Positions 1 to 64,000 of a stretch of 64,000 nt of DNA are shown here, one piece after another. The position numbers were made by a program, and so were the translations under genes. Below the pieces are notes generated by a model. That model was not told where the DNA came from, made no database searches, and saw nothing but the letters and a program-made list of their open reading frames with translations. Origin of the DNA: Euryarchaeota archaeon UBA88. GTDB lineage: Archaea > Thermoplasmatota > Poseidoniia > Poseidoniales > Poseidoniaceae. Numbering within the stretch: position 1 is the stretch's first letter; each line of letters starts with the position of its first letter. The DNA lies in NCBI GenBank assembly GCA_002499545.1, contig DAME01000004.1, forward strand, positions 15,577 through 79,576. Direction: 5' to 3'.

Positions 1-2
1 AT

Positions 3-1400
3 TCGGGCTCAATCGATGTCCGAGTACGGGTTTTCGCAGATGGGGCACTTGTCCGACTACAAACAATTGACCTCAATTCACGTATTGAATGGGTACGCAG
101 TGTTGAGGCAAGTCGAATCACAGAGGCATGCCAGAACCTCCTTCCAAACTCTTCGTGCACATCATCCATCACGATTCAAAACACCGGAAATGCAGCAGAT
201 GAGTTTGAATTTTCAATTCAAAGCAGTCCTATGCACCTCACTGCGACGCTTCTTACATCTTCTGTCGAATTGTCAGTTCAAGAAACCACGAATCTTGAAA
301 TTCTTCACGTTACGGCTCAATCAGACGCAAGAGCGTTCGTTAATGGGGACGTGGTAGTTGGAGTGTATCTCAAAGAGAGTTCGGTAGCCGTAATCGAATT
401 GCGAATCCCGGTGAACATTGCACCCGTTGTTCAATGGGAATTTTCAGACCTTGTTGAAGAAATTGACACCCAAGGGCGTCTTTCAATTGCCATGACATTG
501 CGAAATAGGGGGAACACAGATGACGGGTTGTTGGTCCAAATGCAATCTTCACATTCCACTGACATGTCGTTCATCCCACCAACCATCGCCGTATTCGAAG
601 ATGGCGTAGAATACCCGCGTTCGTTTGAGATAAGTAACATTTCAATTGGGGCAAACTTTACTCTACGTGCTTGGGTTGATTTACCTCAAGACCAGATTGC
701 GAATGGAACTTTGTGGCTAAACATCACCGTTCGATCACAGTTTGAACCCGATAAAGAATTCATATCTACCTCAACTGCTGATTATCTTGGTACGCCGTGG
801 CAGACTGAAGAACAACCCGATGGGTTCGATGTTCAAGCATTCCTTGTGACCGGTTGGGAACTGTTCAAGGCATGGGGGTTAATGCTGTTGGCAATTGCTG
901 TATCTGTGGCCATCATTACCGCATCAGTGAAGGCCCGTAAACAGCGCTCACTTGAACAACGAGAACTTGAAGAAATGCGTCGTCCAGTGGAACCAGAAGA
1001 AGTCGGTGATTGGATGGAAAAATTTCAGCAAAAAGCACCACAAGTGATCGAAGAACCTCGTTTGAAAGTGAGTACTGAAGAGTTTCAGCAAGCGTTCCAA
1101 TCTCGTGCTGGTGCGTACAAAACTGCGACCCAACCAGTCGATACACGGCTCACTCAGGCAGCCATCACGGTTCTTGATCATCACGATAAAAGTGAATTGA
1201 AATCAACTGCTGATTCCCTGCTAACTTCCATACAAGATCAGGGAATCTCAAAACCAGCACCTGAAAATCAAGTCCTCCATGCAGAAGATACTTCAACACA
1301 GCGAACGATTCGAAGCGATGAGCAGCCAATTGCATCAACTGCGCCAACCCAACAAGTATCGGTCCCCCTACCGATCGACTTGGATGATTTTGATGTATGA
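3..1400 (+). CDS. 5'-truncated surface protein with CARDB-like repeats, a C-terminal TM anchor and a ~160 aa cytoplasmic tail
   Basis: Frame 3 is open from base 3 with no stop (my translation begins SGSIDVRVRVFADGALV...SITIQNTGNAADEFEFSIQSSPMHL). The Met at 231 in the ORF track is therefore internal and the gene continues upstream of the window. Strands 'IQNTGNAADEF' and 'LRNRGNTDDGLLV' resemble the CARDB/NxxGN pattern. TM helix GLMLLAIAVSVAIITA is followed by a charged, low-complexity tail. Confidence 0.6.
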   Translation, partial: SGSIDVRVRVFADGALVRLQTIDLNSRIEWVRSVEASRITEACQNLLPNSSCTSSITIQNTGNAADEFEFSIQSSPMHLTATLLTSSVELSVQETTNLEILHVTAQSDARAFVNGDVVVGVYLKESSVAVIELRIPVNIAPVVQWEFSDLVEEIDTQGRLSIAMTLRNRGNTDDGLLVQMQSSHSTDMSFIPPTIAVFEDGVEYPRSFEISNISIGANFTLRAWVDLPQDQIANGTLWLNITVRSQFEPDKEFISTSTADYLGTPWQTEEQPDGFDVQAFLVTGWELFKAWGLMLLAIAVSVAIITASVKARKQRSLEQRELEEMRRPVEPEEVGDWMEKFQQKAPQVIEEPRLKVSTEEFQQAFQSRAGAYKTATQPVDTRLTQAAITVLDHHDKSELKSTADSLLTSIQDQGISKPAPENQVLHAEDTSTQRTIRSDEQPIASTAPTQQVSVPLPIDLDDFDV

Positions 1401-1409
1401 GGTTTCAGT

Positions 1410-2132
1410 ATGTGGAATGCAGGTGTTGATGAAGCCGGAAGAGGACCTGTCTTGGGGCCTCTGGTGGTTGGAGCAGTAGCCATTCCTGCTGATGATGTCC
1501 ACCTTCTGGAAGACCACGGAGTGAAAGATTCCAAGCACCTCACATTTAGCAAACGGCAGGCATTCGTCGAGTGGTTTCATGAACAAGCGGCGGAGCGTGG
1601 ATGGAAATATTCGCTCATCGTGTGTCCACCTGAACGTATAGATCACGGCGTTCAAACCACTGGATTGAACGTACTTGAGGTCGAGTTATTTGCAGAGGCA
1701 CTCAACGAACTACGTAGGTCAGTCGACAAGCCGATGACCATAATGAACGACGCTTGTGATGTCAATGAACAGCGATTCAGTGATCGCATTGCCGTGCGCT
1801 TAGAGCATTGGCCTTGGGAAAACTCCTCCATAGAATCACAGCATAAAGCCGATACCAATCACACCATCGTTGGAATGGCGAGTATTTTGGCAAAAGTTGA
1901 ACGAGACCGCCATATCCATTCACTCATTCAACAATTGAACATTCCACTCGGATCAGGGTACCCAAGCGACCCAAAAACACAGGCATCGTTGCATTTACTG
2001 CTTAATGCGGATGAGCCACACACGTGTTTACGATGGTCGTGGAAAACCGTAAAACGGGCGTGGAAAGAAATGCATGGTGTTGATGCACCTGCTCGGACGT
2101 ATGGAACTCAACAGCAACGTACGCTATTTTAG
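1410..2132 (+). CDS. rnhB: Ribonuclease HII
   Basis: The N-terminus AGVDEAGRGPVLGPLVVGAV matches the RNase HII catalytic motif (G-x-DEAGRGP-x-x-GPLV), and GSGYPSDP lies near the C-terminus. A GAGGT Shine-Dalgarno sits 6 nt upstream of the ATG. Confidence 0.95.
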   Translation: MWNAGVDEAGRGPVLGPLVVGAVAIPADDVHLLEDHGVKDSKHLTFSKRQAFVEWFHEQAAERGWKYSLIVCPPERIDHGVQTTGLNVLEVELFAEALNELRRSVDKPMTIMNDACDVNEQRFSDRIAVRLEHWPWENSSIESQHKADTNHTIVGMASILAKVERDRHIHSLIQQLNIPLGSGYPSDPKTQASLHLLLNADEPHTCLRWSWKTVKRAWKEMHGVDAPARTYGTQQQRTLF

Positions 2133-2194
2133 GAAAGTCAGCATTGTGAAGCGAGCAGTTGATGAGGAGACGCTGTCAGGGAAGTCTGAGTCAC

Positions 2195-3907
2195 ATGTCA
2201 TGGACACCCGATGAAACAACGCTCTCCATGTTCCGACATCTTGCTATTCAAAACGCTATTGAGTATGAAGGAAAAGCAGCCCCTGGCTCAGTTATCGGTC
2301 GGCTCATGGCGACTCGAAGTGATTTACGCCCCCACGGGAAAGTCATTTCTCCACTCATCGCAAAGGCGGTCGCAGAAGCCAACGCATTGGCTGCCAGCGA
2401 TGGACTCGAATCGCTTCAAAACATCTTGCAAATGGAAGCACCACACCTGCTTGAAAAACGAGAAAAGAAGGAACGACGGGAAGGTTTACCAGAATTGAAA
2501 AACGCAACCAAAGGAAAAGTCGTTCTACGATTTGCACCCAACCCAAATGGCCCAATGTCGTTTGGCCATGCTCGCGGAATGGTCATCAACGGCAGTTATG
2601 CGAAAGAGTGGGATGGTGAAATCATACTTCGATTCGATGACACCGATGCGGTAGTCAAGCCTCCGCTACCGAGTGCCTATGAGCAAATTGAACGTGAAGC
2701 AGAATGGCTCTTAGGTTTCAAACCCCATCGCATCGTTATTGCAAGCGAACGAATTCCACAGTATTACCAGCATGCAGAGGATATGCTTCAGCGAGGTTTC
2801 GGTTATGTGTGCCAATGCAGTGGAGAGGTATTTAGAGAATTCAGAGTGAGTAAAACAGAATGTCCGTGCAGAAACAATTCCGAGCGTTTGAACATCGAAT
2901 TGTGGAACAACATGTTGGATGGAACATTCAAACCCGGAGATGCAGTTGTACGGGTGAAGACTGCAATGGACCTGAAAAACCCAGCACTTCGCGATTGGCC
3001 TGCGCTTCGGATGCAAGATACCGTACAACATCCGCACCCGCGTCCGGGTATCGGTTCGAAATACCGTGTATGGCCGCTTCTAGATTTCCAAAGTGCTGTC
3101 GAGGATCACCTGCAAGGTGTCACACATATCATCCGTGGAAAGGACCTCATGGATTCTACACGCAAGCAAACACTTCTGTATCAGCACTTTGGGTGGTCGT
3201 ATCCGGAAACCATCTACTGGGGGAGAGTCAAAGTTCACGAATGGGGTGGATTTTCCACCTCACAAATGCGACGCGATATCGAATCAGGTGAATTCAGTGG
3301 ATGGGATGATCCACGGCTACCAACCTTGAGTGCACTGAAAAAGCGCGGAATTACTGCATCCGCATTACGAAATTTTTGGATTGAACTTGGCGTGACTCAA
3401 AAAGACATTTCCGTTCCCATTTCGTCACTGTTCGCTCACAACATCAAGTGCATTGATGACGATGCACCTCGTCTTGCATTCATTCGCGAACCTTGTAAGG
3501 TTCAGTTGGTTGGTGAACACGATGGTACGGTTGATGTCGATGTTCACCCCAACCATCCAACACGAGGAGTACGAACGTTCACCATGGACCAAGGCCCTTT
3601 ATGGATTGAACGTGAGGACTTCGAAAAACAATCAATTCGATTGAAGGGTTTTGCTGACGTTTCTACGACCGGAGAAATACTCACCATCGATTCCTTCCCA
3701 CGCTCTGACCGTCGCCCAATCGTTCATTGGGCACCCGATGTCAATACAAAGGATGCGACTTTAATCGTAGCTGAAGATGGCGAAATTCATCGTATTCAAG
3801 GACGGATGGAATCGCACGAATATCCTGTTGGCACCATGGTCCAACTTGAACGAATCGGCTATGGTCGGGTCTTAGACGATTCAACCGTCGTCTTCACCCA
3901 TGCTTGA
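2195..3907 (+). CDS. gltX: Glutamyl-tRNA synthetase, archaeal/eukaryotic-type class I
   Basis: VVLRFAPNPNGPMSFGHARG is a HIGH-like motif. The RFDDTD motif and the IIRGKDL/STRKQ region are typical of GluRS/GlnRS. The ORF track starts at TTG 2159. I prefer ATG 2195 (MSWTPDETTLSMFRHLAIQNAIEYEGKA), which fits archaeal GluRS N-termini. Confidence 0.9.
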   Translation: MSWTPDETTLSMFRHLAIQNAIEYEGKAAPGSVIGRLMATRSDLRPHGKVISPLIAKAVAEANALAASDGLESLQNILQMEAPHLLEKREKKERREGLPELKNATKGKVVLRFAPNPNGPMSFGHARGMVINGSYAKEWDGEIILRFDDTDAVVKPPLPSAYEQIEREAEWLLGFKPHRIVIASERIPQYYQHAEDMLQRGFGYVCQCSGEVFREFRVSKTECPCRNNSERLNIELWNNMLDGTFKPGDAVVRVKTAMDLKNPALRDWPALRMQDTVQHPHPRPGIGSKYRVWPLLDFQSAVEDHLQGVTHIIRGKDLMDSTRKQTLLYQHFGWSYPETIYWGRVKVHEWGGFSTSQMRRDIESGEFSGWDDPRLPTLSALKKRGITASALRNFWIELGVTQKDISVPISSLFAHNIKCIDDDAPRLAFIREPCKVQLVGEHDGTVDVDVHPNHPTRGVRTFTMDQGPLWIEREDFEKQSIRLKGFADVSTTGEILTIDSFPRSDRRPIVHWAPDVNTKDATLIVAEDGEIHRIQGRMESHEYPVGTMVQLERIGYGRVLDDSTVVFTHA

Positions 3908-3957
3908 CATCTCGGCAACACTGATATGATGCCACATACAGCGCATGCCGGTGCGAT

Positions 3958-4368
3958 ATGGTAAAGACGGTAGCAGATTTGAATCTCGACGATGAACACA
4001 TCACCATCGGAATGGATGATTCAATGGCTGAAGCTGCACGACGGCTCCTCTCAATATCTGGTGGAATACTGATCGTACTCGATAATGATTCAAAAACCAA
4101 AGGGATTCTTGGAAATCGTCAATTAATTAAGGCTCTCGCTGAAAACATCGATGCAACTTCTGTCAAATGTTCTGACTGGATGGAAATGGATTTTTTCGAA
4201 GCAGAAATGGATATGACGATTAAAAAATTGATGTCAGAAGTACAACAACGCTCACCTCAAGCCGTCGTTGCAATCGACGATGAGGGCGAATTCTGTGGAT
4301 ATTTTTCGCCATCAGATTACCAAGAAGCGGCAGAAATGCTGAATTCACTCAAAGAACTGAATCTTTGA
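3958..4368 (+). CDS. CBS-pair domain protein
   Basis: 136 aa with two CBS-like halves (ITIGMDDSMAEAARRLLSISGGILIVLDNDSKTKGILGNRQLIKAL and MTIKKLMSEVQQRSPQAVVAIDDEGEFCGYFSPSDY). GGTG lies 4 nt upstream of the ATG. Confidence 0.6.
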   Translation: MVKTVADLNLDDEHITIGMDDSMAEAARRLLSISGGILIVLDNDSKTKGILGNRQLIKALAENIDATSVKCSDWMEMDFFEAEMDMTIKKLMSEVQQRSPQAVVAIDDEGEFCGYFSPSDYQEAAEMLNSLKELNL

Positions 4369-6423
4369 TTAAGCTACGATTTTAATCACCCGACTGCAGC
4401 CAAGACATGCAAATCGAAGTGGGCGCTCATCGCTCGGTACAGGGTTTGGAGTCGAACAGGCAGGGCACGGTATTACAGGGGTAGTAACCGACATCGCCTC
4501 TTGAAGTACCTCTGTACGCGAACGCGGGCTTGTCACTGAAGTCACCCACCAAATCAGAATCGTGGTTCCTACTGATGCCCCGACAAAAAGAGGCGGGTAG
4601 GCTAAGAAATGAATGCCAGCAACCAATGGAACCAACACAAGCTCGACATAGAGAATTCCACGCTGACGTGTTTTAGTCAAACGAAGCGATGTGAAAAAGC
4701 CAATTACTAATCCAAACAGTACAATTAACGAAAGAGGGATTGGGCTGTGAACTGGTGAACTGGTAGGGGAGACCATTAATCGGAATTGGTCATCTTGGTC
4801 AATCCCCTGACCTTCAATTGTCAACGACTCGCCCCAGGGTAATCGTGAGTGAGAAAGTATGATTGACGATGTGCCGTCACCTGATAATGCTGCTCCGGAA
4901 AAGGAAGTTAAGCCAGATGTTGAACCTGTCAACATCAGTGAATAATCTGACCAAAGAGGGGATGGTTGAGCAATGATAAAACTACCCATCAGTGGAATTC
5001 GTTCGCCGTCAGCAACCACTTTGGTCGTTGAAATAACCAAGGTTATCGGATGGTTAACGACGTCAGATTCACCGTTCAAATCGACATTTATCGATAGCGT
5101 CTCAAATTCTTTGGTTTGATAGCCCAGTAGTTCTTCGACATCAAGCCCAAGACCAACACTCAGATAATACGCACACAATCCCGAGCCAGTGGCGCTCAAC
5201 ATTTGGCGTTCAAACTCTGTCACCTCAATCGATTCGAGGGTACGACTAACACGGTCGTCATCACTCACGCTTCCGGCATCAAAACTTTTCAAAACAGGGG
5301 AAAGTGATGTTACTTCGTCCCCGATGTGATCCATTCCCCACCGCATCCAAAATGCCATTTCTCCACTGACTTTGATACTGGTTTCACGCTCGATTTTCAG
5401 CTCGCCACCACTGGAAGCAAGTGAAAAAGTCCCCGTGATTTGCAGAGGGCTTCCATCACCATTGGTCTTCAAAGGTTCATCTGGCGGATAGTACGTACCG
5501 GTCCCACCACTGGAATCAAAGGTTTCAATTTCGAACGATGTGGAACCCGTGAGAGCAGCGGAGCCAGTCTGCAGAACGACTCGAATTTCGGCCTCTACCG
5601 ATTCCACACCACCCTTAGCACCTTGCCAAGTCCACGTGACTCGAACTCCTTCACCTTGCGTGGTTTCTATCGGGTCACCGGTTAGAGCGGTACCAGCAAT
5701 CCTCATTTCCAAAACATCTGATTTGGAAAGTATGTCCATCCCCCAATTGGAGTCAATGACAACTGAGAAGTAGACATCAGAACCCTCGACTTCAGGTTCA
5801 AGAAGCGTTAAATCCATCAGGGGAATTTCTGCTTCAATGTTGGAATCACTGTCTTCAGAACCCCACTGGAACTCAATTTTCGCTTCGCCTGTTGGCAGCG
5901 TGAAGACAATAGAACGAGCAGTCAATGTCAGTTCAATCAATCCGTTATCAGAGATTGAAGCAGCATCAATATCGATATCGAAGACGAGTGTACCCGTACC
6001 TTGTGCCAAAAATGAACTACCCGGATCTGTGGAGGCACTGAACGTTTGAGCACCGATTTTCAGTGTTGCAGTGGCGTTGACTTGAGCACCGGCAGCATCA
6101 CTCACCTCGTACGACATCGAAACCTTCCAAGTGTTCGCAGGTATCGTGCCAGGCCATACATTCGGTAAGGTCCACTTACCGACAGTTTCCTCCGACGTCA
6201 CCGCACTTGCGATTGTAGCAGACATTGTTGAATCACCGAGATCCTGTGTAAATGGCGACATACTTCCAGCCGATGCTGAACCGAGAAGATAGAGGTCAAC
6301 GGGTACTGAATCGCAGCAAACCAGCGTATCTTCAGCCGAAGCATCCCCTACATAGAGGTCCGCAAAAGGCGAAAACATCGAGAGAAGGAAGACCATCACA
6401 AATACAGTACAACGCGTAGACAT
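4369..6423 (-). CDS. Secreted-domain membrane protein with 3 C-terminal TM helices and a cytoplasmic zinc ribbon
   Basis: Signal peptide MSTRCTVFVMVFLLSMFSPFADLYVGDASA, then ~570 aa of Ser/Thr/Gly-rich beta-type sequence. Three TM helices follow, and the C-terminus is CPACSTPNPVPSDERPLRFACLGCSRV (CxxC...CxxC). The ORF-track start at 6435 is TTG. ATG 6423 is preceded by GGGTGA plus a 4 nt spacer, so I take 6423. Confidence 0.6.
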   Translation of the reverse strand: MSTRCTVFVMVFLLSMFSPFADLYVGDASAEDTLVCCDSVPVDLYLLGSASAGSMSPFTQDLGDSTMSATIASAVTSEETVGKWTLPNVWPGTIPANTWKVSMSYEVSDAAGAQVNATATLKIGAQTFSASTDPGSSFLAQGTGTLVFDIDIDAASISDNGLIELTLTARSIVFTLPTGEAKIEFQWGSEDSDSNIEAEIPLMDLTLLEPEVEGSDVYFSVVIDSNWGMDILSKSDVLEMRIAGTALTGDPIETTQGEGVRVTWTWQGAKGGVESVEAEIRVVLQTGSAALTGSTSFEIETFDSSGGTGTYYPPDEPLKTNGDGSPLQITGTFSLASSGGELKIERETSIKVSGEMAFWMRWGMDHIGDEVTSLSPVLKSFDAGSVSDDDRVSRTLESIEVTEFERQMLSATGSGLCAYYLSVGLGLDVEELLGYQTKEFETLSINVDLNGESDVVNHPITLVISTTKVVADGERIPLMGSFIIAQPSPLWSDYSLMLTGSTSGLTSFSGAALSGDGTSSIILSHSRLPWGESLTIEGQGIDQDDQFRLMVSPTSSPVHSPIPLSLIVLFGLVIGFFTSLRLTKTRQRGILYVELVLVPLVAGIHFLAYPPLFVGASVGTTILIWWVTSVTSPRSRTEVLQEAMSVTTPVIPCPACSTPNPVPSDERPLRFACLGCSRVIKIVA

Positions 6424-6491
6424 GACTTCACCCAAAACCTACGCAGCGCGCATGGCACATAATAGAAGCGATGATTCGGGATACAAATACA

Positions 6492-6842
6492 TCAGAGTGC
6501 TTTCTCGAGCAGTGCGCCAAGTTCTTTCTCAAACAGAGAAACAACCGCTTCACCGACCTCGCCCTGTAAATCATCGGGTAGGAGACGAAGACCGAGTCGA
6601 GTTGCGGCTCGAGTCGCCTTCAACTCAGCGTAAACGGTTCGTGCTTTGGTATGGAAGTAGTAGGCCACTGCCTCTTTGATTTCTGCTTTGAGTTCAGGGT
6701 CTTCCTCAACCTTGCTGCGTATGTGTGACTTGAGCTCATCTTTCACTAAGTCCCTGAATGCTTCAATGACCAAATCTTCAGTCGACATCAATTCTTGAAC
6801 TTGGTCACGTATGCTTCCTGTCAGTAAACGCTCGATGGCCAT
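6492..6842 (-). CDS. Hypothetical small acidic all-helical protein
   Basis: 116 aa ORF, co-oriented with and 25 bp downstream of the DHH-like gene. Its composition suggests an all-helical protein. No motif recognised. Confidence 0.45.
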   Translation of the reverse strand: MAIERLLTGSIRDQVQELMSTEDLVIEAFRDLVKDELKSHIRSKVEEDPELKAEIKEAVAYYFHTKARTVYAELKATRAATRLGLRLLPDDLQGEVGEAVVSLFEKELGALLEKAL

Positions 6843-6867
6843 ATCAACCGCAGGAGGTTATGAGGTT

Positions 6868-7791
6868 TCAACCCGTCGATGGGTCGTCGGGCACAAGATG
6901 GCCCGTTGAGAGGAAGATATCTGCCAATTTGGAAGCGTATATTTTAGAGGATGCTGCATCGTCTGGCCAGTCTTGTTGTGCAAGGAAAACATGGCTCATG
7001 ACATCGATGTTCGAGGTACCAATCACTAACCTGTGCCAGACCAATTCTTCGAGGCGAGGCGTTGACAGTCCCGGTTGAGTGAGTGTGGGTAAGACCAATT
7101 CACTCAGGGCCAGTGTACGCTCATCAACATCCATTGACGACCAGCCTTTTTGCAATCGCATCAGCATCCTTTGTGAAAGTCCAGGTACCATGTTGGGAGC
7201 AGGCTGCGGGACTTCTGGGAGTGGAACAATTCGAAGGGAACCCTCTTCTCGTAAGTGGTCACGAATCGAGGTATGAATCGGGTCGAACGTTGTGTCGAGC
7301 GCTTCACGGAGCCAAAGACCTGAGCCGGTGAACGGGCGTAAGAGTCGTACTTTCGAACCGTTGGGTACGAGTTGTGCGGCCATAGCAGCGCATTGCGCTA
7401 CAACATCAAGAGCCCCCCTGCGCTGATGCTGTTTTGAACCGAGTCGAACACTAACTGAAAGTGGTGTTATGTGGATATAGTCGGTTGATGGTAATTCTTC
7501 AAGCGACCACGTATCTTCGAACGGGTCGATGAAGACCAGAAGTCCCTCCTTCACTGGCTCGGGTTCAATCCTCTCATCGCGAGGGATGAATTTCCGTGAT
7601 GGAAGAAAGCGGCGCCGATACTTGACCCCAAGGTCAAGACATGCAGCCTCAACCATGGATAAAGCGAGTAATCCTTCTAGGTCTGAAGGTGCATGAATAT
7701 GAACCATTGATGAAGATTGAATCATTTCCGTATATTGAATGATGCGCTGCTTGATATCAGCAAATGGTGCGGTTAACAGCAAGTCGTTCAT
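6868..7791 (-). CDS. Degenerate DHH-family (RecJ/Cdc45-GAN-like) protein, catalytic motifs not conserved
   Basis: VHIHAPSDLEGLLALSMVEAACLDLG aligns by eye to DHH motif I (hhHxxxDxDGhxS) with the Asp residues replaced. LLVFIDPFED resembles motif II. YIHITP sits where DHH would be. It lies immediately downstream of rps15. ATG 7791 is preceded by GGTAGGTG plus 5 nt, and the ORF-track start at 7812 is GTG. Confidence 0.35.
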   Translation of the reverse strand: MNDLLLTAPFADIKQRIIQYTEMIQSSSMVHIHAPSDLEGLLALSMVEAACLDLGVKYRRRFLPSRKFIPRDERIEPEPVKEGLLVFIDPFEDTWSLEELPSTDYIHITPLSVSVRLGSKQHQRRGALDVVAQCAAMAAQLVPNGSKVRLLRPFTGSGLWLREALDTTFDPIHTSIRDHLREEGSLRIVPLPEVPQPAPNMVPGLSQRMLMRLQKGWSSMDVDERTLALSELVLPTLTQPGLSTPRLEELVWHRLVIGTSNIDVMSHVFLAQQDWPDDAASSKIYASKLADIFLSTGHLVPDDPSTG

Positions 7792-7849
7792 CAGCGCACC
7801 TACCCTGACCACGAGGTCACCGTAGAAGAAGTCTACAGTTCAGGGACTA

Positions 7850-8308
7850 TCACTCGACCATCAAGCGTAATTCTTCACGCTTGTATCGCCATTCAGATGG
7901 CAAACGTCCTTCAGATTTGTAGTAGTTAGCAAGACGACGAATTTTAGATTCCGTGATTTCAAGAGCACGCTTGTTGTGCAAATCCTTGTGGTTTCCGCTT
8001 CCAATGTGGTTGATGATTCCGACAGCTTGTCGCATTAAATTCATCATGTCTTCTGGATATGTACCGCCGATGTTGTTCTCAAGAAGAACACTACCGATGC
8101 GCTTTCCAAGGACCAATCGGGCGTTGGGAACTGCGTGTTGATCACGAAGAATAGTACCGATTGCCGCGGAGGTGTGACCTGCTTTTCCAAGGTCGATAAC
8201 GAGTTGTGTCACTTCGCTCTTATCGGTGTTTGACCACTCTGGTGCTTCACTGACGAAGGGCTTACTTGACCCGCTCTTTCCTTTGCGTGACTTGTACATA
8301 CGTGCCAT
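7850..8308 (-). CDS. rps15: 30S ribosomal protein S15 (uS15, S15P/S13e)
   Basis: 152 aa with MARMYKSRKGKSGS at the N-terminus and HKDLHNKRALEITESKIRRLANYYK in the C-terminal half. Length and sequence are typical of archaeal S15P. Confidence 0.95.
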   Translation of the reverse strand: MARMYKSRKGKSGSSKPFVSEAPEWSNTDKSEVTQLVIDLGKAGHTSAAIGTILRDQHAVPNARLVLGKRIGSVLLENNIGGTYPEDMMNLMRQAVGIINHIGSGNHKDLHNKRALEITESKIRRLANYYKSEGRLPSEWRYKREELRLMVE

Positions 8309-8421
8309 ACGAACATCTCCAAGGAAAACGGCGACTTGTCACCCCTTCTTAACCGCTCCGCTTCATCAACGGTCGGGGGGAATGGGCTCAATGATGTAGT
8401 GCGGCGCCAAAGACCGGTATA

Positions 8422-10239
8422 TCACAGCCTCTGATGAGATTTAGCAAGACGGCCGGGAGTCCCCGGCCATTCCCAGCCGGGAGCGTGGGCACGAGCCAAT
8501 CCGATGACGGTTTGGTCCTGATAAACGAGTAAATCACTGCCAGCTCGAATATTTTCATCGAACGATTCAACAAGTGCCCCAAAAATGTCACCCTTCCATT
8601 GAACTCCGGTACGCAAATGAACTTCAGGAAGTGCCTTGAGTTCTGCGAGCTGGGGAATCACTGCTTTTGGAAGTGAAAAACCACAGCGATCGGTTGACCA
8701 AAGTGCCATTTGATTTCCGTCACGCTCAAGCCGATATCTCGGTGGCTTTCCTCGCACTTTAAGACCATCAATCCACGCATCAGATTTCATTTGCTTTCGA
8801 GCAACGCTGGAGAAGTTATCCAGTAGAATCCGTTCGGTTTTTCTGCCACGTGCACTGAATTCATCCACTGCTTCTTTGACTGCTTGTGAGAGGCGTTCTA
8901 ACGCCTCGTGCGAGCCAGCAGAATCACCTTCACGGGTATTGATTATATCGATAGAAGAATGCGTAAATTCAATGCCGGAATGGTTGATAATGCGCTGATA
9001 GGAATGCCGACTGACAAGTGCATCAAACATTCTGGTGATACGGCTTAATTCATCGCCAGTCCAATCTCCGGTCACCGGTACATCGTATTGTGCCGCAGGC
9101 CACACCTCTTCGAGATCTCGAGGTACGAGACCTAGGGGTGAAGTGACCATCACTTCGTGGCAAGCACTGGTGCCAATGGCACGGATGAATCGTCCGTGAG
9201 ATTTTGAAAGCCTGTACGGTTTACGAGCAGAACACGGAAGAAGAATCAAAATAGTGTCGAGACCTTGCGGTGCACGGTACTGTGTGGAAAGGAATGACTC
9301 CCAATCAGTGATAATTGGGTCCGACTGTATCGAAACCGAATGGCACGGGAACGTGAATCCACGCTCGACGTGCGATGAGAGGAGTCCCGGTATGGTCTTG
9401 CAGTGGAGATCGTGACGACGAAGATGTTCTACCAAACGTGGGCTGTTCAGTGATTGACGATCAACCAGTGAACGAAGTTGATCGTCGGCCAGTGCTGCAC
9501 GAACCGAAGCAATGGCAAGTTCCCAATGCTTCACTTGTTGCTCCATTGAAACTCCTTCCTCCATTGATTCAACAGGGTATCTGGGCCCCTGCTCAGTTAA
9601 CAAGGCACCAGCAGCGTTGGCTTGCCGAGAGCGTGCGAGGTCGAATAAATCAACCCCGAACCATGCCAAAACTGCTACGTTATCAGGACCGCCTAGCCCG
9701 GGTGTCCAAAGCAGTGCACCAGGAAATCGGCGCTTCAATGTCGTGATTGCTTCGATCAGGCGACCTGGTTGTGCTGCCAACTGAACCGCATCAACCAAGA
9801 CGACAACATCTGGACTCAAATCCGGGTCGGTCAAGGCTGCATCGTGATTCAATCGTTGCCAAGAAACGGGGAGAAGTTGCCCAGTACCTGCTGGTTCGCC
9901 TGCATCTGCCTCATCAAGTGATGGTGGGAGGACGTGGCCAATCGACACTTCCCATCGGGGGGAAGGCGATGAAAAGTCAGGTGGAGAAAGAGGAAGTCGG
10001 GATTCGAATTGGAGCGTTGCTGGAATGGCATCGTCGGTCGATGATCGGAACGGAGCAAGACGAGCGTCTATGTCCTCATCTCCATCGAGTAGGACCAGAG
10101 CAGGCGTTGCTGCGATAGGGGATTTTCGGTCGCCCAGCGCCCATTGCCTGGCAAAGCGAAATCGCGCAGAAACGCTGCGACCAAGTCCATCCACCATGTA
10201 CCGTCCACACACCATCGCTTCTTCAAGCATTGGACACAT
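8422..10239 (-). CDS. arcS: Archaeosine synthase (TGT-like, ArcS/TgtA2) with C-terminal PUA domain
   Basis: LLPCSARKPYRLSKSH is an exact match to the PC-x3-KPY-x2-S-x2-H motif described for ArcS. The C-terminus (DLLVYQDQTVIGLARAHAPGWEW) is PUA-like. The maximal ORF begins at TTG 10305 and would overlap the divergent gene. The first ATG is 10239, with others at 10230, 10215 and 10197. The start is uncertain. Confidence 0.75.
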   Translation of the reverse strand: MCPMLEEAMVCGRYMVDGLGRSVSARFRFARQWALGDRKSPIAATPALVLLDGDEDIDARLAPFRSSTDDAIPATLQFESRLPLSPPDFSSPSPRWEVSIGHVLPPSLDEADAGEPAGTGQLLPVSWQRLNHDAALTDPDLSPDVVVLVDAVQLAAQPGRLIEAITTLKRRFPGALLWTPGLGGPDNVAVLAWFGVDLFDLARSRQANAAGALLTEQGPRYPVESMEEGVSMEQQVKHWELAIASVRAALADDQLRSLVDRQSLNSPRLVEHLRRHDLHCKTIPGLLSSHVERGFTFPCHSVSIQSDPIITDWESFLSTQYRAPQGLDTILILLPCSARKPYRLSKSHGRFIRAIGTSACHEVMVTSPLGLVPRDLEEVWPAAQYDVPVTGDWTGDELSRITRMFDALVSRHSYQRIINHSGIEFTHSSIDIINTREGDSAGSHEALERLSQAVKEAVDEFSARGRKTERILLDNFSSVARKQMKSDAWIDGLKVRGKPPRYRLERDGNQMALWSTDRCGFSLPKAVIPQLAELKALPEVHLRTGVQWKGDIFGALVESFDENIRAGSDLLVYQDQTVIGLARAHAPGWEWPGTPGRLAKSHQRL

Positions 10240-10281
10240 CCGAGGGCCTAAGTTCAAATCGAATTCGTTACAGGCAACACT

Positions 10282-12516
10282 ATGGTCGGAGACAGAAGCA
10301 GTCAACCGTCCATGCTGATGGCTTTCTTCTTGGTCGTTATGATGGCATGTCTCCTCTTACCTCTTTCCGCCGCACAGAGTGACGAAATGCAGGAGGAACA
10401 GACGCTTGATGGGCGGGTCACAGGTATTCTGATTGAGCCAAACACAACCTATCACAAAAACTGGACAATCGTGGAAGATGCTTGGGTGAGTTTCTCAATC
10501 TCATGCAATCAGTGCACGGCTGAACTTTCTCTCGATGGAACCGTGCATTCAACTTCAACAGACTTGACCGTCCAAGCACAATCTACCGGCGAAGTAGTGT
10601 TGAATGTCACCTCGCTGGAAACCGAGCATGTATCGCTATCGCTTGTTGAATCGATTGATGAAAACTATTCTTCCGTTCGCCCTGCTCCATCGCAGGCTAC
10701 TGAATCTGTCACGATCGAATCGTGCACTTCTGAAAACCGTTGCATCGACCCGAGCCGGAACCACCTTGATGGAATAGTCAACGGCGATTTCACATCAACT
10801 GGTTACCTTCGCGGCATCATTGAACAGAGCAATGCCGAATACATCCCCTTGGCAGTGACGGATGGGGACACACTTGAACTTCAATTACGCCACGCCATTC
10901 ACGATTTGAAAATCTCAGCCTACTTCCAAAATTCTACCAGTGAAACGTTGCTGGAATCAACGGTTGAAGCACCAACGGGATTGACAACAAATGCCGACAG
11001 TGATGCCATGTATGTTCACGTCGAAGAAGATGGACGTATTCTTCTCAAAGTTGAAAGCGAGGTCGTGAATGCTGCGTGGGTCATCAAAGCTATACGCTAC
11101 CAACAACTCATTCCGACTCCGCTTGTTGAAGACCAGAACAACATCAGTATTCGTGGACATCATCAAACCAGTTCCACACTTGAACTCACCGAGAGTCAGG
11201 CACTCAATTTCCTCGCATTGGTAAAACCAGTGGAACTCCGGATTGAGCAACTGAGTTCAGGGTCGTGGATCATGGGTGACTTGATTCAACTCGAAGCGGA
11301 AGTTCCCATCACTGCATACCCCTTGCCAAACATCAGTGCGGTTCGAATACACCTACACTCTTCTGTTCATTGGGTCGAAGTGAGCATTGCCAACTTCTCA
11401 GATTTTGGCTCCGGTCATGAAGCGCCATCTGTCCGCCCCTCGACATCAGCGGTGGACAATTCATCATGGCCGGATTTACCTCAAGTGAGTAGCCAACTTG
11501 TGGGACAATTAACCCTCCCTATTTTTGACACTGCAGACGTTTACCGATTGAATATCACTGGATGGGAGGATTCTCGTCACATGATTCAAGTCACTGTAGA
11601 AGGCAGTGAAATCGAAAATTTAACCGTCGAATTTTGGAGTATGGAGCAATCCACATGGGAAGTTTTGGAGACAAAAACCTCCGTCTTCCGAAACGGGAAA
11701 ATTCAACTCGCTATGGAAGTCGACCCCGGAACACATTTTGTGCGCATATCACTACCTGTAACCACCAACTTCACCGGCCATTCTTGGGGTGAGAATGTAC
11801 CGAGTATCGAATACTTTGTCTCATCAGCCTATACGCTTACTGATGAAGGATATGAACCGTATTTCCCACCTGATGAACATGCTGAAAAGTGGGGTGTACG
11901 ATCACGCTTCATCCTCGGTGTTCTTTTTTTAGCACCGGTCATCTACTTTGCAGTCAGTCTTTCACGTCAAAAGAAAGCAGCGGAATTGTTTGCCAATAAA
12001 TCAGAACAGCTCGAATGGTTCCGTAAACAAATGGATTCAGGAGAAGTGACGCCTACTCAATCACGTAAGAACCTCATTCGAGCACTCCAATCCATCACGC
12101 TACTTGATTGGGATCAAGCGAGTCGAGCATGGGGGAAGGCAAACCTCGAGCATCGAACCACGGATGCAGCCTTGGCAGTTTGGGCTCTTGATCGCCGACT
12201 CGCAACAACAGAAGGAAGCATTCCATTGATGGTTGGCATTCACGTCATCAAGGGTAACTGGGACCTTGCTGCACTGCGCTTCGATGCACCCGAGGGGAAG
12301 GGGTGGACGGTTGAAAACGTTCAACCCCGCTTCTTACATCGTGGTGAAGAAGTTTTCATCGATACCATGGCAGAAGGAAACAGGACGTTTGTCATGGTCG
12401 AATTAACCGGAACTGCTACCGCAGTCGATGTTGAACTAAATGGCCGCGTCGACGGGACTGCGACCGCCTCACGAATTCCAAAGACCCTCGCAGTTGAAGT
12501 ATTCGAAGAAGAATGA
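10282..12516 (+). CDS. Type I membrane protein: signal peptide, ~520 aa external domain, one TM, ~180 aa cytoplasmic domain
   Basis: Signal peptide MLMAFFLVVMMACLLLPLSAAQS. The external part contains many N-x-S/T sequons. TM helix FILGVLFLAPVIYFAVSL is followed by SRQKK and a structured-looking C-terminal domain ending EVFEEE. The alternative start is ATG 10312. Confidence 0.6.
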   Translation: MVGDRSSQPSMLMAFFLVVMMACLLLPLSAAQSDEMQEEQTLDGRVTGILIEPNTTYHKNWTIVEDAWVSFSISCNQCTAELSLDGTVHSTSTDLTVQAQSTGEVVLNVTSLETEHVSLSLVESIDENYSSVRPAPSQATESVTIESCTSENRCIDPSRNHLDGIVNGDFTSTGYLRGIIEQSNAEYIPLAVTDGDTLELQLRHAIHDLKISAYFQNSTSETLLESTVEAPTGLTTNADSDAMYVHVEEDGRILLKVESEVVNAAWVIKAIRYQQLIPTPLVEDQNNISIRGHHQTSSTLELTESQALNFLALVKPVELRIEQLSSGSWIMGDLIQLEAEVPITAYPLPNISAVRIHLHSSVHWVEVSIANFSDFGSGHEAPSVRPSTSAVDNSSWPDLPQVSSQLVGQLTLPIFDTADVYRLNITGWEDSRHMIQVTVEGSEIENLTVEFWSMEQSTWEVLETKTSVFRNGKIQLAMEVDPGTHFVRISLPVTTNFTGHSWGENVPSIEYFVSSAYTLTDEGYEPYFPPDEHAEKWGVRSRFILGVLFLAPVIYFAVSLSRQKKAAELFANKSEQLEWFRKQMDSGEVTPTQSRKNLIRALQSITLLDWDQASRAWGKANLEHRTTDAALAVWALDRRLATTEGSIPLMVGIHVIKGNWDLAALRFDAPEGKGWTVENVQPRFLHRGEEVFIDTMAEGNRTFVMVELTGTATAVDVELNGRVDGTATASRIPKTLAVEVFEEE

Positions 12517-12529
12517 GGTGAACTTCAGA

Positions 12530-13657
12530 TCAGCTTCTTCGCTCTTGAGCATCATCTATGATTCGTTCGATAAGGTCGTCAGGACCGAGGTCACCTTTCA
12601 ATTCTTGAAGAGACTTCTTGACTTTCTTGCTCACCTTTTTGGGCATGTGTAGCTTCAGCAAAACAATCACATCACCACGTCCACTGCCGCGGGTTCGAGG
12701 CAAACCTCGCTTCTTGATTTCAATCGTATCTCCAGAGTTCGAATACGCTGGAACTTTGATGGTCAAGTCTTTTCCATCGATGTGCTTCAAAGTCACGGTT
12801 GTTCCCAAAACTAACTCTGCATACCCAAGCGGCATTGACATGATCAAATCCGTCGTCGAACGTTCATACCACGGGTGTGGTTCGATTTCAATCTCAATAA
12901 ACAAATCTCCGGGTTCACCCTTGCCTTGCGGGGCCGGTTCACCCTTACCACGCATGCGAAGACGGGTTCCTGCTTCGCAACCAGCAGGAACTGCAAATCG
13001 CAAAGTCGACGATTTCAAGCTTTTACCGGTTCCGCGGCAAGAACCGCATCGCTCTTCAATCGAAGTTCCTCGTCCTTGGCACGAAGGACAATCACGAACG
13101 ACGTCCTGTACAAAAGGTCCTACTTGTTGACGCATACGGACTCGTCCTTGACCACTGCAGTCCTTACAGGTGACGACTTTACCGTCTTTAGCCCCCGTTC
13201 CATTGCAGTCACTGCATGGGACTGGAAGATCGAGTTCCATCTCTTCGCTGCTTCCCGAATAAATTTGTTCCAGATTCACCGTATGGTAGGTGCGAATATC
13301 ACTACCTCGACGGCTGTTGGAGCGAGCACGCCCCCCACCGCCACCAAAAATGTTGGAGAAAAAATCTCCTCCCAGAATGTCCTCAAGGTTGATGTTAAAG
13401 TTACCACTTCCAAATCCACCAAACGGTGATCCGCCCGGACCTGAATGTCCGAATCGGTCGTATTGAGCACGCTTTTCATCATCAGAAAGAACAGCATATG
13501 CTTCCTGTATATCCTTAAACATCTCTTCGGCATTCTCTTCAGTGCTGCGGTCAGGATGGTACTTTCGGGCGAGACTTCGGAACGCATTCTTTAGTTCCGA
13601 GGACGTGGCTGATTTTTCAACTCCGAGAACTTCGTAATAATCTCGTTTATCAGCCAT
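12530..13657 (-). CDS. dnaJ: Chaperone DnaJ (Hsp40, type I)
   Basis: J-domain DYYEVLGV...KYHPDR, then a G/F-rich linker. There are four zinc-finger repeats (CSDCNGTG, CKDCSGQG, CPSCQGRG, CGSCRGTG). AGGTGA lies 6 nt upstream of the ATG. Confidence 0.95.
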   Translation of the reverse strand: MADKRDYYEVLGVEKSATSSELKNAFRSLARKYHPDRSTEENAEEMFKDIQEAYAVLSDDEKRAQYDRFGHSGPGGSPFGGFGSGNFNINLEDILGGDFFSNIFGGGGGRARSNSRRGSDIRTYHTVNLEQIYSGSSEEMELDLPVPCSDCNGTGAKDGKVVTCKDCSGQGRVRMRQQVGPFVQDVVRDCPSCQGRGTSIEERCGSCRGTGKSLKSSTLRFAVPAGCEAGTRLRMRGKGEPAPQGKGEPGDLFIEIEIEPHPWYERSTTDLIMSMPLGYAELVLGTTVTLKHIDGKDLTIKVPAYSNSGDTIEIKKRGLPRTRGSGRGDVIVLLKLHMPKKVSKKVKKSLQELKGDLGPDDLIERIIDDAQERRS

Positions 13658-13722
13658 ATGGATTCACCTCTGTGCCAACGGGTTGCTAGGACCTCTTTCA
13701 ATATCTCGGATGATTACAGCAT

Positions 13723-14709
13723 TTAGGCATCGAGTCCACACGATAAGCAGAACGGCTCACCTTGAGGGATTATCGCATTGCATCCACGGCACATTGTGCC
13801 AGTTGGAGTTACGGTGACTTGTTGTGGTTGAGGATTCGTGGCGTTAAGTGGTGAAAGCATTGCCATTGCTTCAATGCTCTCGTCTGCGGTATTCGAGGTG
13901 GGGGTCGTTGGCGTATCCCAGGCATAGACTTTGGCCGTCTCCGGGTCCATAGCAGCGCTCTTACTCAGAGGGGGAAGGTCGTTCGAGACGACTGATTCAA
14001 TCATCCCGTCATCACTCAGCGTAGCAATTTTGAGTTCTGAATCGGACGCGGAAGCCATCTTGCGTATCGGTGCAACGGGTCGCTGAGCAACCACAGGAGC
14101 AGCCTTTGAGGCTGCCAAAAGGGCAGCTTGTCGCTGCTCGAGACGGCGTTCTTTGGCATCGCCACGGCCGAAAAGGCCGGTAACCATGTCAAGGAACGAA
14201 TCCATAGGACTTTTCCGACGAGTTGAACCGATGGTTGAATCAACTCGTTCGTCATAGTTTACATCACTTGAACGACCACGATTGGACTTACGGATTCGTT
14301 CTGATTCCAAAAGCAGGTCGACTTCGACTTTCTCATCTTCATGGAGTTCCATTTCAGGGGATTCGTTATCGATTGCAGACACGTTTTGAGAAAGAATGAC
14401 TTCGCCTTCAGGGCCTAAGTCAGAACCGAGAGGGACGTTCGTTTGCCAAACACCTGCTTCTTCCGCATCGTACACTTTCTTCATCGACTTCATAATTTTC
14501 GAACGGTGAAATTCATGATCTTTGACCGTCTTGGTTTTTCGGAAAAGGATAATTCCAAGCACTACGGCGATAAGATACCACACATATGCAAGCCTCGGCT
14601 CCACCTCAAACATTTGTCGAAGAGGCGTCACTGTCATGTGCACAGTAGCCATCAACAACAGCGGAAGAGCGGCAACACCACGAGCCGTTGCTTGCCTCTC
14701 TCGTGCCAT
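13723..14709 (-). CDS. Membrane protein (2 N-terminal TM) with a long low-complexity region and C-terminal zinc ribbon
   Basis: TM helices VAALPLLLMATVHM and YVWYLIAVVLGIILF. The C-terminus is CRGCNAIIPQGEPFCLSCG (zinc-ribbon pattern CxxC-x9-CxxC). AGGTGG lies 4 nt upstream of the ATG. Confidence 0.55.
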   Translation of the reverse strand: MARERQATARGVAALPLLLMATVHMTVTPLRQMFEVEPRLAYVWYLIAVVLGIILFRKTKTVKDHEFHRSKIMKSMKKVYDAEEAGVWQTNVPLGSDLGPEGEVILSQNVSAIDNESPEMELHEDEKVEVDLLLESERIRKSNRGRSSDVNYDERVDSTIGSTRRKSPMDSFLDMVTGLFGRGDAKERRLEQRQAALLAASKAAPVVAQRPVAPIRKMASASDSELKIATLSDDGMIESVVSNDLPPLSKSAAMDPETAKVYAWDTPTTPTSNTADESIEAMAMLSPLNATNPQPQQVTVTPTGTMCRGCNAIIPQGEPFCLSCGLDA

Positions 14710-14767
14710 AGTACCACCTTTCCCTCATACTCTTCACTCAAGTATGTTGTTACTTGTTGCTGTTGAA

Positions 14768-15799
14768 TCAACGGTCACTCGGGGCCCTACCGTCCCGAAG
14801 AAGTCCGTCAAGTAAGCCGATAGAAAAACTGCTGTGGAGCATGAGTAGGCAAAGAGGTACTCCAAGAATATTCGTCATTCGCCGTGTTTGGAATGTCGAA
14901 CGTATGCCCTCTAGTATCAACACTGCACCATACATTGTTGGCAGCACCCAGCCAAATGAAGGAAGGGTGACGGCCATTATCAAACTTAACAACGCACCAA
15001 TCCACGGGAGAAATTCGATAGCACTTGCACGTTGGGGGTGGCGGCGTACGACCTTCATCCGCCAAAATCCGTACCTATGTCCCATCCGCCACCATTTCAC
15101 AATGCCAGTCCGTTTGGTCATTGAAACCGATGTGGACGGAGTCCTGTGCAGGCGGTATCCCTGTTCAATCAATCGCATCGATAAATCACTGTCTTGGCTT
15201 GTGATAAACGAAGTATCCCAACCACCGACTGCTTCCAAAGCGGTTCGCAAATGCATAGCAAACGCTGGTGTCTGGGTAGCGCCGTCTTCCTTGAAAGAAG
15301 AGAATTGACCGCTGCCGCTGCCAAACGGTGAACTCAAGCATGCCTCAACCCATCCTTCTACAAAACCGTGCTCCCCCTTGCGAGGCTCGACACGAACCCC
15401 AAGTGCTGCAAGAGGACTAGAATCAATCGCTTCGACCCGTTTCCACTCTGCAATTCGTAGTTCGAGATGATTGGCTTCAACCGTAGAATGGCCAATCAAT
15501 TCCACACAATAACGAACCGATGGGGGGAGGAGTGTAAGAGCGAGGTTACGGGCCTCAGCGACGTACTTGCCGGGATTGTCATGCAACTCAATATGGGGTC
15601 CGCCACGTTCTTTACTGCGTGAAATCGCGTCCCTCACCAACGTGGCAGTGCTATCGGTTGAACCGCCATCAAGAACCAGAATCATGTGGTCCGACGAATC
15701 AATTGATTGATCCATCAGAGAATCAAGGCACGCAACGATGTATTCTGCTTCATTGAGAACTGGAAGAACCGTGCAAATCGACGGTCCATCACCACTCAT
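14768..15799 (-). CDS. Family 2 glycosyltransferase with C-terminal TM helices
   Basis: ICTVLPVLNEAEYIVACLDSLMDQS...ILVLDGGSTDST is the GT2 N-terminal signature, and SQDSDLSMRL is an ED-type motif. There are 3-4 C-terminal TM helices. The ORF-track start at 15850 is TTG. ATG 15799 gives the usual short N-terminus (MSGDGPSICTVLP). Confidence 0.85.
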   Translation of the reverse strand: MSGDGPSICTVLPVLNEAEYIVACLDSLMDQSIDSSDHMILVLDGGSTDSTATLVRDAISRSKERGGPHIELHDNPGKYVAEARNLALTLLPPSVRYCVELIGHSTVEANHLELRIAEWKRVEAIDSSPLAALGVRVEPRKGEHGFVEGWVEACLSSPFGSGSGQFSSFKEDGATQTPAFAMHLRTALEAVGGWDTSFITSQDSDLSMRLIEQGYRLHRTPSTSVSMTKRTGIVKWWRMGHRYGFWRMKVVRRHPQRASAIEFLPWIGALLSLIMAVTLPSFGWVLPTMYGAVLILEGIRSTFQTRRMTNILGVPLCLLMLHSSFSIGLLDGLLRDGRAPSDR

Positions 15800-15878
15800 G
15801 GTAGAACCAGTCGTAACTTGACTTTCACCCCTTCGCCTTGAAATGTCCAAAAAGGCATGTTCATGAGTGCGGCACGAT

Positions 15879-15884
15879 AGGAGG
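15879..15884 (+). promoter_or_regulatory. Shine-Dalgarno site AGGAGG for the COG1931-like gene
   Basis: AGGAGG lies 4 nt upstream of ATG 15889. Confidence 0.5.
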
Positions 15885-15888
15885 CATC

Positions 15889-16404
15889 ATGCAAGAACCA
15901 ATGCTCCGCCTCAACGGAGTGAATGAAAACCTCAAGATTCGCGTGGAAACCACGCTGCAAGGTCCAGATTCACCCGGAAAAGTGGCGAAGGCACTCCACG
16001 CTTTGTTTCCAGAATTTGCGATACCGCACCCCATTATTGAGCCTGAATTAGGCAGTGCAAACGACCAGCATTGGGCGTGTGATCAGGTGCCCCTTGACCA
16101 CTTTATCCAACAGCTCCACCGCCAACAAATATTGGATACTGCTTTGGATTACATGTCGACTCACTATGCTGATGGATCAACAATGTTCACCCTCTCACGG
16201 CAGGCTGCACTGGCAGGGAAAGTCGCTTTTCCGTTACCGACAGAGGTCCCACTTGGGGGGGTTATTACCGTTCACTTAGAAGGTGAAACACTTGCAGATT
16301 GGTTGGAAGCTGCAACCTGGCATCGCGGGCGTGATTCAGTTCCAAAATCAATACACGATGACCGCACTATGTCTGGAGATGGTGAAGCAGTCACGTGGAT
16401 TTGA
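15889..16404 (+). CDS. UPF0201/COG1931-like predicted RNA-binding protein
   Basis: LKIRVETTLQGPDSPGKVAKALHALFPEF resembles the family pattern v-v-a-v-PTED-x-KV-x-Al-nlFP. A later stretch, TLSRQAALAGKVAFPL...PLGGVITVHL, resembles the lnKQAA...PLGpI pattern. ATG 15889 is preceded by AGGAGG (15879-15884) with a 4 nt spacer. Confidence 0.45.
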   Translation: MQEPMLRLNGVNENLKIRVETTLQGPDSPGKVAKALHALFPEFAIPHPIIEPELGSANDQHWACDQVPLDHFIQQLHRQQILDTALDYMSTHYADGSTMFTLSRQAALAGKVAFPLPTEVPLGGVITVHLEGETLADWLEAATWHRGRDSVPKSIHDDRTMSGDGEAVTWI

Positions 16405-17443
16405 CCAGATAACCCGTCTTCCTCATCCACGCTACGATTGCTTCATCGTTTCCCAACCAATCCAGAGGAGAATCGTCGAGGATGTTTCGCCATTGAATCG
16501 ATTGATGTGATGTCCAGTGCTGTGAGTCCTCGAAAACGGGTGATGTGTCAACCCGGGTGCAAGGTATTGCATGGAGTGCAATGTCCGTATGTGAAAGGCT
16601 GTGGAAAAAGGTACCAATGGATTGATGGGCCTCTACTATCCAACCGAATTCCTCTCCAATTTCCCTTACAATCGCCGTTTGTTTTGATTCACCAGGCTCC
16701 ACCTTGCCACCGGGAAACTCCCATTTTGCACCGTGTACTGCGTCCGGAATTCGCTGTGCAACGAGGTACGAATCTTCGTTGGTTATCAAAGCACAAACAA
16801 CATTGAGAACAGGCCGGTACATCATCCGTTCAAGTATGTCTTCAACCAATGCCGTTCCGTCTTCAACACTGTATTGATCAGGGCCTGGGAGGTGAAGAAA
16901 AAAACATGGAATTGATGATCCAGATTGTGAATCAGGGCTTTGAAGCGTTGAGAGTGTGCGATACATGGTTTCATTGCAGAGAAAAGTCCCCGCATCCTCT
17001 GATAATTCCCATTCTGCTTTCCAATCAATGTTTTGCCATGCCTTGAGGGGGGCGCTGGACCAAACATCGCCGTTACCCGTAAGAGGACTGTCCACGATAC
17101 GCCGACCATCATTATCCGGGATTCGCATGGCGAGACGATCTTGTGCACGAGTTTCAAAACGTGGGATTGAGCATGAGTCGCATTGCCCAATGTGAAGAAT
17201 TGCATCCCAATGTTCACCATTCAGCAACCTGTGGGCAATTTCTACTGAACCTGTAGCGTCAACTGACAGAACTTTGGTCTCGATTTGGATGTTGATTGGC
17301 ACCTCACTATGCTGGCGTAAATCCTGCCAGGGGTCGATACATTCGAGTTGTTTGGGAAGTGATTCAACGACATCCTGCGAAATATTCCTTTCATGGGAGC
17401 CAAAGGGTTCGAAACCAGTTACCAGAACCCGAGCCATGGACAT
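16391..17443 (-). CDS. Fusion protein: pyrrolidone-carboxylate peptidase (C15, Pcp) N-domain + NUDIX (MutT-like) C-domain
   Basis: The N-domain has ARVLVTGFEPFGSHERNISQ, AGTFLCNETMY (catalytic Cys context) and FFLHLPG (His context). The C-domain has the NUDIX box GGKVEPGESKQTAIVREIGEEFG preceded by WEFPGG. ATG 17443 (MSMARVLVTGFEPFG) is preferred over the 17671 extension, which would overlap the divergent gene at 17475. Confidence 0.8.
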   Translation of the reverse strand: MSMARVLVTGFEPFGSHERNISQDVVESLPKQLECIDPWQDLRQHSEVPINIQIETKVLSVDATGSVEIAHRLLNGEHWDAILHIGQCDSCSIPRFETRAQDRLAMRIPDNDGRRIVDSPLTGNGDVWSSAPLKAWQNIDWKAEWELSEDAGTFLCNETMYRTLSTLQSPDSQSGSSIPCFFLHLPGPDQYSVEDGTALVEDILERMMYRPVLNVVCALITNEDSYLVAQRIPDAVHGAKWEFPGGKVEPGESKQTAIVREIGEEFGWIVEAHQSIGTFFHSLSHTDIALHAIPCTRVDTSPVFEDSQHWTSHQSIQWRNILDDSPLDWLGNDEAIVAWMRKTGYLVKST

Positions 17444-17474
17444 GCGTAGGTTCACCAGTTTTTGATACCTTGAC

Positions 17475-17864
17475 ATGAGGAACAGGGGGCATATTGACAA
17501 ATGCAGTACACCAGCGCGTGTCATGGCGCCCGAAGATTCGCAATCAGAGATGGTTGTAGAGGATGAGGCAAAAACCGTTTCCGACACGCGACCGGTGCGG
17601 TTGTTCCGTGAAATTTGGAAAGAATTCACATTTGGAGTTGGTGCTTGGGGGACGTTACGACCACTTTTCACTGCGCTGTTAGCAGCCGTGCCATTTTTAT
17701 TCTTAGGACAACACGTTAATCGACGTCATCAAAAAGCCATAGATTGGTCACTGTTACAGATTCCATTGGCTCTCACAATTGTACTGTGGTTTGGCTTATG
17801 GCTCTACTCAATTTTTGACGCTTGGCGTGAGGCGACTCAATTGATTTCACAATCGAGCGACTAA
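17475..17864 (+). CDS. Small membrane protein (2 TM), hypothetical
   Basis: 129 aa. TM helices LFTALLAAVPFLFLG and IPLALTIVLWFGLWLYSIF. Diverges from the Pcp-NUDIX gene. Its stop overlaps the stop of the convergent gene at 17861. Confidence 0.45.
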   Translation: MRNRGHIDKCSTPARVMAPEDSQSEMVVEDEAKTVSDTRPVRLFREIWKEFTFGVGAWGTLRPLFTALLAAVPFLFLGQHVNRRHQKAIDWSLLQIPLALTIVLWFGLWLYSIFDAWREATQLISQSSD

Positions 17865-18652
17865 GGTCGCCATAATTGGTTTTCAGCCTCAATTGCACCG
17901 CTTGCTAGTCCGGTCAAGTCATTGAGGTCGTCTTGGTCAAATTCGGTCGGGATTTCATTATCAAAGAAATTTCCAATGGTTCTGGATTCAATAGCCCAGT
18001 ACATCACGGATTCTTCATTGTTTGAGTGGTTAGGATGGTCGCTGTCTTCATGGTCAGCAGGCGAGGTGTAGACAGTATTCACAAGGCCAAGAAGATGCCC
18101 AAACTCGTGAATAACAACACTGTTCTCAACTTTTTCAGCAGACGGACGATTCAGAAAGCCACGTGCTTCTTGAACAGAATCCCCAAAAATCGCTACAGTG
18201 GAGGCATCCACCGCAACACCCAAGACGCTGTCATCGTCGTAGGTTCCAGCAGGGAGAATCATTTGCCAATACAGAGTAGAGCCATCCAGAGGATCGTGTG
18301 ATTTCAACTCCCACCCAGCATCGCGAACGTCTTGTGCACTCCACGAACCGTCACCCGGGAGTTGGGATTCTGTGAGGAGGATTTGAATCCCATTCGGCTT
18401 ATCACACACCGATTCCAATCGTTGTTTGAGAAGATCTGTGGTCGAGGATTCGGGCTCATATCCAGGATGGTAATCGATTTCCACGATCATCGACGTATAC
18501 TTGGAACCATCCAAACATGCAAGTGTCAGGCTGCCCGGGATTCCGTGATCTTCACCCAGATCAAGGAGATTGTCCGTCCCCATGCAGCCGCTGAGAGCAG
18601 GACAAATGAAGAGGATGAACAGTACGCTCCACGCTTGCTTCTGTTGCGCCAT
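17861..18652 (-). CDS. Secreted zinc metalloprotease lipoprotein, metzincin-like (HEXXH)
   Basis: The signal peptide ends in the lipobox-like LSGC. The active-site region is VIHEFGHLLGLVN (HEXXHXXGXXN), with SVMY downstream as a possible Met-turn. Confidence 0.65.
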   Translation of the reverse strand: MAQQKQAWSVLFILFICPALSGCMGTDNLLDLGEDHGIPGSLTLACLDGSKYTSMIVEIDYHPGYEPESSTTDLLKQRLESVCDKPNGIQILLTESQLPGDGSWSAQDVRDAGWELKSHDPLDGSTLYWQMILPAGTYDDDSVLGVAVDASTVAIFGDSVQEARGFLNRPSAEKVENSVVIHEFGHLLGLVNTVYTSPADHEDSDHPNHSNNEESVMYWAIESRTIGNFFDNEIPTEFDQDDLNDLTGLASGAIEAENQLWRP

Positions 18653-18687
18653 GGTGTAACGAAGCGGTCTTCATTTTCAAACCATTG

Positions 18688-19146
18688 TTACCATTCTTCT
18701 GGGATTTCCAGAGGAGAGAAAAGTTGACCCGGACCTTTGGCCTTGGATAGCTGTTGGCGGGAAAGTGCCTCCCAGGGTCGCAATGCGAGCAAACCCTCGG
18801 CTACCGAAGCATCGATTTCGACCAGCGTAACGCGTATCAATGTCGCTAAGATGTCCATGCGATCTTCATCGATAATGTTGAATATTTTTTCGAGTTCAAA
18901 GGAAAATCCTGTGTCACCTTGATCGGCTAATTCAATATCCCAAGGGTGGGTCACAGTTTCAGGGAATTCTTGGCCAGTTGCACGTATGTGCTCGTCAAGC
19001 GACCGTGAGAGACCTGCAATGTGCTTGCTGAGGACCAAACTCACTTCGATGAGTGGCATGTTCAATTGGTTGATGAGGTTGACAACTCGTTCCTGTAGGG
19101 TCACCATACCTTCGACCGCAGAATCTTCTCCGCTTGACATGGACAC
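18688..19146 (-). CDS. Small acidic cytoplasmic protein, hypothetical
   Basis: 152 aa with no signal peptide or TM. It starts 3 nt (GTG 19146) or 9 nt (ATG 19140) after the stop of the 1807 aa gene, so it is probably translationally coupled. It ends PLEIPEEW. Confidence 0.5.
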   Translation of the reverse strand: MSMSSGEDSAVEGMVTLQERVVNLINQLNMPLIEVSLVLSKHIAGLSRSLDEHIRATGQEFPETVTHPWDIELADQGDTGFSFELEKIFNIIDEDRMDILATLIRVTLVEIDASVAEGLLALRPWEALSRQQLSKAKGPGQLFSPLEIPEEW

Positions 19147-19149
19147 AAC

Positions 19150-22100
19150 TCACTTTTTCAAAGCCTCAACATACTGCCAGCCGAAGTGTTCCCACTGGTG
19201 TTGAGTCCAACCAGCTGGAAGTCCTGTTGGAGGAAGCGGTGGTGGTGCACGGGGCGCTGCTGCCACTGCCTGAACCGGTGCAGGTTGCTGCACAGTTGGC
19301 ACAGGGTCTGCTTGGATTGGTGGTTGTGACAAGGTTAGACCGGCTGGAGGGGGAACGTTGCTCATATCCAATTCGGGGATGGTTTTACCACCGTCGAGTT
19401 CTTCCAACACTTCGGCGGTTTGGTCTTCAGCAGCCACTTCAAAGGCTTCGGAACGGATACGTCTGTTCATGACGAGCATCCACATGGCCATACTCAACGA
19501 AAGAAGCGCAATCAAATACAGAACGATGCTGAAACGACCTTCTTGAGCCTGCTGAGCAAGAGCATCTCCATCACGAATTGTTTCTTCCTTGATGAGTAAC
19601 GGTGTCAGTGTTTTACGATCCATTTCCACTTCATCGACAAGCACAAGGAGGCGGAATTCAAGTGCATCACTGGAAGATCCATCTGCGACGGTGGAAAGCG
19701 TTCCAGTGACTGACTGACCGGCAGTTGCCACCGCATCATATCGAGCTACATCTTGCCAGAAACCACCTTCGACAGCGCGCTGCAGCACGAAAGCAACATC
19801 GCCCTTACCACCATCGTTCTTTACTTCAAAGTTCATACCAACCTCTTGATTTTCAACCGGACTAGGGTCGTCCCACGAAAAGGAACTCATGTCACTATCA
19901 AGGTCAATACTTGGTCCAAGAAGTGCCAAGGACCACGAAGCAATAGGCTCCGAGATTGAATTGCCAATCGTATCGAATGGATTACCCGCTGAATCCGAAC
20001 CTGAAACCCATACTTCGACGGTGTAGGAAGGTAGCAAAGTTGTCGCACCGGTATCAGTCAAGTCAAGACTCCCCGTCCAGAAAAATTGACCTCCGAACGG
20101 TGTCGTATCAGGAAGAGGGACACTTCCTCGTGAAATTTCTGCTTCACCAGCACGAACTCGGTAGTGAAGGACCGCAGGCTCGTCGAGATCAAACCCGTAA
20201 TCATCGAGCGTTTCCAACATGACCAAAAGGTCACCGCATGCTCCGATTGAGAGTGGTGAACTCGATGAAACATCGTTGAGTGAAATGGCTGAAATAGTTG
20301 GCCTCGAGTTGTCGACTGCCAAACGAACGCGTGGAATAACAGATGTTTCATCAAGTGCAAAACCGGGTAAATCATCCAACCCAAGTCGTAGATCAAGATG
20401 GCCCGATGGGACCGAAGGAATCAACAAGTCAAGGCTGAATTCACCGTCATCTCGTGTCGATGTGGTCCAAACATTATCGTAGTCACCAAAGGTAACGTCG
20501 AAAGCCCCAGCAGGTGCTGGCGTCTCATCTTCGGAAAACAGTACGCGACCGTTCACTCGAAGTGCTTGACCCGCACCAATGAGAGTTTCATCAAATTCCG
20601 TGTTGTAGTGGTTGGTTCCGTCACGTAACTCTACGGCGCGTATGTGACCGTCCATTGTGTCAAATCTGAAATCATTATCCAAACTCCAAGCATCGTTGCC
20701 AAAACCGGCTGTCGATTCGAAACACGGAGTCACCTCTCCAACATTACACGGTAAATCAGTCACGCTAATCTTCGGAATTATCAAGGATGCTCCGTCGGTA
20801 TCAAAAGATTCAGGGAATGTCCAGGTTAACTGGAATCGTGCTGAAATCTTGATGATGCTGTTGTTTTCTTCTGCAAGACTCACCGATGAATAAAGATTGG
20901 ACACAGCAATATTGGATGATCCGGATTCCATGGAAGCAACAGGAGCATCATCCAACCCTTTTGATAGGGTGATGTAAATGGACGATTCATCGTCATCAAA
21001 GTCTCCACCAAGGGCGAGTTGAATGTACTGAATATCTTGCCAACCGTTGCGGTCTGAAAGAACGATTTGGGCAGTGTAGGGTATGCCGGGGTGCAATGGT
21101 GCTCCATCATCGTGTCCGAGGATGGTTGAGTTGTCGAGATCGAGTTGAGGTTCAAATTCAACTCGGATTTGATAGGTCCCAAGATCGTTGTCCCAGTTGG
21201 GTGCTGTTTCGCCCGGCACATAGCCACAAGGGAGGGAACTGTCGGGGCATACTGGACCCCCGCCCATTGCAATGGCGTTTTGTTGAGGATCTGATCCGGT
21301 CACAAAGTAGGATACTTTCTGTCCGTGCTGGAGCATGGAGTCATCGATTAGACCATCGAAAATGTTGAGACCACCCGATTGAGTATCGGGCGAAGAGAGG
21401 GTCTTGAGTTCGTATTCGTCACTGTTGGGAAGACCGTCAAAGTTGTAATCACTGCATCCAATGGCTTCACTTGCTTTGCATCCAATCCAATAATTGAGCG
21501 TCAATTGCGTTGGAGGGTCGACTGAATCCTGAACGATAACACTGACTGCTTGTCCGCCCGGAGCAGGTGGTCCTGCATGGCGTTCAGAGCCATCAGACGG
21601 AGTTGACGAGAGTACCAGAGGCGAGTTTCCATCAAGGATTAGTCGAATGGTATTGTATCCTGCATTGGTGTAGGTTGAGCCGTTAGGTGTGTCAACGGCT
21701 TCAACATAGAACACCATTCCACCAGGCTCCGATTGAATTGGTGACTTGAAGGTAATGTTGTACTCTCCAAATGCTGGATTTTGCTCCTGAGCAAGCACCA
21801 TAGGCTCGCCAATTGGATCGCCATCATAGGTCACGTTCTGACCCAAAACTCGCAATGAAAATTGCCCTGCAAGAGGTGAAAGTTGGGAATTTTGGAAGTG
21901 GATTCCTCCGGTGAATGAAAGATTGAAACCGCCTCTTACCCAGTCCAAAGAATACAACTCTCTACCGGTCTCTTCAAAGACACGAAGACCGTCTAATTGT
22001 ATGTCGTTTTCAATCACGAGGTCCAAGCTTTCAGTTTCCCAAGCCGTAACGGCCAGCCCGAGGTCATCTTCAACAGAAACGAGTGCTTGGGTGCCCGATT

Positions 22101-24573
22101 CGTCATCCCACGACCAGTTTACCGTCATCGGAATACGTATTGCAACCATTCCGAATGAATCAGTGGTCGATGTACAATTGGCCACATCAAACTGAATGAT
22201 TCCATCACCATCGCTTACCACAGAGCATGCATCGCCGCGCTCCCAGTCGAAAGCTGGGTTTTCGCCGTACGAGTTATTGAGCGCAATGAGGACTTTCGTT
22301 ACTCTGTCTACTTCATCACTTGGAGCAACTCGAACCTCGAGATTTCGAGCAATACCATCTGGGGCGAGCATGCCACCCTCCATGCTAGCATCGATCACCC
22401 GTGTCTGCATCTTGTACGAGATGTCAATGTTTGAAATCTTAACACGGCCGGAAGTAGCTGCTTTAACTGCGATTGGAATCAAGACATCACCCTCGCCGTT
22501 CTCAGGAATAATGGAATTGAAAGAATCGACCAAGGTCGGTGCATTCTTTACATCTACCGAAACAACCGAATCGTCGCTGGCTATGACTGCTGATTCATTG
22601 AGGAAAAGCAGTGACTCCCAATCCCAAACCAAATCGTTACCGACATCCAACATAGGTCGGTCGGGGTAGCCTTCTTCATAATCAAGGGTGAATGAATCAA
22701 CAAGCGGTGTCAGTAGTGGGTCAGTGCTCGACATAGTTACCGCATATCGTATTGTGTCACCTGCTTCGGTCGACGGGAAACTGACCTCTTGATTGTTCGT
22801 TGCCGGAAGCCAGCTGGAACCATTATCGTTTGAGACTTGAACCAAAACAGAAGTTCCAACGGGAACATCCGCCACCCACGAAGGACGAACTTTACCGACT
22901 TTGGTTCCAGTAGTCAACGGGCTAGAAGTCCAACTTCCGGATTGAAGATATTCAGTTGAGTATTCGACATCAACCCACCAAGATACAGCCGTGGATCCAA
23001 TCAGTTGGGCTTTCCATACCAATTCTGTCCCCGGATAATCGAAGTGGATTGTCGAATTCGAAGTCACAGACTCCCAATGCGTGCCGTTGTCTGCAGAAAC
23101 CCAGTAATCAACTCGGTCGCCGACAGAAGCGGCTGACCAATATGTTTCAACGTTAACGCCGAGTACGGGGTCATCTGAATGAGTAACTGGGCCGTACCAC
23201 GTTGTTGTTCCAGGTGCTGGTGTCGTTTTGTATTGCCAACCGGTTCCATACTCTCGGTAGTACAACGTTGAAGATGCCCAAGTAGAGTAGCCGCAATCAA
23301 CGGTCACAAATCGGTTACCATCGTACTGCAAACCGTATCCGAGAGAAGACAGCAAACGTGTACCGGTTTGGGGGACTAGAGAAGTTGATGAACCTGAAAC
23401 GGCCCATGCTTCCAAATTGTCTTTATCGTTGCTCGAAGTTCCCTTTTGGCAGCGCATGAAAAAGGTTGTTTCGTTGACTTCAAGCCCACGGACTTGCTGT
23501 CCAGTTTTCCCGCATTCCCATGAACTACCAGACGATGAAGAGTAGGAATACATGTCTTCGCCGCGAGTATATTGTCCGTCGGCTTGGTCACCGAAAGTAT
23601 AGGGTACGATTCGTCGTTGAGCGTTGTGAACAATCCACACCTGGTCACTGGAACGGTCGTATGCAATTGCGGTATAATCCGAATACTGTGGTGAAACGTC
23701 GTACGAATCGATGCATGTCCAAGTATCATCACGTGAAATGTCGAGTTCTAACACACGATGATACTGCGTAGGTGCAGACGATGAGTAGTGATAGCGATAA
23801 CCAGAAAGAATTGCAAACATTCGTTCATCGTCGGTGATGGTCCAATCTCGGAATCCATAGCTTCCGTAGTAGGAACTAGGGTGCAAACTTGCAATCGTAC
23901 ACTCACCTTGGTCCAGAGTAATAACCGATTCTTTGGTTGCATTGTTCGGATACAAACGATGAACGATGTTGCTGAATGTAGAGGTGCTCCATGTCGACAT
24001 GAACAACCAGTCATGGTGCTTGAGAATAGCACCCTGACTCTGCTTCATCAAATTGGTTGATGTTTTGAGTACTTGTTGTGAAAATCGACTCTCAGTTGCG
24101 TTCGAGGTGTGCGGTTGGCGTATGGCGTACGATCCATTGTCCAGCCAAGCATCAGATTCGTTGTTGACAACTTCATCGTATCCGTGGGCAAAAAATTCGT
24201 TTGAAGTGTTAGAAAACGCCAAACTGAGGTCACCACTACGAGCATCAACAGAGGAAGAGGTCCCTTCAATCCAGTCATCTCTTTCATCGGCCATCGTCTG
24301 ACTCCACCCAGTTGCGGAGGCACCTGATAAGGTCATGGAAACATCGGTAACCAAAGCACCCTTTGGAACTGAAACCATGGCACCAGAGTCAGGATTAGCA
24401 CCTTGGTAGAGCGCCACGTATTCACTGGAACCATCGTGAAGAGTGTAAATGTGACGCGATACACCCGTCGCTTCAGCAGGAGTAATTACGTGGTCAGCAA
24501 GGGGGCTCATCGGTGCTAAAACCATGACTAAAAAGAGCAGCAACATTACGCCGCGCCCGTCTTCTCGCTTCAT
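19150..24573 (-). CDS. Giant surface protein (1807 aa): signal peptide, Asp-box (BNR-like) repeats, C-terminal TM and Pro-rich cytoplasmic tail
   Basis: Signal peptide GVMLLLFLVMVLAPMSPLA. Asp-box-like S-x-D-x-G-x-x-W motifs VSADNGTHW and VSNDNGSSW. TM helix FSIVLYLIALLSLSMAMWMLV near the C-terminus, then a P/A/Q-rich tail ending LPAGWTQHQWEHFGWQYVEALKK. AGGGGGGT lies 7 nt upstream of the ATG. Confidence 0.7.
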   Translation of the reverse strand: MKREDGRGVMLLLFLVMVLAPMSPLADHVITPAEATGVSRHIYTLHDGSSEYVALYQGANPDSGAMVSVPKGALVTDVSMTLSGASATGWSQTMADERDDWIEGTSSSVDARSGDLSLAFSNTSNEFFAHGYDEVVNNESDAWLDNGSYAIRQPHTSNATESRFSQQVLKTSTNLMKQSQGAILKHHDWLFMSTWSTSTFSNIVHRLYPNNATKESVITLDQGECTIASLHPSSYYGSYGFRDWTITDDERMFAILSGYRYHYSSSAPTQYHRVLELDISRDDTWTCIDSYDVSPQYSDYTAIAYDRSSDQVWIVHNAQRRIVPYTFGDQADGQYTRGEDMYSYSSSSGSSWECGKTGQQVRGLEVNETTFFMRCQKGTSSNDKDNLEAWAVSGSSTSLVPQTGTRLLSSLGYGLQYDGNRFVTVDCGYSTWASSTLYYREYGTGWQYKTTPAPGTTTWYGPVTHSDDPVLGVNVETYWSAASVGDRVDYWVSADNGTHWESVTSNSTIHFDYPGTELVWKAQLIGSTAVSWWVDVEYSTEYLQSGSWTSSPLTTGTKVGKVRPSWVADVPVGTSVLVQVSNDNGSSWLPATNNQEVSFPSTEAGDTIRYAVTMSSTDPLLTPLVDSFTLDYEEGYPDRPMLDVGNDLVWDWESLLFLNESAVIASDDSVVSVDVKNAPTLVDSFNSIIPENGEGDVLIPIAVKAATSGRVKISNIDISYKMQTRVIDASMEGGMLAPDGIARNLEVRVAPSDEVDRVTKVLIALNNSYGENPAFDWERGDACSVVSDGDGIIQFDVANCTSTTDSFGMVAIRIPMTVNWSWDDESGTQALVSVEDDLGLAVTAWETESLDLVIENDIQLDGLRVFEETGRELYSLDWVRGGFNLSFTGGIHFQNSQLSPLAGQFSLRVLGQNVTYDGDPIGEPMVLAQEQNPAFGEYNITFKSPIQSEPGGMVFYVEAVDTPNGSTYTNAGYNTIRLILDGNSPLVLSSTPSDGSERHAGPPAPGGQAVSVIVQDSVDPPTQLTLNYWIGCKASEAIGCSDYNFDGLPNSDEYELKTLSSPDTQSGGLNIFDGLIDDSMLQHGQKVSYFVTGSDPQQNAIAMGGGPVCPDSSLPCGYVPGETAPNWDNDLGTYQIRVEFEPQLDLDNSTILGHDDGAPLHPGIPYTAQIVLSDRNGWQDIQYIQLALGGDFDDDESSIYITLSKGLDDAPVASMESGSSNIAVSNLYSSVSLAEENNSIIKISARFQLTWTFPESFDTDGASLIIPKISVTDLPCNVGEVTPCFESTAGFGNDAWSLDNDFRFDTMDGHIRAVELRDGTNHYNTEFDETLIGAGQALRVNGRVLFSEDETPAPAGAFDVTFGDYDNVWTTSTRDDGEFSLDLLIPSVPSGHLDLRLGLDDLPGFALDETSVIPRVRLAVDNSRPTISAISLNDVSSSSPLSIGACGDLLVMLETLDDYGFDLDEPAVLHYRVRAGEAEISRGSVPLPDTTPFGGQFFWTGSLDLTDTGATTLLPSYTVEVWVSGSDSAGNPFDTIGNSISEPIASWSLALLGPSIDLDSDMSSFSWDDPSPVENQEVGMNFEVKNDGGKGDVAFVLQRAVEGGFWQDVARYDAVATAGQSVTGTLSTVADGSSSDALEFRLLVLVDEVEMDRKTLTPLLIKEETIRDGDALAQQAQEGRFSIVLYLIALLSLSMAMWMLVMNRRIRSEAFEVAAEDQTAEVLEELDGGKTIPELDMSNVPPPAGLTLSQPPIQADPVPTVQQPAPVQAVAAAPRAPPPLPPTGLPAGWTQHQWEHFGWQYVEALKK

Positions 24574-24644
24574 TTGTTTGACCCCCCTTCATTCGACCAT
24601 GCGGTGCGAGGGATTTGAAACATACCCCTGCACATGACGGTGCA

Positions 24645-27600
24645 TCATCCTGTTTGACGTGAATCATAACGGATTGGAGAGGAGTCCCCTCGAATTCCAT
24701 CTTCCTCATCATCATGGACTTCAAACCAGTCAACAAGCCAGTCTCCATCGGAATCCCAATTCGTTGGATCGGTACCTTCTGCGATATGGTCATCGTCCAA
24801 ATCCAGCAGATACCAACCGTATTCATGTTCTCCAACATCACGGACAGGAGCCGAATTTGGTGAACCGGTGTAGTAAATTTCCCAAGCATCGGTACGGTTA
24901 CCTGCAAGATGAACAACATCATTGCTCGAGTCAATAACGAGGAAATTGGTATCACGATCATCCACAATGTAGGCGAACCGAATATCGTTGGAAGAAGATT
25001 GATCCATTTTTAGGTAATTTTCGCTGCTAGCACCGGTGTCGTCAAGTTTGAGAAGTGATGCCCTCAATTGCCACCATTCGGTTACGATTTGTCCATCGTG
25101 AATCAATCCACTCAACCGAACTGCATTGGGTGATGAGAGGTCGGAATCGGTAATTGCATAAAATTCTTGGAAATTCGTGTACGGTTCGTAAACACACCCC
25201 GCCCCGGAACAGTCCCAATTTCCGTCTTCATCGGGGTCATAGTTTGCATCGATTGGATCAGCAGGGTTCATTGTGAACCAGGTGAAAGCAAGGTCGGGGC
25301 GAGATAGAATCCCTTCGGAGCCTTGCTGGGAAAGCGGCAAGCAGGAATTGGTTGCAGTCGTACATGCACCGCCAGTCGACGCATCAATCCACACGACTTT
25401 GATTTGCAGGAATGAACTGAAATTATCATTCGATTCATTCCAAGCCTTCGCATATTCAAACCAGTCAGGAAGCATGTCACCGTCTGTATCATTATCACTC
25501 GGATTGATTCCGTACTTGAAGACCTCACGCCCATCGGATAAATTGAAATCTTGAGTGTGAGAGGTTACCAATCCGTTTGATACGGTGGTAACATACGACA
25601 CGCTATCGGCATCTGAGTCATTTAGGTCCGGGCGTGTTTGATTATCCCACTCCATCCAATTGGTGAAAGGTAGATCGCCAATTCCAGGTTGAATTACAGC
25701 AGTACTTTGGGAGAATTCACGTCCGTCCCACGTACCTTGGACCGCAGGGATATCGAACGAAGTTCGGTCGTACCAACCATCGTGGTCACCGTCATAATTG
25801 ACATCCCAAGGATTCAACGGATTGGCAGCCCAATGGTTCTCAGTAGTCACATCGTCCATTCCGAATGTCGCATAGCAGTATTCCCAGCCATCCTCGATAC
25901 CATCGGAATCTGAATCCACGCTTGTGGGGTCGGCCACGCCAAGTAGAGTGCTGTTGAAGTTGTTCTCGTCGAATTCGTTAATCATGTCCATTCGATCGGC
26001 GCTTGCCTGACTCTTCGAAACAAAATCATTGTACAGTGACTGACGAGCTTCAATATAACTGAGGCCCTGTTCTTCAACATAAGCTTCAATAGCATCGGTT
26101 CCGAAATCCATGATTCCAATCGATGTTGGTACTGAAAAACGGTCGAGATACTTACCCCACGTTCGTGATTCCCATTCACGAAGATTCGTGAATCGTTCAT
26201 CCATTGAGAGATTTCCATCACCGTCGCAATCAAAACTATCGCCATCGGTATCGAGGTTGACGTCGCTGTCAATGAGTGGGTTCATACTCCAGCGATTCTC
26301 TTCAAGATCCCACACCGTGAACCAGTATTCAAATCCGTCATACATTCCATCGTCATCGGTATCTGGATTGGTCGGGTCTGTCATTCCAAGCAGCATTGAC
26401 AAAATGGGGTTCGGCGGGACGCCTGCCTGCCAGTCATTGAAATCTGCCAGCAAGCGCTTGCCACGGGTTTCCTTCGTGATGAGAATATTGAACACACGTT
26501 GAGCTTTCTCAGTCGGTTGCTGAACGTCGCCGTCGATGTGCAACAACGGAGCATCACTGGGGTGGTCGATTCCGTTTTCAGGACTTGAATTAGCTAGTGC
26601 AAACTCTTTGCTGTCAATCAAACCATCTCCATCGCCGTCAAAGTTCCCGTCACCTGCCACAAGAGGGTTCAGCGTCCACGTTTGTGCAGTGAGGTTCCAG
26701 GAAGTGAACAACTGTTCGATACCGTCGATCATTCCGTCGCCATCTGAATCGACGTTGTTTGGGTCAGCAGTCCATCCCGAGCGATTAATCTGGTCACTCG
26801 TGATGAATGAGCCAAAGGAGGATTCGACTGCATTTCCTGGCCACTGTTGGAGGGCGAAGGCCGAACCTACAGTCGTAACAAACCATTGTGGAGCTGAACG
26901 GTTCGCATTCGTTTCCGAATATTCTGGAGCAATGGCATTGTATTCTTCCCAATTCGCCATTCCATCATCATCAGCATCTTGCCAACGATCAACAGGGTCA
27001 AGGGGGTTCAAAGTCCACTCGTCAGCCAGCACATCCCAGCGAGCAAACCAAATTTCCCAGCCGTCTGGCATTCCGTCGTTATCCGAATCTGCATTGAGCG
27101 GATCTGATGCACCCACACTGGTGACGCTCTGGAGAGCCGTAACTGCTCCGGATGCGCGTTCACCAAATGTCGCTTCAGGTTCACCTTGCAAACTAATGTT
27201 GTCAAACAGGTCGGTTGTGAAACCGTTTGGAAGTGTTTCGCCGGAGAGAGTCTGGTTGTTCAAAAACAAATTCGAGCGAACGTGGAATTCCAAGTAGTTC
27301 ACGAATGCTTCTGAATCTTGCAAAATTCCGTCGTGGTTGATATCGTATCCGTCTCCATCTGGATTTTCAAATGCGTCCGACGCATTCAGTGGATTCACAC
27401 CTGTTCGAGAGGGGTCCCATGTGCAAGAACCACCTGATTCCCAGCCATCAGGGAGAGAATCCCCGTCAGAATCAATGTTGTTCGGATCAGCTTCAAACCA
27501 TTCGAGGCTTGAATTGACAGATTCGCCGTGAGATTCAAACAGCAGGCCTTCCGTTGCAGCACCTCGGACCAGTGACCACTGGTATTCACAGAGATTCGCT

Positions 27601-30398
27601 AAGCCGTCCCGATCAGCGTCCCAATTAGCATCTTCGGCACGATTCGGGTCCAACGTCCAGTTATTTCCTCCAGTAAAACTCGAACCGACCCATCGCCGAT
27701 GTTCGATTTCCCAACCATCCGGCATTCCATCCCCGTCACTGTCAGCGTTGGTGGGGTCAGTCCCCATGTCAGGACTGGAAAGAGCAAGGTACGTACTGTT
27801 CGCAGTCAATGTAGCGTCGTCGTCGCAAATGTATTCCATTTGCACTGAATAGTGACACCAGAGAGTAGTTGATTCGTAAAAGAATCCGAAGTACTCTTCA
27901 CCGTCACCAAGCCCATCACCGTCTGTATCACCAGCAGAAGGGTTGGTAGAATTGTATCCGTTTTCGGTCGTTGAAGTATAACGGAATTCATCGAGGTTCG
28001 TCCAAAGGCGTTCCAAAAATCCGTCATCGAGTTGATCAAGATCGAGTCCGTCGCCATCGGGGTCAAACAATGCGTCCCAAGGATCGGTAGGATCCAGGCC
28101 ATTCGCCACTTCCCAACCATCGGGCATTCCATCATTATCCGAGTCGTTTGCTCCGGGGTTCATGAGCTCTAAATTTGCATAACGACCAGGCGATGAACCA
28201 GCATACACAGTCGTATTACCGTCAAGCAACATCGTATTCAGCGCCACAATCTGCCCGTAAATTGGTGCTTCATCTTGCATCCCATAAACGGCAGAATAAT
28301 CACCGTCAATGGCCCATGTACCTCGTTGACTTCCGACCAAGATTTCATCACCAGTTGGATACAATGAATGGATGTTGTTGTACTCGCGAAGGTACTTCCC
28401 CTCGATACCAGGATGCTCCAAGAGACCGCTGTGGGAGATAGAATCGTCAATGATATTCAGCATGTGCACTCCGGAGGGTGTGCCGAACCACAACACTTGG
28501 GCGTTCGAGGAAGACGGGCCATCGAGTACCAGCGTTCGCACCTCAGCAGGATTAGCAACCATTCCAAACGACAAAGAACGTAGTTGGTCGATTTCTGTTG
28601 GATACGGGGTAATCTCAGTCGAGTAATAGAATCGCCATGACGGCTCAAATTCACCGCGTGCAGTGGATGTTTCGCCGATGAGAAGACCGTGATTTGTACC
28701 TACATATAGGGTATTTGCACCACCACCTGCAGGACCATGAGCGAGAGAGGAGACAGTGGAATTTGAAAGCCTCAAAGCCGACTCAAGACCTGTCGCTATC
28801 GAATAGATTTGGGAGATATCCGTGGAGGAAGTGACGTCAAACACCGCCCCTTCACCTGCAGAACCTAAGCCGAGAATCTGCGTGCTCTGACCCTCGACAT
28901 TGAGTTCAGTGATGGAAAAAATTTCTTCAGTCATCGACCAGTCCCATGTAGAAAGTTCTCCAAAGTCACCATTCGCTTGTATTGGAGCCGTAATCAGTCC
29001 GACATTGGATGCGAACGCCATGGCGAACATTGAGCCGTCAATTGAAAGAGGAATCCCCTGATGGAGTTCAACGCCTTGTGGCATCCAGTGGTCATAACTC
29101 GACATCGCAACATGGTCAATGACGGTTAATCCGTACCGAGTTGTAACGTACATCATCGATTCATCGACATCGATGTCTCGAACATCATGATGTATGAGAC
29201 TCACCGTGTCTGAGTCCGCAATAAATGAAAGAGGCATCGAACTCGAGAGTGCGTCAATGTCTCCGAGGGGAACCGTTTTCAAACCTGGAATCACAGAATT
29301 ACCGTTGTCTTCATGCACGAAGTATTCCTGAAGAGTGGACAAAGCCTCTCCGAAATCAAGAGCAGTGAGAGTTCGACTCACGTCCGGCGAGATACCCCCA
29401 TCCCTATTGGCGTCCCATCCATCGAGGTCCGGGTCAAGCAAAGCGTTGGTCCGGTTCAAAGGTTCAAGTCCAAAATGAACTTCCCATCCATCCGGAATTC
29501 CATCACCAAAGGAAGGGAAAAGACGACGCACGGAGAATCCATCCCAGTGATATCGGTCTGAATCTTCCAAAAGCGGGTCAGTTCCCAGCCATAGGTCTTC
29601 ATCGAGCACGTTGGTTGCATTCGTTGTACAAGCGGCAAGAAGATTCTGGAACGTTGCATTCGGTCCAGTAGGAATGTACGGCCAATTCTCGAACACTGAG
29701 CCGTCAGGGAGTGAGGCAGAACACCACAGACCGTCAAGTTCAGTGGTATGGTACGACGGAGCACCTTGGATATACTCTTCAGGCGAAGAGTAACGTTCAG
29801 TTGTCGATAATACACCATCTCGATTTACGTCAAACCCGTCTTCGTCGGGGTCATCGTACAAATCCGAAGCGTTTAATGGATTGAATTGTGGACAATCGTA
29901 TCGTAGAGTGATAGAGTCATACCCTCCAATTCGCTCACACATGTAGACTTCATAACCATCGGGCATGCCGTCACCATCGGTGTCTGAATTGCGTGGGTCA
30001 AGATAGGATCTTTCACCTTCACTGTCCACAATACCTGTCAAACCACGCGGAAATCCAGGAGCGGTACAATTTGCCGGATAGGGCCAACAATACTCTTCGG
30101 TAGAATTCAAGCCATCTCGATCGTTGTCTACAAGTGCGTCGGAGGCGTCGTCATTATTCATGCCGGGGATGATGACTTCTCTGCCGTCAACACTCGTCCA
30201 ATTCATCCATTCTTCGAACAGGTTTTCATGGACGTCAGGGATTTTGTCCCCGTCGGTATCCGTCGAAGGCGGCTTGGAACCATCGGTCGTATCTGGGTGG
30301 AGGTTTGAGACGGGTGAAACTGCTGGGAATTGAGACATAAACAGTAAACTTGCAACGACTGCAAGTGTTGTTAGAAGAGTGGTTAAACTTCGTCGCAT
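24645..30398 (-). CDS. Giant secreted calcium-binding-repeat protein (about 1917 aa) with thrombospondin type 3-like repeats and a central beta-propeller
   Basis: I count more than 20 D-x-D-x-D-G-x-x-D type motifs by eye, for example DSDGDGMPDGWE, DSDNDGMPDGWE, DTDDDGMYDGFE, DSDGDSLPDGWE and DADRDGLANLCE. The central region (about 28170-29300) has repeated xxGTxxGL blades (LYVGTNHGLLIG, LWFGTPSGVHML, ILVGSQRGTWAI, MYVTTRYGLTVI). I see no C-terminal TM. The start is uncertain: GTG 30485 (ORF track), ATG 30440/30437, or ATG 30398 (MRRSLTTLLTTLAVVASLLFMS, the best signal peptide). Confidence 0.7.
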   Translation of the reverse strand: MRRSLTTLLTTLAVVASLLFMSQFPAVSPVSNLHPDTTDGSKPPSTDTDGDKIPDVHENLFEEWMNWTSVDGREVIIPGMNNDDASDALVDNDRDGLNSTEEYCWPYPANCTAPGFPRGLTGIVDSEGERSYLDPRNSDTDGDGMPDGYEVYMCERIGGYDSITLRYDCPQFNPLNASDLYDDPDEDGFDVNRDGVLSTTERYSSPEEYIQGAPSYHTTELDGLWCSASLPDGSVFENWPYIPTGPNATFQNLLAACTTNATNVLDEDLWLGTDPLLEDSDRYHWDGFSVRRLFPSFGDGIPDGWEVHFGLEPLNRTNALLDPDLDGWDANRDGGISPDVSRTLTALDFGEALSTLQEYFVHEDNGNSVIPGLKTVPLGDIDALSSSMPLSFIADSDTVSLIHHDVRDIDVDESMMYVTTRYGLTVIDHVAMSSYDHWMPQGVELHQGIPLSIDGSMFAMAFASNVGLITAPIQANGDFGELSTWDWSMTEEIFSITELNVEGQSTQILGLGSAGEGAVFDVTSSTDISQIYSIATGLESALRLSNSTVSSLAHGPAGGGANTLYVGTNHGLLIGETSTARGEFEPSWRFYYSTEITPYPTEIDQLRSLSFGMVANPAEVRTLVLDGPSSSNAQVLWFGTPSGVHMLNIIDDSISHSGLLEHPGIEGKYLREYNNIHSLYPTGDEILVGSQRGTWAIDGDYSAVYGMQDEAPIYGQIVALNTMLLDGNTTVYAGSSPGRYANLELMNPGANDSDNDGMPDGWEVANGLDPTDPWDALFDPDGDGLDLDQLDDGFLERLWTNLDEFRYTSTTENGYNSTNPSAGDTDGDGLGDGEEYFGFFYESTTLWCHYSVQMEYICDDDATLTANSTYLALSSPDMGTDPTNADSDGDGMPDGWEIEHRRWVGSSFTGGNNWTLDPNRAEDANWDADRDGLANLCEYQWSLVRGAATEGLLFESHGESVNSSLEWFEADPNNIDSDGDSLPDGWESGGSCTWDPSRTGVNPLNASDAFENPDGDGYDINHDGILQDSEAFVNYLEFHVRSNLFLNNQTLSGETLPNGFTTDLFDNISLQGEPEATFGERASGAVTALQSVTSVGASDPLNADSDNDGMPDGWEIWFARWDVLADEWTLNPLDPVDRWQDADDDGMANWEEYNAIAPEYSETNANRSAPQWFVTTVGSAFALQQWPGNAVESSFGSFITSDQINRSGWTADPNNVDSDGDGMIDGIEQLFTSWNLTAQTWTLNPLVAGDGNFDGDGDGLIDSKEFALANSSPENGIDHPSDAPLLHIDGDVQQPTEKAQRVFNILITKETRGKRLLADFNDWQAGVPPNPILSMLLGMTDPTNPDTDDDGMYDGFEYWFTVWDLEENRWSMNPLIDSDVNLDTDGDSFDCDGDGNLSMDERFTNLREWESRTWGKYLDRFSVPTSIGIMDFGTDAIEAYVEEQGLSYIEARQSLYNDFVSKSQASADRMDMINEFDENNFNSTLLGVADPTSVDSDSDGIEDGWEYCYATFGMDDVTTENHWAANPLNPWDVNYDGDHDGWYDRTSFDIPAVQGTWDGREFSQSTAVIQPGIGDLPFTNWMEWDNQTRPDLNDSDADSVSYVTTVSNGLVTSHTQDFNLSDGREVFKYGINPSDNDTDGDMLPDWFEYAKAWNESNDNFSSFLQIKVVWIDASTGGACTTATNSCLPLSQQGSEGILSRPDLAFTWFTMNPADPIDANYDPDEDGNWDCSGAGCVYEPYTNFQEFYAITDSDLSSPNAVRLSGLIHDGQIVTEWWQLRASLLKLDDTGASSENYLKMDQSSSNDIRFAYIVDDRDTNFLVIDSSNDVVHLAGNRTDAWEIYYTGSPNSAPVRDVGEHEYGWYLLDLDDDHIAEGTDPTNWDSDGDWLVDWFEVHDDEEDGIRGDSSPIRYDSRQTG

Positions 30399-30630
30399 TC
30401 CATGACCTGCCCACAAAGCGTACGCTTCGCAATACATCATCCCTCTCACACCACTTATGAGGATGATGGAGCGATGTTCGTACACGCCTTCATTGATTCA
30501 CTCCTAAAATACGGATTTTTCTTTGACCTACGATGGATGGTGATGACCCACCCCCTCCCAAATGCAACTTCTCCAAGCGAACCAAGCGGTGTCTTCAAAG
30601 GCCTCTCGCGACCGCTGTGACATCGATACC

Positions 30631-31449
30631 ATGGGCATGACGCTAACGCATCTCGGAACTGGAAGTCGTGGAAATGCGACGCTCCTTGAAACCGAACATG
30701 CCAAAGTCATCATCGACCAGGGTTTTAGTGGAGTTCAATTTGAAAAGCGGCTCGGAAGAATGAACCTTGAACCCACCGATATTGACGCGATTTTCATCAC
30801 ACATCACCACGGAGACCACGGCGGAGGCGCAGCACTGGCACAGAAACGCTGGAGCATTCCCGTATGGGCCAATAAACGGACTGCTGAAGCCCTTGACCTC
30901 GACACTCAACTAACGAACTATTTTGAGGCCTTGGACATGATTGAAGCTGGAAAAGATTTGCAACTTCTTCCAGTACCCGTACCGCACGCCGATTCAGATA
31001 ACGTTGCGTTTGTAGCGAGCCATCATGGTCGTCGAGCAGCGGTCATCACTGACCTGGGTTCTTGGACCGATGAATTGGTGACACATGTGCGGGGTTGTGA
31101 GCACATTTCAATCGAAGCCAATTACGATGAAAAACGGTTGATGAACGGTCCGTATCCGTACTCGCTCAAAGAACGAATCAGTGGCAGAGGAGGTCACCTT
31201 TCAAACGATCAGACGGGTCAATTTTTGTCACTGGTCTGCACACCTGAGACAAAGAGCATAAGCTTAACTCACCTGTCTGGAAAAAACAATCTTCCACACC
31301 TCGCAGAATCGACTGTTTTGTATTATATCGAGGAAGTGTTTGGCGGCGATATATGGATTTGTGGTCAGGACGGGCCGGAACAGTCTCATTACATCGCCCA
31401 TGATGAATTGAAAGTAGAATTCAACGATAAAATCGCAGATCTTGGATGA
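30631..31449 (+). CDS. Metallo-beta-lactamase fold hydrolase
   Basis: LTHLGTGSRGNATLLE at the N-terminus and the HxHxDH motif ITHHHGDHGGG, with later His/Asp ligand contexts (VPHADSD, THLSGKNN). ATG 30631 is preferred over the 30562 extension. Confidence 0.75.
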   Translation: MGMTLTHLGTGSRGNATLLETEHAKVIIDQGFSGVQFEKRLGRMNLEPTDIDAIFITHHHGDHGGGAALAQKRWSIPVWANKRTAEALDLDTQLTNYFEALDMIEAGKDLQLLPVPVPHADSDNVAFVASHHGRRAAVITDLGSWTDELVTHVRGCEHISIEANYDEKRLMNGPYPYSLKERISGRGGHLSNDQTGQFLSLVCTPETKSISLTHLSGKNNLPHLAESTVLYYIEEVFGGDIWICGQDGPEQSHYIAHDELKVEFNDKIADLG

Positions 31450-31504
31450 ATACGATTTCCAATGAATCACCCCCCTATGGGGGGGTGTCAAGGTGAATGG
31501 CTAA

Positions 31505-32590
31505 ATGATACCCAGCCGTGAGGTGTCTGTGAACGCACAGCGCAAGCATTCCTCGAGCCCATCCCTTCGCAGGGATACACGGGCAGTGAGCGAAGTGCTT
31601 GGCGTAGTGATGATGCTTGCAATGGTTGTCACCATTATGGGCGGGGTTTGGATTTTCCTAAACCCCTACATTTCAGATTTCGAAGACAATACAAATTGGA
31701 ACAGCGCAACAGGTATTGCTGAACGGTTTGAAGACCGAATTGACGTAGCAGGTGGTGCTCCGGAGGGGACAGGTATCCGCCACACTCTTGCACTCCAATC
31801 AACAATGATACGGCCAATCGAAAAAGTAGAAACCTGGACAATAGCTGCTGATTTAGTTCCAAACGAACGCGTGACTGTCCGACATCTCAACACCTCAGTG
31901 GTAGGAATTTACGCCATGAATGAAACGGCTCGAAGTATCACCATCGAGACTCCGACACAAACAGAACACTTCGAGTTCAACAGTTCGCATCAAGAAGTTA
32001 CCATCAACCATACTTCATCACGCCAGCATTGGATGACGATCACCGTCTTCAACCACGAGGGGGAGCCACTTCATCGAAGCGTATCTTACATTGTTTCCGG
32101 AATACAAATCACGACGATGCTCGGTCTTGGAGAGCATCAAATCGCCCTCATGAACGATGCACGAGTTGAACGCTTTCCAAACGAACCGTGGTCGGTAACA
32201 CAGTTTCCGAACATTGAACTCGATACGTTGGTCAACGGTGAACACAGACTTTCTATGGTGCTCAATGATGTCACCATCAACGGCACACTCGGATCTGGAA
32301 ACAACATAGGAATGAACATGATTTCTCAAGGACCAATGACGCTTTTCACCGGACCTGCTTACGACGTCACCTTCACTGTCACAAACGCACTGAACGATGT
32401 CATCACACCCCAATACCACGACTATCTCCTGAACGATTATACCCTTCATCGAGCATCTGGAACGCTCGACACCTATGTTGGATACGCGCCGTATTTACGC
32501 GCCAGCGGAGCAGATGGTTTCACCGTCGAAACCCATGGAGCTCCGCTATACCTTGAAGTCGATGTGCAACGAGTGGAGGTTTCACGATGA
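31505..32590 (+). CDS. Archaeal type IV pilin-like protein (class III signal peptide), 361 aa
   Basis: The N-terminus RRDTRAVSEVLGVVMMLAMVVTIMGGVWIFL matches the archaeal pilin N-terminal pattern (basic residues, small residue, VSxVLGxxLMLAIxV). AGGTGA lies 8 nt upstream of the ATG. The stop overlaps the next start (ATGA). Confidence 0.6.
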   Translation: MIPSREVSVNAQRKHSSSPSLRRDTRAVSEVLGVVMMLAMVVTIMGGVWIFLNPYISDFEDNTNWNSATGIAERFEDRIDVAGGAPEGTGIRHTLALQSTMIRPIEKVETWTIAADLVPNERVTVRHLNTSVVGIYAMNETARSITIETPTQTEHFEFNSSHQEVTINHTSSRQHWMTITVFNHEGEPLHRSVSYIVSGIQITTMLGLGEHQIALMNDARVERFPNEPWSVTQFPNIELDTLVNGEHRLSMVLNDVTINGTLGSGNNIGMNMISQGPMTLFTGPAYDVTFTVTNALNDVITPQYHDYLLNDYTLHRASGTLDTYVGYAPYLRASGADGFTVETHGAPLYLEVDVQRVEVSR

Positions 32591-34797
32591 ACATCAACCT
32601 TCAACGCGATGAAGACGCAGTCTCCGCAGCTGTTGCAACGGTACTTCTGTTTGGTGGTGTTATCTCCATCATTGGTCTGATGATGGTCTCAATGATTCCG
32701 GTCATTGAAGAATTGGAAGGTTCCATTGAGCGGCACGACATGTCGTCGCAAATGTCGTTACTCGCCCACCAAACCGCTGCACTGAGTGAAACTGGCATGC
32801 CAGGAGACTCCACAGAAATTGAACTCATTCCGGTCGATGGACAATTGAAATGGAACATGATGCAGAGCAGCATGTGGTATTCTGCAACCTGGGCAGACGA
32901 TACCACATTCAGAGTCCAAGGTGCCCTCGATTATGATGATGAATTGAGTATTCGCCATCCTGAATCAATGAACACTGCCGTGTGCATTGACGATTTACGA
33001 TTGGGTCCTGCTAATCCGTATATCTTCACCGTGCCCAATTGGGTCGAAGGAGCAATCATGACTGCATCACCAGGACTGGCACTTCCGCTTGGACCAATTG
33101 AAATCGAAGTCTGGAACGAATTTGGCCGCCTATCACAACACGAACTCATGGTGGACGGCGTCCTTTCATTGGACCTCGAAACATTCGACAATATCTCAAT
33201 CCAGTCATCGCACATGCTCCACATGCTATACTCGCAAGGCACGGGTGGAACCGCTCTGATGACACCGAATGACCCAAGTCCAATCGACAGCACTGGCCGA
33301 TCATGGTCGATTCCACTTCCTGCAGGATCCAGCCAAATCCACGTTATCAGCGAACAAGCAAATCAGATTGTCATCTCAAATGAATCAAACACTGCCTACT
33401 TCGCACTCCCTAGTTCACAAAACCAAGTCGGTGTGGCGTTCTCTCACCAGTTTGAAACTGCCGTACAGAGCGTTGTTCACATCACTACCAGCACGGATGC
33501 GAGGATTTTACTCCAAACAAATCTCGACCTCGAATCTGGAAAAATGGCCTGGCCGAGTACAGACGGTCACTATCTTGGCCATTCGTTCATCACCCCACCA
33601 CTCGAAGGGGAAATGACATTCACAAACCCCGGAGCAGAAAGCGTGACCATCACGTGGAGAGGAGGAGGTTTGTCTGTCGCAGCAAATCAAAGCATTGGAT
33701 TTTCATGGCCTCCAGCAGGAATTAACGGAGCACCAATGCTTGACGCAAACGGAGATATTTCCGTTACATGGCAAGCAAACACCAATGGTTCTGGCGTGAT
33801 GTTGCAGTCCGCAGATGATACTGGAGCGTCATCAGGAAAGCAGCACACATTCCACATCCAAGGCGAACAAGACCATCATGCGGAGTTGTTTCGTTCCGGC
33901 ACCAATGCTGAGTGGAACCTCTCGGGTATAACAAACGCTAACGGAACACTGATCGATTCGACATCAACAACAGCAATCAATCTCTCTCAAGGCTCAAGCC
34001 AACTGAGAGTCGAAGACGGTCACCCCTTGCGCATTCACCTACGTGCAGGAACAAACGGGCTCATTCAGGCAATGCATGACGGAGCGCAACGTTGCGTGGC
34101 CATCAATGTTCAAGCCAGTGGCTGGATCTTAGCAGAACTACCCTGGCTGTCAATGAGTGGTAGAAGTGAAGTTGACCTCAAACGAGCGTGGGCTTCAGGA
34201 ACACACCCAGCCAGCATGCAAATCTCCCTTCTTGGTGTCAGTGGTGCATCAAACTACGCAACGCTCGGTACTGTTTGGGGATTCCATCTCTCACGCCTCA
34301 GTTACGAGTTTTCCTCATCGATCATGGGGATGGAAGTGGCATTCGTTGGCGGTGCTGTCGTGACGAACCATCCAGAGTTTGAACCCTACATCGTGGAGGC
34401 ACCATTGGATAGGGGTGGGCCCGGCCCTCGCTTTGCTGCTACCGTTCCATCACTCCATCCAACTGCGGATAGTGTTCAAGGAGCCGGTACCATGAATGTC
34501 GATATTGAACTAGTTGACCGGTCGTCATTGGCCTCAGCTGTCGCATATGAGGTTCGACGAGGCTGGTCAAGTCCGTACGGCGTTGCAATAGCCGACGCTT
34601 CTGCGGATGGATTAGAGTCAAGTGAAGATTGGACCATCTACCCCGGTCGAATTGACTTACTCACCGATTATGTTGGATGGGTTCCTGACCCTTCGTACGC
34701 CACATCAGAAGCCATTTGGCATACCAACGGCGAACCGATTCAATTCACTTTGCAAATGGCAGCTCTCAACGCCCACATGACGGAGGCAATATCGTGA
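32587..34797 (+). CDS. Large pilin-like / class III signal peptide protein, 736 aa
   Basis: The N-terminus QRDEDAVSAAVATVLLFGGVISIIGLMMVSMIPVI is a charged stretch followed by one hydrophobic helix. The rest of the protein is beta-rich. GGAGGT lies 6 nt upstream of the ATG. The start overlaps the previous stop. Confidence 0.5.
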   Translation: MNINLQRDEDAVSAAVATVLLFGGVISIIGLMMVSMIPVIEELEGSIERHDMSSQMSLLAHQTAALSETGMPGDSTEIELIPVDGQLKWNMMQSSMWYSATWADDTTFRVQGALDYDDELSIRHPESMNTAVCIDDLRLGPANPYIFTVPNWVEGAIMTASPGLALPLGPIEIEVWNEFGRLSQHELMVDGVLSLDLETFDNISIQSSHMLHMLYSQGTGGTALMTPNDPSPIDSTGRSWSIPLPAGSSQIHVISEQANQIVISNESNTAYFALPSSQNQVGVAFSHQFETAVQSVVHITTSTDARILLQTNLDLESGKMAWPSTDGHYLGHSFITPPLEGEMTFTNPGAESVTITWRGGGLSVAANQSIGFSWPPAGINGAPMLDANGDISVTWQANTNGSGVMLQSADDTGASSGKQHTFHIQGEQDHHAELFRSGTNAEWNLSGITNANGTLIDSTSTTAINLSQGSSQLRVEDGHPLRIHLRAGTNGLIQAMHDGAQRCVAINVQASGWILAELPWLSMSGRSEVDLKRAWASGTHPASMQISLLGVSGASNYATLGTVWGFHLSRLSYEFSSSIMGMEVAFVGGAVVTNHPEFEPYIVEAPLDRGGPGPRFAATVPSLHPTADSVQGAGTMNVDIELVDRSSLASAVAYEVRRGWSSPYGVAIADASADGLESSEDWTIYPGRIDLLTDYVGWVPDPSYATSEAIWHTNGEPIQFTLQMAALNAHMTEAIS

Positions 34798-35276
34798 TCA
34801 ATGGAAAACTGAAACGCGACGAGGTGGCTGCTGCAACCGAATTAGGTTACATTTTCACATTCCTGCTCGGTGTTCTACTCCTCACAATGTTCAGCTTATG
34901 GGCGTATGAAATTGAAACTGCAACCCGTGAACGATGGAATGTGAATGCGATTCAGTCGAATTTGGACGACCTTGCTGCGGCAGTAGAGCGAGCGGATGAA
35001 GCAAGCCGGATTGGATCAATCGAATATGCGGAAAAAGTCACGTGGAGACTTACAGAAGCTGATGAAAGTCGCTTAACGCTCACCCTCACGGATACGACGA
35101 TTGAACTCTATCATGAAGGAGGGGACCTGGACACCAATGTTTCGATTTCTGGAACGGGAGCTGGAACTCACCAAGGAAGTGTTTTGCTTGCTGGAGCGAC
35201 ATCGATTTGGGTCGTCCACTCCGATGGCGTGACTTCGATTCAATACGACCGTCCGCAGTCTGAAAAACAAGCCTAG
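34794..35276 (+). CDS. Small pilin-like protein, 160 aa (GTG start)
   Basis: GTG 34794 overlaps the stop of the previous gene (GTGA) and is preceded by GGAGG plus 7 nt. The N-terminus KRDEVAAATELGYIFTFLLGVLLLTMFSLWAY has the same charged-then-hydrophobic architecture. The ORF-track start at 34716 lies inside the preceding gene. Confidence 0.45.
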   Translation: MINGKLKRDEVAAATELGYIFTFLLGVLLLTMFSLWAYEIETATRERWNVNAIQSNLDDLAAAVERADEASRIGSIEYAEKVTWRLTEADESRLTLTLTDTTIELYHEGGDLDTNVSISGTGAGTHQGSVLLAGATSIWVVHSDGVTSIQYDRPQSEKQA

Positions 35277-37795
35277 CGGCCCATGACCGCAGCGTGCACT
35301 TGAGCCTGAACTTCACGCATGCGAGACTTTGCTCCGAGTTCTCGGAAGACGGCAAGAGCGCGTTGAAGGTATTCCATTCGACGTGGCTTGTCCGGTGCAA
35401 CGCCACCTAGGCGTGACAGAAGTTCGCCCATTTGCATTCGTAAGTCGTTAGCCTCAGCGATGACCAAGGCTTCACGGTAATGCTCCATTGCATCCTCCGC
35501 ACGGCCCGCATCCTGCAGTACTTCCCCAAGTAGAATCGTTATCTCGACCAGTGAAAGTAAATCTCCTGCTTGGCCCATGGTTTCTAATGCGCTGGAATAG
35601 TGGTGAGAGGCGACATCTGCATCACCAACCTTCGCGTAATAGCGACCAAGAACTGCTTGAGCACGAGCGTGAAGCAAAACATCGTTTTCGTTATCTGTTC
35701 GCTCAAAAGCAGCTAATGCATGGTCACGAGCACGGTCAATTTCGCCGAGTTCAATAAAGGCCCGCGCCAGAGTAAGTTGTGTACTAATCAGCGAAATATC
35801 GTCGGATTGTTGGAGAATCTTTTCTACTTCTCCATAGGCTTCAAGCGCCTTATTGCGATCATTCTTTCGACGGAGCAAGTACCCCATGTTGTTGTATGAA
35901 CGGGCTGCACCACGCTCGTCGCCAAATTCAATGAATTTTTCAAGAGCATCCCGGTGCATAGAGAGAGCTTTGTCTGCATCCCCTTGCTTCAATGCGATGT
36001 CCGCTAACGCTGCCAACACTTCAGCACCGAGCTTTGTTGCCTTGCCTGATTCAAGGTTTTGAGTGGAACGCAAAATCTCTTCAGCTTCAGAAAATCGACC
36101 CAAGAGAACGAGTAACTCACCTTGCTGCTGAAGAATTTGTGCTTTAATCGATACTTGGAGAGAATCCAGTGCGAGGTTTTCCATGAGACCGAGGAGTTCC
36201 ATGTGACCCTGGACAATCAAATCTCTACCTTCACCTGCTATCAGCAATGCGGCATTTTCGTGCTCATCGCTGCAAATCAGGTGGTAGATATGCTCAATGA
36301 TAATTTCAGCATTCTTGGATTGCTTCTGGTACCAAGTGCTGCATTTGGAGTGAAACTCTTTCTTCGTTTTTTCATCCAAGCTCCGCAAGAGAAATTCCCG
36401 AATGAGGTCGTGCACATCGTATGTATCAGTATCTGCGTGGCGTGCTAATCCCTGTTCAACTAGCGAATCAAGCTCATCGGTGTCCAAACCCTGTTCGGCC
36501 AATGCCGGCAACATTACTGGTTCACGGTAAATTGAAAGTGCGGAAAGAACGCGTTTCTGTTCAGCAGATAACTTCGAAAAAATCTCAACTGTAACATAGT
36601 TTTCCAACGTTTCATGAAATGCGCCTGCAGATGCACCCCGATTAATTAATTCCAATACCAAAGGATGTCCACGGGAAAGTCCGTGGATGTGGAGCCACTG
36701 CTGATCACCGAGGTCCTCGAAACTGCTGAGGAGGTGACGTCCCGCATCAGAATCGAGACCGTCGAGCGGTAGCACAAGACTCGCAATTCGTCCTTCAGCG
36801 TCTTTTGCAGGCACAACGGGTTTGAATGAACGAGAGAAAATGACCAGCCCAATCTCTTCTTCACTTCCAAGCAAACCCAAGGTCATCGCTTGAAAGGTCT
36901 GGTGCAAGGTGACATCAGCCACTTTGTGGAAGTCATCGATGACGATGAGCGTAGGAGTACCTTCGAGTGCATCGATTAACAACCGAGCAGCGTCGGCAGG
37001 TTTCGGGACGGGAGTTGCTGCAAGATAATCTGCAAAACTCGAATCACCAATATTCGCAAGCCAATCTGCTACTGCTTCAAAAAACGAGCGTGAACCTTCC
37101 CAGTCTTGGCAGCGGTGATAGAGAAGATTACGACGATGCATGAAGCGCTCAATGAGTTTCGAAGCAATCGTTGTTTTCCCAATACCGGCAATACCGGGAA
37201 CCAGGAGCGTGGTTGCACGCGCCTCAATCAAATTCGCCATATTATCAAGTTCTTTTTCTCGACCATAGAAGTGACGAAGTCGTGGGAGGTCACCAAGAGA
37301 GGTGACTAACTGTTTCTCCACATGCTTGGACAAATCTCGCTCGACCAAGTCAGCAGTCAGGGTACGGGTGTCGAGGACGCAATTATCATCCATGTAGCGT
37401 ATCACGTCAACAGGCCGCATGGAAAACGGGAGATGTTCGTTGAGTTCACCCAGCGTTGAAGTGATGATGGAACCGTCACTCATGATACTGCGGAGATTAA
37501 ATTCTCGCAGACGGTTCCAAGTATCTTCTGACAGGTGAATTCCTGAATCAGTAAGGAAGTAGGCCTTGCGTTTGCGCGACACACCCGTGACGTGGGCTTG
37601 GCGTTCAATGAGAAGGCCTTGGTCTTTCAACCCTGCAATAGCACGTGGTACGTTGGAGCGAGCAATCGCCACGGCGTTTGCAATCCCCATTTGAGAGAGC
37701 GCAAAAGGGACTTCAACACTGTTTTTGAAATCCGAATAATCCAGCAAATGAAGTAAGATCCTCTCTTGAACTCCAGGTTTGGGCTGAACAATCAT
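35273..37795 (-). CDS. wHTH - STAND/AAA NTPase - TPR regulator (MalT/AfsR-like architecture)
   Basis: The N-terminus is winged-helix-like (SQMGIANAVAIARSNVPRAIAGLKDQGLLIE). Then FYGREKELDNM...LLVPGIAGIGKTTIASK (Walker A) and TLIVIDDFHKV (Walker B). The C-terminal ~300 aa carries several TPR-like repeats (for example AARSYNNMGYLLRRKNDRNKALEAY). AGGTAGGTG lies 7 nt upstream of the ATG. Confidence 0.7.
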   Translation of the reverse strand: MIVQPKPGVQERILLHLLDYSDFKNSVEVPFALSQMGIANAVAIARSNVPRAIAGLKDQGLLIERQAHVTGVSRKRKAYFLTDSGIHLSEDTWNRLREFNLRSIMSDGSIITSTLGELNEHLPFSMRPVDVIRYMDDNCVLDTRTLTADLVERDLSKHVEKQLVTSLGDLPRLRHFYGREKELDNMANLIEARATTLLVPGIAGIGKTTIASKLIERFMHRRNLLYHRCQDWEGSRSFFEAVADWLANIGDSSFADYLAATPVPKPADAARLLIDALEGTPTLIVIDDFHKVADVTLHQTFQAMTLGLLGSEEEIGLVIFSRSFKPVVPAKDAEGRIASLVLPLDGLDSDAGRHLLSSFEDLGDQQWLHIHGLSRGHPLVLELINRGASAGAFHETLENYVTVEIFSKLSAEQKRVLSALSIYREPVMLPALAEQGLDTDELDSLVEQGLARHADTDTYDVHDLIREFLLRSLDEKTKKEFHSKCSTWYQKQSKNAEIIIEHIYHLICSDEHENAALLIAGEGRDLIVQGHMELLGLMENLALDSLQVSIKAQILQQQGELLVLLGRFSEAEEILRSTQNLESGKATKLGAEVLAALADIALKQGDADKALSMHRDALEKFIEFGDERGAARSYNNMGYLLRRKNDRNKALEAYGEVEKILQQSDDISLISTQLTLARAFIELGEIDRARDHALAAFERTDNENDVLLHARAQAVLGRYYAKVGDADVASHHYSSALETMGQAGDLLSLVEITILLGEVLQDAGRAEDAMEHYREALVIAEANDLRMQMGELLSRLGGVAPDKPRRMEYLQRALAVFRELGAKSRMREVQAQVHAAVMGR

Positions 37796-37853
37796 GATTC
37801 CGCACCTACCTCAATACTCTTCAATACTTTCGCTGGATTGCGCTTTCCACACA

Positions 37854-40800
37854 TCACTGATCAGGAGTGTAATTTGGGTCTGGAACCCAAGTATTTGCTT
37901 CTGAATCCCATAGCCAGCCCGGATGTTGAGCGGTTTGAGCGGCAGGAGCTGCTGCTTGAACAGCAGCAGGTGTGCTCACAGTGGCCTTGGGTTGGGCTTG
38001 TGCCAGTGATTCTTGTCGAGCTTTGGCCCACGCATACGGGTCTGCAGTTTCTTGGCTTTCAGTAGCGAGAAGTTCTTCTTCAAAATCTTCGTATTCTACT
38101 TGGAGGAAGAACATTCCAACGCCAACCAGTGCCAAGATAGCCACGATTACACCAACGATGAGTAAAACGTTACTGCTTGAATCATCACCAGAACTGAGAC
38201 TCATTTGGAACAATGCATCGCCTGGCTCGTTTGGTGTAGAATACACTTGGTCATCCATTTCGAAGATCACATCGCGAACTCCAGTGATTCCAGAAAGTTG
38301 AGCACTGGTAATTTCCATCGACCAAGTCGAATCTGAATTGACACGAGTCTGGTTAATTCTAAAGCCGTTGATGTTATCGAAACGAGCTTCAATGAGACTG
38401 TCTGGAAGTCCCGTACCGGTAAACTTGGCCGGAGAGGAAGCAGTAATCGGACCTGAACCGTCACGGGAAACCGTGAAGGAAACTTCGATTACCAAAATAT
38501 TCACTTTGTAGGAATATGCAACTGAGTCGTACGCATCTCTGGCTTCAAACATTAATCCCATGAGTGACCACTCCGAGATAGAATCGGGCAAACCTGTGAC
38601 GAATGCCGGGTCGTATTTGGCAACACCGTTTGGAGAAAGTGTGATGAAATCAGCGTAATTGTCGTCGTCGAGGTTGGTCGCATCATCGAAGATGTCAAAG
38701 GTTAATCCATTGGTTTCTCCTTCACCACCGTCAGCGTCAGAAAAGAAATCCATGAGATCGATTGACTTACCACCATTGCATCGGTCAAACTTGGTTGGGT
38801 TTGAGTCACAGTACAGCGTAATGGTGTTACTCCAGCCAGTGGAATTAAAGACAGGAACGATGTTATCAGCATCTGTTGGATTGTCGATGGTGATACGAAT
38901 CCGTTCTTCGGTTGAAAAGTTGCTTCCATCCCATGCTTTAACCACAAGTTCGTATTGTTGGTCGTGGATGAGGTCAGACGTATCCCATGTTGTGTACCAT
39001 GCACCGTTTGGAGCAAAGTTTGTCACTGGATTTGGACCGTTGTTGACGACCGAGCCACTGGCGAGGTCAAAGATGTCAATTTCCACACGGGTCACGATTC
39101 CATCGTTGTCCAAAGCGACTCCCTGGATGATTTGGTCTTCTGCTGCACGTAGGACATCAGAGTTCAGTGGTTCTGAAAGCTGGACAAACGGAATTGCGTT
39201 ATCGGTATTGATTGTGAGGGTGCGGGATTCATAGTTGCAATCAGTCCATCCTGTCTTAACATCACAAAAGTCACTGTCTGCAGCCCATATTTTGAACGAG
39301 TATTCACCCGAAGGCAAATCTTGGAAGTTCCACTCATAGGCCCAAACAATGGAACCTGAAATGTCGAAGTTTGCGTTGTATCCGTTCGGGCCGTTGACAT
39401 CGAACCAAATGGACGTGATGTCGCTTCCCCAAGTCCCGGAATACGGGTCACTGGCAGTTCCGGTGAATGTCAGCTTACCGTTGTCGTGCAGGGAACCGTC
39501 GTTGGGTGTTTCAACCAGAATACTTGGAGCAACGAGGTTTAACTTGTATTTGCGAACTTCAATCGGCGAGTAGTCCAATCCATCATAAGAACGGACACGG
39601 AACGTCACGTCACCCTCACCTTCTGGATGAGCGGAAAGATCCCAGTTAAAACTCCATGTTTTGAACGGATGGTTTGATTTCGTGATTTCGCCGTTAGCGC
39701 CCGATGTGTCGACGGCTGAATACCAGTCGGTTGAACCCGGTGGCTGAACTTCAACTCGCTTGATGAGACCAAATTGGTTTTGATACGATACAATGTCAAG
39801 TGGGTATGGTCCAGAAATTCCATCCCATGAACTACCGGTCAACTGGACAGTTGTTGCAAAGGAAAAACCGTCGTTTTGTGATACTGTGACGCTCGGCTTG
39901 AGATTATCGAGATTGATTACATCGTCAATTGAACCACTCAGGACAAAGTCAAACTCTTTCTGACCTTTGCTGAATTTGAAAGCCTCGACGCTGTAGAATG
40001 GAAGCTCCCGGCCATTGAGGCAGTCTGCATCGTCTTCGTCAGTTGTGGCATCACCATCGTTATCGTAGCCATCTGAGCAGGTGTTTTCGGTGATGATAAT
40101 TGGATTCCCAGTACCGTCATTGGTTCCCGGTATCGGTACTGCAATGTCACCAACAAGATGATTCCAATTTCGGTCTAGAAGGAAATCCGAAGGTAGAGAA
40201 ACCTCCGGAGTAAAGCCGAATGCATCGGTTTGCATGGTGTACAATGGAAGACCAGTTGCATCCCGGATAATTACGGTAGCGTCGGCAACGTTACTGTTCT
40301 TAGCCTTCACTTGGTAACGCACAAGTTCACCTTCTCGAACTTGTGAACCCCAAGCAGAGTTTTGATTTTGAACGTGAATCTTAGACGAATCGAAATTTTG
40401 CAGGTCTGCGTATGAGAAGACGGTCGAATTTTCAACAACCTCGAGCGCCATTGGCATGAAAGCAGGTGGCATGATTGCAGTACTAGGAACAAGCAAGCAT
40501 TCATCCAAAACGAATGGGCATTCTGGTCCCAGCCAGCTCAGGTGAACAGGATACAGTTCCCCATCCCCTGGGTCTGGAATGTATTCAGATTGAACAATCA
40601 CTCGAGATTCAGTGATGTTGTACACTTGTGAAGCATTCGAGTAAGTGTTACCAGAAAAGTATCCAATTGATCCGTACTTACTTCCATAATTGTCATCGTA
40701 CAGTGAAATATTTGCACCAAAACCACCGACTTCAATCGTGTTTCGCTGCGCATTGACGATACTGCCTTTCATTCGAATTCCGTCACCGGCATTGTTAACG

Positions 40801-42221
40801 ATGGTGTTGTCGTAAATTGTTGCAGACGACATGAAGACGTGAACTGCTGGGCAAAGGAAGTCTCCGTCATACATTTGGGAGTTGCAGGTACCGGTGTTGT
40901 TCGAAATCTGATTGTTTGCAAGGTACAATCGTGCAGCAACTGGAGTGGGCACGTTCCAACCTTGGTCGTTGAAGTGGTACTCACCAATGAGCACGGCTTC
41001 TTTAGCAGTGTCTTGAATCGTGTTGTTTTCCGCAATGACGTCAGAGGTACCGTAAATCCACAGACCGTTCCAACCACCAATCGGTCCAATCACGTTGTTG
41101 TGAGCTTGAACCATCGAAGAACGAATACCGAAACCTGAACCTCCGCTTGCACCAGAAATCGTGTTTCGGCTTGCTTGAACAATAGCTCCATCGTACGCAG
41201 TGATGCCTGTGCCTTCGTCTGTAGTGATTTCATTGTCGTTAAGATACAGGGTGTGATTGATTGTACCGGTCACTTTGTGAGAGTTTGTGTCAATACCACT
41301 GCACTTCGTAACAACGGATGAGTTTGAAAATGATCCTGAGCTCTCCTTCATGAACAGGCCATAGGCATTGTCTTTCAAATCCAGATTTGTCATGTCGATA
41401 TAAGTTCCTTCCATGTAGATGAGAGAACGACCGCCGCCCTGTGTACCACATTCTGCTTGTGTATTACCGGTAAATTCTGAGTCACGAATTTGCATTGTCG
41501 CCAATATTCCAGCGCCAGCATTGTAAGCGAGAATCGCAGCAGCATCATAGCCGTTGCCGTCTGTACCCAAGACAAAAGTCGAATCGGTGATAATCGGGGC
41601 TGCAAAGTCGATTGCAAGAACGTTTGAAGTGTTAATATCTTGGAATGAAAGACCGGTGGCGGTGGTGGTTGAACCATCGAAAACGAGCACACCGTACTGC
41701 TTTCCTGACGATTGTGAAGTTTCGAATGGGATGCCGTATGCGTTTTCGAAGTGAGCGTACTGGATTGAAGTTACAGCTTGATTGATTGTTGAACGAATAA
41801 TCATACCGGAACCGCATGATGTATCAGCATTGTAATTTGGATTGTTGGTGTTGTTGGAATAGCAACGACCGATAATGCTCGTGTCGCTTGGGTCTGACCA
41901 AACGAATCGTGCTTGGTTTGAGGATGAACCTTGGCTTGATCCACAGGATGTATCACCAATACAGATTGCACCTTCAACGTCGATATAGGTTCCATAAGGA
42001 ATATTGACGGTCGTACCTGCATTCACGATGAGTTTAGCACCCTCTGCAACAACAACGTCGCCGTTGAGGTTCATTGTACCGGTCCAGGTTTCCGTACCGG
42101 TAATCGTACCCGCTTTGGTTTCGTTCACTGCAGAGACGGTTGGTATGGCCATAAGGCCGGTTAATGTCGATAACAGAAAAATTGTGACCAACGATATGCT
42201 TTTTGCCGAAGTACTGTTCAT
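37854..42221 (-). CDS. Giant surface protein (1455 aa): right-handed parallel beta-helix (PbH1/NosD-like) + Ig-like domains + C-terminal TM anchor
   Basis: Signal peptide SLVTIFLLSTLTGLMAIPTVSA. PbH1-type repeats (SRNTISGASGGSGFGIRS, AENNTIQDTAKEAVLIGE, IYDNTIVNNAGDGIRMKGS). A CSDGYDNDGDATTDEDDADC motif. Ig-like modules follow (FTGTASDPYSG...). TM helix LLIVGVIVAILALVGVGMFFL, with the tail ending HPGWLWDSEANTWVPDPNYTPDQ. ATG 42221 is preceded by GAGGTG (42230-42235). Confidence 0.75.
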   Translation of the reverse strand: MNSTSAKSISLVTIFLLSTLTGLMAIPTVSAVNETKAGTITGTETWTGTMNLNGDVVVAEGAKLIVNAGTTVNIPYGTYIDVEGAICIGDTSCGSSQGSSSNQARFVWSDPSDTSIIGRCYSNNTNNPNYNADTSCGSGMIIRSTINQAVTSIQYAHFENAYGIPFETSQSSGKQYGVLVFDGSTTTATGLSFQDINTSNVLAIDFAAPIITDSTFVLGTDGNGYDAAAILAYNAGAGILATMQIRDSEFTGNTQAECGTQGGGRSLIYMEGTYIDMTNLDLKDNAYGLFMKESSGSFSNSSVVTKCSGIDTNSHKVTGTINHTLYLNDNEITTDEGTGITAYDGAIVQASRNTISGASGGSGFGIRSSMVQAHNNVIGPIGGWNGLWIYGTSDVIAENNTIQDTAKEAVLIGEYHFNDQGWNVPTPVAARLYLANNQISNNTGTCNSQMYDGDFLCPAVHVFMSSATIYDNTIVNNAGDGIRMKGSIVNAQRNTIEVGGFGANISLYDDNYGSKYGSIGYFSGNTYSNASQVYNITESRVIVQSEYIPDPGDGELYPVHLSWLGPECPFVLDECLLVPSTAIMPPAFMPMALEVVENSTVFSYADLQNFDSSKIHVQNQNSAWGSQVREGELVRYQVKAKNSNVADATVIIRDATGLPLYTMQTDAFGFTPEVSLPSDFLLDRNWNHLVGDIAVPIPGTNDGTGNPIIITENTCSDGYDNDGDATTDEDDADCLNGRELPFYSVEAFKFSKGQKEFDFVLSGSIDDVINLDNLKPSVTVSQNDGFSFATTVQLTGSSWDGISGPYPLDIVSYQNQFGLIKRVEVQPPGSTDWYSAVDTSGANGEITKSNHPFKTWSFNWDLSAHPEGEGDVTFRVRSYDGLDYSPIEVRKYKLNLVAPSILVETPNDGSLHDNGKLTFTGTASDPYSGTWGSDITSIWFDVNGPNGYNANFDISGSIVWAYEWNFQDLPSGEYSFKIWAADSDFCDVKTGWTDCNYESRTLTINTDNAIPFVQLSEPLNSDVLRAAEDQIIQGVALDNDGIVTRVEIDIFDLASGSVVNNGPNPVTNFAPNGAWYTTWDTSDLIHDQQYELVVKAWDGSNFSTEERIRITIDNPTDADNIVPVFNSTGWSNTITLYCDSNPTKFDRCNGGKSIDLMDFFSDADGGEGETNGLTFDIFDDATNLDDDNYADFITLSPNGVAKYDPAFVTGLPDSISEWSLMGLMFEARDAYDSVAYSYKVNILVIEVSFTVSRDGSGPITASSPAKFTGTGLPDSLIEARFDNINGFRINQTRVNSDSTWSMEITSAQLSGITGVRDVIFEMDDQVYSTPNEPGDALFQMSLSSGDDSSSNVLLIVGVIVAILALVGVGMFFLQVEYEDFEEELLATESQETADPYAWAKARQESLAQAQPKATVSTPAAVQAAAPAAQTAQHPGWLWDSEANTWVPDPNYTPDQ

Positions 42222-42258
42222 AGATTGTACACCTCTTAGTTTGTCCATCACAATGACG

Positions 42259-42268
42259 GATATAATAC
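42259..42268 (-). promoter_or_regulatory. Candidate archaeal TATA box for the beta-helix surface protein gene
   Basis: The minus strand reads GTATTATATC about 40-46 nt upstream of ATG 42221. A transcription start ~25 nt downstream would leave a short leader containing the GAGGTG SD. Confidence 0.3.
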
Positions 42269-42391
42269 TGCGCCTCATATGTCGGCCTTGAAGTATCAAA
42301 TAACGATAAATGTATCAATAATATCTCCCTTAGAGTATCAGAACGGGCTATTCGTATCGTATTTCCGTGCAGATTTAGGCCTTCGAAATCG

Positions 42392-43612
42392 TCAGCAACT
42401 CGAATCAATCAGTCCTAATTCATTGTACCAAGAAAGCGCTTGCAACTGACCGTAGCCCCAACGATTGTCATGCGCAACTTCTGAACTGTATGCATAGGCA
42501 GAATTCATCAAAGCAGTTTTGACCACATCAATACATGACCCGTTTGATGTCGAACTTGGCCTATATTCGGGATATGCTTCCAACAAAAGAGCCAGCGCAC
42601 CGGTTACAAATACCGTAGAATCAGATGTACCACTGCTGGAAAACCAGGTATCGTCTGAACCAGTGCTGACGATGTATTGACCTGGTGCGATGATTTCTGG
42701 TTTGAGATGTGGCGATGACCGCAACGAACCATCTGGTAAGATTTGCGATCCAGCTGACGAATTCACCCACACCGATTGACTTTCAGTAGATGCTCCGACC
42801 GTGATGACTCGGGGTACATTCCCCGGTACTGAAACCAATCCATCATCTTCTGCACCTCCGTCGTTACCGGCTGCGGCCACGACGTAGATGCCGGAATCAA
42901 GTGCTCGTCGCACAGAAGATACACTGGCACCCTCCGTTCGCATGTCGACGCTCTGTTCACCTCCCAGTGAGAGTGAGATAATATCTGCATTGAATGCGTC
43001 TTGACACCATTGAATTGCATCAGCGACGGTTTCTTCGGTGCCACTGTTGAGATCGTTTTCATCAGCTCCAAGGGCCGCAGCCATTGCCAGGGTTACGTTC
43101 GGAGCGATCCCAATCTGGTGCTCCTGTGACACTAAAATTCCGGCCATCAGCGTTCCATGAGCGATAAAACCGTAGTCCACAGGTGCATTCGACGATCCGA
43201 GAAAATCTTTGAATCGAACATCTACCTGTGAAAGCGCAGAATGGCTCAAGTCGATACCAGTATCGACCATGCACACTCGAATGCCCTCGCCGCTGAGACC
43301 AAAATCTGCCAACTCATCGAGTTCTGACTGCTCTACAGCCCACTCTGATTTGGGCGGGTTCAATTCAATGAAGAGCAGTCCTGAATCCCACACGACCAGC
43401 AATACACCAACCAACAAAGCGAACAAGACCCCGTTAGCGATGACGCTCTTACGCCGTCGAAGAGTCGGCAATGGCTCTGCGCTTCGAGGGGCCCATCCCG
43501 TTACTTCAGAGCGCCATTCGTTCTGAAAGCCAACAGCAGATGGGTCAATGGCTGACATGATCCTTGAGTCTTCAGGTTCGGGGAGGAGTTCGAACTTGTC
43601 TATTCCTTCCAT
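42392..43612 (-). CDS. Membrane-anchored subtilisin-like serine protease (S8)
   Basis: Catalytic triad contexts VCMVDTGIDLSH (Asp), HGTLMAGIL (His) and SGTSDSTVFVTGALALL (Ser). N-terminal TM helix VLFALLVGVLLVVW. ATG 43612 is preceded by GAGGTG (43619-43624) plus 6 nt. The ORF-track GTG start at 43621 lies inside that SD. Confidence 0.85.
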   Translation of the reverse strand: MEGIDKFELLPEPEDSRIMSAIDPSAVGFQNEWRSEVTGWAPRSAEPLPTLRRRKSVIANGVLFALLVGVLLVVWDSGLLFIELNPPKSEWAVEQSELDELADFGLSGEGIRVCMVDTGIDLSHSALSQVDVRFKDFLGSSNAPVDYGFIAHGTLMAGILVSQEHQIGIAPNVTLAMAAALGADENDLNSGTEETVADAIQWCQDAFNADIISLSLGGEQSVDMRTEGASVSSVRRALDSGIYVVAAAGNDGGAEDDGLVSVPGNVPRVITVGASTESQSVWVNSSAGSQILPDGSLRSSPHLKPEIIAPGQYIVSTGSDDTWFSSSGTSDSTVFVTGALALLLEAYPEYRPSSTSNGSCIDVVKTALMNSAYAYSSEVAHDNRWGYGQLQALSWYNELGLIDSSC

Positions 43613-43618
43613 CCAAGG

Positions 43619-43624
43619 CACCTC
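43619..43624 (-). promoter_or_regulatory. Shine-Dalgarno site GAGGTG for the subtilisin gene
   Basis: GAGGTG lies 6 nt upstream of ATG 43612. The same hexamer recurs upstream of several other starts in the window (42230-42235; AGGTGG at 59620-59625). Confidence 0.5.
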
Positions 43625-43678
43625 AATACTGCTACCAACTGCCGCTCAGCAGTTCAGGGTATAATGTATTGTACTTCA

Positions 43679-46600
43679 TCAGAATCGAGTTGTGTTACGT
43701 CCATTACGTGCGAGTTTAACACCGCCATAGACAACCAAGAATCCGAGAAGTAGAATTCCAAATGTCAGCAGAGGAGAATCATCACTTTCGACGAAAACCT
43801 CGTACTTGATTGAAAAGTCGATGACCTTTTCTCCATCTTCACCGATTTGTTGGGTGACATAATCACTTTCCTCACCGACAACTTCGACCTTGACTTCGTA
43901 ACGGACTGTGGCAGATGCATCTTCCGCACTGATAGCAAAGACGACTTGTTCGGTACTCTTTGCACCGATACTGACCGTCTGGCTACCCAAATCAATATCC
44001 GTTCCTTGTATACTTGCAGATACAACAAGGTTCGAAGTGCTGAGATATCCATCATTGTACACCGGAATCACAAGGTCGCCAGCTTCTCCATCTCGCTTGT
44101 CGGAAAGGAGAATGATTTGAGATTGGTCAACCGATAATCGAATGTCGGACTTTGTGAATTCAACGTCGAACGACTCACTTGTCACGCCATCTTCACTGGT
44201 TACTGTAACAGTTAGCGTAGGTGTTCCAGTGAAGTTCTCTGCAGCATAAGCGGTGAACAGTTGCGATCGTACACCGTCCTTTGGAATGGTGACATTTGAG
44301 ATTGGTGGAGTGACTTCCCATCCATCAGGTATGTTATCAGCAAGCGTTATCGAAAATGTATCGTCGCCGTTACCCGTGTTCGTAAGCGTAAATCCAAACG
44401 TGTTGCTTCCGCCGTCAGCGATTCCAACTTCAGACTCCACATCGGAAATTTCGAGACCGTGTTGCTTTGGAACCTGAACAGTGAAGGCAAGTTCGCTTGA
44501 TGCAACACCGTCAGAGTTCAAAATGAGCTTCAACTTGTGTGCTTCTTCCAAGTGCCAAACTTCTGATTGGTTGGCAACCAGTACACGAACTCGAAGAACC
44601 ATCGAATCTTGGACGCTGTCATCAGCGCTATTGTTTCCAATTCCGAGTGTGACATCCTGACTGCTTTCAAATCCAGTACCGTTCCAGAACTCAACAGACC
44701 AATCTGCTTCATCAGGAGAGGACAGAACCTGACCGGACATGGTGAACAGATCAGAAACTTCTGTTCCGTCATACTTGATGTCAACACTGAACTCGACAGC
44801 ATCGTAGCTTTCACCACTTTCAACAGCCATGAAGTCGAGCATGGAACCATTGACGAGCGTCGCATTGACAACCGTATCACTCACCATCGACAAAGATGTG
44901 TCGGAGTTGATTGAACGACTGTATGATAGATTCACGGCAATTCGACCTTCAGCGATGTTGGCCACCGATCCACCAATGTAATCCATTTCAAGCAGTAAAT
45001 CATGTTGCAATGTAGTGAAAGATGAATCCATCGTAACTTCTTGTGAAGGCAGTAGAATGCTAATTTCACCATCGGCATCTACTGGCATATCCCATTCGAT
45101 GCCCTCTCCAATTCCAAACGTGACTGAAACGGTCTCGTTCAGATAGGATGCGCCATCACTTGCGGAACCAGCATGATGCTGAGCCACAGGGTATTCCGAG
45201 GTCCATACTGTGGTCAAATCAACCCAACCACCGAGGGACATCTCGAGGTCCAAAATAGCACCTTCTGAGATACTTGCATCGAGAAGACCGACCGCAACAC
45301 CTCCGCCATTGACACTAGGATTGGCTTGGGTTACCACGACAATCCACTCACCTGGTGAAATAACTGCAGACCAAGAGAGTTGGTCGTTTTCAAAGGTAGA
45401 GTCGACAGAAATCGCCTCACCGGACATTCCCGAAGAAGGATACAGAACAACACTGGCACCGTCGAGGCGCATTGCATCATTGATATCGGTAACATTACCC
45501 GAGACCGGAACGTTACCTGCCATCATTTCCAAGTCGTGAGAAACTGGTTCTGAGTAGACTGGATAAGCGCTTGAGTTCGAAATGTTGTACACTTCAGTAG
45601 CAAACCCTTCCTTTGAGACTGAGACTTGGTATTCATCTTGAATTGGCACAAACAAGGTCCAAACACCGTATTCATCGGTCGTTACAATAGACTCGAATTC
45701 AGTATTATTCATTCCAATGACTTGAACGGTCGTGTTCGCGATACCTTCAGTTCCGTCAGGAATATCGTCAGCATCAAGGTCCCAGAATACTTTACCACCA
45801 ATTTCAACTTCAAGTTCGGCTGTTTGCAATGGTAGAACGAGTGTTCCGTTGTCTGCATCGTCGGTTGTGAACGGCGAACCTGATGTATCGAGCGACCACT
45901 GCTTTTGTGGATTCGATTCATTCAAGAACAAACTCCAGTTTCCTGGCATCAATTGATCGGTGATGTTACCTGATGTGTCACTCTTTGCGAGCGTCACATT
46001 GCCGAGTCCGTCATGGCTCACTGCGGTCACTCGAATACTCGACATGTTAGCTTCAGTCCCGTATTCTTGTAGCTGGAATTCGACTGTTACAACGTCCACA
46101 GTTCGTAGAGGAACACCGGTACGTAGCGACGAATCTGCACCGACTGTGAGAGAATATCGAAGGGTTTCGGTGCTCTCGTTGTCAGCGATGAACGGTGCCA
46201 CGATTGCAATCCAATCGCCTGCAGAGACGTATGCGGAGAACGAACCGTTCTCATCAGATTCAATGTTAAACCACTCATCGGCAACATCGTTACGAAGCAA
46301 GAATTGCTTGGCAATGCCGTCACCTGAGTTATTGGTTAGAACCCCCGTCACGAGGTATTCATTGCGCATTGGAACCGCAATTGGTTCGTCATAGGTTTCC
46401 AAACCAATCAAAATTGGGTCTTGAGCAGAGGTCGTGATGAGAGGTGAATCTGTAGCATTTTCATCAGTAGCAGTTGTTGCGTTGAACACTATGTTGTAAA
46501 TTCCTGGCTCAAGAGTTAGCGTAAGAATTCCGTCAGACGTGTAGTCATCAGCAGTTACATTCACTTGGCTGCCGTGTGTATTGAGAGGAACTAAACTGAA

Positions 46601-49600
46601 AGCAGGTGATACCTTGGTTCCGTTTTCGAAGGCTCCGTCGTCACCCGAATCCATGAACACATTGAGCGTAACGTCCGTGAACGCTGGGTTCACGAACAGT
46701 TCGACAGGCGTAGGCATTCCATCGGTTTCTACTAAGATGTTGTAGTCCTCAACCGTTGTCGAATTCAAGACAGCGTCTTCAACTGTGAAGTCCCAGGCAC
46801 CTTCTTGCAGACTAAACATGAACATTCCAGAATCAGTGATCGTAGTGCGAAGTTCAAGTCCATCTGAATTGGTTGCAACGACTGTTTGCGCGTCGAAACC
46901 TGGCACTATACCTTCCCACAATGATTCGTTGTCATAGAGATACACAAATCCATTGGTACTCACACTGGGTTCAAGGTATTGCAATCCCGAATCAAATTCA
47001 GGCAGTCCTTCGAGAACGATGACCTGTCCAGTGACCCATTGTGAGGTTGTACTGAATGCCGACATGTGGAAGGTGTTTCCACTCGGAAGTTGAATGCTGT
47101 AATTACCGTTCGAATCAGTGGTTGCTGGGAAATGAAGTTCAGAGGATGTGAAGTCTATTGTTAGACTCGGAACCGGAACGCTTTCCATTAGTTTCAGGTC
47201 TTCAGACTTTTCAGACCATTGGGAATACGTTTCGTCGAGACCACTGTTCATGACCCGAATCGTACCGTTAACCCAAGTTGCAATTGCATAGCTGCTGGTC
47301 ATCGAGAGGTCTTCCTGTGCTAATGAGAAGGAATCAAACAGGATGTAATCTTCAGCAGTTTGATCAGATATCGTGTAGTCTCCCATTGGAAGTTCGATTT
47401 CAACACCACCAGTTTCATTGGATACCGCATCGATTGCAGGGAACGTTGGGTCGTCATTGGTGAACGTCACAGTGCGCATGGAAATGTTCGCATACGGTTC
47501 CTGCGTGAGTGGATCAACCGGTGAAGCCAGTTGGAGGGTCACATCATGCATTTCAGGAACGCTCATCAATAATGAGAAATTTTCAGACGTATCACGGACG
47601 ATCAGTGTTTGGTTCAACTCATACCATCCATCGCCGTCGATGTCGACTCGATAGAAGTATTCGCCTGATGCGAGAGGCCCGAAACTAAAGTTCCCTTCCT
47701 CGTCAGTGGTTTCAAACATTGATTGTTCTGTACCGAGTGCAATATCGACCAATTCAATTTTCTGACCTACGAATGGTATTTCGAAAAAGTCGTCGAGTGT
47801 ATCTTGGAAGATAGAACCAGGCATCGTCATAGCGAGGTCATAGGTTGGTTCGACACCAACATTCACCGGATCTGGTAGAAGTACTTCCTTACCGTTCTCG
47901 AGTTGAGCGATCATGTGGTATATACCAGGTGTAAGACCCGTGATGTAGAACGAACCAGGTTGGACCATTGGCCCAGAGAAAGAACCAACGCCGACAAACA
48001 GTCCGGTTCCGTTGAATGTCCCGGTACCTGCGTATGAACCCGAGGCTTCGAAAGAGTCACCTTCGTGCTCAGTTACAAGCGTCGAAACTCCATCGGATGT
48101 GAGCCGTCCATTTGCTTCGATTACACCGTCCAGCAAGTACATCATTTCATCAGCATCTTGCAGACAAAGCGTTTCATTCTCCGGCATCGGTGCAGTACTG
48201 TTATCGAGACAGGATGCGACCGTATCTTGTCCAACCCATGAGGCGATCAAGGTACCCTTGCCGCTCCAAGTACCGTTGCTGGTGTAAACACGCTGATCAC
48301 CGATGGAGCGAGTGAATGTTCCGGTGAAGTCCCGGACAAATGCCACTCCGTCGCTGTCGAATGTTCCGTTCTCGGTGAACGTTACTTCACCAGAACCCTG
48401 TAAGATTCTGCTATCGGTAGAGGTGAACGAACCGTTGGTTGTTGTCAAAGTATAGTTCTCAGTCATCGACCAAATGTTGCGTAGAATGAAATCTGTAGAG
48501 ATAAGAGCATCACCGTCAAACGATTCATCGCCTGACCAAGTGACAAGTCCAGATACGCCGCTGCTTTGCACGGCGATATCGAAGGTAGAAGTCACTGGTT
48601 CAAGGCGGTCAGCCTGTGCACCAGAAACATTGTACTGAGTTTCACCAAGCCAGCTCATGTTAGCAACTTCACCGAGAATAGCGGTGATGTCATTGATTTG
48701 GCGGTCTTCATTGGTAGGACTCAAAATGTCTCCAAGAATTTGTTCAATGTAGCCTTGAGTTTGGCCGTTTGAGCGCAGACTGTCTTGAGCGACTGTTGGG
48801 TCGTAAACACCCGCAAAGGCGCTCACGCGGATGCTACCAGCAGGTGCATCAAACGACCAGTGTCCGTTCTCATCTGAATCGACCATTCCGATTGGAATCC
48901 AATAGGTATCAGGATCCAAATCTTCGCTGTCTTCGCCAGAGAACGCGTCACGCTCGATGAGCAGTCGAACATTTGGTAGTCCCTCGCCGTTATCGCTCAT
49001 GGTAACTTGACCGCTGATTTCAGCTCCCGAGTAGTACTTCAGAATCTTTACGTCCGTGTTTGCGTTCCAAAGGTTGGCTTGTTGTTCCTGCATCGTCACG
49101 GATGAATTTGCTTCAGCACTGTACCAGTTAGCGATTACAAAGTGATTGGTCATTGCACCCGGGAGTGCCGGAGCACGAGCCAAGACGCTTCCTGGACTAC
49201 CGTAATCACCAGCATACTGAGCCTGTCCAGCAATCCATCGAAGAGTGGATGAGGGTTGTGGATTGGATGAACCTGAATCGATTCCGAGGGTCGATGCGCC
49301 GTATCCAACATAGTTTCGGGCAAGCATGGTGTCAAAGAACTCAGGGTTGTGGTCGACGCGGATATCTTGAACCTGAAGTGGCTCAACGTCGGCGCCTGAT
49401 TGCTGATTGAGATAATCTTGCGTAATGGCCGCATCGACTTCCTCTCGAGTCATTTCATCTTGGAATTCACCGCGAGTTGTTTCGTAAACCTCAGTCATGT
49501 ACGTTGCCATGTCTTGACCGCTGAGAATTGTAGGTGCTCCGAAGATACCGGTTGGTTGGCCGCTGTTGTAGTTGTAGTCCGCAGTGTTACGACCTGCCTT

Positions 49601-52600
49601 AGGGTACAAGCGGTTGTCGACAGCAAAGTATCGGATTTCGTGATTTCGGTCAATCATATCGCCTGGAGCCCCGTCATAGTTTTGAACGCTGTAGATTTCG
49701 AGCTGCATCAATTCATGGTACATGTCGAAGATTTCATCGCTTGTCAAAGCGTTATCAAAGAGTTGTACCGTTAGAGCAAGGCGAGCATTCTTTCGATGAA
49801 TGTTGGTTGCCACGGAATCATATTCATCAACGAGGTCAGCAGTGTACCAGTAGTCACCGATAATGTAGTGAGTCGTATCGAGTGTGGTGTCTTGACCAGA
49901 TCGAATGTTGTTGGTGAAGGTTCGGTCTGCTTCGGACTTCTCAGACCATTCGCCGTCAACACAGCTAGCAGAAAGGGAGTCGGTGCACACAATAGGCTCG
50001 CCACCCTTGTAGATTCTCCAGTACGGTGTCGAATCGTCATATATTCCGTCGACTTGGTGGTGCCCTACCGCCATTACGACATCAGAATTGGTTTCGATAA
50101 CTGCATAACTGCTCGCTTCAATCAAGTCGATCATTTGCTCGTTGTTGGTGTTCATGGTGATGTCGTTGAACAATTCCATCTGCGATGATTCGACCAAGAA
50201 ATTGTCGACGACGCCTGAGAAACCGTTCGTGAATTGTTCTGTGCCGGTTTTCTCAGCCATGTACGAGATGTCACCTTGAGCAAGTTGCCAGATAAACATC
50301 GAAGTCAAATCTTCCTGAGTGCGTGCGAGTAGCATGTTACCAGTTGCAGGAATTCCAGATTGGAAGTTGTCTGAGACTGACGGGTGTTCACCACTTTCAA
50401 GAGCAGCGAATCCATAGTCCCACCACGATACGAAAGCGGGTTTGTCAGAGTACTGCATGAGACAGGCAGCTGTAGCCGCATCCCAGATACCATCAACATC
50501 GATACAGGATGCTTGGTCAGTAATGCCGTCATGGAGTACGTCTTGTTCTGACAGCCATTGATGCGCATAGTTCCAACCTTGTGATTCGAAGGTTGAGCCG
50601 AAGTATCCGAGGTAACTGTTACCGGCATAGGCAGCATCATCGAGAAGTGAAAATCCACCAATTTCCCAACGCATGATGTCAGGGATGATGTTGTAGATGG
50701 TCTCATCAAGGTTTGATTCGTCGTTGCTTCGTGGCATTGCAGCATCCAGTCCATATGTGGCTTGCTGACCAAAGAGCATGACCATAATCAAAAGAATTGC
50801 AGAGAACGATGGTGTGCGCCAAACGGCAATTCGCGCTCCGCGAATACGGTCTTCTGGTGCACGTACACCCAGTTTCTTCCACGTGCGTACCAAACCATCC
50901 CAGTTCGCCCACTTCCACAGCGATACGATACCCCAAGCGCCAAGTACGGCGATTGCTGGAGTTGCGTTGAAACTGAAACGAGCGGCGGTCCACGCCATGA
51001 ATGAGGCAGTGATAATCCACACACCGAAAACAAGTTTGATCTGCTTTCTTTCACGCAGTGCTGACCAAAGACAAAGGACACCCATGATCAGCGAAAGGAG
51101 GAACGTGATCGGACCAAACTCCGCAAACATTCGCCCACGAGGAGGGGCATTTGCTTCCGCAACAGTTCCAAAAATCTTGGTTTTGGTGAAGTAACCGCTA
51201 CCAGTGAACAGAACATCCCACGCATTGGAGAGGTTTGCTTGCTTGAGCAGCCAAAGAACCGTAAAGAAAAGCAAACCTGCTCCAGCAAGAACACCAAGAA
51301 TTAGCAACCATGGCTTATCTCGGAATCCAGTTGTCACGAAGCTGATAGCAATCGTGAAGAAGAAGATAAACAAGAATGGTTGAAGTCCAGTTCCGTCAAG
51401 AACCAAGTCGATTTGCGGATGGGCAAACCACGGTAGAGCCATCATGAGGTTCACGCTTAACATGGTGAGGAACAAGACATTCAACGTGGTCGAATCACGG
51501 CGACGGAACATGTTCAGAGCCACTTGGGCAGCGTATGCTAAGAACAGAATCGATGGACCTACAACGAATCCTTTCCATCCCAGAGAAACTACACCGAACG
51601 ATACACCTGCGAGCACTGCCGCTGCCATTGCAGCCTGACGTTGCTGTACTACAGCGGAGAAAGATGCGAGGAACGAACGCAGTGACGGCGAGGATTGCTT
51701 GAGCAAGCGTTCTGAGCCAGCGTATTTGACTGCGCGCAACCAAAACAGGAATCCGAGAGAGATGAACAGCATGATGAATGCATCGTGGTCAGCTAATCCC
51801 CACGTGGTGTGACTCACGTGAGCAGGCATGAATGCAATGAGCCAAGCAGCAACAACTGCGGCTTTTTCGTTGATGTGTTCCTTGGCGATGAGAGCGACTG
51901 GATAAATGGTCAAAGCTCCGTAAATTGCAGGCAGGGATAGGATAGCCCACCAAACTGCATCGCCGTTGTCAAAGAACGGTCCAAGAAGCGTTGCAAGGAT
52001 TGCAATCGACCAGGTGAACAACGGAGGTCGAGGGTTGATACCGCCGATTGGATAGTAGCGATCAGCATCGTAAATCATGTGAGCATTGTTCGCTAGGATA
52101 TAGTCGACGACTCGCTTCATGTACCAGGGGTCAGAACCTCCTGTCATGTCCCACTCGCCTGTTCCAGTCGAGTTCATGGAGGGCACGATGTACCACTGCA
52201 TGCGGATGATAAGACCGAACATGAAAGCAAGACCAATCATGATACCTGCCCAGTGTTGATTCCAAAACAGACGTGCACCGGAGTACTCGTGGTCATCTCG
52301 GTTCGACCATCCGCCCCAGCGATCGTGTGTTGAGATTGAATAGATTCCAACACCGAGGAAGAACGTGACGCCAACCCAAATCAGGCTGCCCCAGTTTCCT
52401 TCGAGCATCGAAGAAGTGAACAATCCAGCATCGTACCACGTCGAAACGAGGTAAAGCATCCACATTGAGCCAAGCGTCATGGCACGAGTATGCCAACGCT
52501 CAGCAAACATTCCTGCAACGATAAGCGAGACCATGCCAGTGAACAATGCAGGCCAAAAACCGAAGTAACCGTGGTATCCTTCAATCACTGAAACTCCAAG

Positions 52601-53362
52601 TTGGTCCGCTTCAGAGACTTGGCCAAAGTGCCAAAGGCTTGCGGATTGAGCAAAAATCCAAACAAATAGAGCTGCTTGAAGAGGTAGGTTGTGCTTGTTC
52701 ATCAAGGAACCTTTTTGATCGTTTAGGAAACTAAACCATCCAGACTCGCTTGCAGGAGTGATTCGTCCACGAGCAAATGTTGCCAACAATGTTCCGATTA
52801 AGAGGAAGATGACGACGTATGAAAAGAACACATAACCAACGGCTTGGTTGCGCAAGTTGATGGTTGATGCATAGCTCACCTGTTCGCCGTCTGCAGCGAC
52901 ATTGATGATGTTTGGAAGAGTACCAAGAGCCTCAGTTGCAGCAACGATACCGACGTTGATACCCATTGTGGCGAAGACCAAAATGGTTGCAAACTCATAG
53001 CGCCCACGTGATGACATGAAGTGAACTCCGAACATCACTACAGCGAACTGCAATGCAGTGAATGCACTGTAGTCAAGCCCAGTGATAATTTGTGAACCAA
53101 TCAAGGCAAAGACCAATGTAGAGAGGGAGAGAGTGGTCGGTGACAAGGAATTGGGAGAGGAACGAGTGAGCACCATTGGAGCGAGCCCCAACAGGCCGGC
53201 AATCCCGACGATGAACATCGGTGCCAAGTTCTCAGTGTTCAACCCGTCTTCGATGCCGACGAGTTGGATGGCTGCGAGTGCTAGCAAGACTGCAAGTGGG
53301 GCAATAAGCCATCCAAGAGCAGGTGCCGGCGCAGTGCTTTGTGTGCCAGTTTTTTTATCCAT
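43679..53362 (-). CDS. aglB: Giant AglB/STT3-type oligosaccharyltransferase (3227 aa) with extra N-terminal TM bundle, repeat-rich external extension and C-terminal TM anchor
   Basis: The WWDYG motif (FVSWWDYGFAALESGEHP) is at 50411-50425. The first-loop motif GGSDPWYMKRVVDY is at about 52100-52150. GLADHDAF lies in a later loop. About ten predicted TM helices precede the STT3 core. After WWDYG come ~2240 aa with many CarboxypepD_reg-like modules (for example ISGQVTMSDNGEGLPNVRLLIE...DENGHWSFDAPAGSIRVSA, TTDEEGNFSFGPLASGEYFYRV, TTDSNGNYSIQLPSGNTFHMSA) and a CARDB-like module (FGFTLTNTGNGDDTFSITL). The terminal TM helix is LLTFGILLLGFLVVYGGV. ATG 53362 is preceded by GAGGG and an A-run. The ORF-track start at 53419 is GTG. 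Confidence 0.85.
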   Translation of the reverse strand: MDKKTGTQSTAPAPALGWLIAPLAVLLALAAIQLVGIEDGLNTENLAPMFIVGIAGLLGLAPMVLTRSSPNSLSPTTLSLSTLVFALIGSQIITGLDYSAFTALQFAVVMFGVHFMSSRGRYEFATILVFATMGINVGIVAATEALGTLPNIINVAADGEQVSYASTINLRNQAVGYVFFSYVVIFLLIGTLLATFARGRITPASESGWFSFLNDQKGSLMNKHNLPLQAALFVWIFAQSASLWHFGQVSEADQLGVSVIEGYHGYFGFWPALFTGMVSLIVAGMFAERWHTRAMTLGSMWMLYLVSTWYDAGLFTSSMLEGNWGSLIWVGVTFFLGVGIYSISTHDRWGGWSNRDDHEYSGARLFWNQHWAGIMIGLAFMFGLIIRMQWYIVPSMNSTGTGEWDMTGGSDPWYMKRVVDYILANNAHMIYDADRYYPIGGINPRPPLFTWSIAILATLLGPFFDNGDAVWWAILSLPAIYGALTIYPVALIAKEHINEKAAVVAAWLIAFMPAHVSHTTWGLADHDAFIMLFISLGFLFWLRAVKYAGSERLLKQSSPSLRSFLASFSAVVQQRQAAMAAAVLAGVSFGVVSLGWKGFVVGPSILFLAYAAQVALNMFRRRDSTTLNVLFLTMLSVNLMMALPWFAHPQIDLVLDGTGLQPFLFIFFFTIAISFVTTGFRDKPWLLILGVLAGAGLLFFTVLWLLKQANLSNAWDVLFTGSGYFTKTKIFGTVAEANAPPRGRMFAEFGPITFLLSLIMGVLCLWSALRERKQIKLVFGVWIITASFMAWTAARFSFNATPAIAVLGAWGIVSLWKWANWDGLVRTWKKLGVRAPEDRIRGARIAVWRTPSFSAILLIMVMLFGQQATYGLDAAMPRSNDESNLDETIYNIIPDIMRWEIGGFSLLDDAAYAGNSYLGYFGSTFESQGWNYAHQWLSEQDVLHDGITDQASCIDVDGIWDAATAACLMQYSDKPAFVSWWDYGFAALESGEHPSVSDNFQSGIPATGNMLLARTQEDLTSMFIWQLAQGDISYMAEKTGTEQFTNGFSGVVDNFLVESSQMELFNDITMNTNNEQMIDLIEASSYAVIETNSDVVMAVGHHQVDGIYDDSTPYWRIYKGGEPIVCTDSLSASCVDGEWSEKSEADRTFTNNIRSGQDTTLDTTHYIIGDYWYTADLVDEYDSVATNIHRKNARLALTVQLFDNALTSDEIFDMYHELMQLEIYSVQNYDGAPGDMIDRNHEIRYFAVDNRLYPKAGRNTADYNYNSGQPTGIFGAPTILSGQDMATYMTEVYETTRGEFQDEMTREEVDAAITQDYLNQQSGADVEPLQVQDIRVDHNPEFFDTMLARNYVGYGASTLGIDSGSSNPQPSSTLRWIAGQAQYAGDYGSPGSVLARAPALPGAMTNHFVIANWYSAEANSSVTMQEQQANLWNANTDVKILKYYSGAEISGQVTMSDNGEGLPNVRLLIERDAFSGEDSEDLDPDTYWIPIGMVDSDENGHWSFDAPAGSIRVSAFAGVYDPTVAQDSLRSNGQTQGYIEQILGDILSPTNEDRQINDITAILGEVANMSWLGETQYNVSGAQADRLEPVTSTFDIAVQSSGVSGLVTWSGDESFDGDALISTDFILRNIWSMTENYTLTTTNGSFTSTDSRILQGSGEVTFTENGTFDSDGVAFVRDFTGTFTRSIGDQRVYTSNGTWSGKGTLIASWVGQDTVASCLDNSTAPMPENETLCLQDADEMMYLLDGVIEANGRLTSDGVSTLVTEHEGDSFEASGSYAGTGTFNGTGLFVGVGSFSGPMVQPGSFYITGLTPGIYHMIAQLENGKEVLLPDPVNVGVEPTYDLAMTMPGSIFQDTLDDFFEIPFVGQKIELVDIALGTEQSMFETTDEEGNFSFGPLASGEYFYRVDIDGDGWYELNQTLIVRDTSENFSLLMSVPEMHDVTLQLASPVDPLTQEPYANISMRTVTFTNDDPTFPAIDAVSNETGGVEIELPMGDYTISDQTAEDYILFDSFSLAQEDLSMTSSYAIATWVNGTIRVMNSGLDETYSQWSEKSEDLKLMESVPVPSLTIDFTSSELHFPATTDSNGNYSIQLPSGNTFHMSAFSTTSQWVTGQVIVLEGLPEFDSGLQYLEPSVSTNGFVYLYDNESLWEGIVPGFDAQTVVATNSDGLELRTTITDSGMFMFSLQEGAWDFTVEDAVLNSTTVEDYNILVETDGMPTPVELFVNPAFTDVTLNVFMDSGDDGAFENGTKVSPAFSLVPLNTHGSQVNVTADDYTSDGILTLTLEPGIYNIVFNATTATDENATDSPLITTSAQDPILIGLETYDEPIAVPMRNEYLVTGVLTNNSGDGIAKQFLLRNDVADEWFNIESDENGSFSAYVSAGDWIAIVAPFIADNESTETLRYSLTVGADSSLRTGVPLRTVDVVTVEFQLQEYGTEANMSSIRVTAVSHDGLGNVTLAKSDTSGNITDQLMPGNWSLFLNESNPQKQWSLDTSGSPFTTDDADNGTLVLPLQTAELEVEIGGKVFWDLDADDIPDGTEGIANTTVQVIGMNNTEFESIVTTDEYGVWTLFVPIQDEYQVSVSKEGFATEVYNISNSSAYPVYSEPVSHDLEMMAGNVPVSGNVTDINDAMRLDGASVVLYPSSGMSGEAISVDSTFENDQLSWSAVISPGEWIVVVTQANPSVNGGGVAVGLLDASISEGAILDLEMSLGGWVDLTTVWTSEYPVAQHHAGSASDGASYLNETVSVTFGIGEGIEWDMPVDADGEISILLPSQEVTMDSSFTTLQHDLLLEMDYIGGSVANIAEGRIAVNLSYSRSINSDTSLSMVSDTVVNATLVNGSMLDFMAVESGESYDAVEFSVDIKYDGTEVSDLFTMSGQVLSSPDEADWSVEFWNGTGFESSQDVTLGIGNNSADDSVQDSMVLRVRVLVANQSEVWHLEEAHKLKLILNSDGVASSELAFTVQVPKQHGLEISDVESEVGIADGGSNTFGFTLTNTGNGDDTFSITLADNIPDGWEVTPPISNVTIPKDGVRSQLFTAYAAENFTGTPTLTVTVTSEDGVTSESFDVEFTKSDIRLSVDQSQIILLSDKRDGEAGDLVIPVYNDGYLSTSNLVVSASIQGTDIDLGSQTVSIGAKSTEQVVFAISAEDASATVRYEVKVEVVGEESDYVTQQIGEDGEKVIDFSIKYEVFVESDDSPLLTFGILLLGFLVVYGGVKLARNGRNTTRF

Positions 53363-53429
53363 TTTTTTTCCCTCAAAGGTGTTTACGCGACAGCAGCAAG
53401 GCTGAAGCGTCTTCGCCACTGAAGACCCT

Positions 53430-53438
53430 CTTTTAATG
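53430..53438 (-). promoter_or_regulatory. Candidate TATA box upstream of aglB
   Basis: The minus strand reads CATTAAAAG. A transcription start ~25 nt downstream would fall after GTG 53419, which favours ATG 53362 as the start. A second A/T box (minus-strand TTTAAAAA) lies at about 53481-53488. Confidence 0.25.
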
Positions 53439-53514
53439 ATGACGCATCGAGGGTAACGCTCAATTTAGCGCAGTACCCCATTTTTAAACGCCATTGAGTG
53501 GAGAAAAATACGGT

Positions 53515-54798
53515 TTAATCTCGAGCCGTTAAAGCGCGAAATCCTATGTCTTTTCGATAGTGTGCGCCTTCCAGAGAAAGAGAAGTAATTAGAGCGTAGG
53601 CTTGCCCTACTGCTACCTCAAGCGACGCTGCTTGAGCAGTGCACGAGAGTACCCGCCCTCCGGTGGAAATTAGATTGCCTTCTTCATCAAAACCAGTACC
53701 AGCATGATTCACCCACGCGCCGGTATTAGAGGCTGGATGATGAGCAGGAACTCCGTGAATTCTACGCCCTTTTTTAGGCGATTGCGGGTAGCCTTCAGCA
53801 GCCAAAACCACGGTGACTGCATGCGATGTATTGAATTCTATATCGAGTGATGAAAGGCGATCTTGGGATGTCGCTAAGAGAAGATCAAATACATCGCTCT
53901 TCACCAATGGAAGCGTGATTTGACACTCTGGATCTCCAAATCGTACGTTGAATTCTACAACGCTGGGCATTCCAGAATCTGGAATCATTAATCCGACATA
54001 CAGAACTCCTCTGTAGGGAGTCGAAAGGTCCGACAGATAGTCGTGCATCGGCTGGACAATCGTGTCGATGGTCGTTTGGCGAACCAGTTCAGTCACGACT
54101 GGTGCGGGACAATAGGCACCCATACCACCCGTATTTGGACCTAAATCACCGTCGAAGGCACGCTTGTGATCTTGACTTGCAGGGAGACAAACAAATCCGG
54201 AACCATCCATGACCACCAACATGCTTGCTTCTTCACCAACGAGGAATTCTTCGAGTAACACCTGCCCATCAGATTCTATTGATTCGAGAATGAAGGCTCT
54301 TGCCTCAGAACGTTGCTCGGTCACTACTACGCCCTTTCCCCCTGCAAGTACATCGCGCTTCACGACCCACGGTTTTCCAGAAAAATCATCCAGTGCTGCC
54401 TCAATATCGGAATTCGAATTGAGTACGTGATAGTCAGCTGTCGGAACATTCGCGGCACGCATGATGCTCTTGGCGTACAGTTTCGAACCCTCTAAATGTG
54501 CAAGCGCTTGAACCGGACCGAAACATGGAATCTTTGCATCTGCGAGCCGATCAGCAAGTCCTTGACACAGCGGTGCTTCAGGCCCAACGACAACCAAATC
54601 AGCGTCGATCGATTGTGCAAGGCTAATCAGTCCTTCTACGTCAGAAGCAGAAACCGAATGATTGGTGACGAACGAAGCAGTCCCAGCATTGCCAGGAGTG
54701 CAGTGAATGGTCTTCACACGGGGTGACTCGTGCATGCTCATGCAGAGTGCGTGCTCCCTACCGCCACCGCCAACGACTAAAACTGTGGAGTCTGCCAT
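53515..54798 (-). CDS. purD: Phosphoribosylamine--glycine ligase (GAR synthetase)
   Basis: MADSTVLVVGGGGREHAL matches the PurD N-terminus. ATP-grasp region: KPWVVKRDVLAGGKGVVV, GPNTGGMGAYCP and EFNVRFGDPE. ATG 54798 is preferred over the 54861 extension. Confidence 0.95.
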   Translation of the reverse strand: MADSTVLVVGGGGREHALCMSMHESPRVKTIHCTPGNAGTASFVTNHSVSASDVEGLISLAQSIDADLVVVGPEAPLCQGLADRLADAKIPCFGPVQALAHLEGSKLYAKSIMRAANVPTADYHVLNSNSDIEAALDDFSGKPWVVKRDVLAGGKGVVVTEQRSEARAFILESIESDGQVLLEEFLVGEEASMLVVMDGSGFVCLPASQDHKRAFDGDLGPNTGGMGAYCPAPVVTELVRQTTIDTIVQPMHDYLSDLSTPYRGVLYVGLMIPDSGMPSVVEFNVRFGDPECQITLPLVKSDVFDLLLATSQDRLSSLDIEFNTSHAVTVVLAAEGYPQSPKKGRRIHGVPAHHPASNTGAWVNHAGTGFDEEGNLISTGGRVLSCTAQAASLEVAVGQAYALITSLSLEGAHYRKDIGFRALTARD

Positions 54799-54932
54799 GG
54801 AACTCTTGCAGCACACGCACCACATAATCCCATCGCGACACACGGCTGCCAAATCGTTCACATCTGCGGTTCGGTAGGGGATGATTCAAAGGCCGTCCGA
54901 TAAGGGAGACAAGCACGCACGTTGGTGATACT

Positions 54933-55586
54933 ATGGAATTCCTACCCCTCTGCCTCCTTACGCTCTGGCTCTATCTGCCAGGTTTCTTAGCCAATACTTT
55001 TGCAATGATGTGGGGCAAATGGCTCCCTAAGACGGGGTACGGGCCGTGGCCAATTGATGGAGGACGTACCCTTTCTGACGGAAATCGTATGCTGGGTGAT
55101 GGTAAAACGTGGAATGGACTCATTGGCGGTTCACTTACCTCTGGACTGTTGTGCATGCTAATTGTGGTTTCAATGGGTGATGTGCCTGGGGTTGGTACGC
55201 CTATTGGTGAGGGAGGAATTTTCACCCACCCGCTTCAAGGTGCATCAGGTGCATGGTTTTCGATTGGAGGAGATTTAGGCACTGCGTTTATACTCGGAAC
55301 ATTCCTCGGCTTTTTCTGTTTGGTCGGCGACAGTACTGGTTCGTTTGTTAAGCGTCGTCGAGGTCTCAAGCGGGAAGGAAATATCTCTTCAAAAGCACCC
55401 CTGCTTGACACTCTACCGTTCGCAATCATGGTCTTCCTTGCAGGTCAACTCTTCCTCGGAACTTCGGTTCTGGCTGACAGTGAGCTTCGTTTACCAATGC
55501 TTGCCTTGGTGCTTTTCACACCTGTATTACACAGGTCATTCAATCTCTTCGGCTACAAGATTGGATGGAAAGACGTACCGTACTAA
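54933..55586 (+). CDS. carS: CDP-archaeol synthase (CDP-2,3-bis-O-geranylgeranyl-sn-glycerol synthase)
   Basis: 217 aa polytopic membrane protein. PIDGGRTLSDGNRMLGDGKTWNGLIGG matches the CarS/DUF46 signature (PiD-x-g...G-x-r-hLG-x-gKTw-x-G). Later motif: GDSTGSFVKRR. Confidence 0.75.
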   Translation: MEFLPLCLLTLWLYLPGFLANTFAMMWGKWLPKTGYGPWPIDGGRTLSDGNRMLGDGKTWNGLIGGSLTSGLLCMLIVVSMGDVPGVGTPIGEGGIFTHPLQGASGAWFSIGGDLGTAFILGTFLGFFCLVGDSTGSFVKRRRGLKREGNISSKAPLLDTLPFAIMVFLAGQLFLGTSVLADSELRLPMLALVLFTPVLHRSFNLFGYKIGWKDVPY

Positions 55587-55627
55587 ACTGGCGTAAAACT
55601 TTAACCGGTTTTCGATAACGTGAATTC

Positions 55628-57307
55628 ATGCGAACTACCCTATCCATCACCCTGCTGCTCCTCCTCTCGTCGCTTAGCGGACTGGCAGTCGTTCACGCTC
55701 AACCACCCAGCGACGGAATGTCAGTGACCGTTTCAGCAGATGAAACTTGGAGCAATCCAGCATCGATGGACGGAAATCTCATTGTCGCCAGTGGAGCGAC
55801 GCTCACCATTGAAGATGAACTTTCAATTTCCAAAGACAGCACCATCACTGTTGACGAAGGTGGAACCCTGGTCTTAACCGGTGAACTCACTGGTGCAGAT
55901 TTGGACGCTGGAATTGCAACTGGTTTTGGCATGACTGAATTACACTTGAATTTCGGAGACCTCGCTGATACAGGCCAAGTCCGAATCAACTTTGACCAAA
56001 CAATTCCTGACACTGCAATGCTCAACGTAACTGTTGGAGATTCGACTATTGACGCTGTAGGAAGCGACCACGTATCCATTGACGCATCGCTCAACGGCAG
56101 TGATATCGTCGTGGAATTACACACCTATTACGTGTTCCAAATTCAAGTCACATCGGTTCAGGCATTGCATTCGGGAAGTTCAGGACCAGCCATTATTCAA
56201 GCAGAAAATATCAACCACTCCAACGGAACCTTGGTGTGGAACAGTGCCTCATTCGACATGAATATCCAAGGAAGTTTCGAGGCATCCGGTGCCGTTATTT
56301 ATGGCGCTGATATTGTGTGTGGAGGCTCGTGTGAGTTCACTACAAGTTCACTGATTGGGAGTGCTCCAGTCAACGTTGAAAATGGAACTTCCATCACCGT
56401 TGAACAATCCTTGATTCAAGGAAGTCGAAGTGATGAAGACATCATAGTGCACGACCTTGCAGAAATTACCTACACCAACACGACCGGTACGGGTGGGTTC
56501 ACCGATGGATGGATTCGACTTCTCTCTCAACGAGTGATTAACAGCAATGCTGGAAACATGACCGTACATCAAACCGGAATCGGTTACGGTGGATATGACC
56601 GTGACGACATTACCAGTGAAGATGGAAGTGTTGATATCGGCGGCAGTGAATTCAGTCGAATCGTCGAATGGCTTGACCCAAATGGCGTATATCACAGCGA
56701 AGATGCTGAAATTACGTTCACGCTCAGTTCAGGATGGGGTGATTTCGCACTTACCATCGACGCTCCAATGACGCCTATCGCGGAAGTCACGGTCCCACTC
56801 CCATACATCGAAGTTGTATCCATTGACTTAGAAGATACCACTGCTGATGTAGGACGGAGTATTGGTGGAATGGTGAAGGTTCGGAACACTGGTGGAGCGT
56901 CCGCTATCGTGAACATCTGGTGTTACATTGACGGAAACCTCACTTCGACCACATCACTCACAACGACGCTTGAACCCAATCAAGAAAAGGAGTTACCGGT
57001 CTCATGGTGGGCGAACTCTGCCGGGCCACAAATCCTCACGTGCAAGACCCTGATTCCCGATATTCTTGATTCAGTTGCCGAAGAAATCACCAACCTTCAA
57101 GGTGGCAACTCTGGCGAAGTAGGATGGATTGATGTTGAAGAAAGTGAAGACGTACCCATCCTCGTATTCGCACTGATTGCAGTCATGGTGATCGTTGCCA
57201 CCATGCTCTTGGTACGGAACATCAACAGAACCGAAGAAAAGCAATACATCGAGAATGTAGAAACTCCTGAAACTATTTGGGACAAGACATCTTCAGAAGA
57301 AGAGTGA
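55628..57307 (+). CDS. Surface protein: signal peptide, beta-helix-like N-region, CARDB-like module, C-terminal TM anchor
   Basis: Signal peptide TLSITLLLLLSSLSGLAVVHA. LIVASGATLTIEDELSISKDSTITVDEGGTLVL resembles the N-region of the 1455 aa beta-helix protein. CARDB-like GGMVKVRNTGGASAIVNIWCYIDG. TM helix ILVFALIAVMVIVATMLLV. The acidic tail ends SSEEE. Confidence 0.6.
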   Translation: MRTTLSITLLLLLSSLSGLAVVHAQPPSDGMSVTVSADETWSNPASMDGNLIVASGATLTIEDELSISKDSTITVDEGGTLVLTGELTGADLDAGIATGFGMTELHLNFGDLADTGQVRINFDQTIPDTAMLNVTVGDSTIDAVGSDHVSIDASLNGSDIVVELHTYYVFQIQVTSVQALHSGSSGPAIIQAENINHSNGTLVWNSASFDMNIQGSFEASGAVIYGADIVCGGSCEFTTSSLIGSAPVNVENGTSITVEQSLIQGSRSDEDIIVHDLAEITYTNTTGTGGFTDGWIRLLSQRVINSNAGNMTVHQTGIGYGGYDRDDITSEDGSVDIGGSEFSRIVEWLDPNGVYHSEDAEITFTLSSGWGDFALTIDAPMTPIAEVTVPLPYIEVVSIDLEDTTADVGRSIGGMVKVRNTGGASAIVNIWCYIDGNLTSTTSLTTTLEPNQEKELPVSWWANSAGPQILTCKTLIPDILDSVAEEITNLQGGNSGEVGWIDVEESEDVPILVFALIAVMVIVATMLLVRNINRTEEKQYIENVETPETIWDKTSSEEE

Positions 57308-57336
57308 GTTCAAACAATGATTCGATGGGGTATGTA

Positions 57337-58587
57337 TCAGCAGGTTTCCATCGTTCGTTGGGCCTTGTCGGAATCAAAATCAAGTTCCCACGAATTGCTG
57401 CTAACATAAATGCCAGTTGCTGAAGAATCTTGATCAGTCATACCTTCATAGAACTCGTTGGAAATGATGATTTCAAACGTATAACAACCAGCGCCTTCAT
57501 AGAACGAATCTTTCTGTAAGTATTCCGTGTTGAGCGAGTCCGTAGCAGTTCCAGGAAGCCCAAGCCAGCCGTTGGTCTTGCCGCTCTTTGAGCCTCCAAC
57601 ACTGCTGGACCACGTTGCATCTAATCCATCCACGGAAATGAGTGGAGAAGTGTACCGAGTGGTTGTCCCCTCCTTGACAGCGAGTTGAACGGTATAGTCT
57701 GATGCCAGAGCAAGAAGTTTCAGGTTGGTCATGGAATGCTCGCCACCCTCCAGTGTACCCTCGTCTGGATTGAACAGTCCAAAGATTGATTCGACGATGA
57801 GGCCGTCGACTTCAGTCGTGGTTGTACTCCCCGATGTTTGGGTCTTGAGAACCTCACTAATTCGTGCACCTGAATTGAGTACTTCACGGTTCATTATCGA
57901 ATCGGTGATGGTAGCAGACGCGGTTTGGTCGTCATCAGAGACAACATCAATCACGTATGATTTGAGTGATGCTACTGTATAGTCTTGGGCATTGCCCTCA
58001 AAGAAGGCGCTGAAGGGTGCTTTGAATTTCACTCGATCGTTCGAGAGTTCCTTGGTATCCGACCACACCTCTGCCCCATCAACGCTAATGGTAGCAGTTG
58101 CTGAGTCAAACGTACCTCGTACATAGAAAGTGACTTCATTGCTTTCTTCACTCATCCCAATTTCTGTGAGAGCCATTGATGAATCGGATGGTACCATGAC
58201 AAGTGCAACATATGGACCTGCAGCGACCAGAAGGGCGATAACGACTGAAATGCCGATCTTAACGGTGTTCAGTTCACCTCCCAGCAAGCGGTCTGACTGT
58301 ACCAGCAAGCCGATTCCGACAAGGAGAACGACACAGACAATCAAGAGACCAGCCGCACCACCTTGGAGGGCTAAAATACCACCAAGTAAGATTCCAACCC
58401 ATCCTGCAATGTTGAGCTTTTGCGACAAGTCTGGATTTGCCTCGGAAGCGACTTGTGACGGAACTTTAGAGTTCTTCGATACCGAGTCGCCCGTGGAGAC
58501 TGCGACTGGTTTAGGTTTCGTGGCTACAACTTTTGTTGCCTCATCTTCAGTCTTGCTCGCATTAGCTTTGTCAAGTAATCCACCCAT
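57337..58587 (-). CDS. Membrane protein (3-4 TM after a Lys/Ser-rich N-region) with ~280 aa external domain, hypothetical
   Basis: TM helices IAGWVGILLGGILAL, GLLIVCVVLLVGIGLLV and ISVVIALLVAAGPYVALVMV. ATG 58587 is preceded by AGGGGA plus 6 nt. The ORF-track start at 58593 is TTG. Confidence 0.5.
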   Translation of the reverse strand: MGGLLDKANASKTEDEATKVVATKPKPVAVSTGDSVSKNSKVPSQVASEANPDLSQKLNIAGWVGILLGGILALQGGAAGLLIVCVVLLVGIGLLVQSDRLLGGELNTVKIGISVVIALLVAAGPYVALVMVPSDSSMALTEIGMSEESNEVTFYVRGTFDSATATISVDGAEVWSDTKELSNDRVKFKAPFSAFFEGNAQDYTVASLKSYVIDVVSDDDQTASATITDSIMNREVLNSGARISEVLKTQTSGSTTTTEVDGLIVESIFGLFNPDEGTLEGGEHSMTNLKLLALASDYTVQLAVKEGTTTRYTSPLISVDGLDATWSSSVGGSKSGKTNGWLGLPGTATDSLNTEYLQKDSFYEGAGCYTFEIIISNEFYEGMTDQDSSATGIYVSSNSWELDFDSDKAQRTMETC

Positions 58588-58687
58588 CGTCAATCCCCTG
58601 TATACCGCCGTTTAGCGAAGGGGATTATCAAGGCGACCCCTCTTGGAGTCAAGAATCGTTGATTCAACGGGCAGGTACGGTAAGCCG

Positions 58688-59614
58688 TTACAGCCCGGGT
58701 GCGGATTCATACCACACGCCTTCCTCTTCTTCCCTGTCATCCGCCAGTCGCCGTCCGGCAACTGCCGCTGCAAGAGCGAGCATTGAGAGGGCAGGAACTA
58801 CTTCGAAACCTGGCAGATAGACACCACGGACGTAGACGGTGATCATTTGAGATTCACGAAGGCATCCACCGTTGTTGCATGCGAATTCAGATTCTGCGTA
58901 GAAGTCGAGAACGTGGTATGCATCGCTCCAGCCTTGGGTTTTCGGTGTTCGTGCCATGACTCGAACTTTGGTTGCGGTTGGGATAGCGTCAATTTGCACC
59001 TTCACAGCTGGCAAGTTAATGGTGAAACCTGCTTCTTCGAGTGATTCACGGCTTGATTCGGAAATACCGACCTTCATGAAATCAATCTGGTTTCCAAGAT
59101 TGTACACTTTGAACTCAAAGTTCTTGTCTTTCTTGGGCATGAGTTGAACGAAAGGTTCGACTGCTTCGACCTGAACCAGTGAATACTGCATGATGTTGAC
59201 AATCATGTTGTTCTGAGACGAAGCGGTATTTGGTGGAGGCAAGCTGTTGATTTCTTGAACTTGAGCAGACACGGAAAGAGTACGACTTTGCATGACCATG
59301 TACGGAGTTGCACGGACTGAAATCTGGAAATCGACTTCAGAACCTGCGCCAATGTACATGTCACCAGGCGCTGCAGTCGCTAATCCGTCGCTTGTGACAA
59401 GAATACTGATCTTTTCTTGCCAGGTGGTAGGATTGCTAGCGGTACAGGTGGTAAATCCGTTGTACGTCGAACCTGGCTTTACTTCAATGTTAATCGAAAT
59501 GGGTGCACAGGAAAGTGATACTGCGGCGGTCGGAGCCTGAGCGGATGCGGGAACTGCAACGAGCATCACTGAACAGAGGTAAAGGGCAATTAGAAACAGA
59601 GCACGCTTTAGCAT
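58688..59614 (-). CDS. Secreted protein with PGF-CTERM-like C-terminal sorting/anchor signal
   Basis: Signal peptide MLKRALFLIALYLCSVMLVAVPASAQA. The C-terminus is LPGFEVVPALSMLALAAAVAGRRL followed by ADDREEEEGVWYESAPGL. ATG 59614 is preceded by AGGTGG (59620-59625) plus 5 nt. The ORF-track GTG 59623 lies inside that SD. Confidence 0.6.
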   Translation of the reverse strand: MLKRALFLIALYLCSVMLVAVPASAQAPTAAVSLSCAPISINIEVKPGSTYNGFTTCTASNPTTWQEKISILVTSDGLATAAPGDMYIGAGSEVDFQISVRATPYMVMQSRTLSVSAQVQEINSLPPPNTASSQNNMIVNIMQYSLVQVEAVEPFVQLMPKKDKNFEFKVYNLGNQIDFMKVGISESSRESLEEAGFTINLPAVKVQIDAIPTATKVRVMARTPKTQGWSDAYHVLDFYAESEFACNNGGCLRESQMITVYVRGVYLPGFEVVPALSMLALAAAVAGRRLADDREEEEGVWYESAPGL

Positions 59615-59679
59615 ATTGGCCACCTATCAATCAAGCCCAGTGATGAGACCCTCATAACCGTTGTGCCAAGATGGCTCGT

Positions 59680-59684
59680 AAAAA
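59680..59684 (-). terminator. Oligo-T tract downstream of the tRNA (candidate archaeal terminator)
   Basis: The minus strand reads GTGTTTTTAC. The T5 run begins 23 nt after the tRNA 3' end. Confidence 0.3.
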
Positions 59685-59706
59685 CACCGAGGTTGGTGGT
59701 TGAGAA

Positions 59707-59780
59707 GTGGGCCTGAAGGGATTTGAACCCTTGGCCGCCCGGTTATGAGCCGGGTGCTCTAACCAACTAAGCTACAGGCC
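59707..59780 (-). tRNA. tRNA with anticodon CAT (elongator Met or AUA-reading Ile2); not an initiator
   Basis: The reverse complement reads GGGCCTGTAGCTTAGTTGGTTAGAGCACCCGGCTCATAACCGGGCGGCCAAGGGTTCAAATCCCTTCAGGCCCA. It has a 7 bp acceptor stem GGGCCTG/CAGGCCC, anticodon stem CCCGG/CCGGG, loop CTCATAA, T-arm AAGGG-TTCAAAT-CCCTT and discriminator A. G1-C72 and the lack of a GGG/CCC anticodon stem argue against an initiator. CCA is not encoded. Confidence 0.95.
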
Positions 59781-59825
59781 CCAATCTAAAGCGGGAGACC
59801 ACAATCTCAAGAACTTACCTCTCCG

Positions 59826-61127
59826 TCACTCAAACTGTGAAAGGGAAGACTGAGAGGGTTTAATCCATTCTCGTACACTGACTTCAATTTCATCTCGGAC
59901 TGACTCAGGAACAAATACCAAGGCTCGTTCCTGTGGTTGTGTTAACGAACGGATAAGAGGCGAATGGTCCGCTGCATCTCGACCGTCCTCAAGCATGATG
60001 CCTTGTTCATAGGGCATGTATCCACGCTTGGAGATTCGCGCCGTAATCACGTCCATCGAAGACGAGTACCCAAGCCGTTCAATAAGTTCGTTCAATCGAG
60101 AAAGAACGACGCTGACCATTTCGGTCGTCAGACCCTCAATCCGTAATGACTTATGGAAATCCCGTCGCGATAAAAGACGCTTCGCATAGTGAGACAGTTC
60201 CGTATCGGGATGCTCGGCCCAATCAGGTAGGGCAACCCGAATGTGCGAGTCATTCAATGCTGCGTAGCCTTTTGCATCCAGCGACGTATTCATCAGCATG
60301 TTGTGCAGTGAAGGCGTAAGTTCGAGTGTTTGATGCCCAGCAAGATAGCGGGCCCGAGCCAACATTCGCACCAAATAATTTTGAGTCAGCATGTTGACTT
60401 TGTGGAAATAGACTTGATGGTACATGTGGTACCGAGTTACGAGGTATGCTTCAATAGCCGGAAGACCCCAGGACTTGACGTAAAAATGACCGTCTTCTCC
60501 AACTCGCAATGCTCGAATGACTCGTGCCACATCAAATCCACCAATTTGAGCCCCCGTATTGGCTTGGTCGCGAATCATGTAATCCATTCTGTCAACGTCC
60601 AATTGACTGGCAACGATTTCTTTCATGAATGCGGGAATTGGGACCCCTGCATGTTCACTTTGACCGTCTAGAAGCGCAAATAATCGGTCTCGACGGCTTG
60701 AACCGAGAACATCAACCAATGCTTGGCCTACTTCTGTTTCATCGGAAGCGAGTAAGACCCGACCCCAGTGTTCGTGTGAATGATAGGTCGCAAATACATC
60801 GGGTGTTTCTAAAAGATGGGAAAAAGGCGGATGGCCAATATCATGGAGCAAGGCTGCTAACTGAATCAATTCTGCATCGTCTTTGGAAACGAGGTCTGGT
60901 TGCGCTTCGCCAAGTGATTGTAACAGTTGCCCTGCAAGGTGATAAGCACCCAATGAATGAGAAAAGCGGCTGTGGTTTGCTGCCGGAAACACATACTCGC
61001 ATGTCGACAGTTGCTGTATAGATCGAAGACGCTGGAATTCGCGAGTATCAATAATTTTCGCGTGGTTCGCAGGGACGAGAATATCTTTGTGAATCTCATC
61101 ACGAATCACTCGGTCACGCATGGCCAT
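59826..61127 (-). CDS. HD-domain phosphohydrolase (COG1078 / dNTP triphosphohydrolase-like)
   Basis: FQRLRSIQQL...RFSHSLGAYHLA and AALLHDIGHPPFSH form an HD motif. DVDRMDYMIRD lies downstream. ATG 61127 or 61121 is preferred over the 61244 extension. Confidence 0.8.
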   Translation of the reverse strand: MAMRDRVIRDEIHKDILVPANHAKIIDTREFQRLRSIQQLSTCEYVFPAANHSRFSHSLGAYHLAGQLLQSLGEAQPDLVSKDDAELIQLAALLHDIGHPPFSHLLETPDVFATYHSHEHWGRVLLASDETEVGQALVDVLGSSRRDRLFALLDGQSEHAGVPIPAFMKEIVASQLDVDRMDYMIRDQANTGAQIGGFDVARVIRALRVGEDGHFYVKSWGLPAIEAYLVTRYHMYHQVYFHKVNMLTQNYLVRMLARARYLAGHQTLELTPSLHNMLMNTSLDAKGYAALNDSHIRVALPDWAEHPDTELSHYAKRLLSRRDFHKSLRIEGLTTEMVSVVLSRLNELIERLGYSSSMDVITARISKRGYMPYEQGIMLEDGRDAADHSPLIRSLTQPQERALVFVPESVRDEIEVSVREWIKPSQSSLSQFE

Positions 61128-61244
61128 CCCCACAATGCCGTCTGCTTTTCCGTTAAAAAGAACCCGCTTTGTTCTGCGATTACGGTAAGTGAAACCGTTA
61201 TTGCGAAGCACAAGGCCTAAACATCGAACAGCAGTGACCCACAC

Positions 61245-62999
61245 ATGGCAGATGCTCTCAAGGACATAATGCTAAAAATAACGGATGAAAATCCCGCAAC
61301 ACGTGGCCAGAAACTCTGGGTCATGTTCGCTCTTGCAATGTTCTTGGTAGCATCGCTGAACTGGTATGCCATGGTCCGTGAACCCAAAGTTGTCGATATC
61401 GAAGATTTGATTGAGCACACCAACACCGTTGTCATCGTCGAGGGGAAGGTCATTTCTTGGATTGAAGACAGGTACGGCAACGGTGAAGACCGAGTCGATC
61501 TTGTTCTTGAAGATGAAACTGGTGTCATTCAAGTGCGATGGTTTTCGACTGGAACCATACCGCCAATCGGCACCAACGTCACAGTGATGGGCGATGTCGT
61601 GGATTATAACGGCCGATTTTTCCTTCAATCAACCGGTTCAGGCGCCATGTGGTGGGAAGCAAGCGACCTTCCAGTACTTGAACGAGTCTCGCTTTCTGAC
61701 CTCGCAGTTGCCCCAACCGATTACATCGATCAAATCGTCACTGTAACCGGGTTTATCGGAGAATCGATTAGCCCCGATGCTATCTACACCTCAGCCTATC
61801 TCACCGACCATCCAGGAAACGCTGCCCATCAAATGCAATTGTTGATTCAATCTGCAACTGGTCGGTGGATTGAAAGCGACTCAAAAGTCGAAATTAGCGG
61901 CATACTCACCTACCAAGAAACAAGTCTGCGCTGGGCACTGCTCACTCAAGGACCCAACATTCTCATCGACAACAGTTACCAGCCACCCGTCAATCGACTC
62001 GATTGGTCGATGGAGTCTACTTGGAGCTATGATTCTGGATCTATGGTCAACATCGCCGGAACGCTCATCATCGAAGGAGGAGAATGGACCCTGTTTGGGC
62101 CCAGCGGAAATTCCGTATGCGTGATTCCAACGCAGGCTGACACGACTGCATCGCTGAACGGCTCCTACAACGGTACTGTGTTCGATGCACTTGGGCGTTT
62201 GATGTGGAGCGATGACAGAAATACATGGTGCATTGATGCGAATGAAGGTGGAGGTGAAAACCTCGTCAACCCAATGAGTGCGCTGACCATGCAAGCACTT
62301 CTGTCCGCAGACCCCGCCTCAATGCTTGTGACTCCAGATAAAACATACACCATCAACACGTACATGAAGTATGCATTTGAGCCTCTCGACACTGAAGGAT
62401 ACTTCGTAGATACCCAAACCTACACCTTTGGACAAACAACCATTGCGATGACATTCCCCGGCGCCCGGACTGAATGGATTGAAGCAGGTCAAGGTATCGT
62501 AGCGAACGTTACCGTCGCATGGGATGACAGCGACATGCGGATGCGCCTCATGGTCAGTTCATACAACCTCACCGGCAGCCCACCTTCCCCTTCGACGCTG
62601 TTGTGGGATGACGGTGCTACGCAGTGGGGTTATTCAAAAAATCAATTCGTTCTGTTGGATGGAAAAGCCGTTCAACGCGACGATGGATGGTACCTCGAAC
62701 GACCAGGTTCTGAACAATCGGTCAAGTTGAACGTTCAGCTCAATGCCATTGGCACCGATTCACTGCACGAAAATCAATCACTTACTTGGACTGGTCGACT
62801 GCGTGAAATCGAACATCCTACGCAACTCGCCATCGTGTTTTCACTCGATGAGGCTGACGCATTGGACACCGACGGCGACCGATTAGGCAACAGCCTCGAG
62901 GATGCAACTGGATACAACCCCTATGCCGCAGATTCTGACGGTGATGGTGTCGATGACCGACAAGAACTCATCGATAGCCAAGAGGCTGCGAACGCTTGA
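61245..62999 (+). CDS. N-terminally anchored external protein with OB-fold-like modules and a calcium-repeat C-terminus
   Basis: TM helix LWVMFALAMFLVASLNWYAMV. OB-like segments VVIVEGKVISWIEDRYG...VDLVLEDETGVIQVRW...VTVMGDVVDYNGRFFLQ and IVTVTGFIGESISP...VEISGILTYQETSLRWAL. The C-terminus is DTDGDRLGNSLEDATGYNPYAADSDGDGVDDRQE. Confidence 0.5.
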   Translation: MADALKDIMLKITDENPATRGQKLWVMFALAMFLVASLNWYAMVREPKVVDIEDLIEHTNTVVIVEGKVISWIEDRYGNGEDRVDLVLEDETGVIQVRWFSTGTIPPIGTNVTVMGDVVDYNGRFFLQSTGSGAMWWEASDLPVLERVSLSDLAVAPTDYIDQIVTVTGFIGESISPDAIYTSAYLTDHPGNAAHQMQLLIQSATGRWIESDSKVEISGILTYQETSLRWALLTQGPNILIDNSYQPPVNRLDWSMESTWSYDSGSMVNIAGTLIIEGGEWTLFGPSGNSVCVIPTQADTTASLNGSYNGTVFDALGRLMWSDDRNTWCIDANEGGGENLVNPMSALTMQALLSADPASMLVTPDKTYTINTYMKYAFEPLDTEGYFVDTQTYTFGQTTIAMTFPGARTEWIEAGQGIVANVTVAWDDSDMRMRLMVSSYNLTGSPPSPSTLLWDDGATQWGYSKNQFVLLDGKAVQRDDGWYLERPGSEQSVKLNVQLNAIGTDSLHENQSLTWTGRLREIEHPTQLAIVFSLDEADALDTDGDRLGNSLEDATGYNPYAADSDGDGVDDRQELIDSQEAANA

Positions 63000-63008
63000 G
63001 GTGACACC

Positions 63009-64000
63009 ATGCTTGAAGCCTACTTTCATGAACTGAGTTGGATGCTTGCAGCTCTGTTCTTCGGAGTTGGAATGGGTACATTGACTGGGATCATTCCGGG
63101 ATTCCACGTCAACAATGTTGCGCTGATTTTACTCGCTTTGGCGCCTGCTCTGCTCGATTTGGGAATTCCTCTTTCAGCTGTTGCGGGAATCATTGTTTCA
63201 ACAGGTACAGTGCACACATTCCTCAACTACATTCCATCCGCTTTAATCGGCGCCCCAGATGCAGATCAAGCACTCTCTCTACTACCGGGTCACCGCATGC
63301 TGATTTCCGGAAACGCTGCACGTGGAGTTGCGTACTCTGCCAGAGGTTCTCAACTTGGTTTATTCCTTTCACTACCATTGATTGTGCTGGCACGCATCGC
63401 CTTTGGCCCTGAACTTGGATGGTATGACCAACTTCGATCGGTTCTTCCATTCATTTTGCTGACGATTTCAATCCTACTTCTCGCCACTGAAACAACACGA
63501 CTCGATTGGCCAAAGTGGATTCAAACAATCACTCGTGGGAGACTTGGAACCGATTCACGCGTCGCTGGTTTCGTCTCCGCAACTGCCTTCTTCTTGCTCT
63601 CGGGCTTCTTTGGATGGACCGTGCTGGGTGACTCATCACTTCCCGCATCTTCCCCAGTTGGAATGCCGGGGGCTAGTTTACTACTGCCAAGTCTCGCTGG
63701 GCTGTTCGGAATTGCGAACCTGCTCGACATCTATGCAACGACTTCTCACCTCCCTCCACAGAAAGAAAACTGGGATTTACCACCGGTCAAACCTCTGATT
63801 ATGCCGTGCTTTTGGTCGGGTGTTGCAGGTGCATCGATGGGAGTTTTGCCCGGCATGACCGCATCGCAAGCTACGGTTCTGGTGATGGGTGGTCGAAACG
63901 TCGCTGCAAAACTTCAGGGTAAGCAAGGGTTTGGAATGGATTGGGAAACACGAAGGCTCACCGACATGACTGATGACGAACTCTTGGAAGTCGCTAAAGC
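63009..64000 (+). CDS. 3'-truncated polytopic membrane protein, TctA/DUF112-like (COG1784)
   Basis: This gene is absent from the ORF track because no stop is reached. My translation from ATG 63009 (MLEAYFHELSWMLAALFFGVGMGTLTGIIPGFHVNNVALILLALAP...LLPGHRMLISGNAARGVAYS...) stays open to base 64000. The G-x-IPG-x-H-x-N and LPGHRML motifs resemble the TctA-family pattern. Confidence 0.45.
   Translation, partial: MLEAYFHELSWMLAALFFGVGMGTLTGIIPGFHVNNVALILLALAPALLDLGIPLSAVAGIIVSTGTVHTFLNYIPSALIGAPDADQALSLLPGHRMLISGNAARGVAYSARGSQLGLFLSLPLIVLARIAFGPELGWYDQLRSVLPFILLTISILLLATETTRLDWPKWIQTITRGRLGTDSRVAGFVSATAFFLLSGFFGWTVLGDSSLPASSPVGMPGASLLLPSLAGLFGIANLLDIYATTSHLPPQKENWDLPPVKPLIMPCFWSGVAGASMGVLPGMTASQATVLVMGGRNVAAKLQGKQGFGMDWETRRLTDMTDDELLEVAK

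What the first reader, a model, noticed from the sequence alone, without database searches (positions are those of the whole stretch)
43679..53362. A >3200 aa AglB/STT3 oligosaccharyltransferase with extra TM bundle, ~2200 aa external repeat region and a second membrane anchor
Seen in sequence: one uninterrupted ORF carries the STT3/AglB catalytic hallmarks, namely WWDYG at 50411-50425, a DPWY..R first-loop motif near 52100-52150, and GLADHDAF. These are embedded in a protein several times larger than the archaeal AglB enzymes I am aware of, which are on the order of 600-1000 aa. By eye, about ten hydrophobic helices precede the STT3 core. An even number would preserve the core's topology. After WWDYG come ~2240 aa of tandem CarboxypepD_reg/Ig/CARDB-like modules ending in another TM helix (LLTFGILLLGFLVVYGGV) and a short basic tail. 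The external portion would therefore be tethered at both ends. Inference: the enzyme that N-glycosylates surface proteins may itself be a major structural or envelope-spanning element, or may scaffold its substrates. I know of no described OST with this architecture.
Basis: partly seen in the sequence, partly recalled or inferred. Interest (0 to 1): 0.8.

Follow-up and report, generated by a model that had tools for sequence, protein, structure and literature searches.

The report
Giant membrane-tethered N-glycosylation enzyme of marine archaea
This is a real, intact 3,227-residue version of the archaeal enzyme that attaches sugars to surface proteins, with ten extra membrane helices in front and a huge sugar-site-rich outer arm anchored again at its far end; a slightly simpler giant form turns out to be common across the phylum Thermoplasmatota, including cultured Thermoplasma, though I found no paper describing it.

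Summary
One uninterrupted ORF on the minus strand (ATG 53362 to stop 43679, 3,227 aa) carries a significant STT3/AglB core. All four recognisable catalytic motifs are invariant. Ten extra N-terminal TM helices preserve the core topology. A ~2,200 aa acidic ectodomain ends in a TM helix and a basic tail.

It is not an assembly chimera. At least 120 collinear full-length homologues (3,125-3,206 aa, 49-68% identity) come from independent Poseidoniales (Marine Group II) assemblies. At least 552 loci exist in GTDB species genomes.

The claim of uniqueness is only partly right. STT3 core + long CarboxypepD_reg-rich ectodomain + C-terminal TM anchor is found widely in Thermoplasmatota as 2,000-2,800 aa proteins. 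One is the 2,076 aa AglB of cultured Thermoplasma volcanium. Specific to Marine Group II are:
- the family-less 10-TM N-terminal module;
- ~1,000 extra ectodomain residues;
- an invariant C-terminal Phe.

The ectodomain has 2.2-fold more N-glycosylation sequons than chance predicts, and many are conserved. Clear tandem repeats cover only aa ~1800-2615.

My best reading is an active oligosaccharyltransferase whose own glycosylated, doubly tethered arm is a cell-surface element. I found no paper describing this architecture. Verdict: new variant of a known kind, moderately high interest.

The parts
43679..53362 (-). Complete CDS of the giant AglB (3,227 aa plus stop at 43679-43681)
   Evidence: uninterrupted ORF. 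It is 100% identical to P0001, which was seen on 5 contigs. 120 full-length collinear homologues.
52280..53362 (-). N-terminal 10-TM extension (aa 1-361), specific to Marine Group II. Conserved cytoplasmic-loop motifs are RG..P....GWF, AERWxTR and YGGWxNR.
   Evidence: Ten helices in the AF2 secondary structure. Positive-inside alternation. No Pfam, PDB or NCBIfam family. Not a duplicate of the core and not an internal repeat. Absent from the 2,000-2,800 aa relatives.
50741..52279 (-). STT3/AglB 13-TM catalytic membrane core (aa 362-874)
   Evidence: PF02516, TIGR04154, alignment to 3WAJ. Foldseek top hits are AfAglB structures. This is the most conserved part of the protein.
52121..52132 (-). 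EL1 motif DPWY with catalytic Asp411 (equivalent to AfAglB Asp47)
   Evidence: invariant; aligned GGSDPWY / GGNDPWY.
51782..51799 (-). GLADHD, the second acidic (DxD-type) motif, Asp525-His526-Asp527
   Evidence: invariant; aligned to AfAglB NDHH.
51155..51166 (-). EL5 TVAE motif (TIXE-type), Thr733 and Glu736
   Evidence: T733 and E736 invariant; aligned to AfAglB TIAE.
50411..50425 (-). WWDYG motif (aa 980-984)
   Evidence: invariant in Marine Group II, and W-D-Y-G invariant across the Thermoplasmatota relatives.
49073..50740 (-). External catalytic domain with large conserved insertions (aa 875-1430). It includes a confidently modelled alpha/beta unit at aa ~1009-1229 and the conserved strand EIRYFAVDNRLYP (aa 1241-1253).
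   Evidence: pLDDT 80-95 for model residues 70-290; conservation extends to T. volcanium. No Pfam family. No sequons in aa 866-1418.
48803..49069 (-). First transthyretin-like / CarboxypepD_reg domain (aa ~1432-1520)
   Evidence: pLDDT 70-90; Foldseek hits to transthyretin and pilin-shaft folds; aligned to T. volcanium.
47966..48802 (-). Conserved, family-less, sequon-rich beta region (aa 1521-1799)
   Evidence: seven of its ten sequons are conserved in at least 87% of homologues.
45518..47965 (-). Tandem array of about 8-9 transthyretin-like (CarboxypepD_reg/SpaA/NOMO-like) modules of ~87-98 aa (aa ~1800-2615)
   Evidence: profile self-alignment, probabilities to 94%. (PF13620 at 61.6 bits, above cut-off, plus weaker hits to SdrD_B, SpaA and NOMO1-like).
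43775..45517 (-). Distal non-repeat beta-sandwich region (aa 2616-3196), with FixG_C/CARDB/choice-of-anchor-T-like similarity at aa ~2950-3065
   Evidence: weak hits. This is the least conserved part of the protein.
43718..43774 (-). C-terminal transmembrane helix (aa 3197-3215) with conserved Y-G-G
   Evidence: hydropathy 2.12; conserved in 129 homologues; a terminal TM is present in nearly all complete giant relatives.
43682..43717 (-). Short basic cytoplasmic tail ending in an invariant Phe (KLARNGRNTTRF)
   Evidence: the last residue is F in 129 of 129 Marine Group II-type proteins ([RK]F in 123, PF in 6).

Best explanation
The gene encodes a catalytically competent AglB (STT3-type oligosaccharyltransferase) of a Poseidoniales (Marine Group II) archaeon.

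It belongs to a clade of giant AglBs widespread in Thermoplasmatota. In this clade the 13-TM catalytic core is fused at its external C-terminal side to a very long, acidic, beta-sandwich-rich arm. The arm returns to the membrane through a single terminal TM helix with a basic cytoplasmic tail.

The Marine Group II version adds three things:
- a family-less 10-TM module in front of the core (N-terminus inside, so the core topology is kept; about 24 TM helices in all);
- about 1,000 more arm residues;
- an invariant C-terminal Phe.

Proposed mechanism. The core transfers the lipid-linked glycan to Asn-X-Ser/Thr sites of exported proteins in the usual way. The enzyme's own arm carries about 45 sequons, many conserved, and is itself heavily N-glycosylated. 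It forms a doubly anchored glycoprotein arch or loop on the cell surface. In this reading the arm is part of the glycocalyx in a lineage whose cultured relatives often lack an S-layer. It may also keep the enzyme positioned in the envelope.

Shown: ORF integrity, family assignment, motif invariance, topology logic, phylogenetic spread, repeat anatomy, sequon enrichment.

Inferred: catalytic activity, self-glycosylation, the structural role, and any contact between the C-terminal helix or tail and the N-terminal module.
For: Family and motifs:
- PF02516 E=1.7e-16.
- TIGR04154 E=1e-52.
- 3WAJ E=1.6e-9, with D411, D525/H526/D527, TVAE and WWDYG aligned; these residues are invariant.
- Foldseek top hits are AfAglB structures.

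Topology:
- 10 helices before core TM1.
- In the query, Lys/Arg are absent from all five putative outer loops. Across 129 homologues they are scarce there (means 0.0-1.1) and more frequent in the six inner loops (1.1-2.9).
- C-terminal TM plus basic tail.

Real and conserved:
- 120 collinear homologues of 3,125-3,206 aa.
- At least 552 loci in GTDB species genomes, the best 80 nearly all labelled Poseidoniales or unclassified archaeal MAGs.
- Conserved synteny in distant Marine Group II genomes.

Spread across the phylum:
- 2,000-2,800 aa relatives with a terminal TM.
- These are named Thermoplasma volcanium, Oxyplasma, Cuniculiplasma, Caldiplasma, Marine Group III and Thermoplasmata.
- Homology extends beyond the core into the arm.

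Arm as glycoprotein:
- 46 sequons against 21 +/- 4 expected (z=6.2).
- 19 sequons conserved in at least 80% of 120 homologues.
- None in the catalytic external domain.
- D+E 338 against K+R 76.

Context:
- Cuniculiplasma isolates lack an S-layer and are bounded only by a membrane (PMC5155288).
- An oligosaccharyltransferase gene is differentially transcribed in a Marine Group IIb genus (PMC9723583).
Against: - No biochemical, proteomic or imaging evidence was available; the envelope of Marine Group II cells is not known to me.
- Both AF2 models are poor (mean pLDDT 55-56). The 3D arrangement, the DK/MI pocket and any N-module/C-helix contact are therefore untested.
- The score against NCBI's archaeal STT3 subfamily model is far below its cut-off (179 against 450 bits), so this is a divergent branch.
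- In some relatives the terminal helix looks like a PGF-CTERM-type sorting signal. The second anchor could therefore be processed rather than kept as a helix.
- I could not establish whether these genomes also carry a normal-sized AglB.
Confidence: 0.6

Rival explanations
1. Single-chain OST holo-complex. The N-terminal 10-TM module, the arm and its terminal TM play the part that accessory subunits play in eukaryotic OST (ribophorin I, OST48, Swp1, Ost3/6 and others): holding or selecting nascent substrates, docking to the Sec translocon, or handling the lipid-linked donor. They would not be building the envelope.
For: - The N-module's conservation is concentrated in cytoplasmic loops (RG..P....GWF, AERWxTR, YGGWxNR), as expected for a docking surface.
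- The proximal arm (aa 1009-1430, 1521-1850) is more conserved than the distal arm. This fits a functional rather than a spacer role.
- The N-module and the invariant C-terminal Phe co-occur only in Marine Group II, which hints at an intramolecular assembly.
- From my own knowledge, eukaryotic accessory subunits are likewise beta-sandwich lumenal domains with one C-terminal TM and a short tail.
Against: - No detectable sequence or fold similarity between the N-module and any known family.
- The distal ~1,400 aa are poorly conserved, repeat-like and sequon-rich. That looks like surface decoration, not a substrate-handling machine.
Confidence: 0.2
2. Precursor or sorting-signal model. The C-terminal helix is a cleavable sorting signal of the archaeosortase/PGF-CTERM type, or the chain is cut between the enzyme and the arm, for example by the conserved neighbouring subtilase. 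The mature products would then be a normal-sized AglB plus a separately anchored or released surface glycoprotein.
For: - Several 2,000-2,800 aa relatives end in PGF/PSF + hydrophobic stretch + Arg-rich tail (10 listed).
- One of them scores just under the Loki-CTERM/Heimdall-CTERM cut-offs.
- The best NCBIfam model is the 'archaeosortase A system-associated' STT3.
- An S8 subtilase gene lies 57 nt downstream on the same strand, and this position is kept in two distant Marine Group II genomes.
Against: - The Marine Group II tail has no PGF motif and matches no CTERM sorting model.
- Its invariant terminal Phe and Y-G-G differ from known signals.
- Other surface proteins in the window do not share this ending, so it does not look like a general sorting tag.
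- No conserved linker or cleavage motif was identified.
Confidence: 0.15
3. Pseudo-enzyme: the STT3 part is only a membrane anchor for a giant adhesin or surface protein.
For: Great size, adhesin-like beta-sandwich repeats, and a score below the subfamily cut-off.
Against: All recognisable catalytic motifs are invariant across 26-120 homologues, and the core is the most conserved part of the protein. No normal-sized AglB from Poseidoniales appeared among the searches; the short hits were fragments of giant genes.
Confidence: 0.03
4. Assembly chimera, or a read-through of several genes.
For: In two long contigs the gene is called as three ORFs.
Against: In those contigs the neighbouring genes are split as well (HD, S8, purD), and the pieces overlap or abut as frameshift errors do. 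120 independent assemblies give one collinear ORF of constant length. An identical protein occurs on 5 contigs. No tandem DNA repeats and even GC.
Confidence: 0.01

Closest known systems
Archaeoglobus fulgidus AglB-L (PDB 3WAJ/3WAK/5GMY/7E9S; chain of 875 residues)
   Same: GT-C oligosaccharyltransferase with a 13-TM core. The EL1 Asp, the second acidic motif, the EL5 T-I/V-x-E motif and WWDYG align residue for residue. These structures are the best Foldseek matches.
   Different: About 17-19% identity. It has no N-terminal 10-TM module. Its external domain is ~370 aa (CC, IS and P1 units; PMC3703281), against ~2,330 aa here. It has no C-terminal TM anchor. The DK-type pocket motif could not be located here.
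Giant AglBs of other Thermoplasmatota, e.g. Thermoplasma volcanium GSS1 TVG1271204 (P0251, 2,076 aa), Oxyplasma meridianum (2,113 aa), Caldiplasma sukawensis (2,093 aa), and Marine Group III / Thermoplasmata MAG proteins of 2,000-2,800 aa
   Same: The same core, the conserved post-WWDYG strand (YFAxDxRLxP), CarboxypepD_reg modules, and a single terminal TM helix with a basic tail. These are clearly the same clade and the same overall design.
   Different: 27-35% identity in the core. They have no 10-TM N-terminal module, since matches start at query aa ~365-405. The arm is shorter by ~700-1,100 aa. They end in R or K, not Phe. Some end in PGF-CTERM-like signals. In Thermoplasmatales the second acidic motif reads DGRxH instead of DHD.
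Eukaryotic OST complex (STT3 plus ribophorin I, OST48/Wbp1, Swp1, Ost2, Ost3/6, Ost4)
   Same: Analogy only, from my own knowledge. An STT3 core is surrounded by extra TM helices and by beta-sandwich lumenal domains, each held by a C-terminal TM with a short cytosolic tail. Total TM count is in the twenties.
   Different: In eukaryotes these are separate polypeptides; here everything is one chain. No sequence or fold homology of the extra parts to those subunits was detected.
NOMO (nodal modulator) of the eukaryotic BOS complex, and other CarboxypepD_reg / transthyretin-like 'beads on a string' proteins including Gram-positive pilin shafts
   Same: A string of prealbumin-like beta-sandwich modules ending in one TM helix and a short tail. 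There are weak Pfam hits to NOMO1-like domains and Foldseek hits to transthyretin and SpaA/BcpA pilin domains.
   Different: The hits are below Pfam cut-offs and reflect a generic fold. NOMO is not fused to an enzyme.
Haloferax-type AglB of TIGR04154 ('archaeosortase A system-associated' STT3)
   Same: It is the best-scoring curated subfamily model.
   Different: 179 bits against the 450-bit cut-off, so the query is not a member. The model is 831 positions long and covers only aa 374-1017 of the query.

Membership tests
STT3/AglB/PglB oligosaccharyltransferase (Pfam PF02516, GT-C) | Significant match to the STT3 profile above the curated threshold | tested here: met
   PF02516: 61.2 bits against 24.5, E=1.7e-16, aa 409-667. 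TIGR04154: E=1e-52 over aa 374-1017. 3WAJ: E=1.6e-9.
STT3/AglB/PglB oligosaccharyltransferase (Pfam PF02516, GT-C) | WWDYG motif in the external domain just after the last core TM | tested here: met
   aa 980-984. Invariant in alignments A1, A2 and A5.
STT3/AglB/PglB oligosaccharyltransferase (Pfam PF02516, GT-C) | Two acidic (DxD-type) motifs in the first external loop region that bind the metal and activate the amide | tested here: met
   Asp411 aligns with AfAglB Asp47. Asp525-His-Asp527 aligns with AfAglB Asp-His-His. All are invariant in Marine Group II homologues.
STT3/AglB/PglB oligosaccharyltransferase (Pfam PF02516, GT-C) | EL5 loop TIXE/SVSE-type motif with catalytic Glu | tested here: met
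   TVAE at aa 733-736 aligns with AfAglB TIAE. T733 and E736 are invariant.
STT3/AglB/PglB oligosaccharyltransferase (Pfam PF02516, GT-C) | DK or MI motif on the kinked helix forming the Ser/Thr pocket (DXXKXXX(M/I), E<>KXXX(M/I/P) or MXXIXXX(I/V/W); PMC3703281) | tested here: inconclusive
   A conserved strand plus D-x5-K/R (EIRYFAVDNRLYPK/R, aa 1241-1253) lies 260 aa after WWDYG. It does not fit the published consensus, and the AF2 model is too poor there. The cited paper says such variants usually need a structure to be recognised.
STT3/AglB/PglB oligosaccharyltransferase (Pfam PF02516, GT-C) | 13-TM core with N-terminus in the cytoplasm and C-terminal domain outside | tested here: met
   This is a prediction only. 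Thirteen long helices lie between aa 362 and 874 in the AF2 secondary structure. Ten preceding helices show strict positive-inside alternation, which places core TM1 N-in/C-out.
STT3/AglB/PglB oligosaccharyltransferase (Pfam PF02516, GT-C) | Transfers a lipid-linked oligosaccharide to Asn of N-X-S/T | not testable with these tools
   Needs biochemistry or genetics.
TIGR04154 archaeo_STT3 (archaeosortase A system-associated OST subfamily) | Score at or above the curated subfamily cut-off (450 bits) | tested here: not met
   179.5 bits. T. volcanium P0251 likewise scores 190 bits.
PGF-CTERM / related archaeal C-terminal sorting signals | PGF (or variant) tripeptide + hydrophobic helix + basic tail at the extreme C-terminus, recognised by the NCBIfam sorting-domain models | tested here: not met
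   The query ends SPLLTFGILLLGFLVVYGGVKLARNGRNTTRF, with no PGF and no CTERM model hit. Some non-Marine Group II relatives do carry PGF/PSF endings, and one is a near-threshold Loki-CTERM hit.
CarboxypepD_reg / transthyretin-like beta-sandwich repeats (PF13620) | Profile match above the gathering score, and repeated units | tested here: met
   PF13620: 61.6 bits against 32.3. Repeats of ~87-98 aa across aa 1800-2615. Transthyretin and pilin folds by Foldseek.
Thermoplasmatota giant-AglB clade (unnamed; defined here) | STT3 core + conserved YF[AG]xDxR[LM]xP strand + CarboxypepD_reg-rich arm of more than 1,400 aa + single terminal TM helix with a basic tail | tested here: met

The most novel reading that the evidence does not exclude
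In Marine Group II archaea, among the most abundant archaea of the surface ocean, the N-glycosylation enzyme is itself a principal building block of the cell envelope and a self-contained OST machine. One 24-TM chain would have its N-terminal 10-TM module clasp the C-terminal helix and its invariant Phe tail. This would close a ~2,200-residue self-glycosylated arch over the active site. The arch would both form the cell's glycocalyx (in place of an S-layer) and channel substrates, making it a single-polypeptide analogue of the multi-subunit eukaryotic OST.
Probability: 0.15. Interest if true: 0.85.

Novelty: new variant of a known kind. Interest (0 to 1): 0.58.

Why it matters
AglB is usually described from enzymes of well under 1,100 residues whose external domain is a small add-on to the catalytic core. 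This work shows three things.

1. Across the phylum Thermoplasmatota, including cultured Thermoplasma, AglB is two to three times that size and is tethered to the membrane at both ends.
2. In the globally abundant Marine Group II archaea it reaches ~3,200 residues, with a further 10-TM module that has no known relatives.
3. I found no paper that discusses this.

If the arm is a self-glycosylated surface element, it links the glycosylation machinery directly to envelope construction in archaea, some of whose cultured relatives lack an S-layer. It would also give a concrete, very large and conserved surface antigen for uncultured Marine Group II cells, useful for viruses, grazing, particle attachment studies, metaproteomics and labelling.

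The N-terminal module and the invariant C-terminal Phe are clean targets for structure prediction and for heterologous tests in Haloferax or Methanococcus aglB mutants.

Tried and rejected
- AF2 of aa 1-1150 (26-sequence alignment) and of aa 940-1900 (31 sequences) both gave mean pLDDT ~55. I used only the secondary structure and two locally confident pieces.
It found nothing for the N-module or for the confident aa 1009-1229 unit.
- The N-module could have been a duplicated STT3 half or an internal 5+5 repeat. hhalign probabilities were below 1%, so I rejected both ideas.
- The N-module as a free-standing protein elsewhere: a profile search returned only short proteins. The two on long contigs are frameshift fragments of the same giant gene, and their neighbouring genes are split too. 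Rejected.
- Pfam, NCBIfam and PDB sequence searches of the N-module and of aa 1021-1800 found nothing credible.
- A shared C-terminal sorting tag among other surface proteins in the window: not seen.
- An adjacent N-glycosylation gene cluster: not present. The neighbours are purD, CarS, a CARDB protein, an S8 subtilase and a beta-helix protein. The only GT2 gene is ~28 kb away.
- A second, normal-sized AglB in Poseidoniales: the short STT3 hits I checked were fragments of giant genes from Marine Group III or other Thermoplasmatota. The question stays open because no complete genome could be scanned.
- Six literature searches found no description of giant AglBs.
Full report
**Observation**

The window holds one open frame on the minus strand from 53419 to 43679 (3,246 codons from a GTG). 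The ATG at 53362 gives 3,227 aa. That exact protein is already in public collections (P0001, five contigs from NCBI, JGI, ENA and Tara), and nearly all homologues start at the equivalent Met.

- WWDYG at aa 980-984 (nt 50411-50425).
- DPWY at aa 411-414 (nt 52121-52132).
- GLADHD at aa 522-527.

GC content is even across the gene and there are no DNA tandem repeats.

**Is it an STT3/AglB?**

Yes.
- Pfam STT3 scores 61 bits against a 24.5-bit threshold (aa 409-667).
- The NCBI archaeal STT3 model aligns over aa 374-1017 with E=1e-52, although the score is far below its subfamily cut-off.
- phmmer finds only Archaeoglobus fulgidus AglB-L among solved structures (E=1.6e-9).

In that alignment GGSDPWY matches GGNDPWY (Asp411 = AfAglB Asp47). 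ADHD matches NDHH (the second acidic motif). TVAE matches TIAE (the EL5 catalytic Glu). WWDYG matches WWDYG. All these residues are invariant in a 26-sequence alignment spanning 54-73% identity.

Even a poor AF2 model retrieves the four AfAglB structures and a chain of a human secretory-translocon complex (9n9j_I) as top Foldseek hits.

The DK/MI pocket motif could not be placed. A conserved strand plus basic residue (EIRYFAVDNRLYP-K/R, aa 1241-1253) is a candidate. It does not fit the published consensus, and the literature says such variants usually need a structure to be recognised (PMC3703281).

**Topology**

AF2 secondary structure gives ten long helices before the first core helix (aa 362-392). 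In the query the five putative outer loops contain no Lys or Arg, while every putative inner loop does.

Across 129 homologues the means are:
- inner loops: K+R 1.5, 1.1, 1.9, 2.8, 2.0, 2.9;
- outer loops: K+R 0.03, 0.0, 1.1, 0.7, 0.2.

The arm is then outside. It ends in a strongly hydrophobic helix (aa 3197-3215) followed by a basic tail. The total is about 24 TM helices.

**Not an artefact**

The first homology search returned 120 full-length proteins of 3,125-3,206 aa. All are collinear at 99-100% coverage and 49-68% identity. They come from many independent metagenome assemblies, and the named ones are labelled Euryarchaeota, Poseidoniales, Poseidoniaceae or Thermoplasmatota.

A scan of one genome per GTDB species found at least 552 confirmed loci. 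Nearly all of the best 80 carry Poseidoniales-type or unclassified archaeal MAG labels; one (L038) is labelled Verrucomicrobiales, probably a binning error.

In two long contigs the gene is called as three ORFs. There the neighbouring HD, subtilase and purD genes are split too, and the pieces overlap as frameshift errors do. The same two contigs show that the neighbourhood CARDB protein - CarS - purD - AglB - S8 subtilase - beta-helix protein is kept in distant Marine Group II lineages.

An exhaustive HMMER search of 1.84 billion representatives with aa 1-1100 gave 815 hits.
- About a dozen representatives are 3,146-3,228 aa and match from the N-terminus.
- Dozens more are 2,000-2,775 aa proteins at 29-35% identity whose match begins at query aa ~365-405. 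They lack the N-terminal module.
- Nearly all complete ones have a single hydrophobic segment within the last ~40 residues, followed by an Arg/Lys-rich end.

Names attached to these clusters include Thermoplasmata and Thermoplasmatota MAGs, Marine Group III, Caldiplasma sukawensis, Cuniculiplasma, Oxyplasma meridianum, Acidiplasma, Thermoplasma sp. and Thermoplasma volcanium GSS1 TVG1271204 (2,076 aa). Sources annotate them as dolichyl-phosphooligosaccharide-protein glycotransferase, AglB, STT3 domain protein or glycosyltransferase family 39.

Homology to the query extends past the core into the arm: the YFAxDxRLxP strand, the first CarboxypepD_reg domain and more.

The design 'AglB + long arm + second anchor' is therefore widespread in the phylum and is present in a reference genome of a cultured species. 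It is not unique to this window. Six full-text searches found no paper that remarks on it. Papers on Thermoplasmatales simply note that AglB is present.

**What is specific to Marine Group II**

1. *The 10-TM N-terminal module (aa 1-361).*
   - It has no Pfam, NCBIfam or PDB relative.
   - It is not a duplicate of the core or of itself.
   - It was not found as a free-standing gene.
   - Its most conserved features are cytoplasmic-loop motifs: RG..P....GWF, AERWxTR and YGGWxNR.
2. *About 1,000 additional arm residues.*
3. *A terminal helix with conserved Y-G-G and an invariant last residue Phe.* This holds in 129 of 129 proteins. Only 3 of 197 shorter relatives end in Phe.

The N-module and the Phe ending co-occur. 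This suggests, but does not show, that the two ends of the chain meet.

**Anatomy of the arm**

- aa 875-1430: the external catalytic domain with large conserved insertions. It includes an alpha/beta unit at aa ~1009-1229 that AF2 models with pLDDT 80-95 but that has no Foldseek match.
- aa ~1432-1520: a transthyretin-like CarboxypepD_reg domain.
- aa 1521-1799: conserved beta structure without a family.
- aa ~1800-2615: eight or nine tandem ~87-98 aa transthyretin-like modules (profile self-alignment; PF13620 above threshold).
- aa 2616-3196: less conserved beta-sandwich domains with weak FixG_C, CARDB and choice-of-anchor-T similarity.

Conservation falls from the core (0.8-0.9) through the proximal arm (0.7-0.85) to the distal arm (0.45-0.65).

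The arm is very acidic (338 Asp+Glu against 76 Lys+Arg). It carries 46 N-X-S/T sequons where 21 +/- 4 are expected from composition (z=6.2). Nineteen of the protein's sequons are conserved in at least 80% of 120 homologues, and 18 of these lie in the arm. Homologues carry 33-60 sequons. There are none in the catalytic external domain, aa 866-1418.

**Mechanism proposed**

The core works as a standard AglB. The arm is its own, probably major, substrate. Held at both ends, it forms a glycosylated arch on the surface.

This would make sense in a phylum where cultured members such as Cuniculiplasma are bounded only by a membrane and lack an S-layer (PMC5155288).

Transcription of an oligosaccharyltransferase gene in Marine Group IIb has been reported (PMC9723583).

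Activity, self-glycosylation and the structural role are inferences.

**Rivals**

1. The extra parts act like the accessory subunits of eukaryotic OST, in substrate handling or translocon docking. This is favoured by the cytoplasmic-loop conservation of the N-module and by the well-conserved proximal arm.
2. The terminal helix is a processed sorting signal, or the chain is cleaved. This is favoured by PGF-CTERM-like endings in some relatives and by the conserved downstream subtilase. Against it, the Marine Group II ending matches no known signal and other surface proteins here do not share it.
3. A pseudo-enzyme. This is contradicted by motif invariance.
4. A chimera. This is contradicted by the homologues.

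**Verdict**

The thing is a new variant of a known kind: a Marine Group II-specific elaboration of a giant-AglB design that is widespread in Thermoplasmatota, already sits in databases under generic names, and is, as far as I could find, undiscussed.

Interest is moderate to high. Specialists would be surprised by the size, the 24-TM topology and the double tether, and it offers a handle on the unknown envelope of a very abundant uncultured archaeon. It does not point to a new catalytic mechanism.

Noticed in passing
window 42392-43621 (-) and 37854-42299 (-); L081 and L082: An S8 subtilase gene starts 57 nt after the AglB stop on the same strand, followed by a 1,481 aa beta-helix/Big_7 surface protein. 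The same order (purD - AglB - S8 - beta-helix, with CarS and a CARDB protein upstream) is kept in two distant Marine Group II contigs. A functional link, such as processing of the arm, is possible but untested.
   Followed up: partly
window 43682-43717 (-): The cytoplasmic tail of every Marine Group II-type giant AglB ends in Phe ([RK]F in 123 of 129, PF in 6 of 129). The shorter Thermoplasmatota relatives end in Arg or Lys. I know of no sorting or docking signal of this form.
   Followed up: partly
window 53363-53419 (-): The 19 codons upstream of the ATG (VAKTLQPCCCRVNTFEGKK) resemble the annotated N-terminus of one homologue (P0083: MAKSLQPSGCRENKTEGKK...). This could be a conserved leader region or an alternative start.
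   Followed up: no
window 19150-24573 (-) and 24645-30485 (-): Two further very large ORFs (1,807 and 1,946 aa) with signal-peptide-like starts. The first has no Pfam family at all and the second has only a bacterial TSP3 repeat. They are probably giant surface proteins of unknown type.
   Followed up: no
window 31505-32590 (+) and 32587-34797 (+): Two overlapping genes with archaeal type IV pilin-like N-termini (Pilin_N / DUF7289), 361 and 736 aa.
   Followed up: no
window 35273-37795 (-): An 840 aa protein combining an N-terminal HTH, a STAND/AAA_16 NTPase and TPR repeats (MalT-like). It sits between the pilin-like genes and the surface-protein genes.
   Followed up: no
L081 10001-19576; L082 10001-19560: In long-contig assemblies (887 kb and 696 kb) the giant gene and several neighbours are split by apparent frameshifts into 2-3 ORFs. 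This creates spurious 'N-module only' proteins in protein databases.
   Followed up: yes
P0251 and other Thermoplasmatales relatives (alignments A4, A5): In the Thermoplasmatales giant AglBs the position of the second acidic motif (ADHD in Marine Group II) reads DGRxHTPE. Either the metal-binding motif has shifted or the alignment is off there.
   Followed up: no
L038 (contig NZEQ01000036.1): One locus carrying a typical Marine Group II giant AglB (68% identity) is labelled 'Verrucomicrobiales bacterium' in its record. This is probably a mis-binned contig.
   Followed up: no
window 14768-15850 (-): A GT2-family glycosyltransferase (360 aa) is the only other glycosylation-type gene seen in the window, ~28 kb from aglB.
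   Followed up: no
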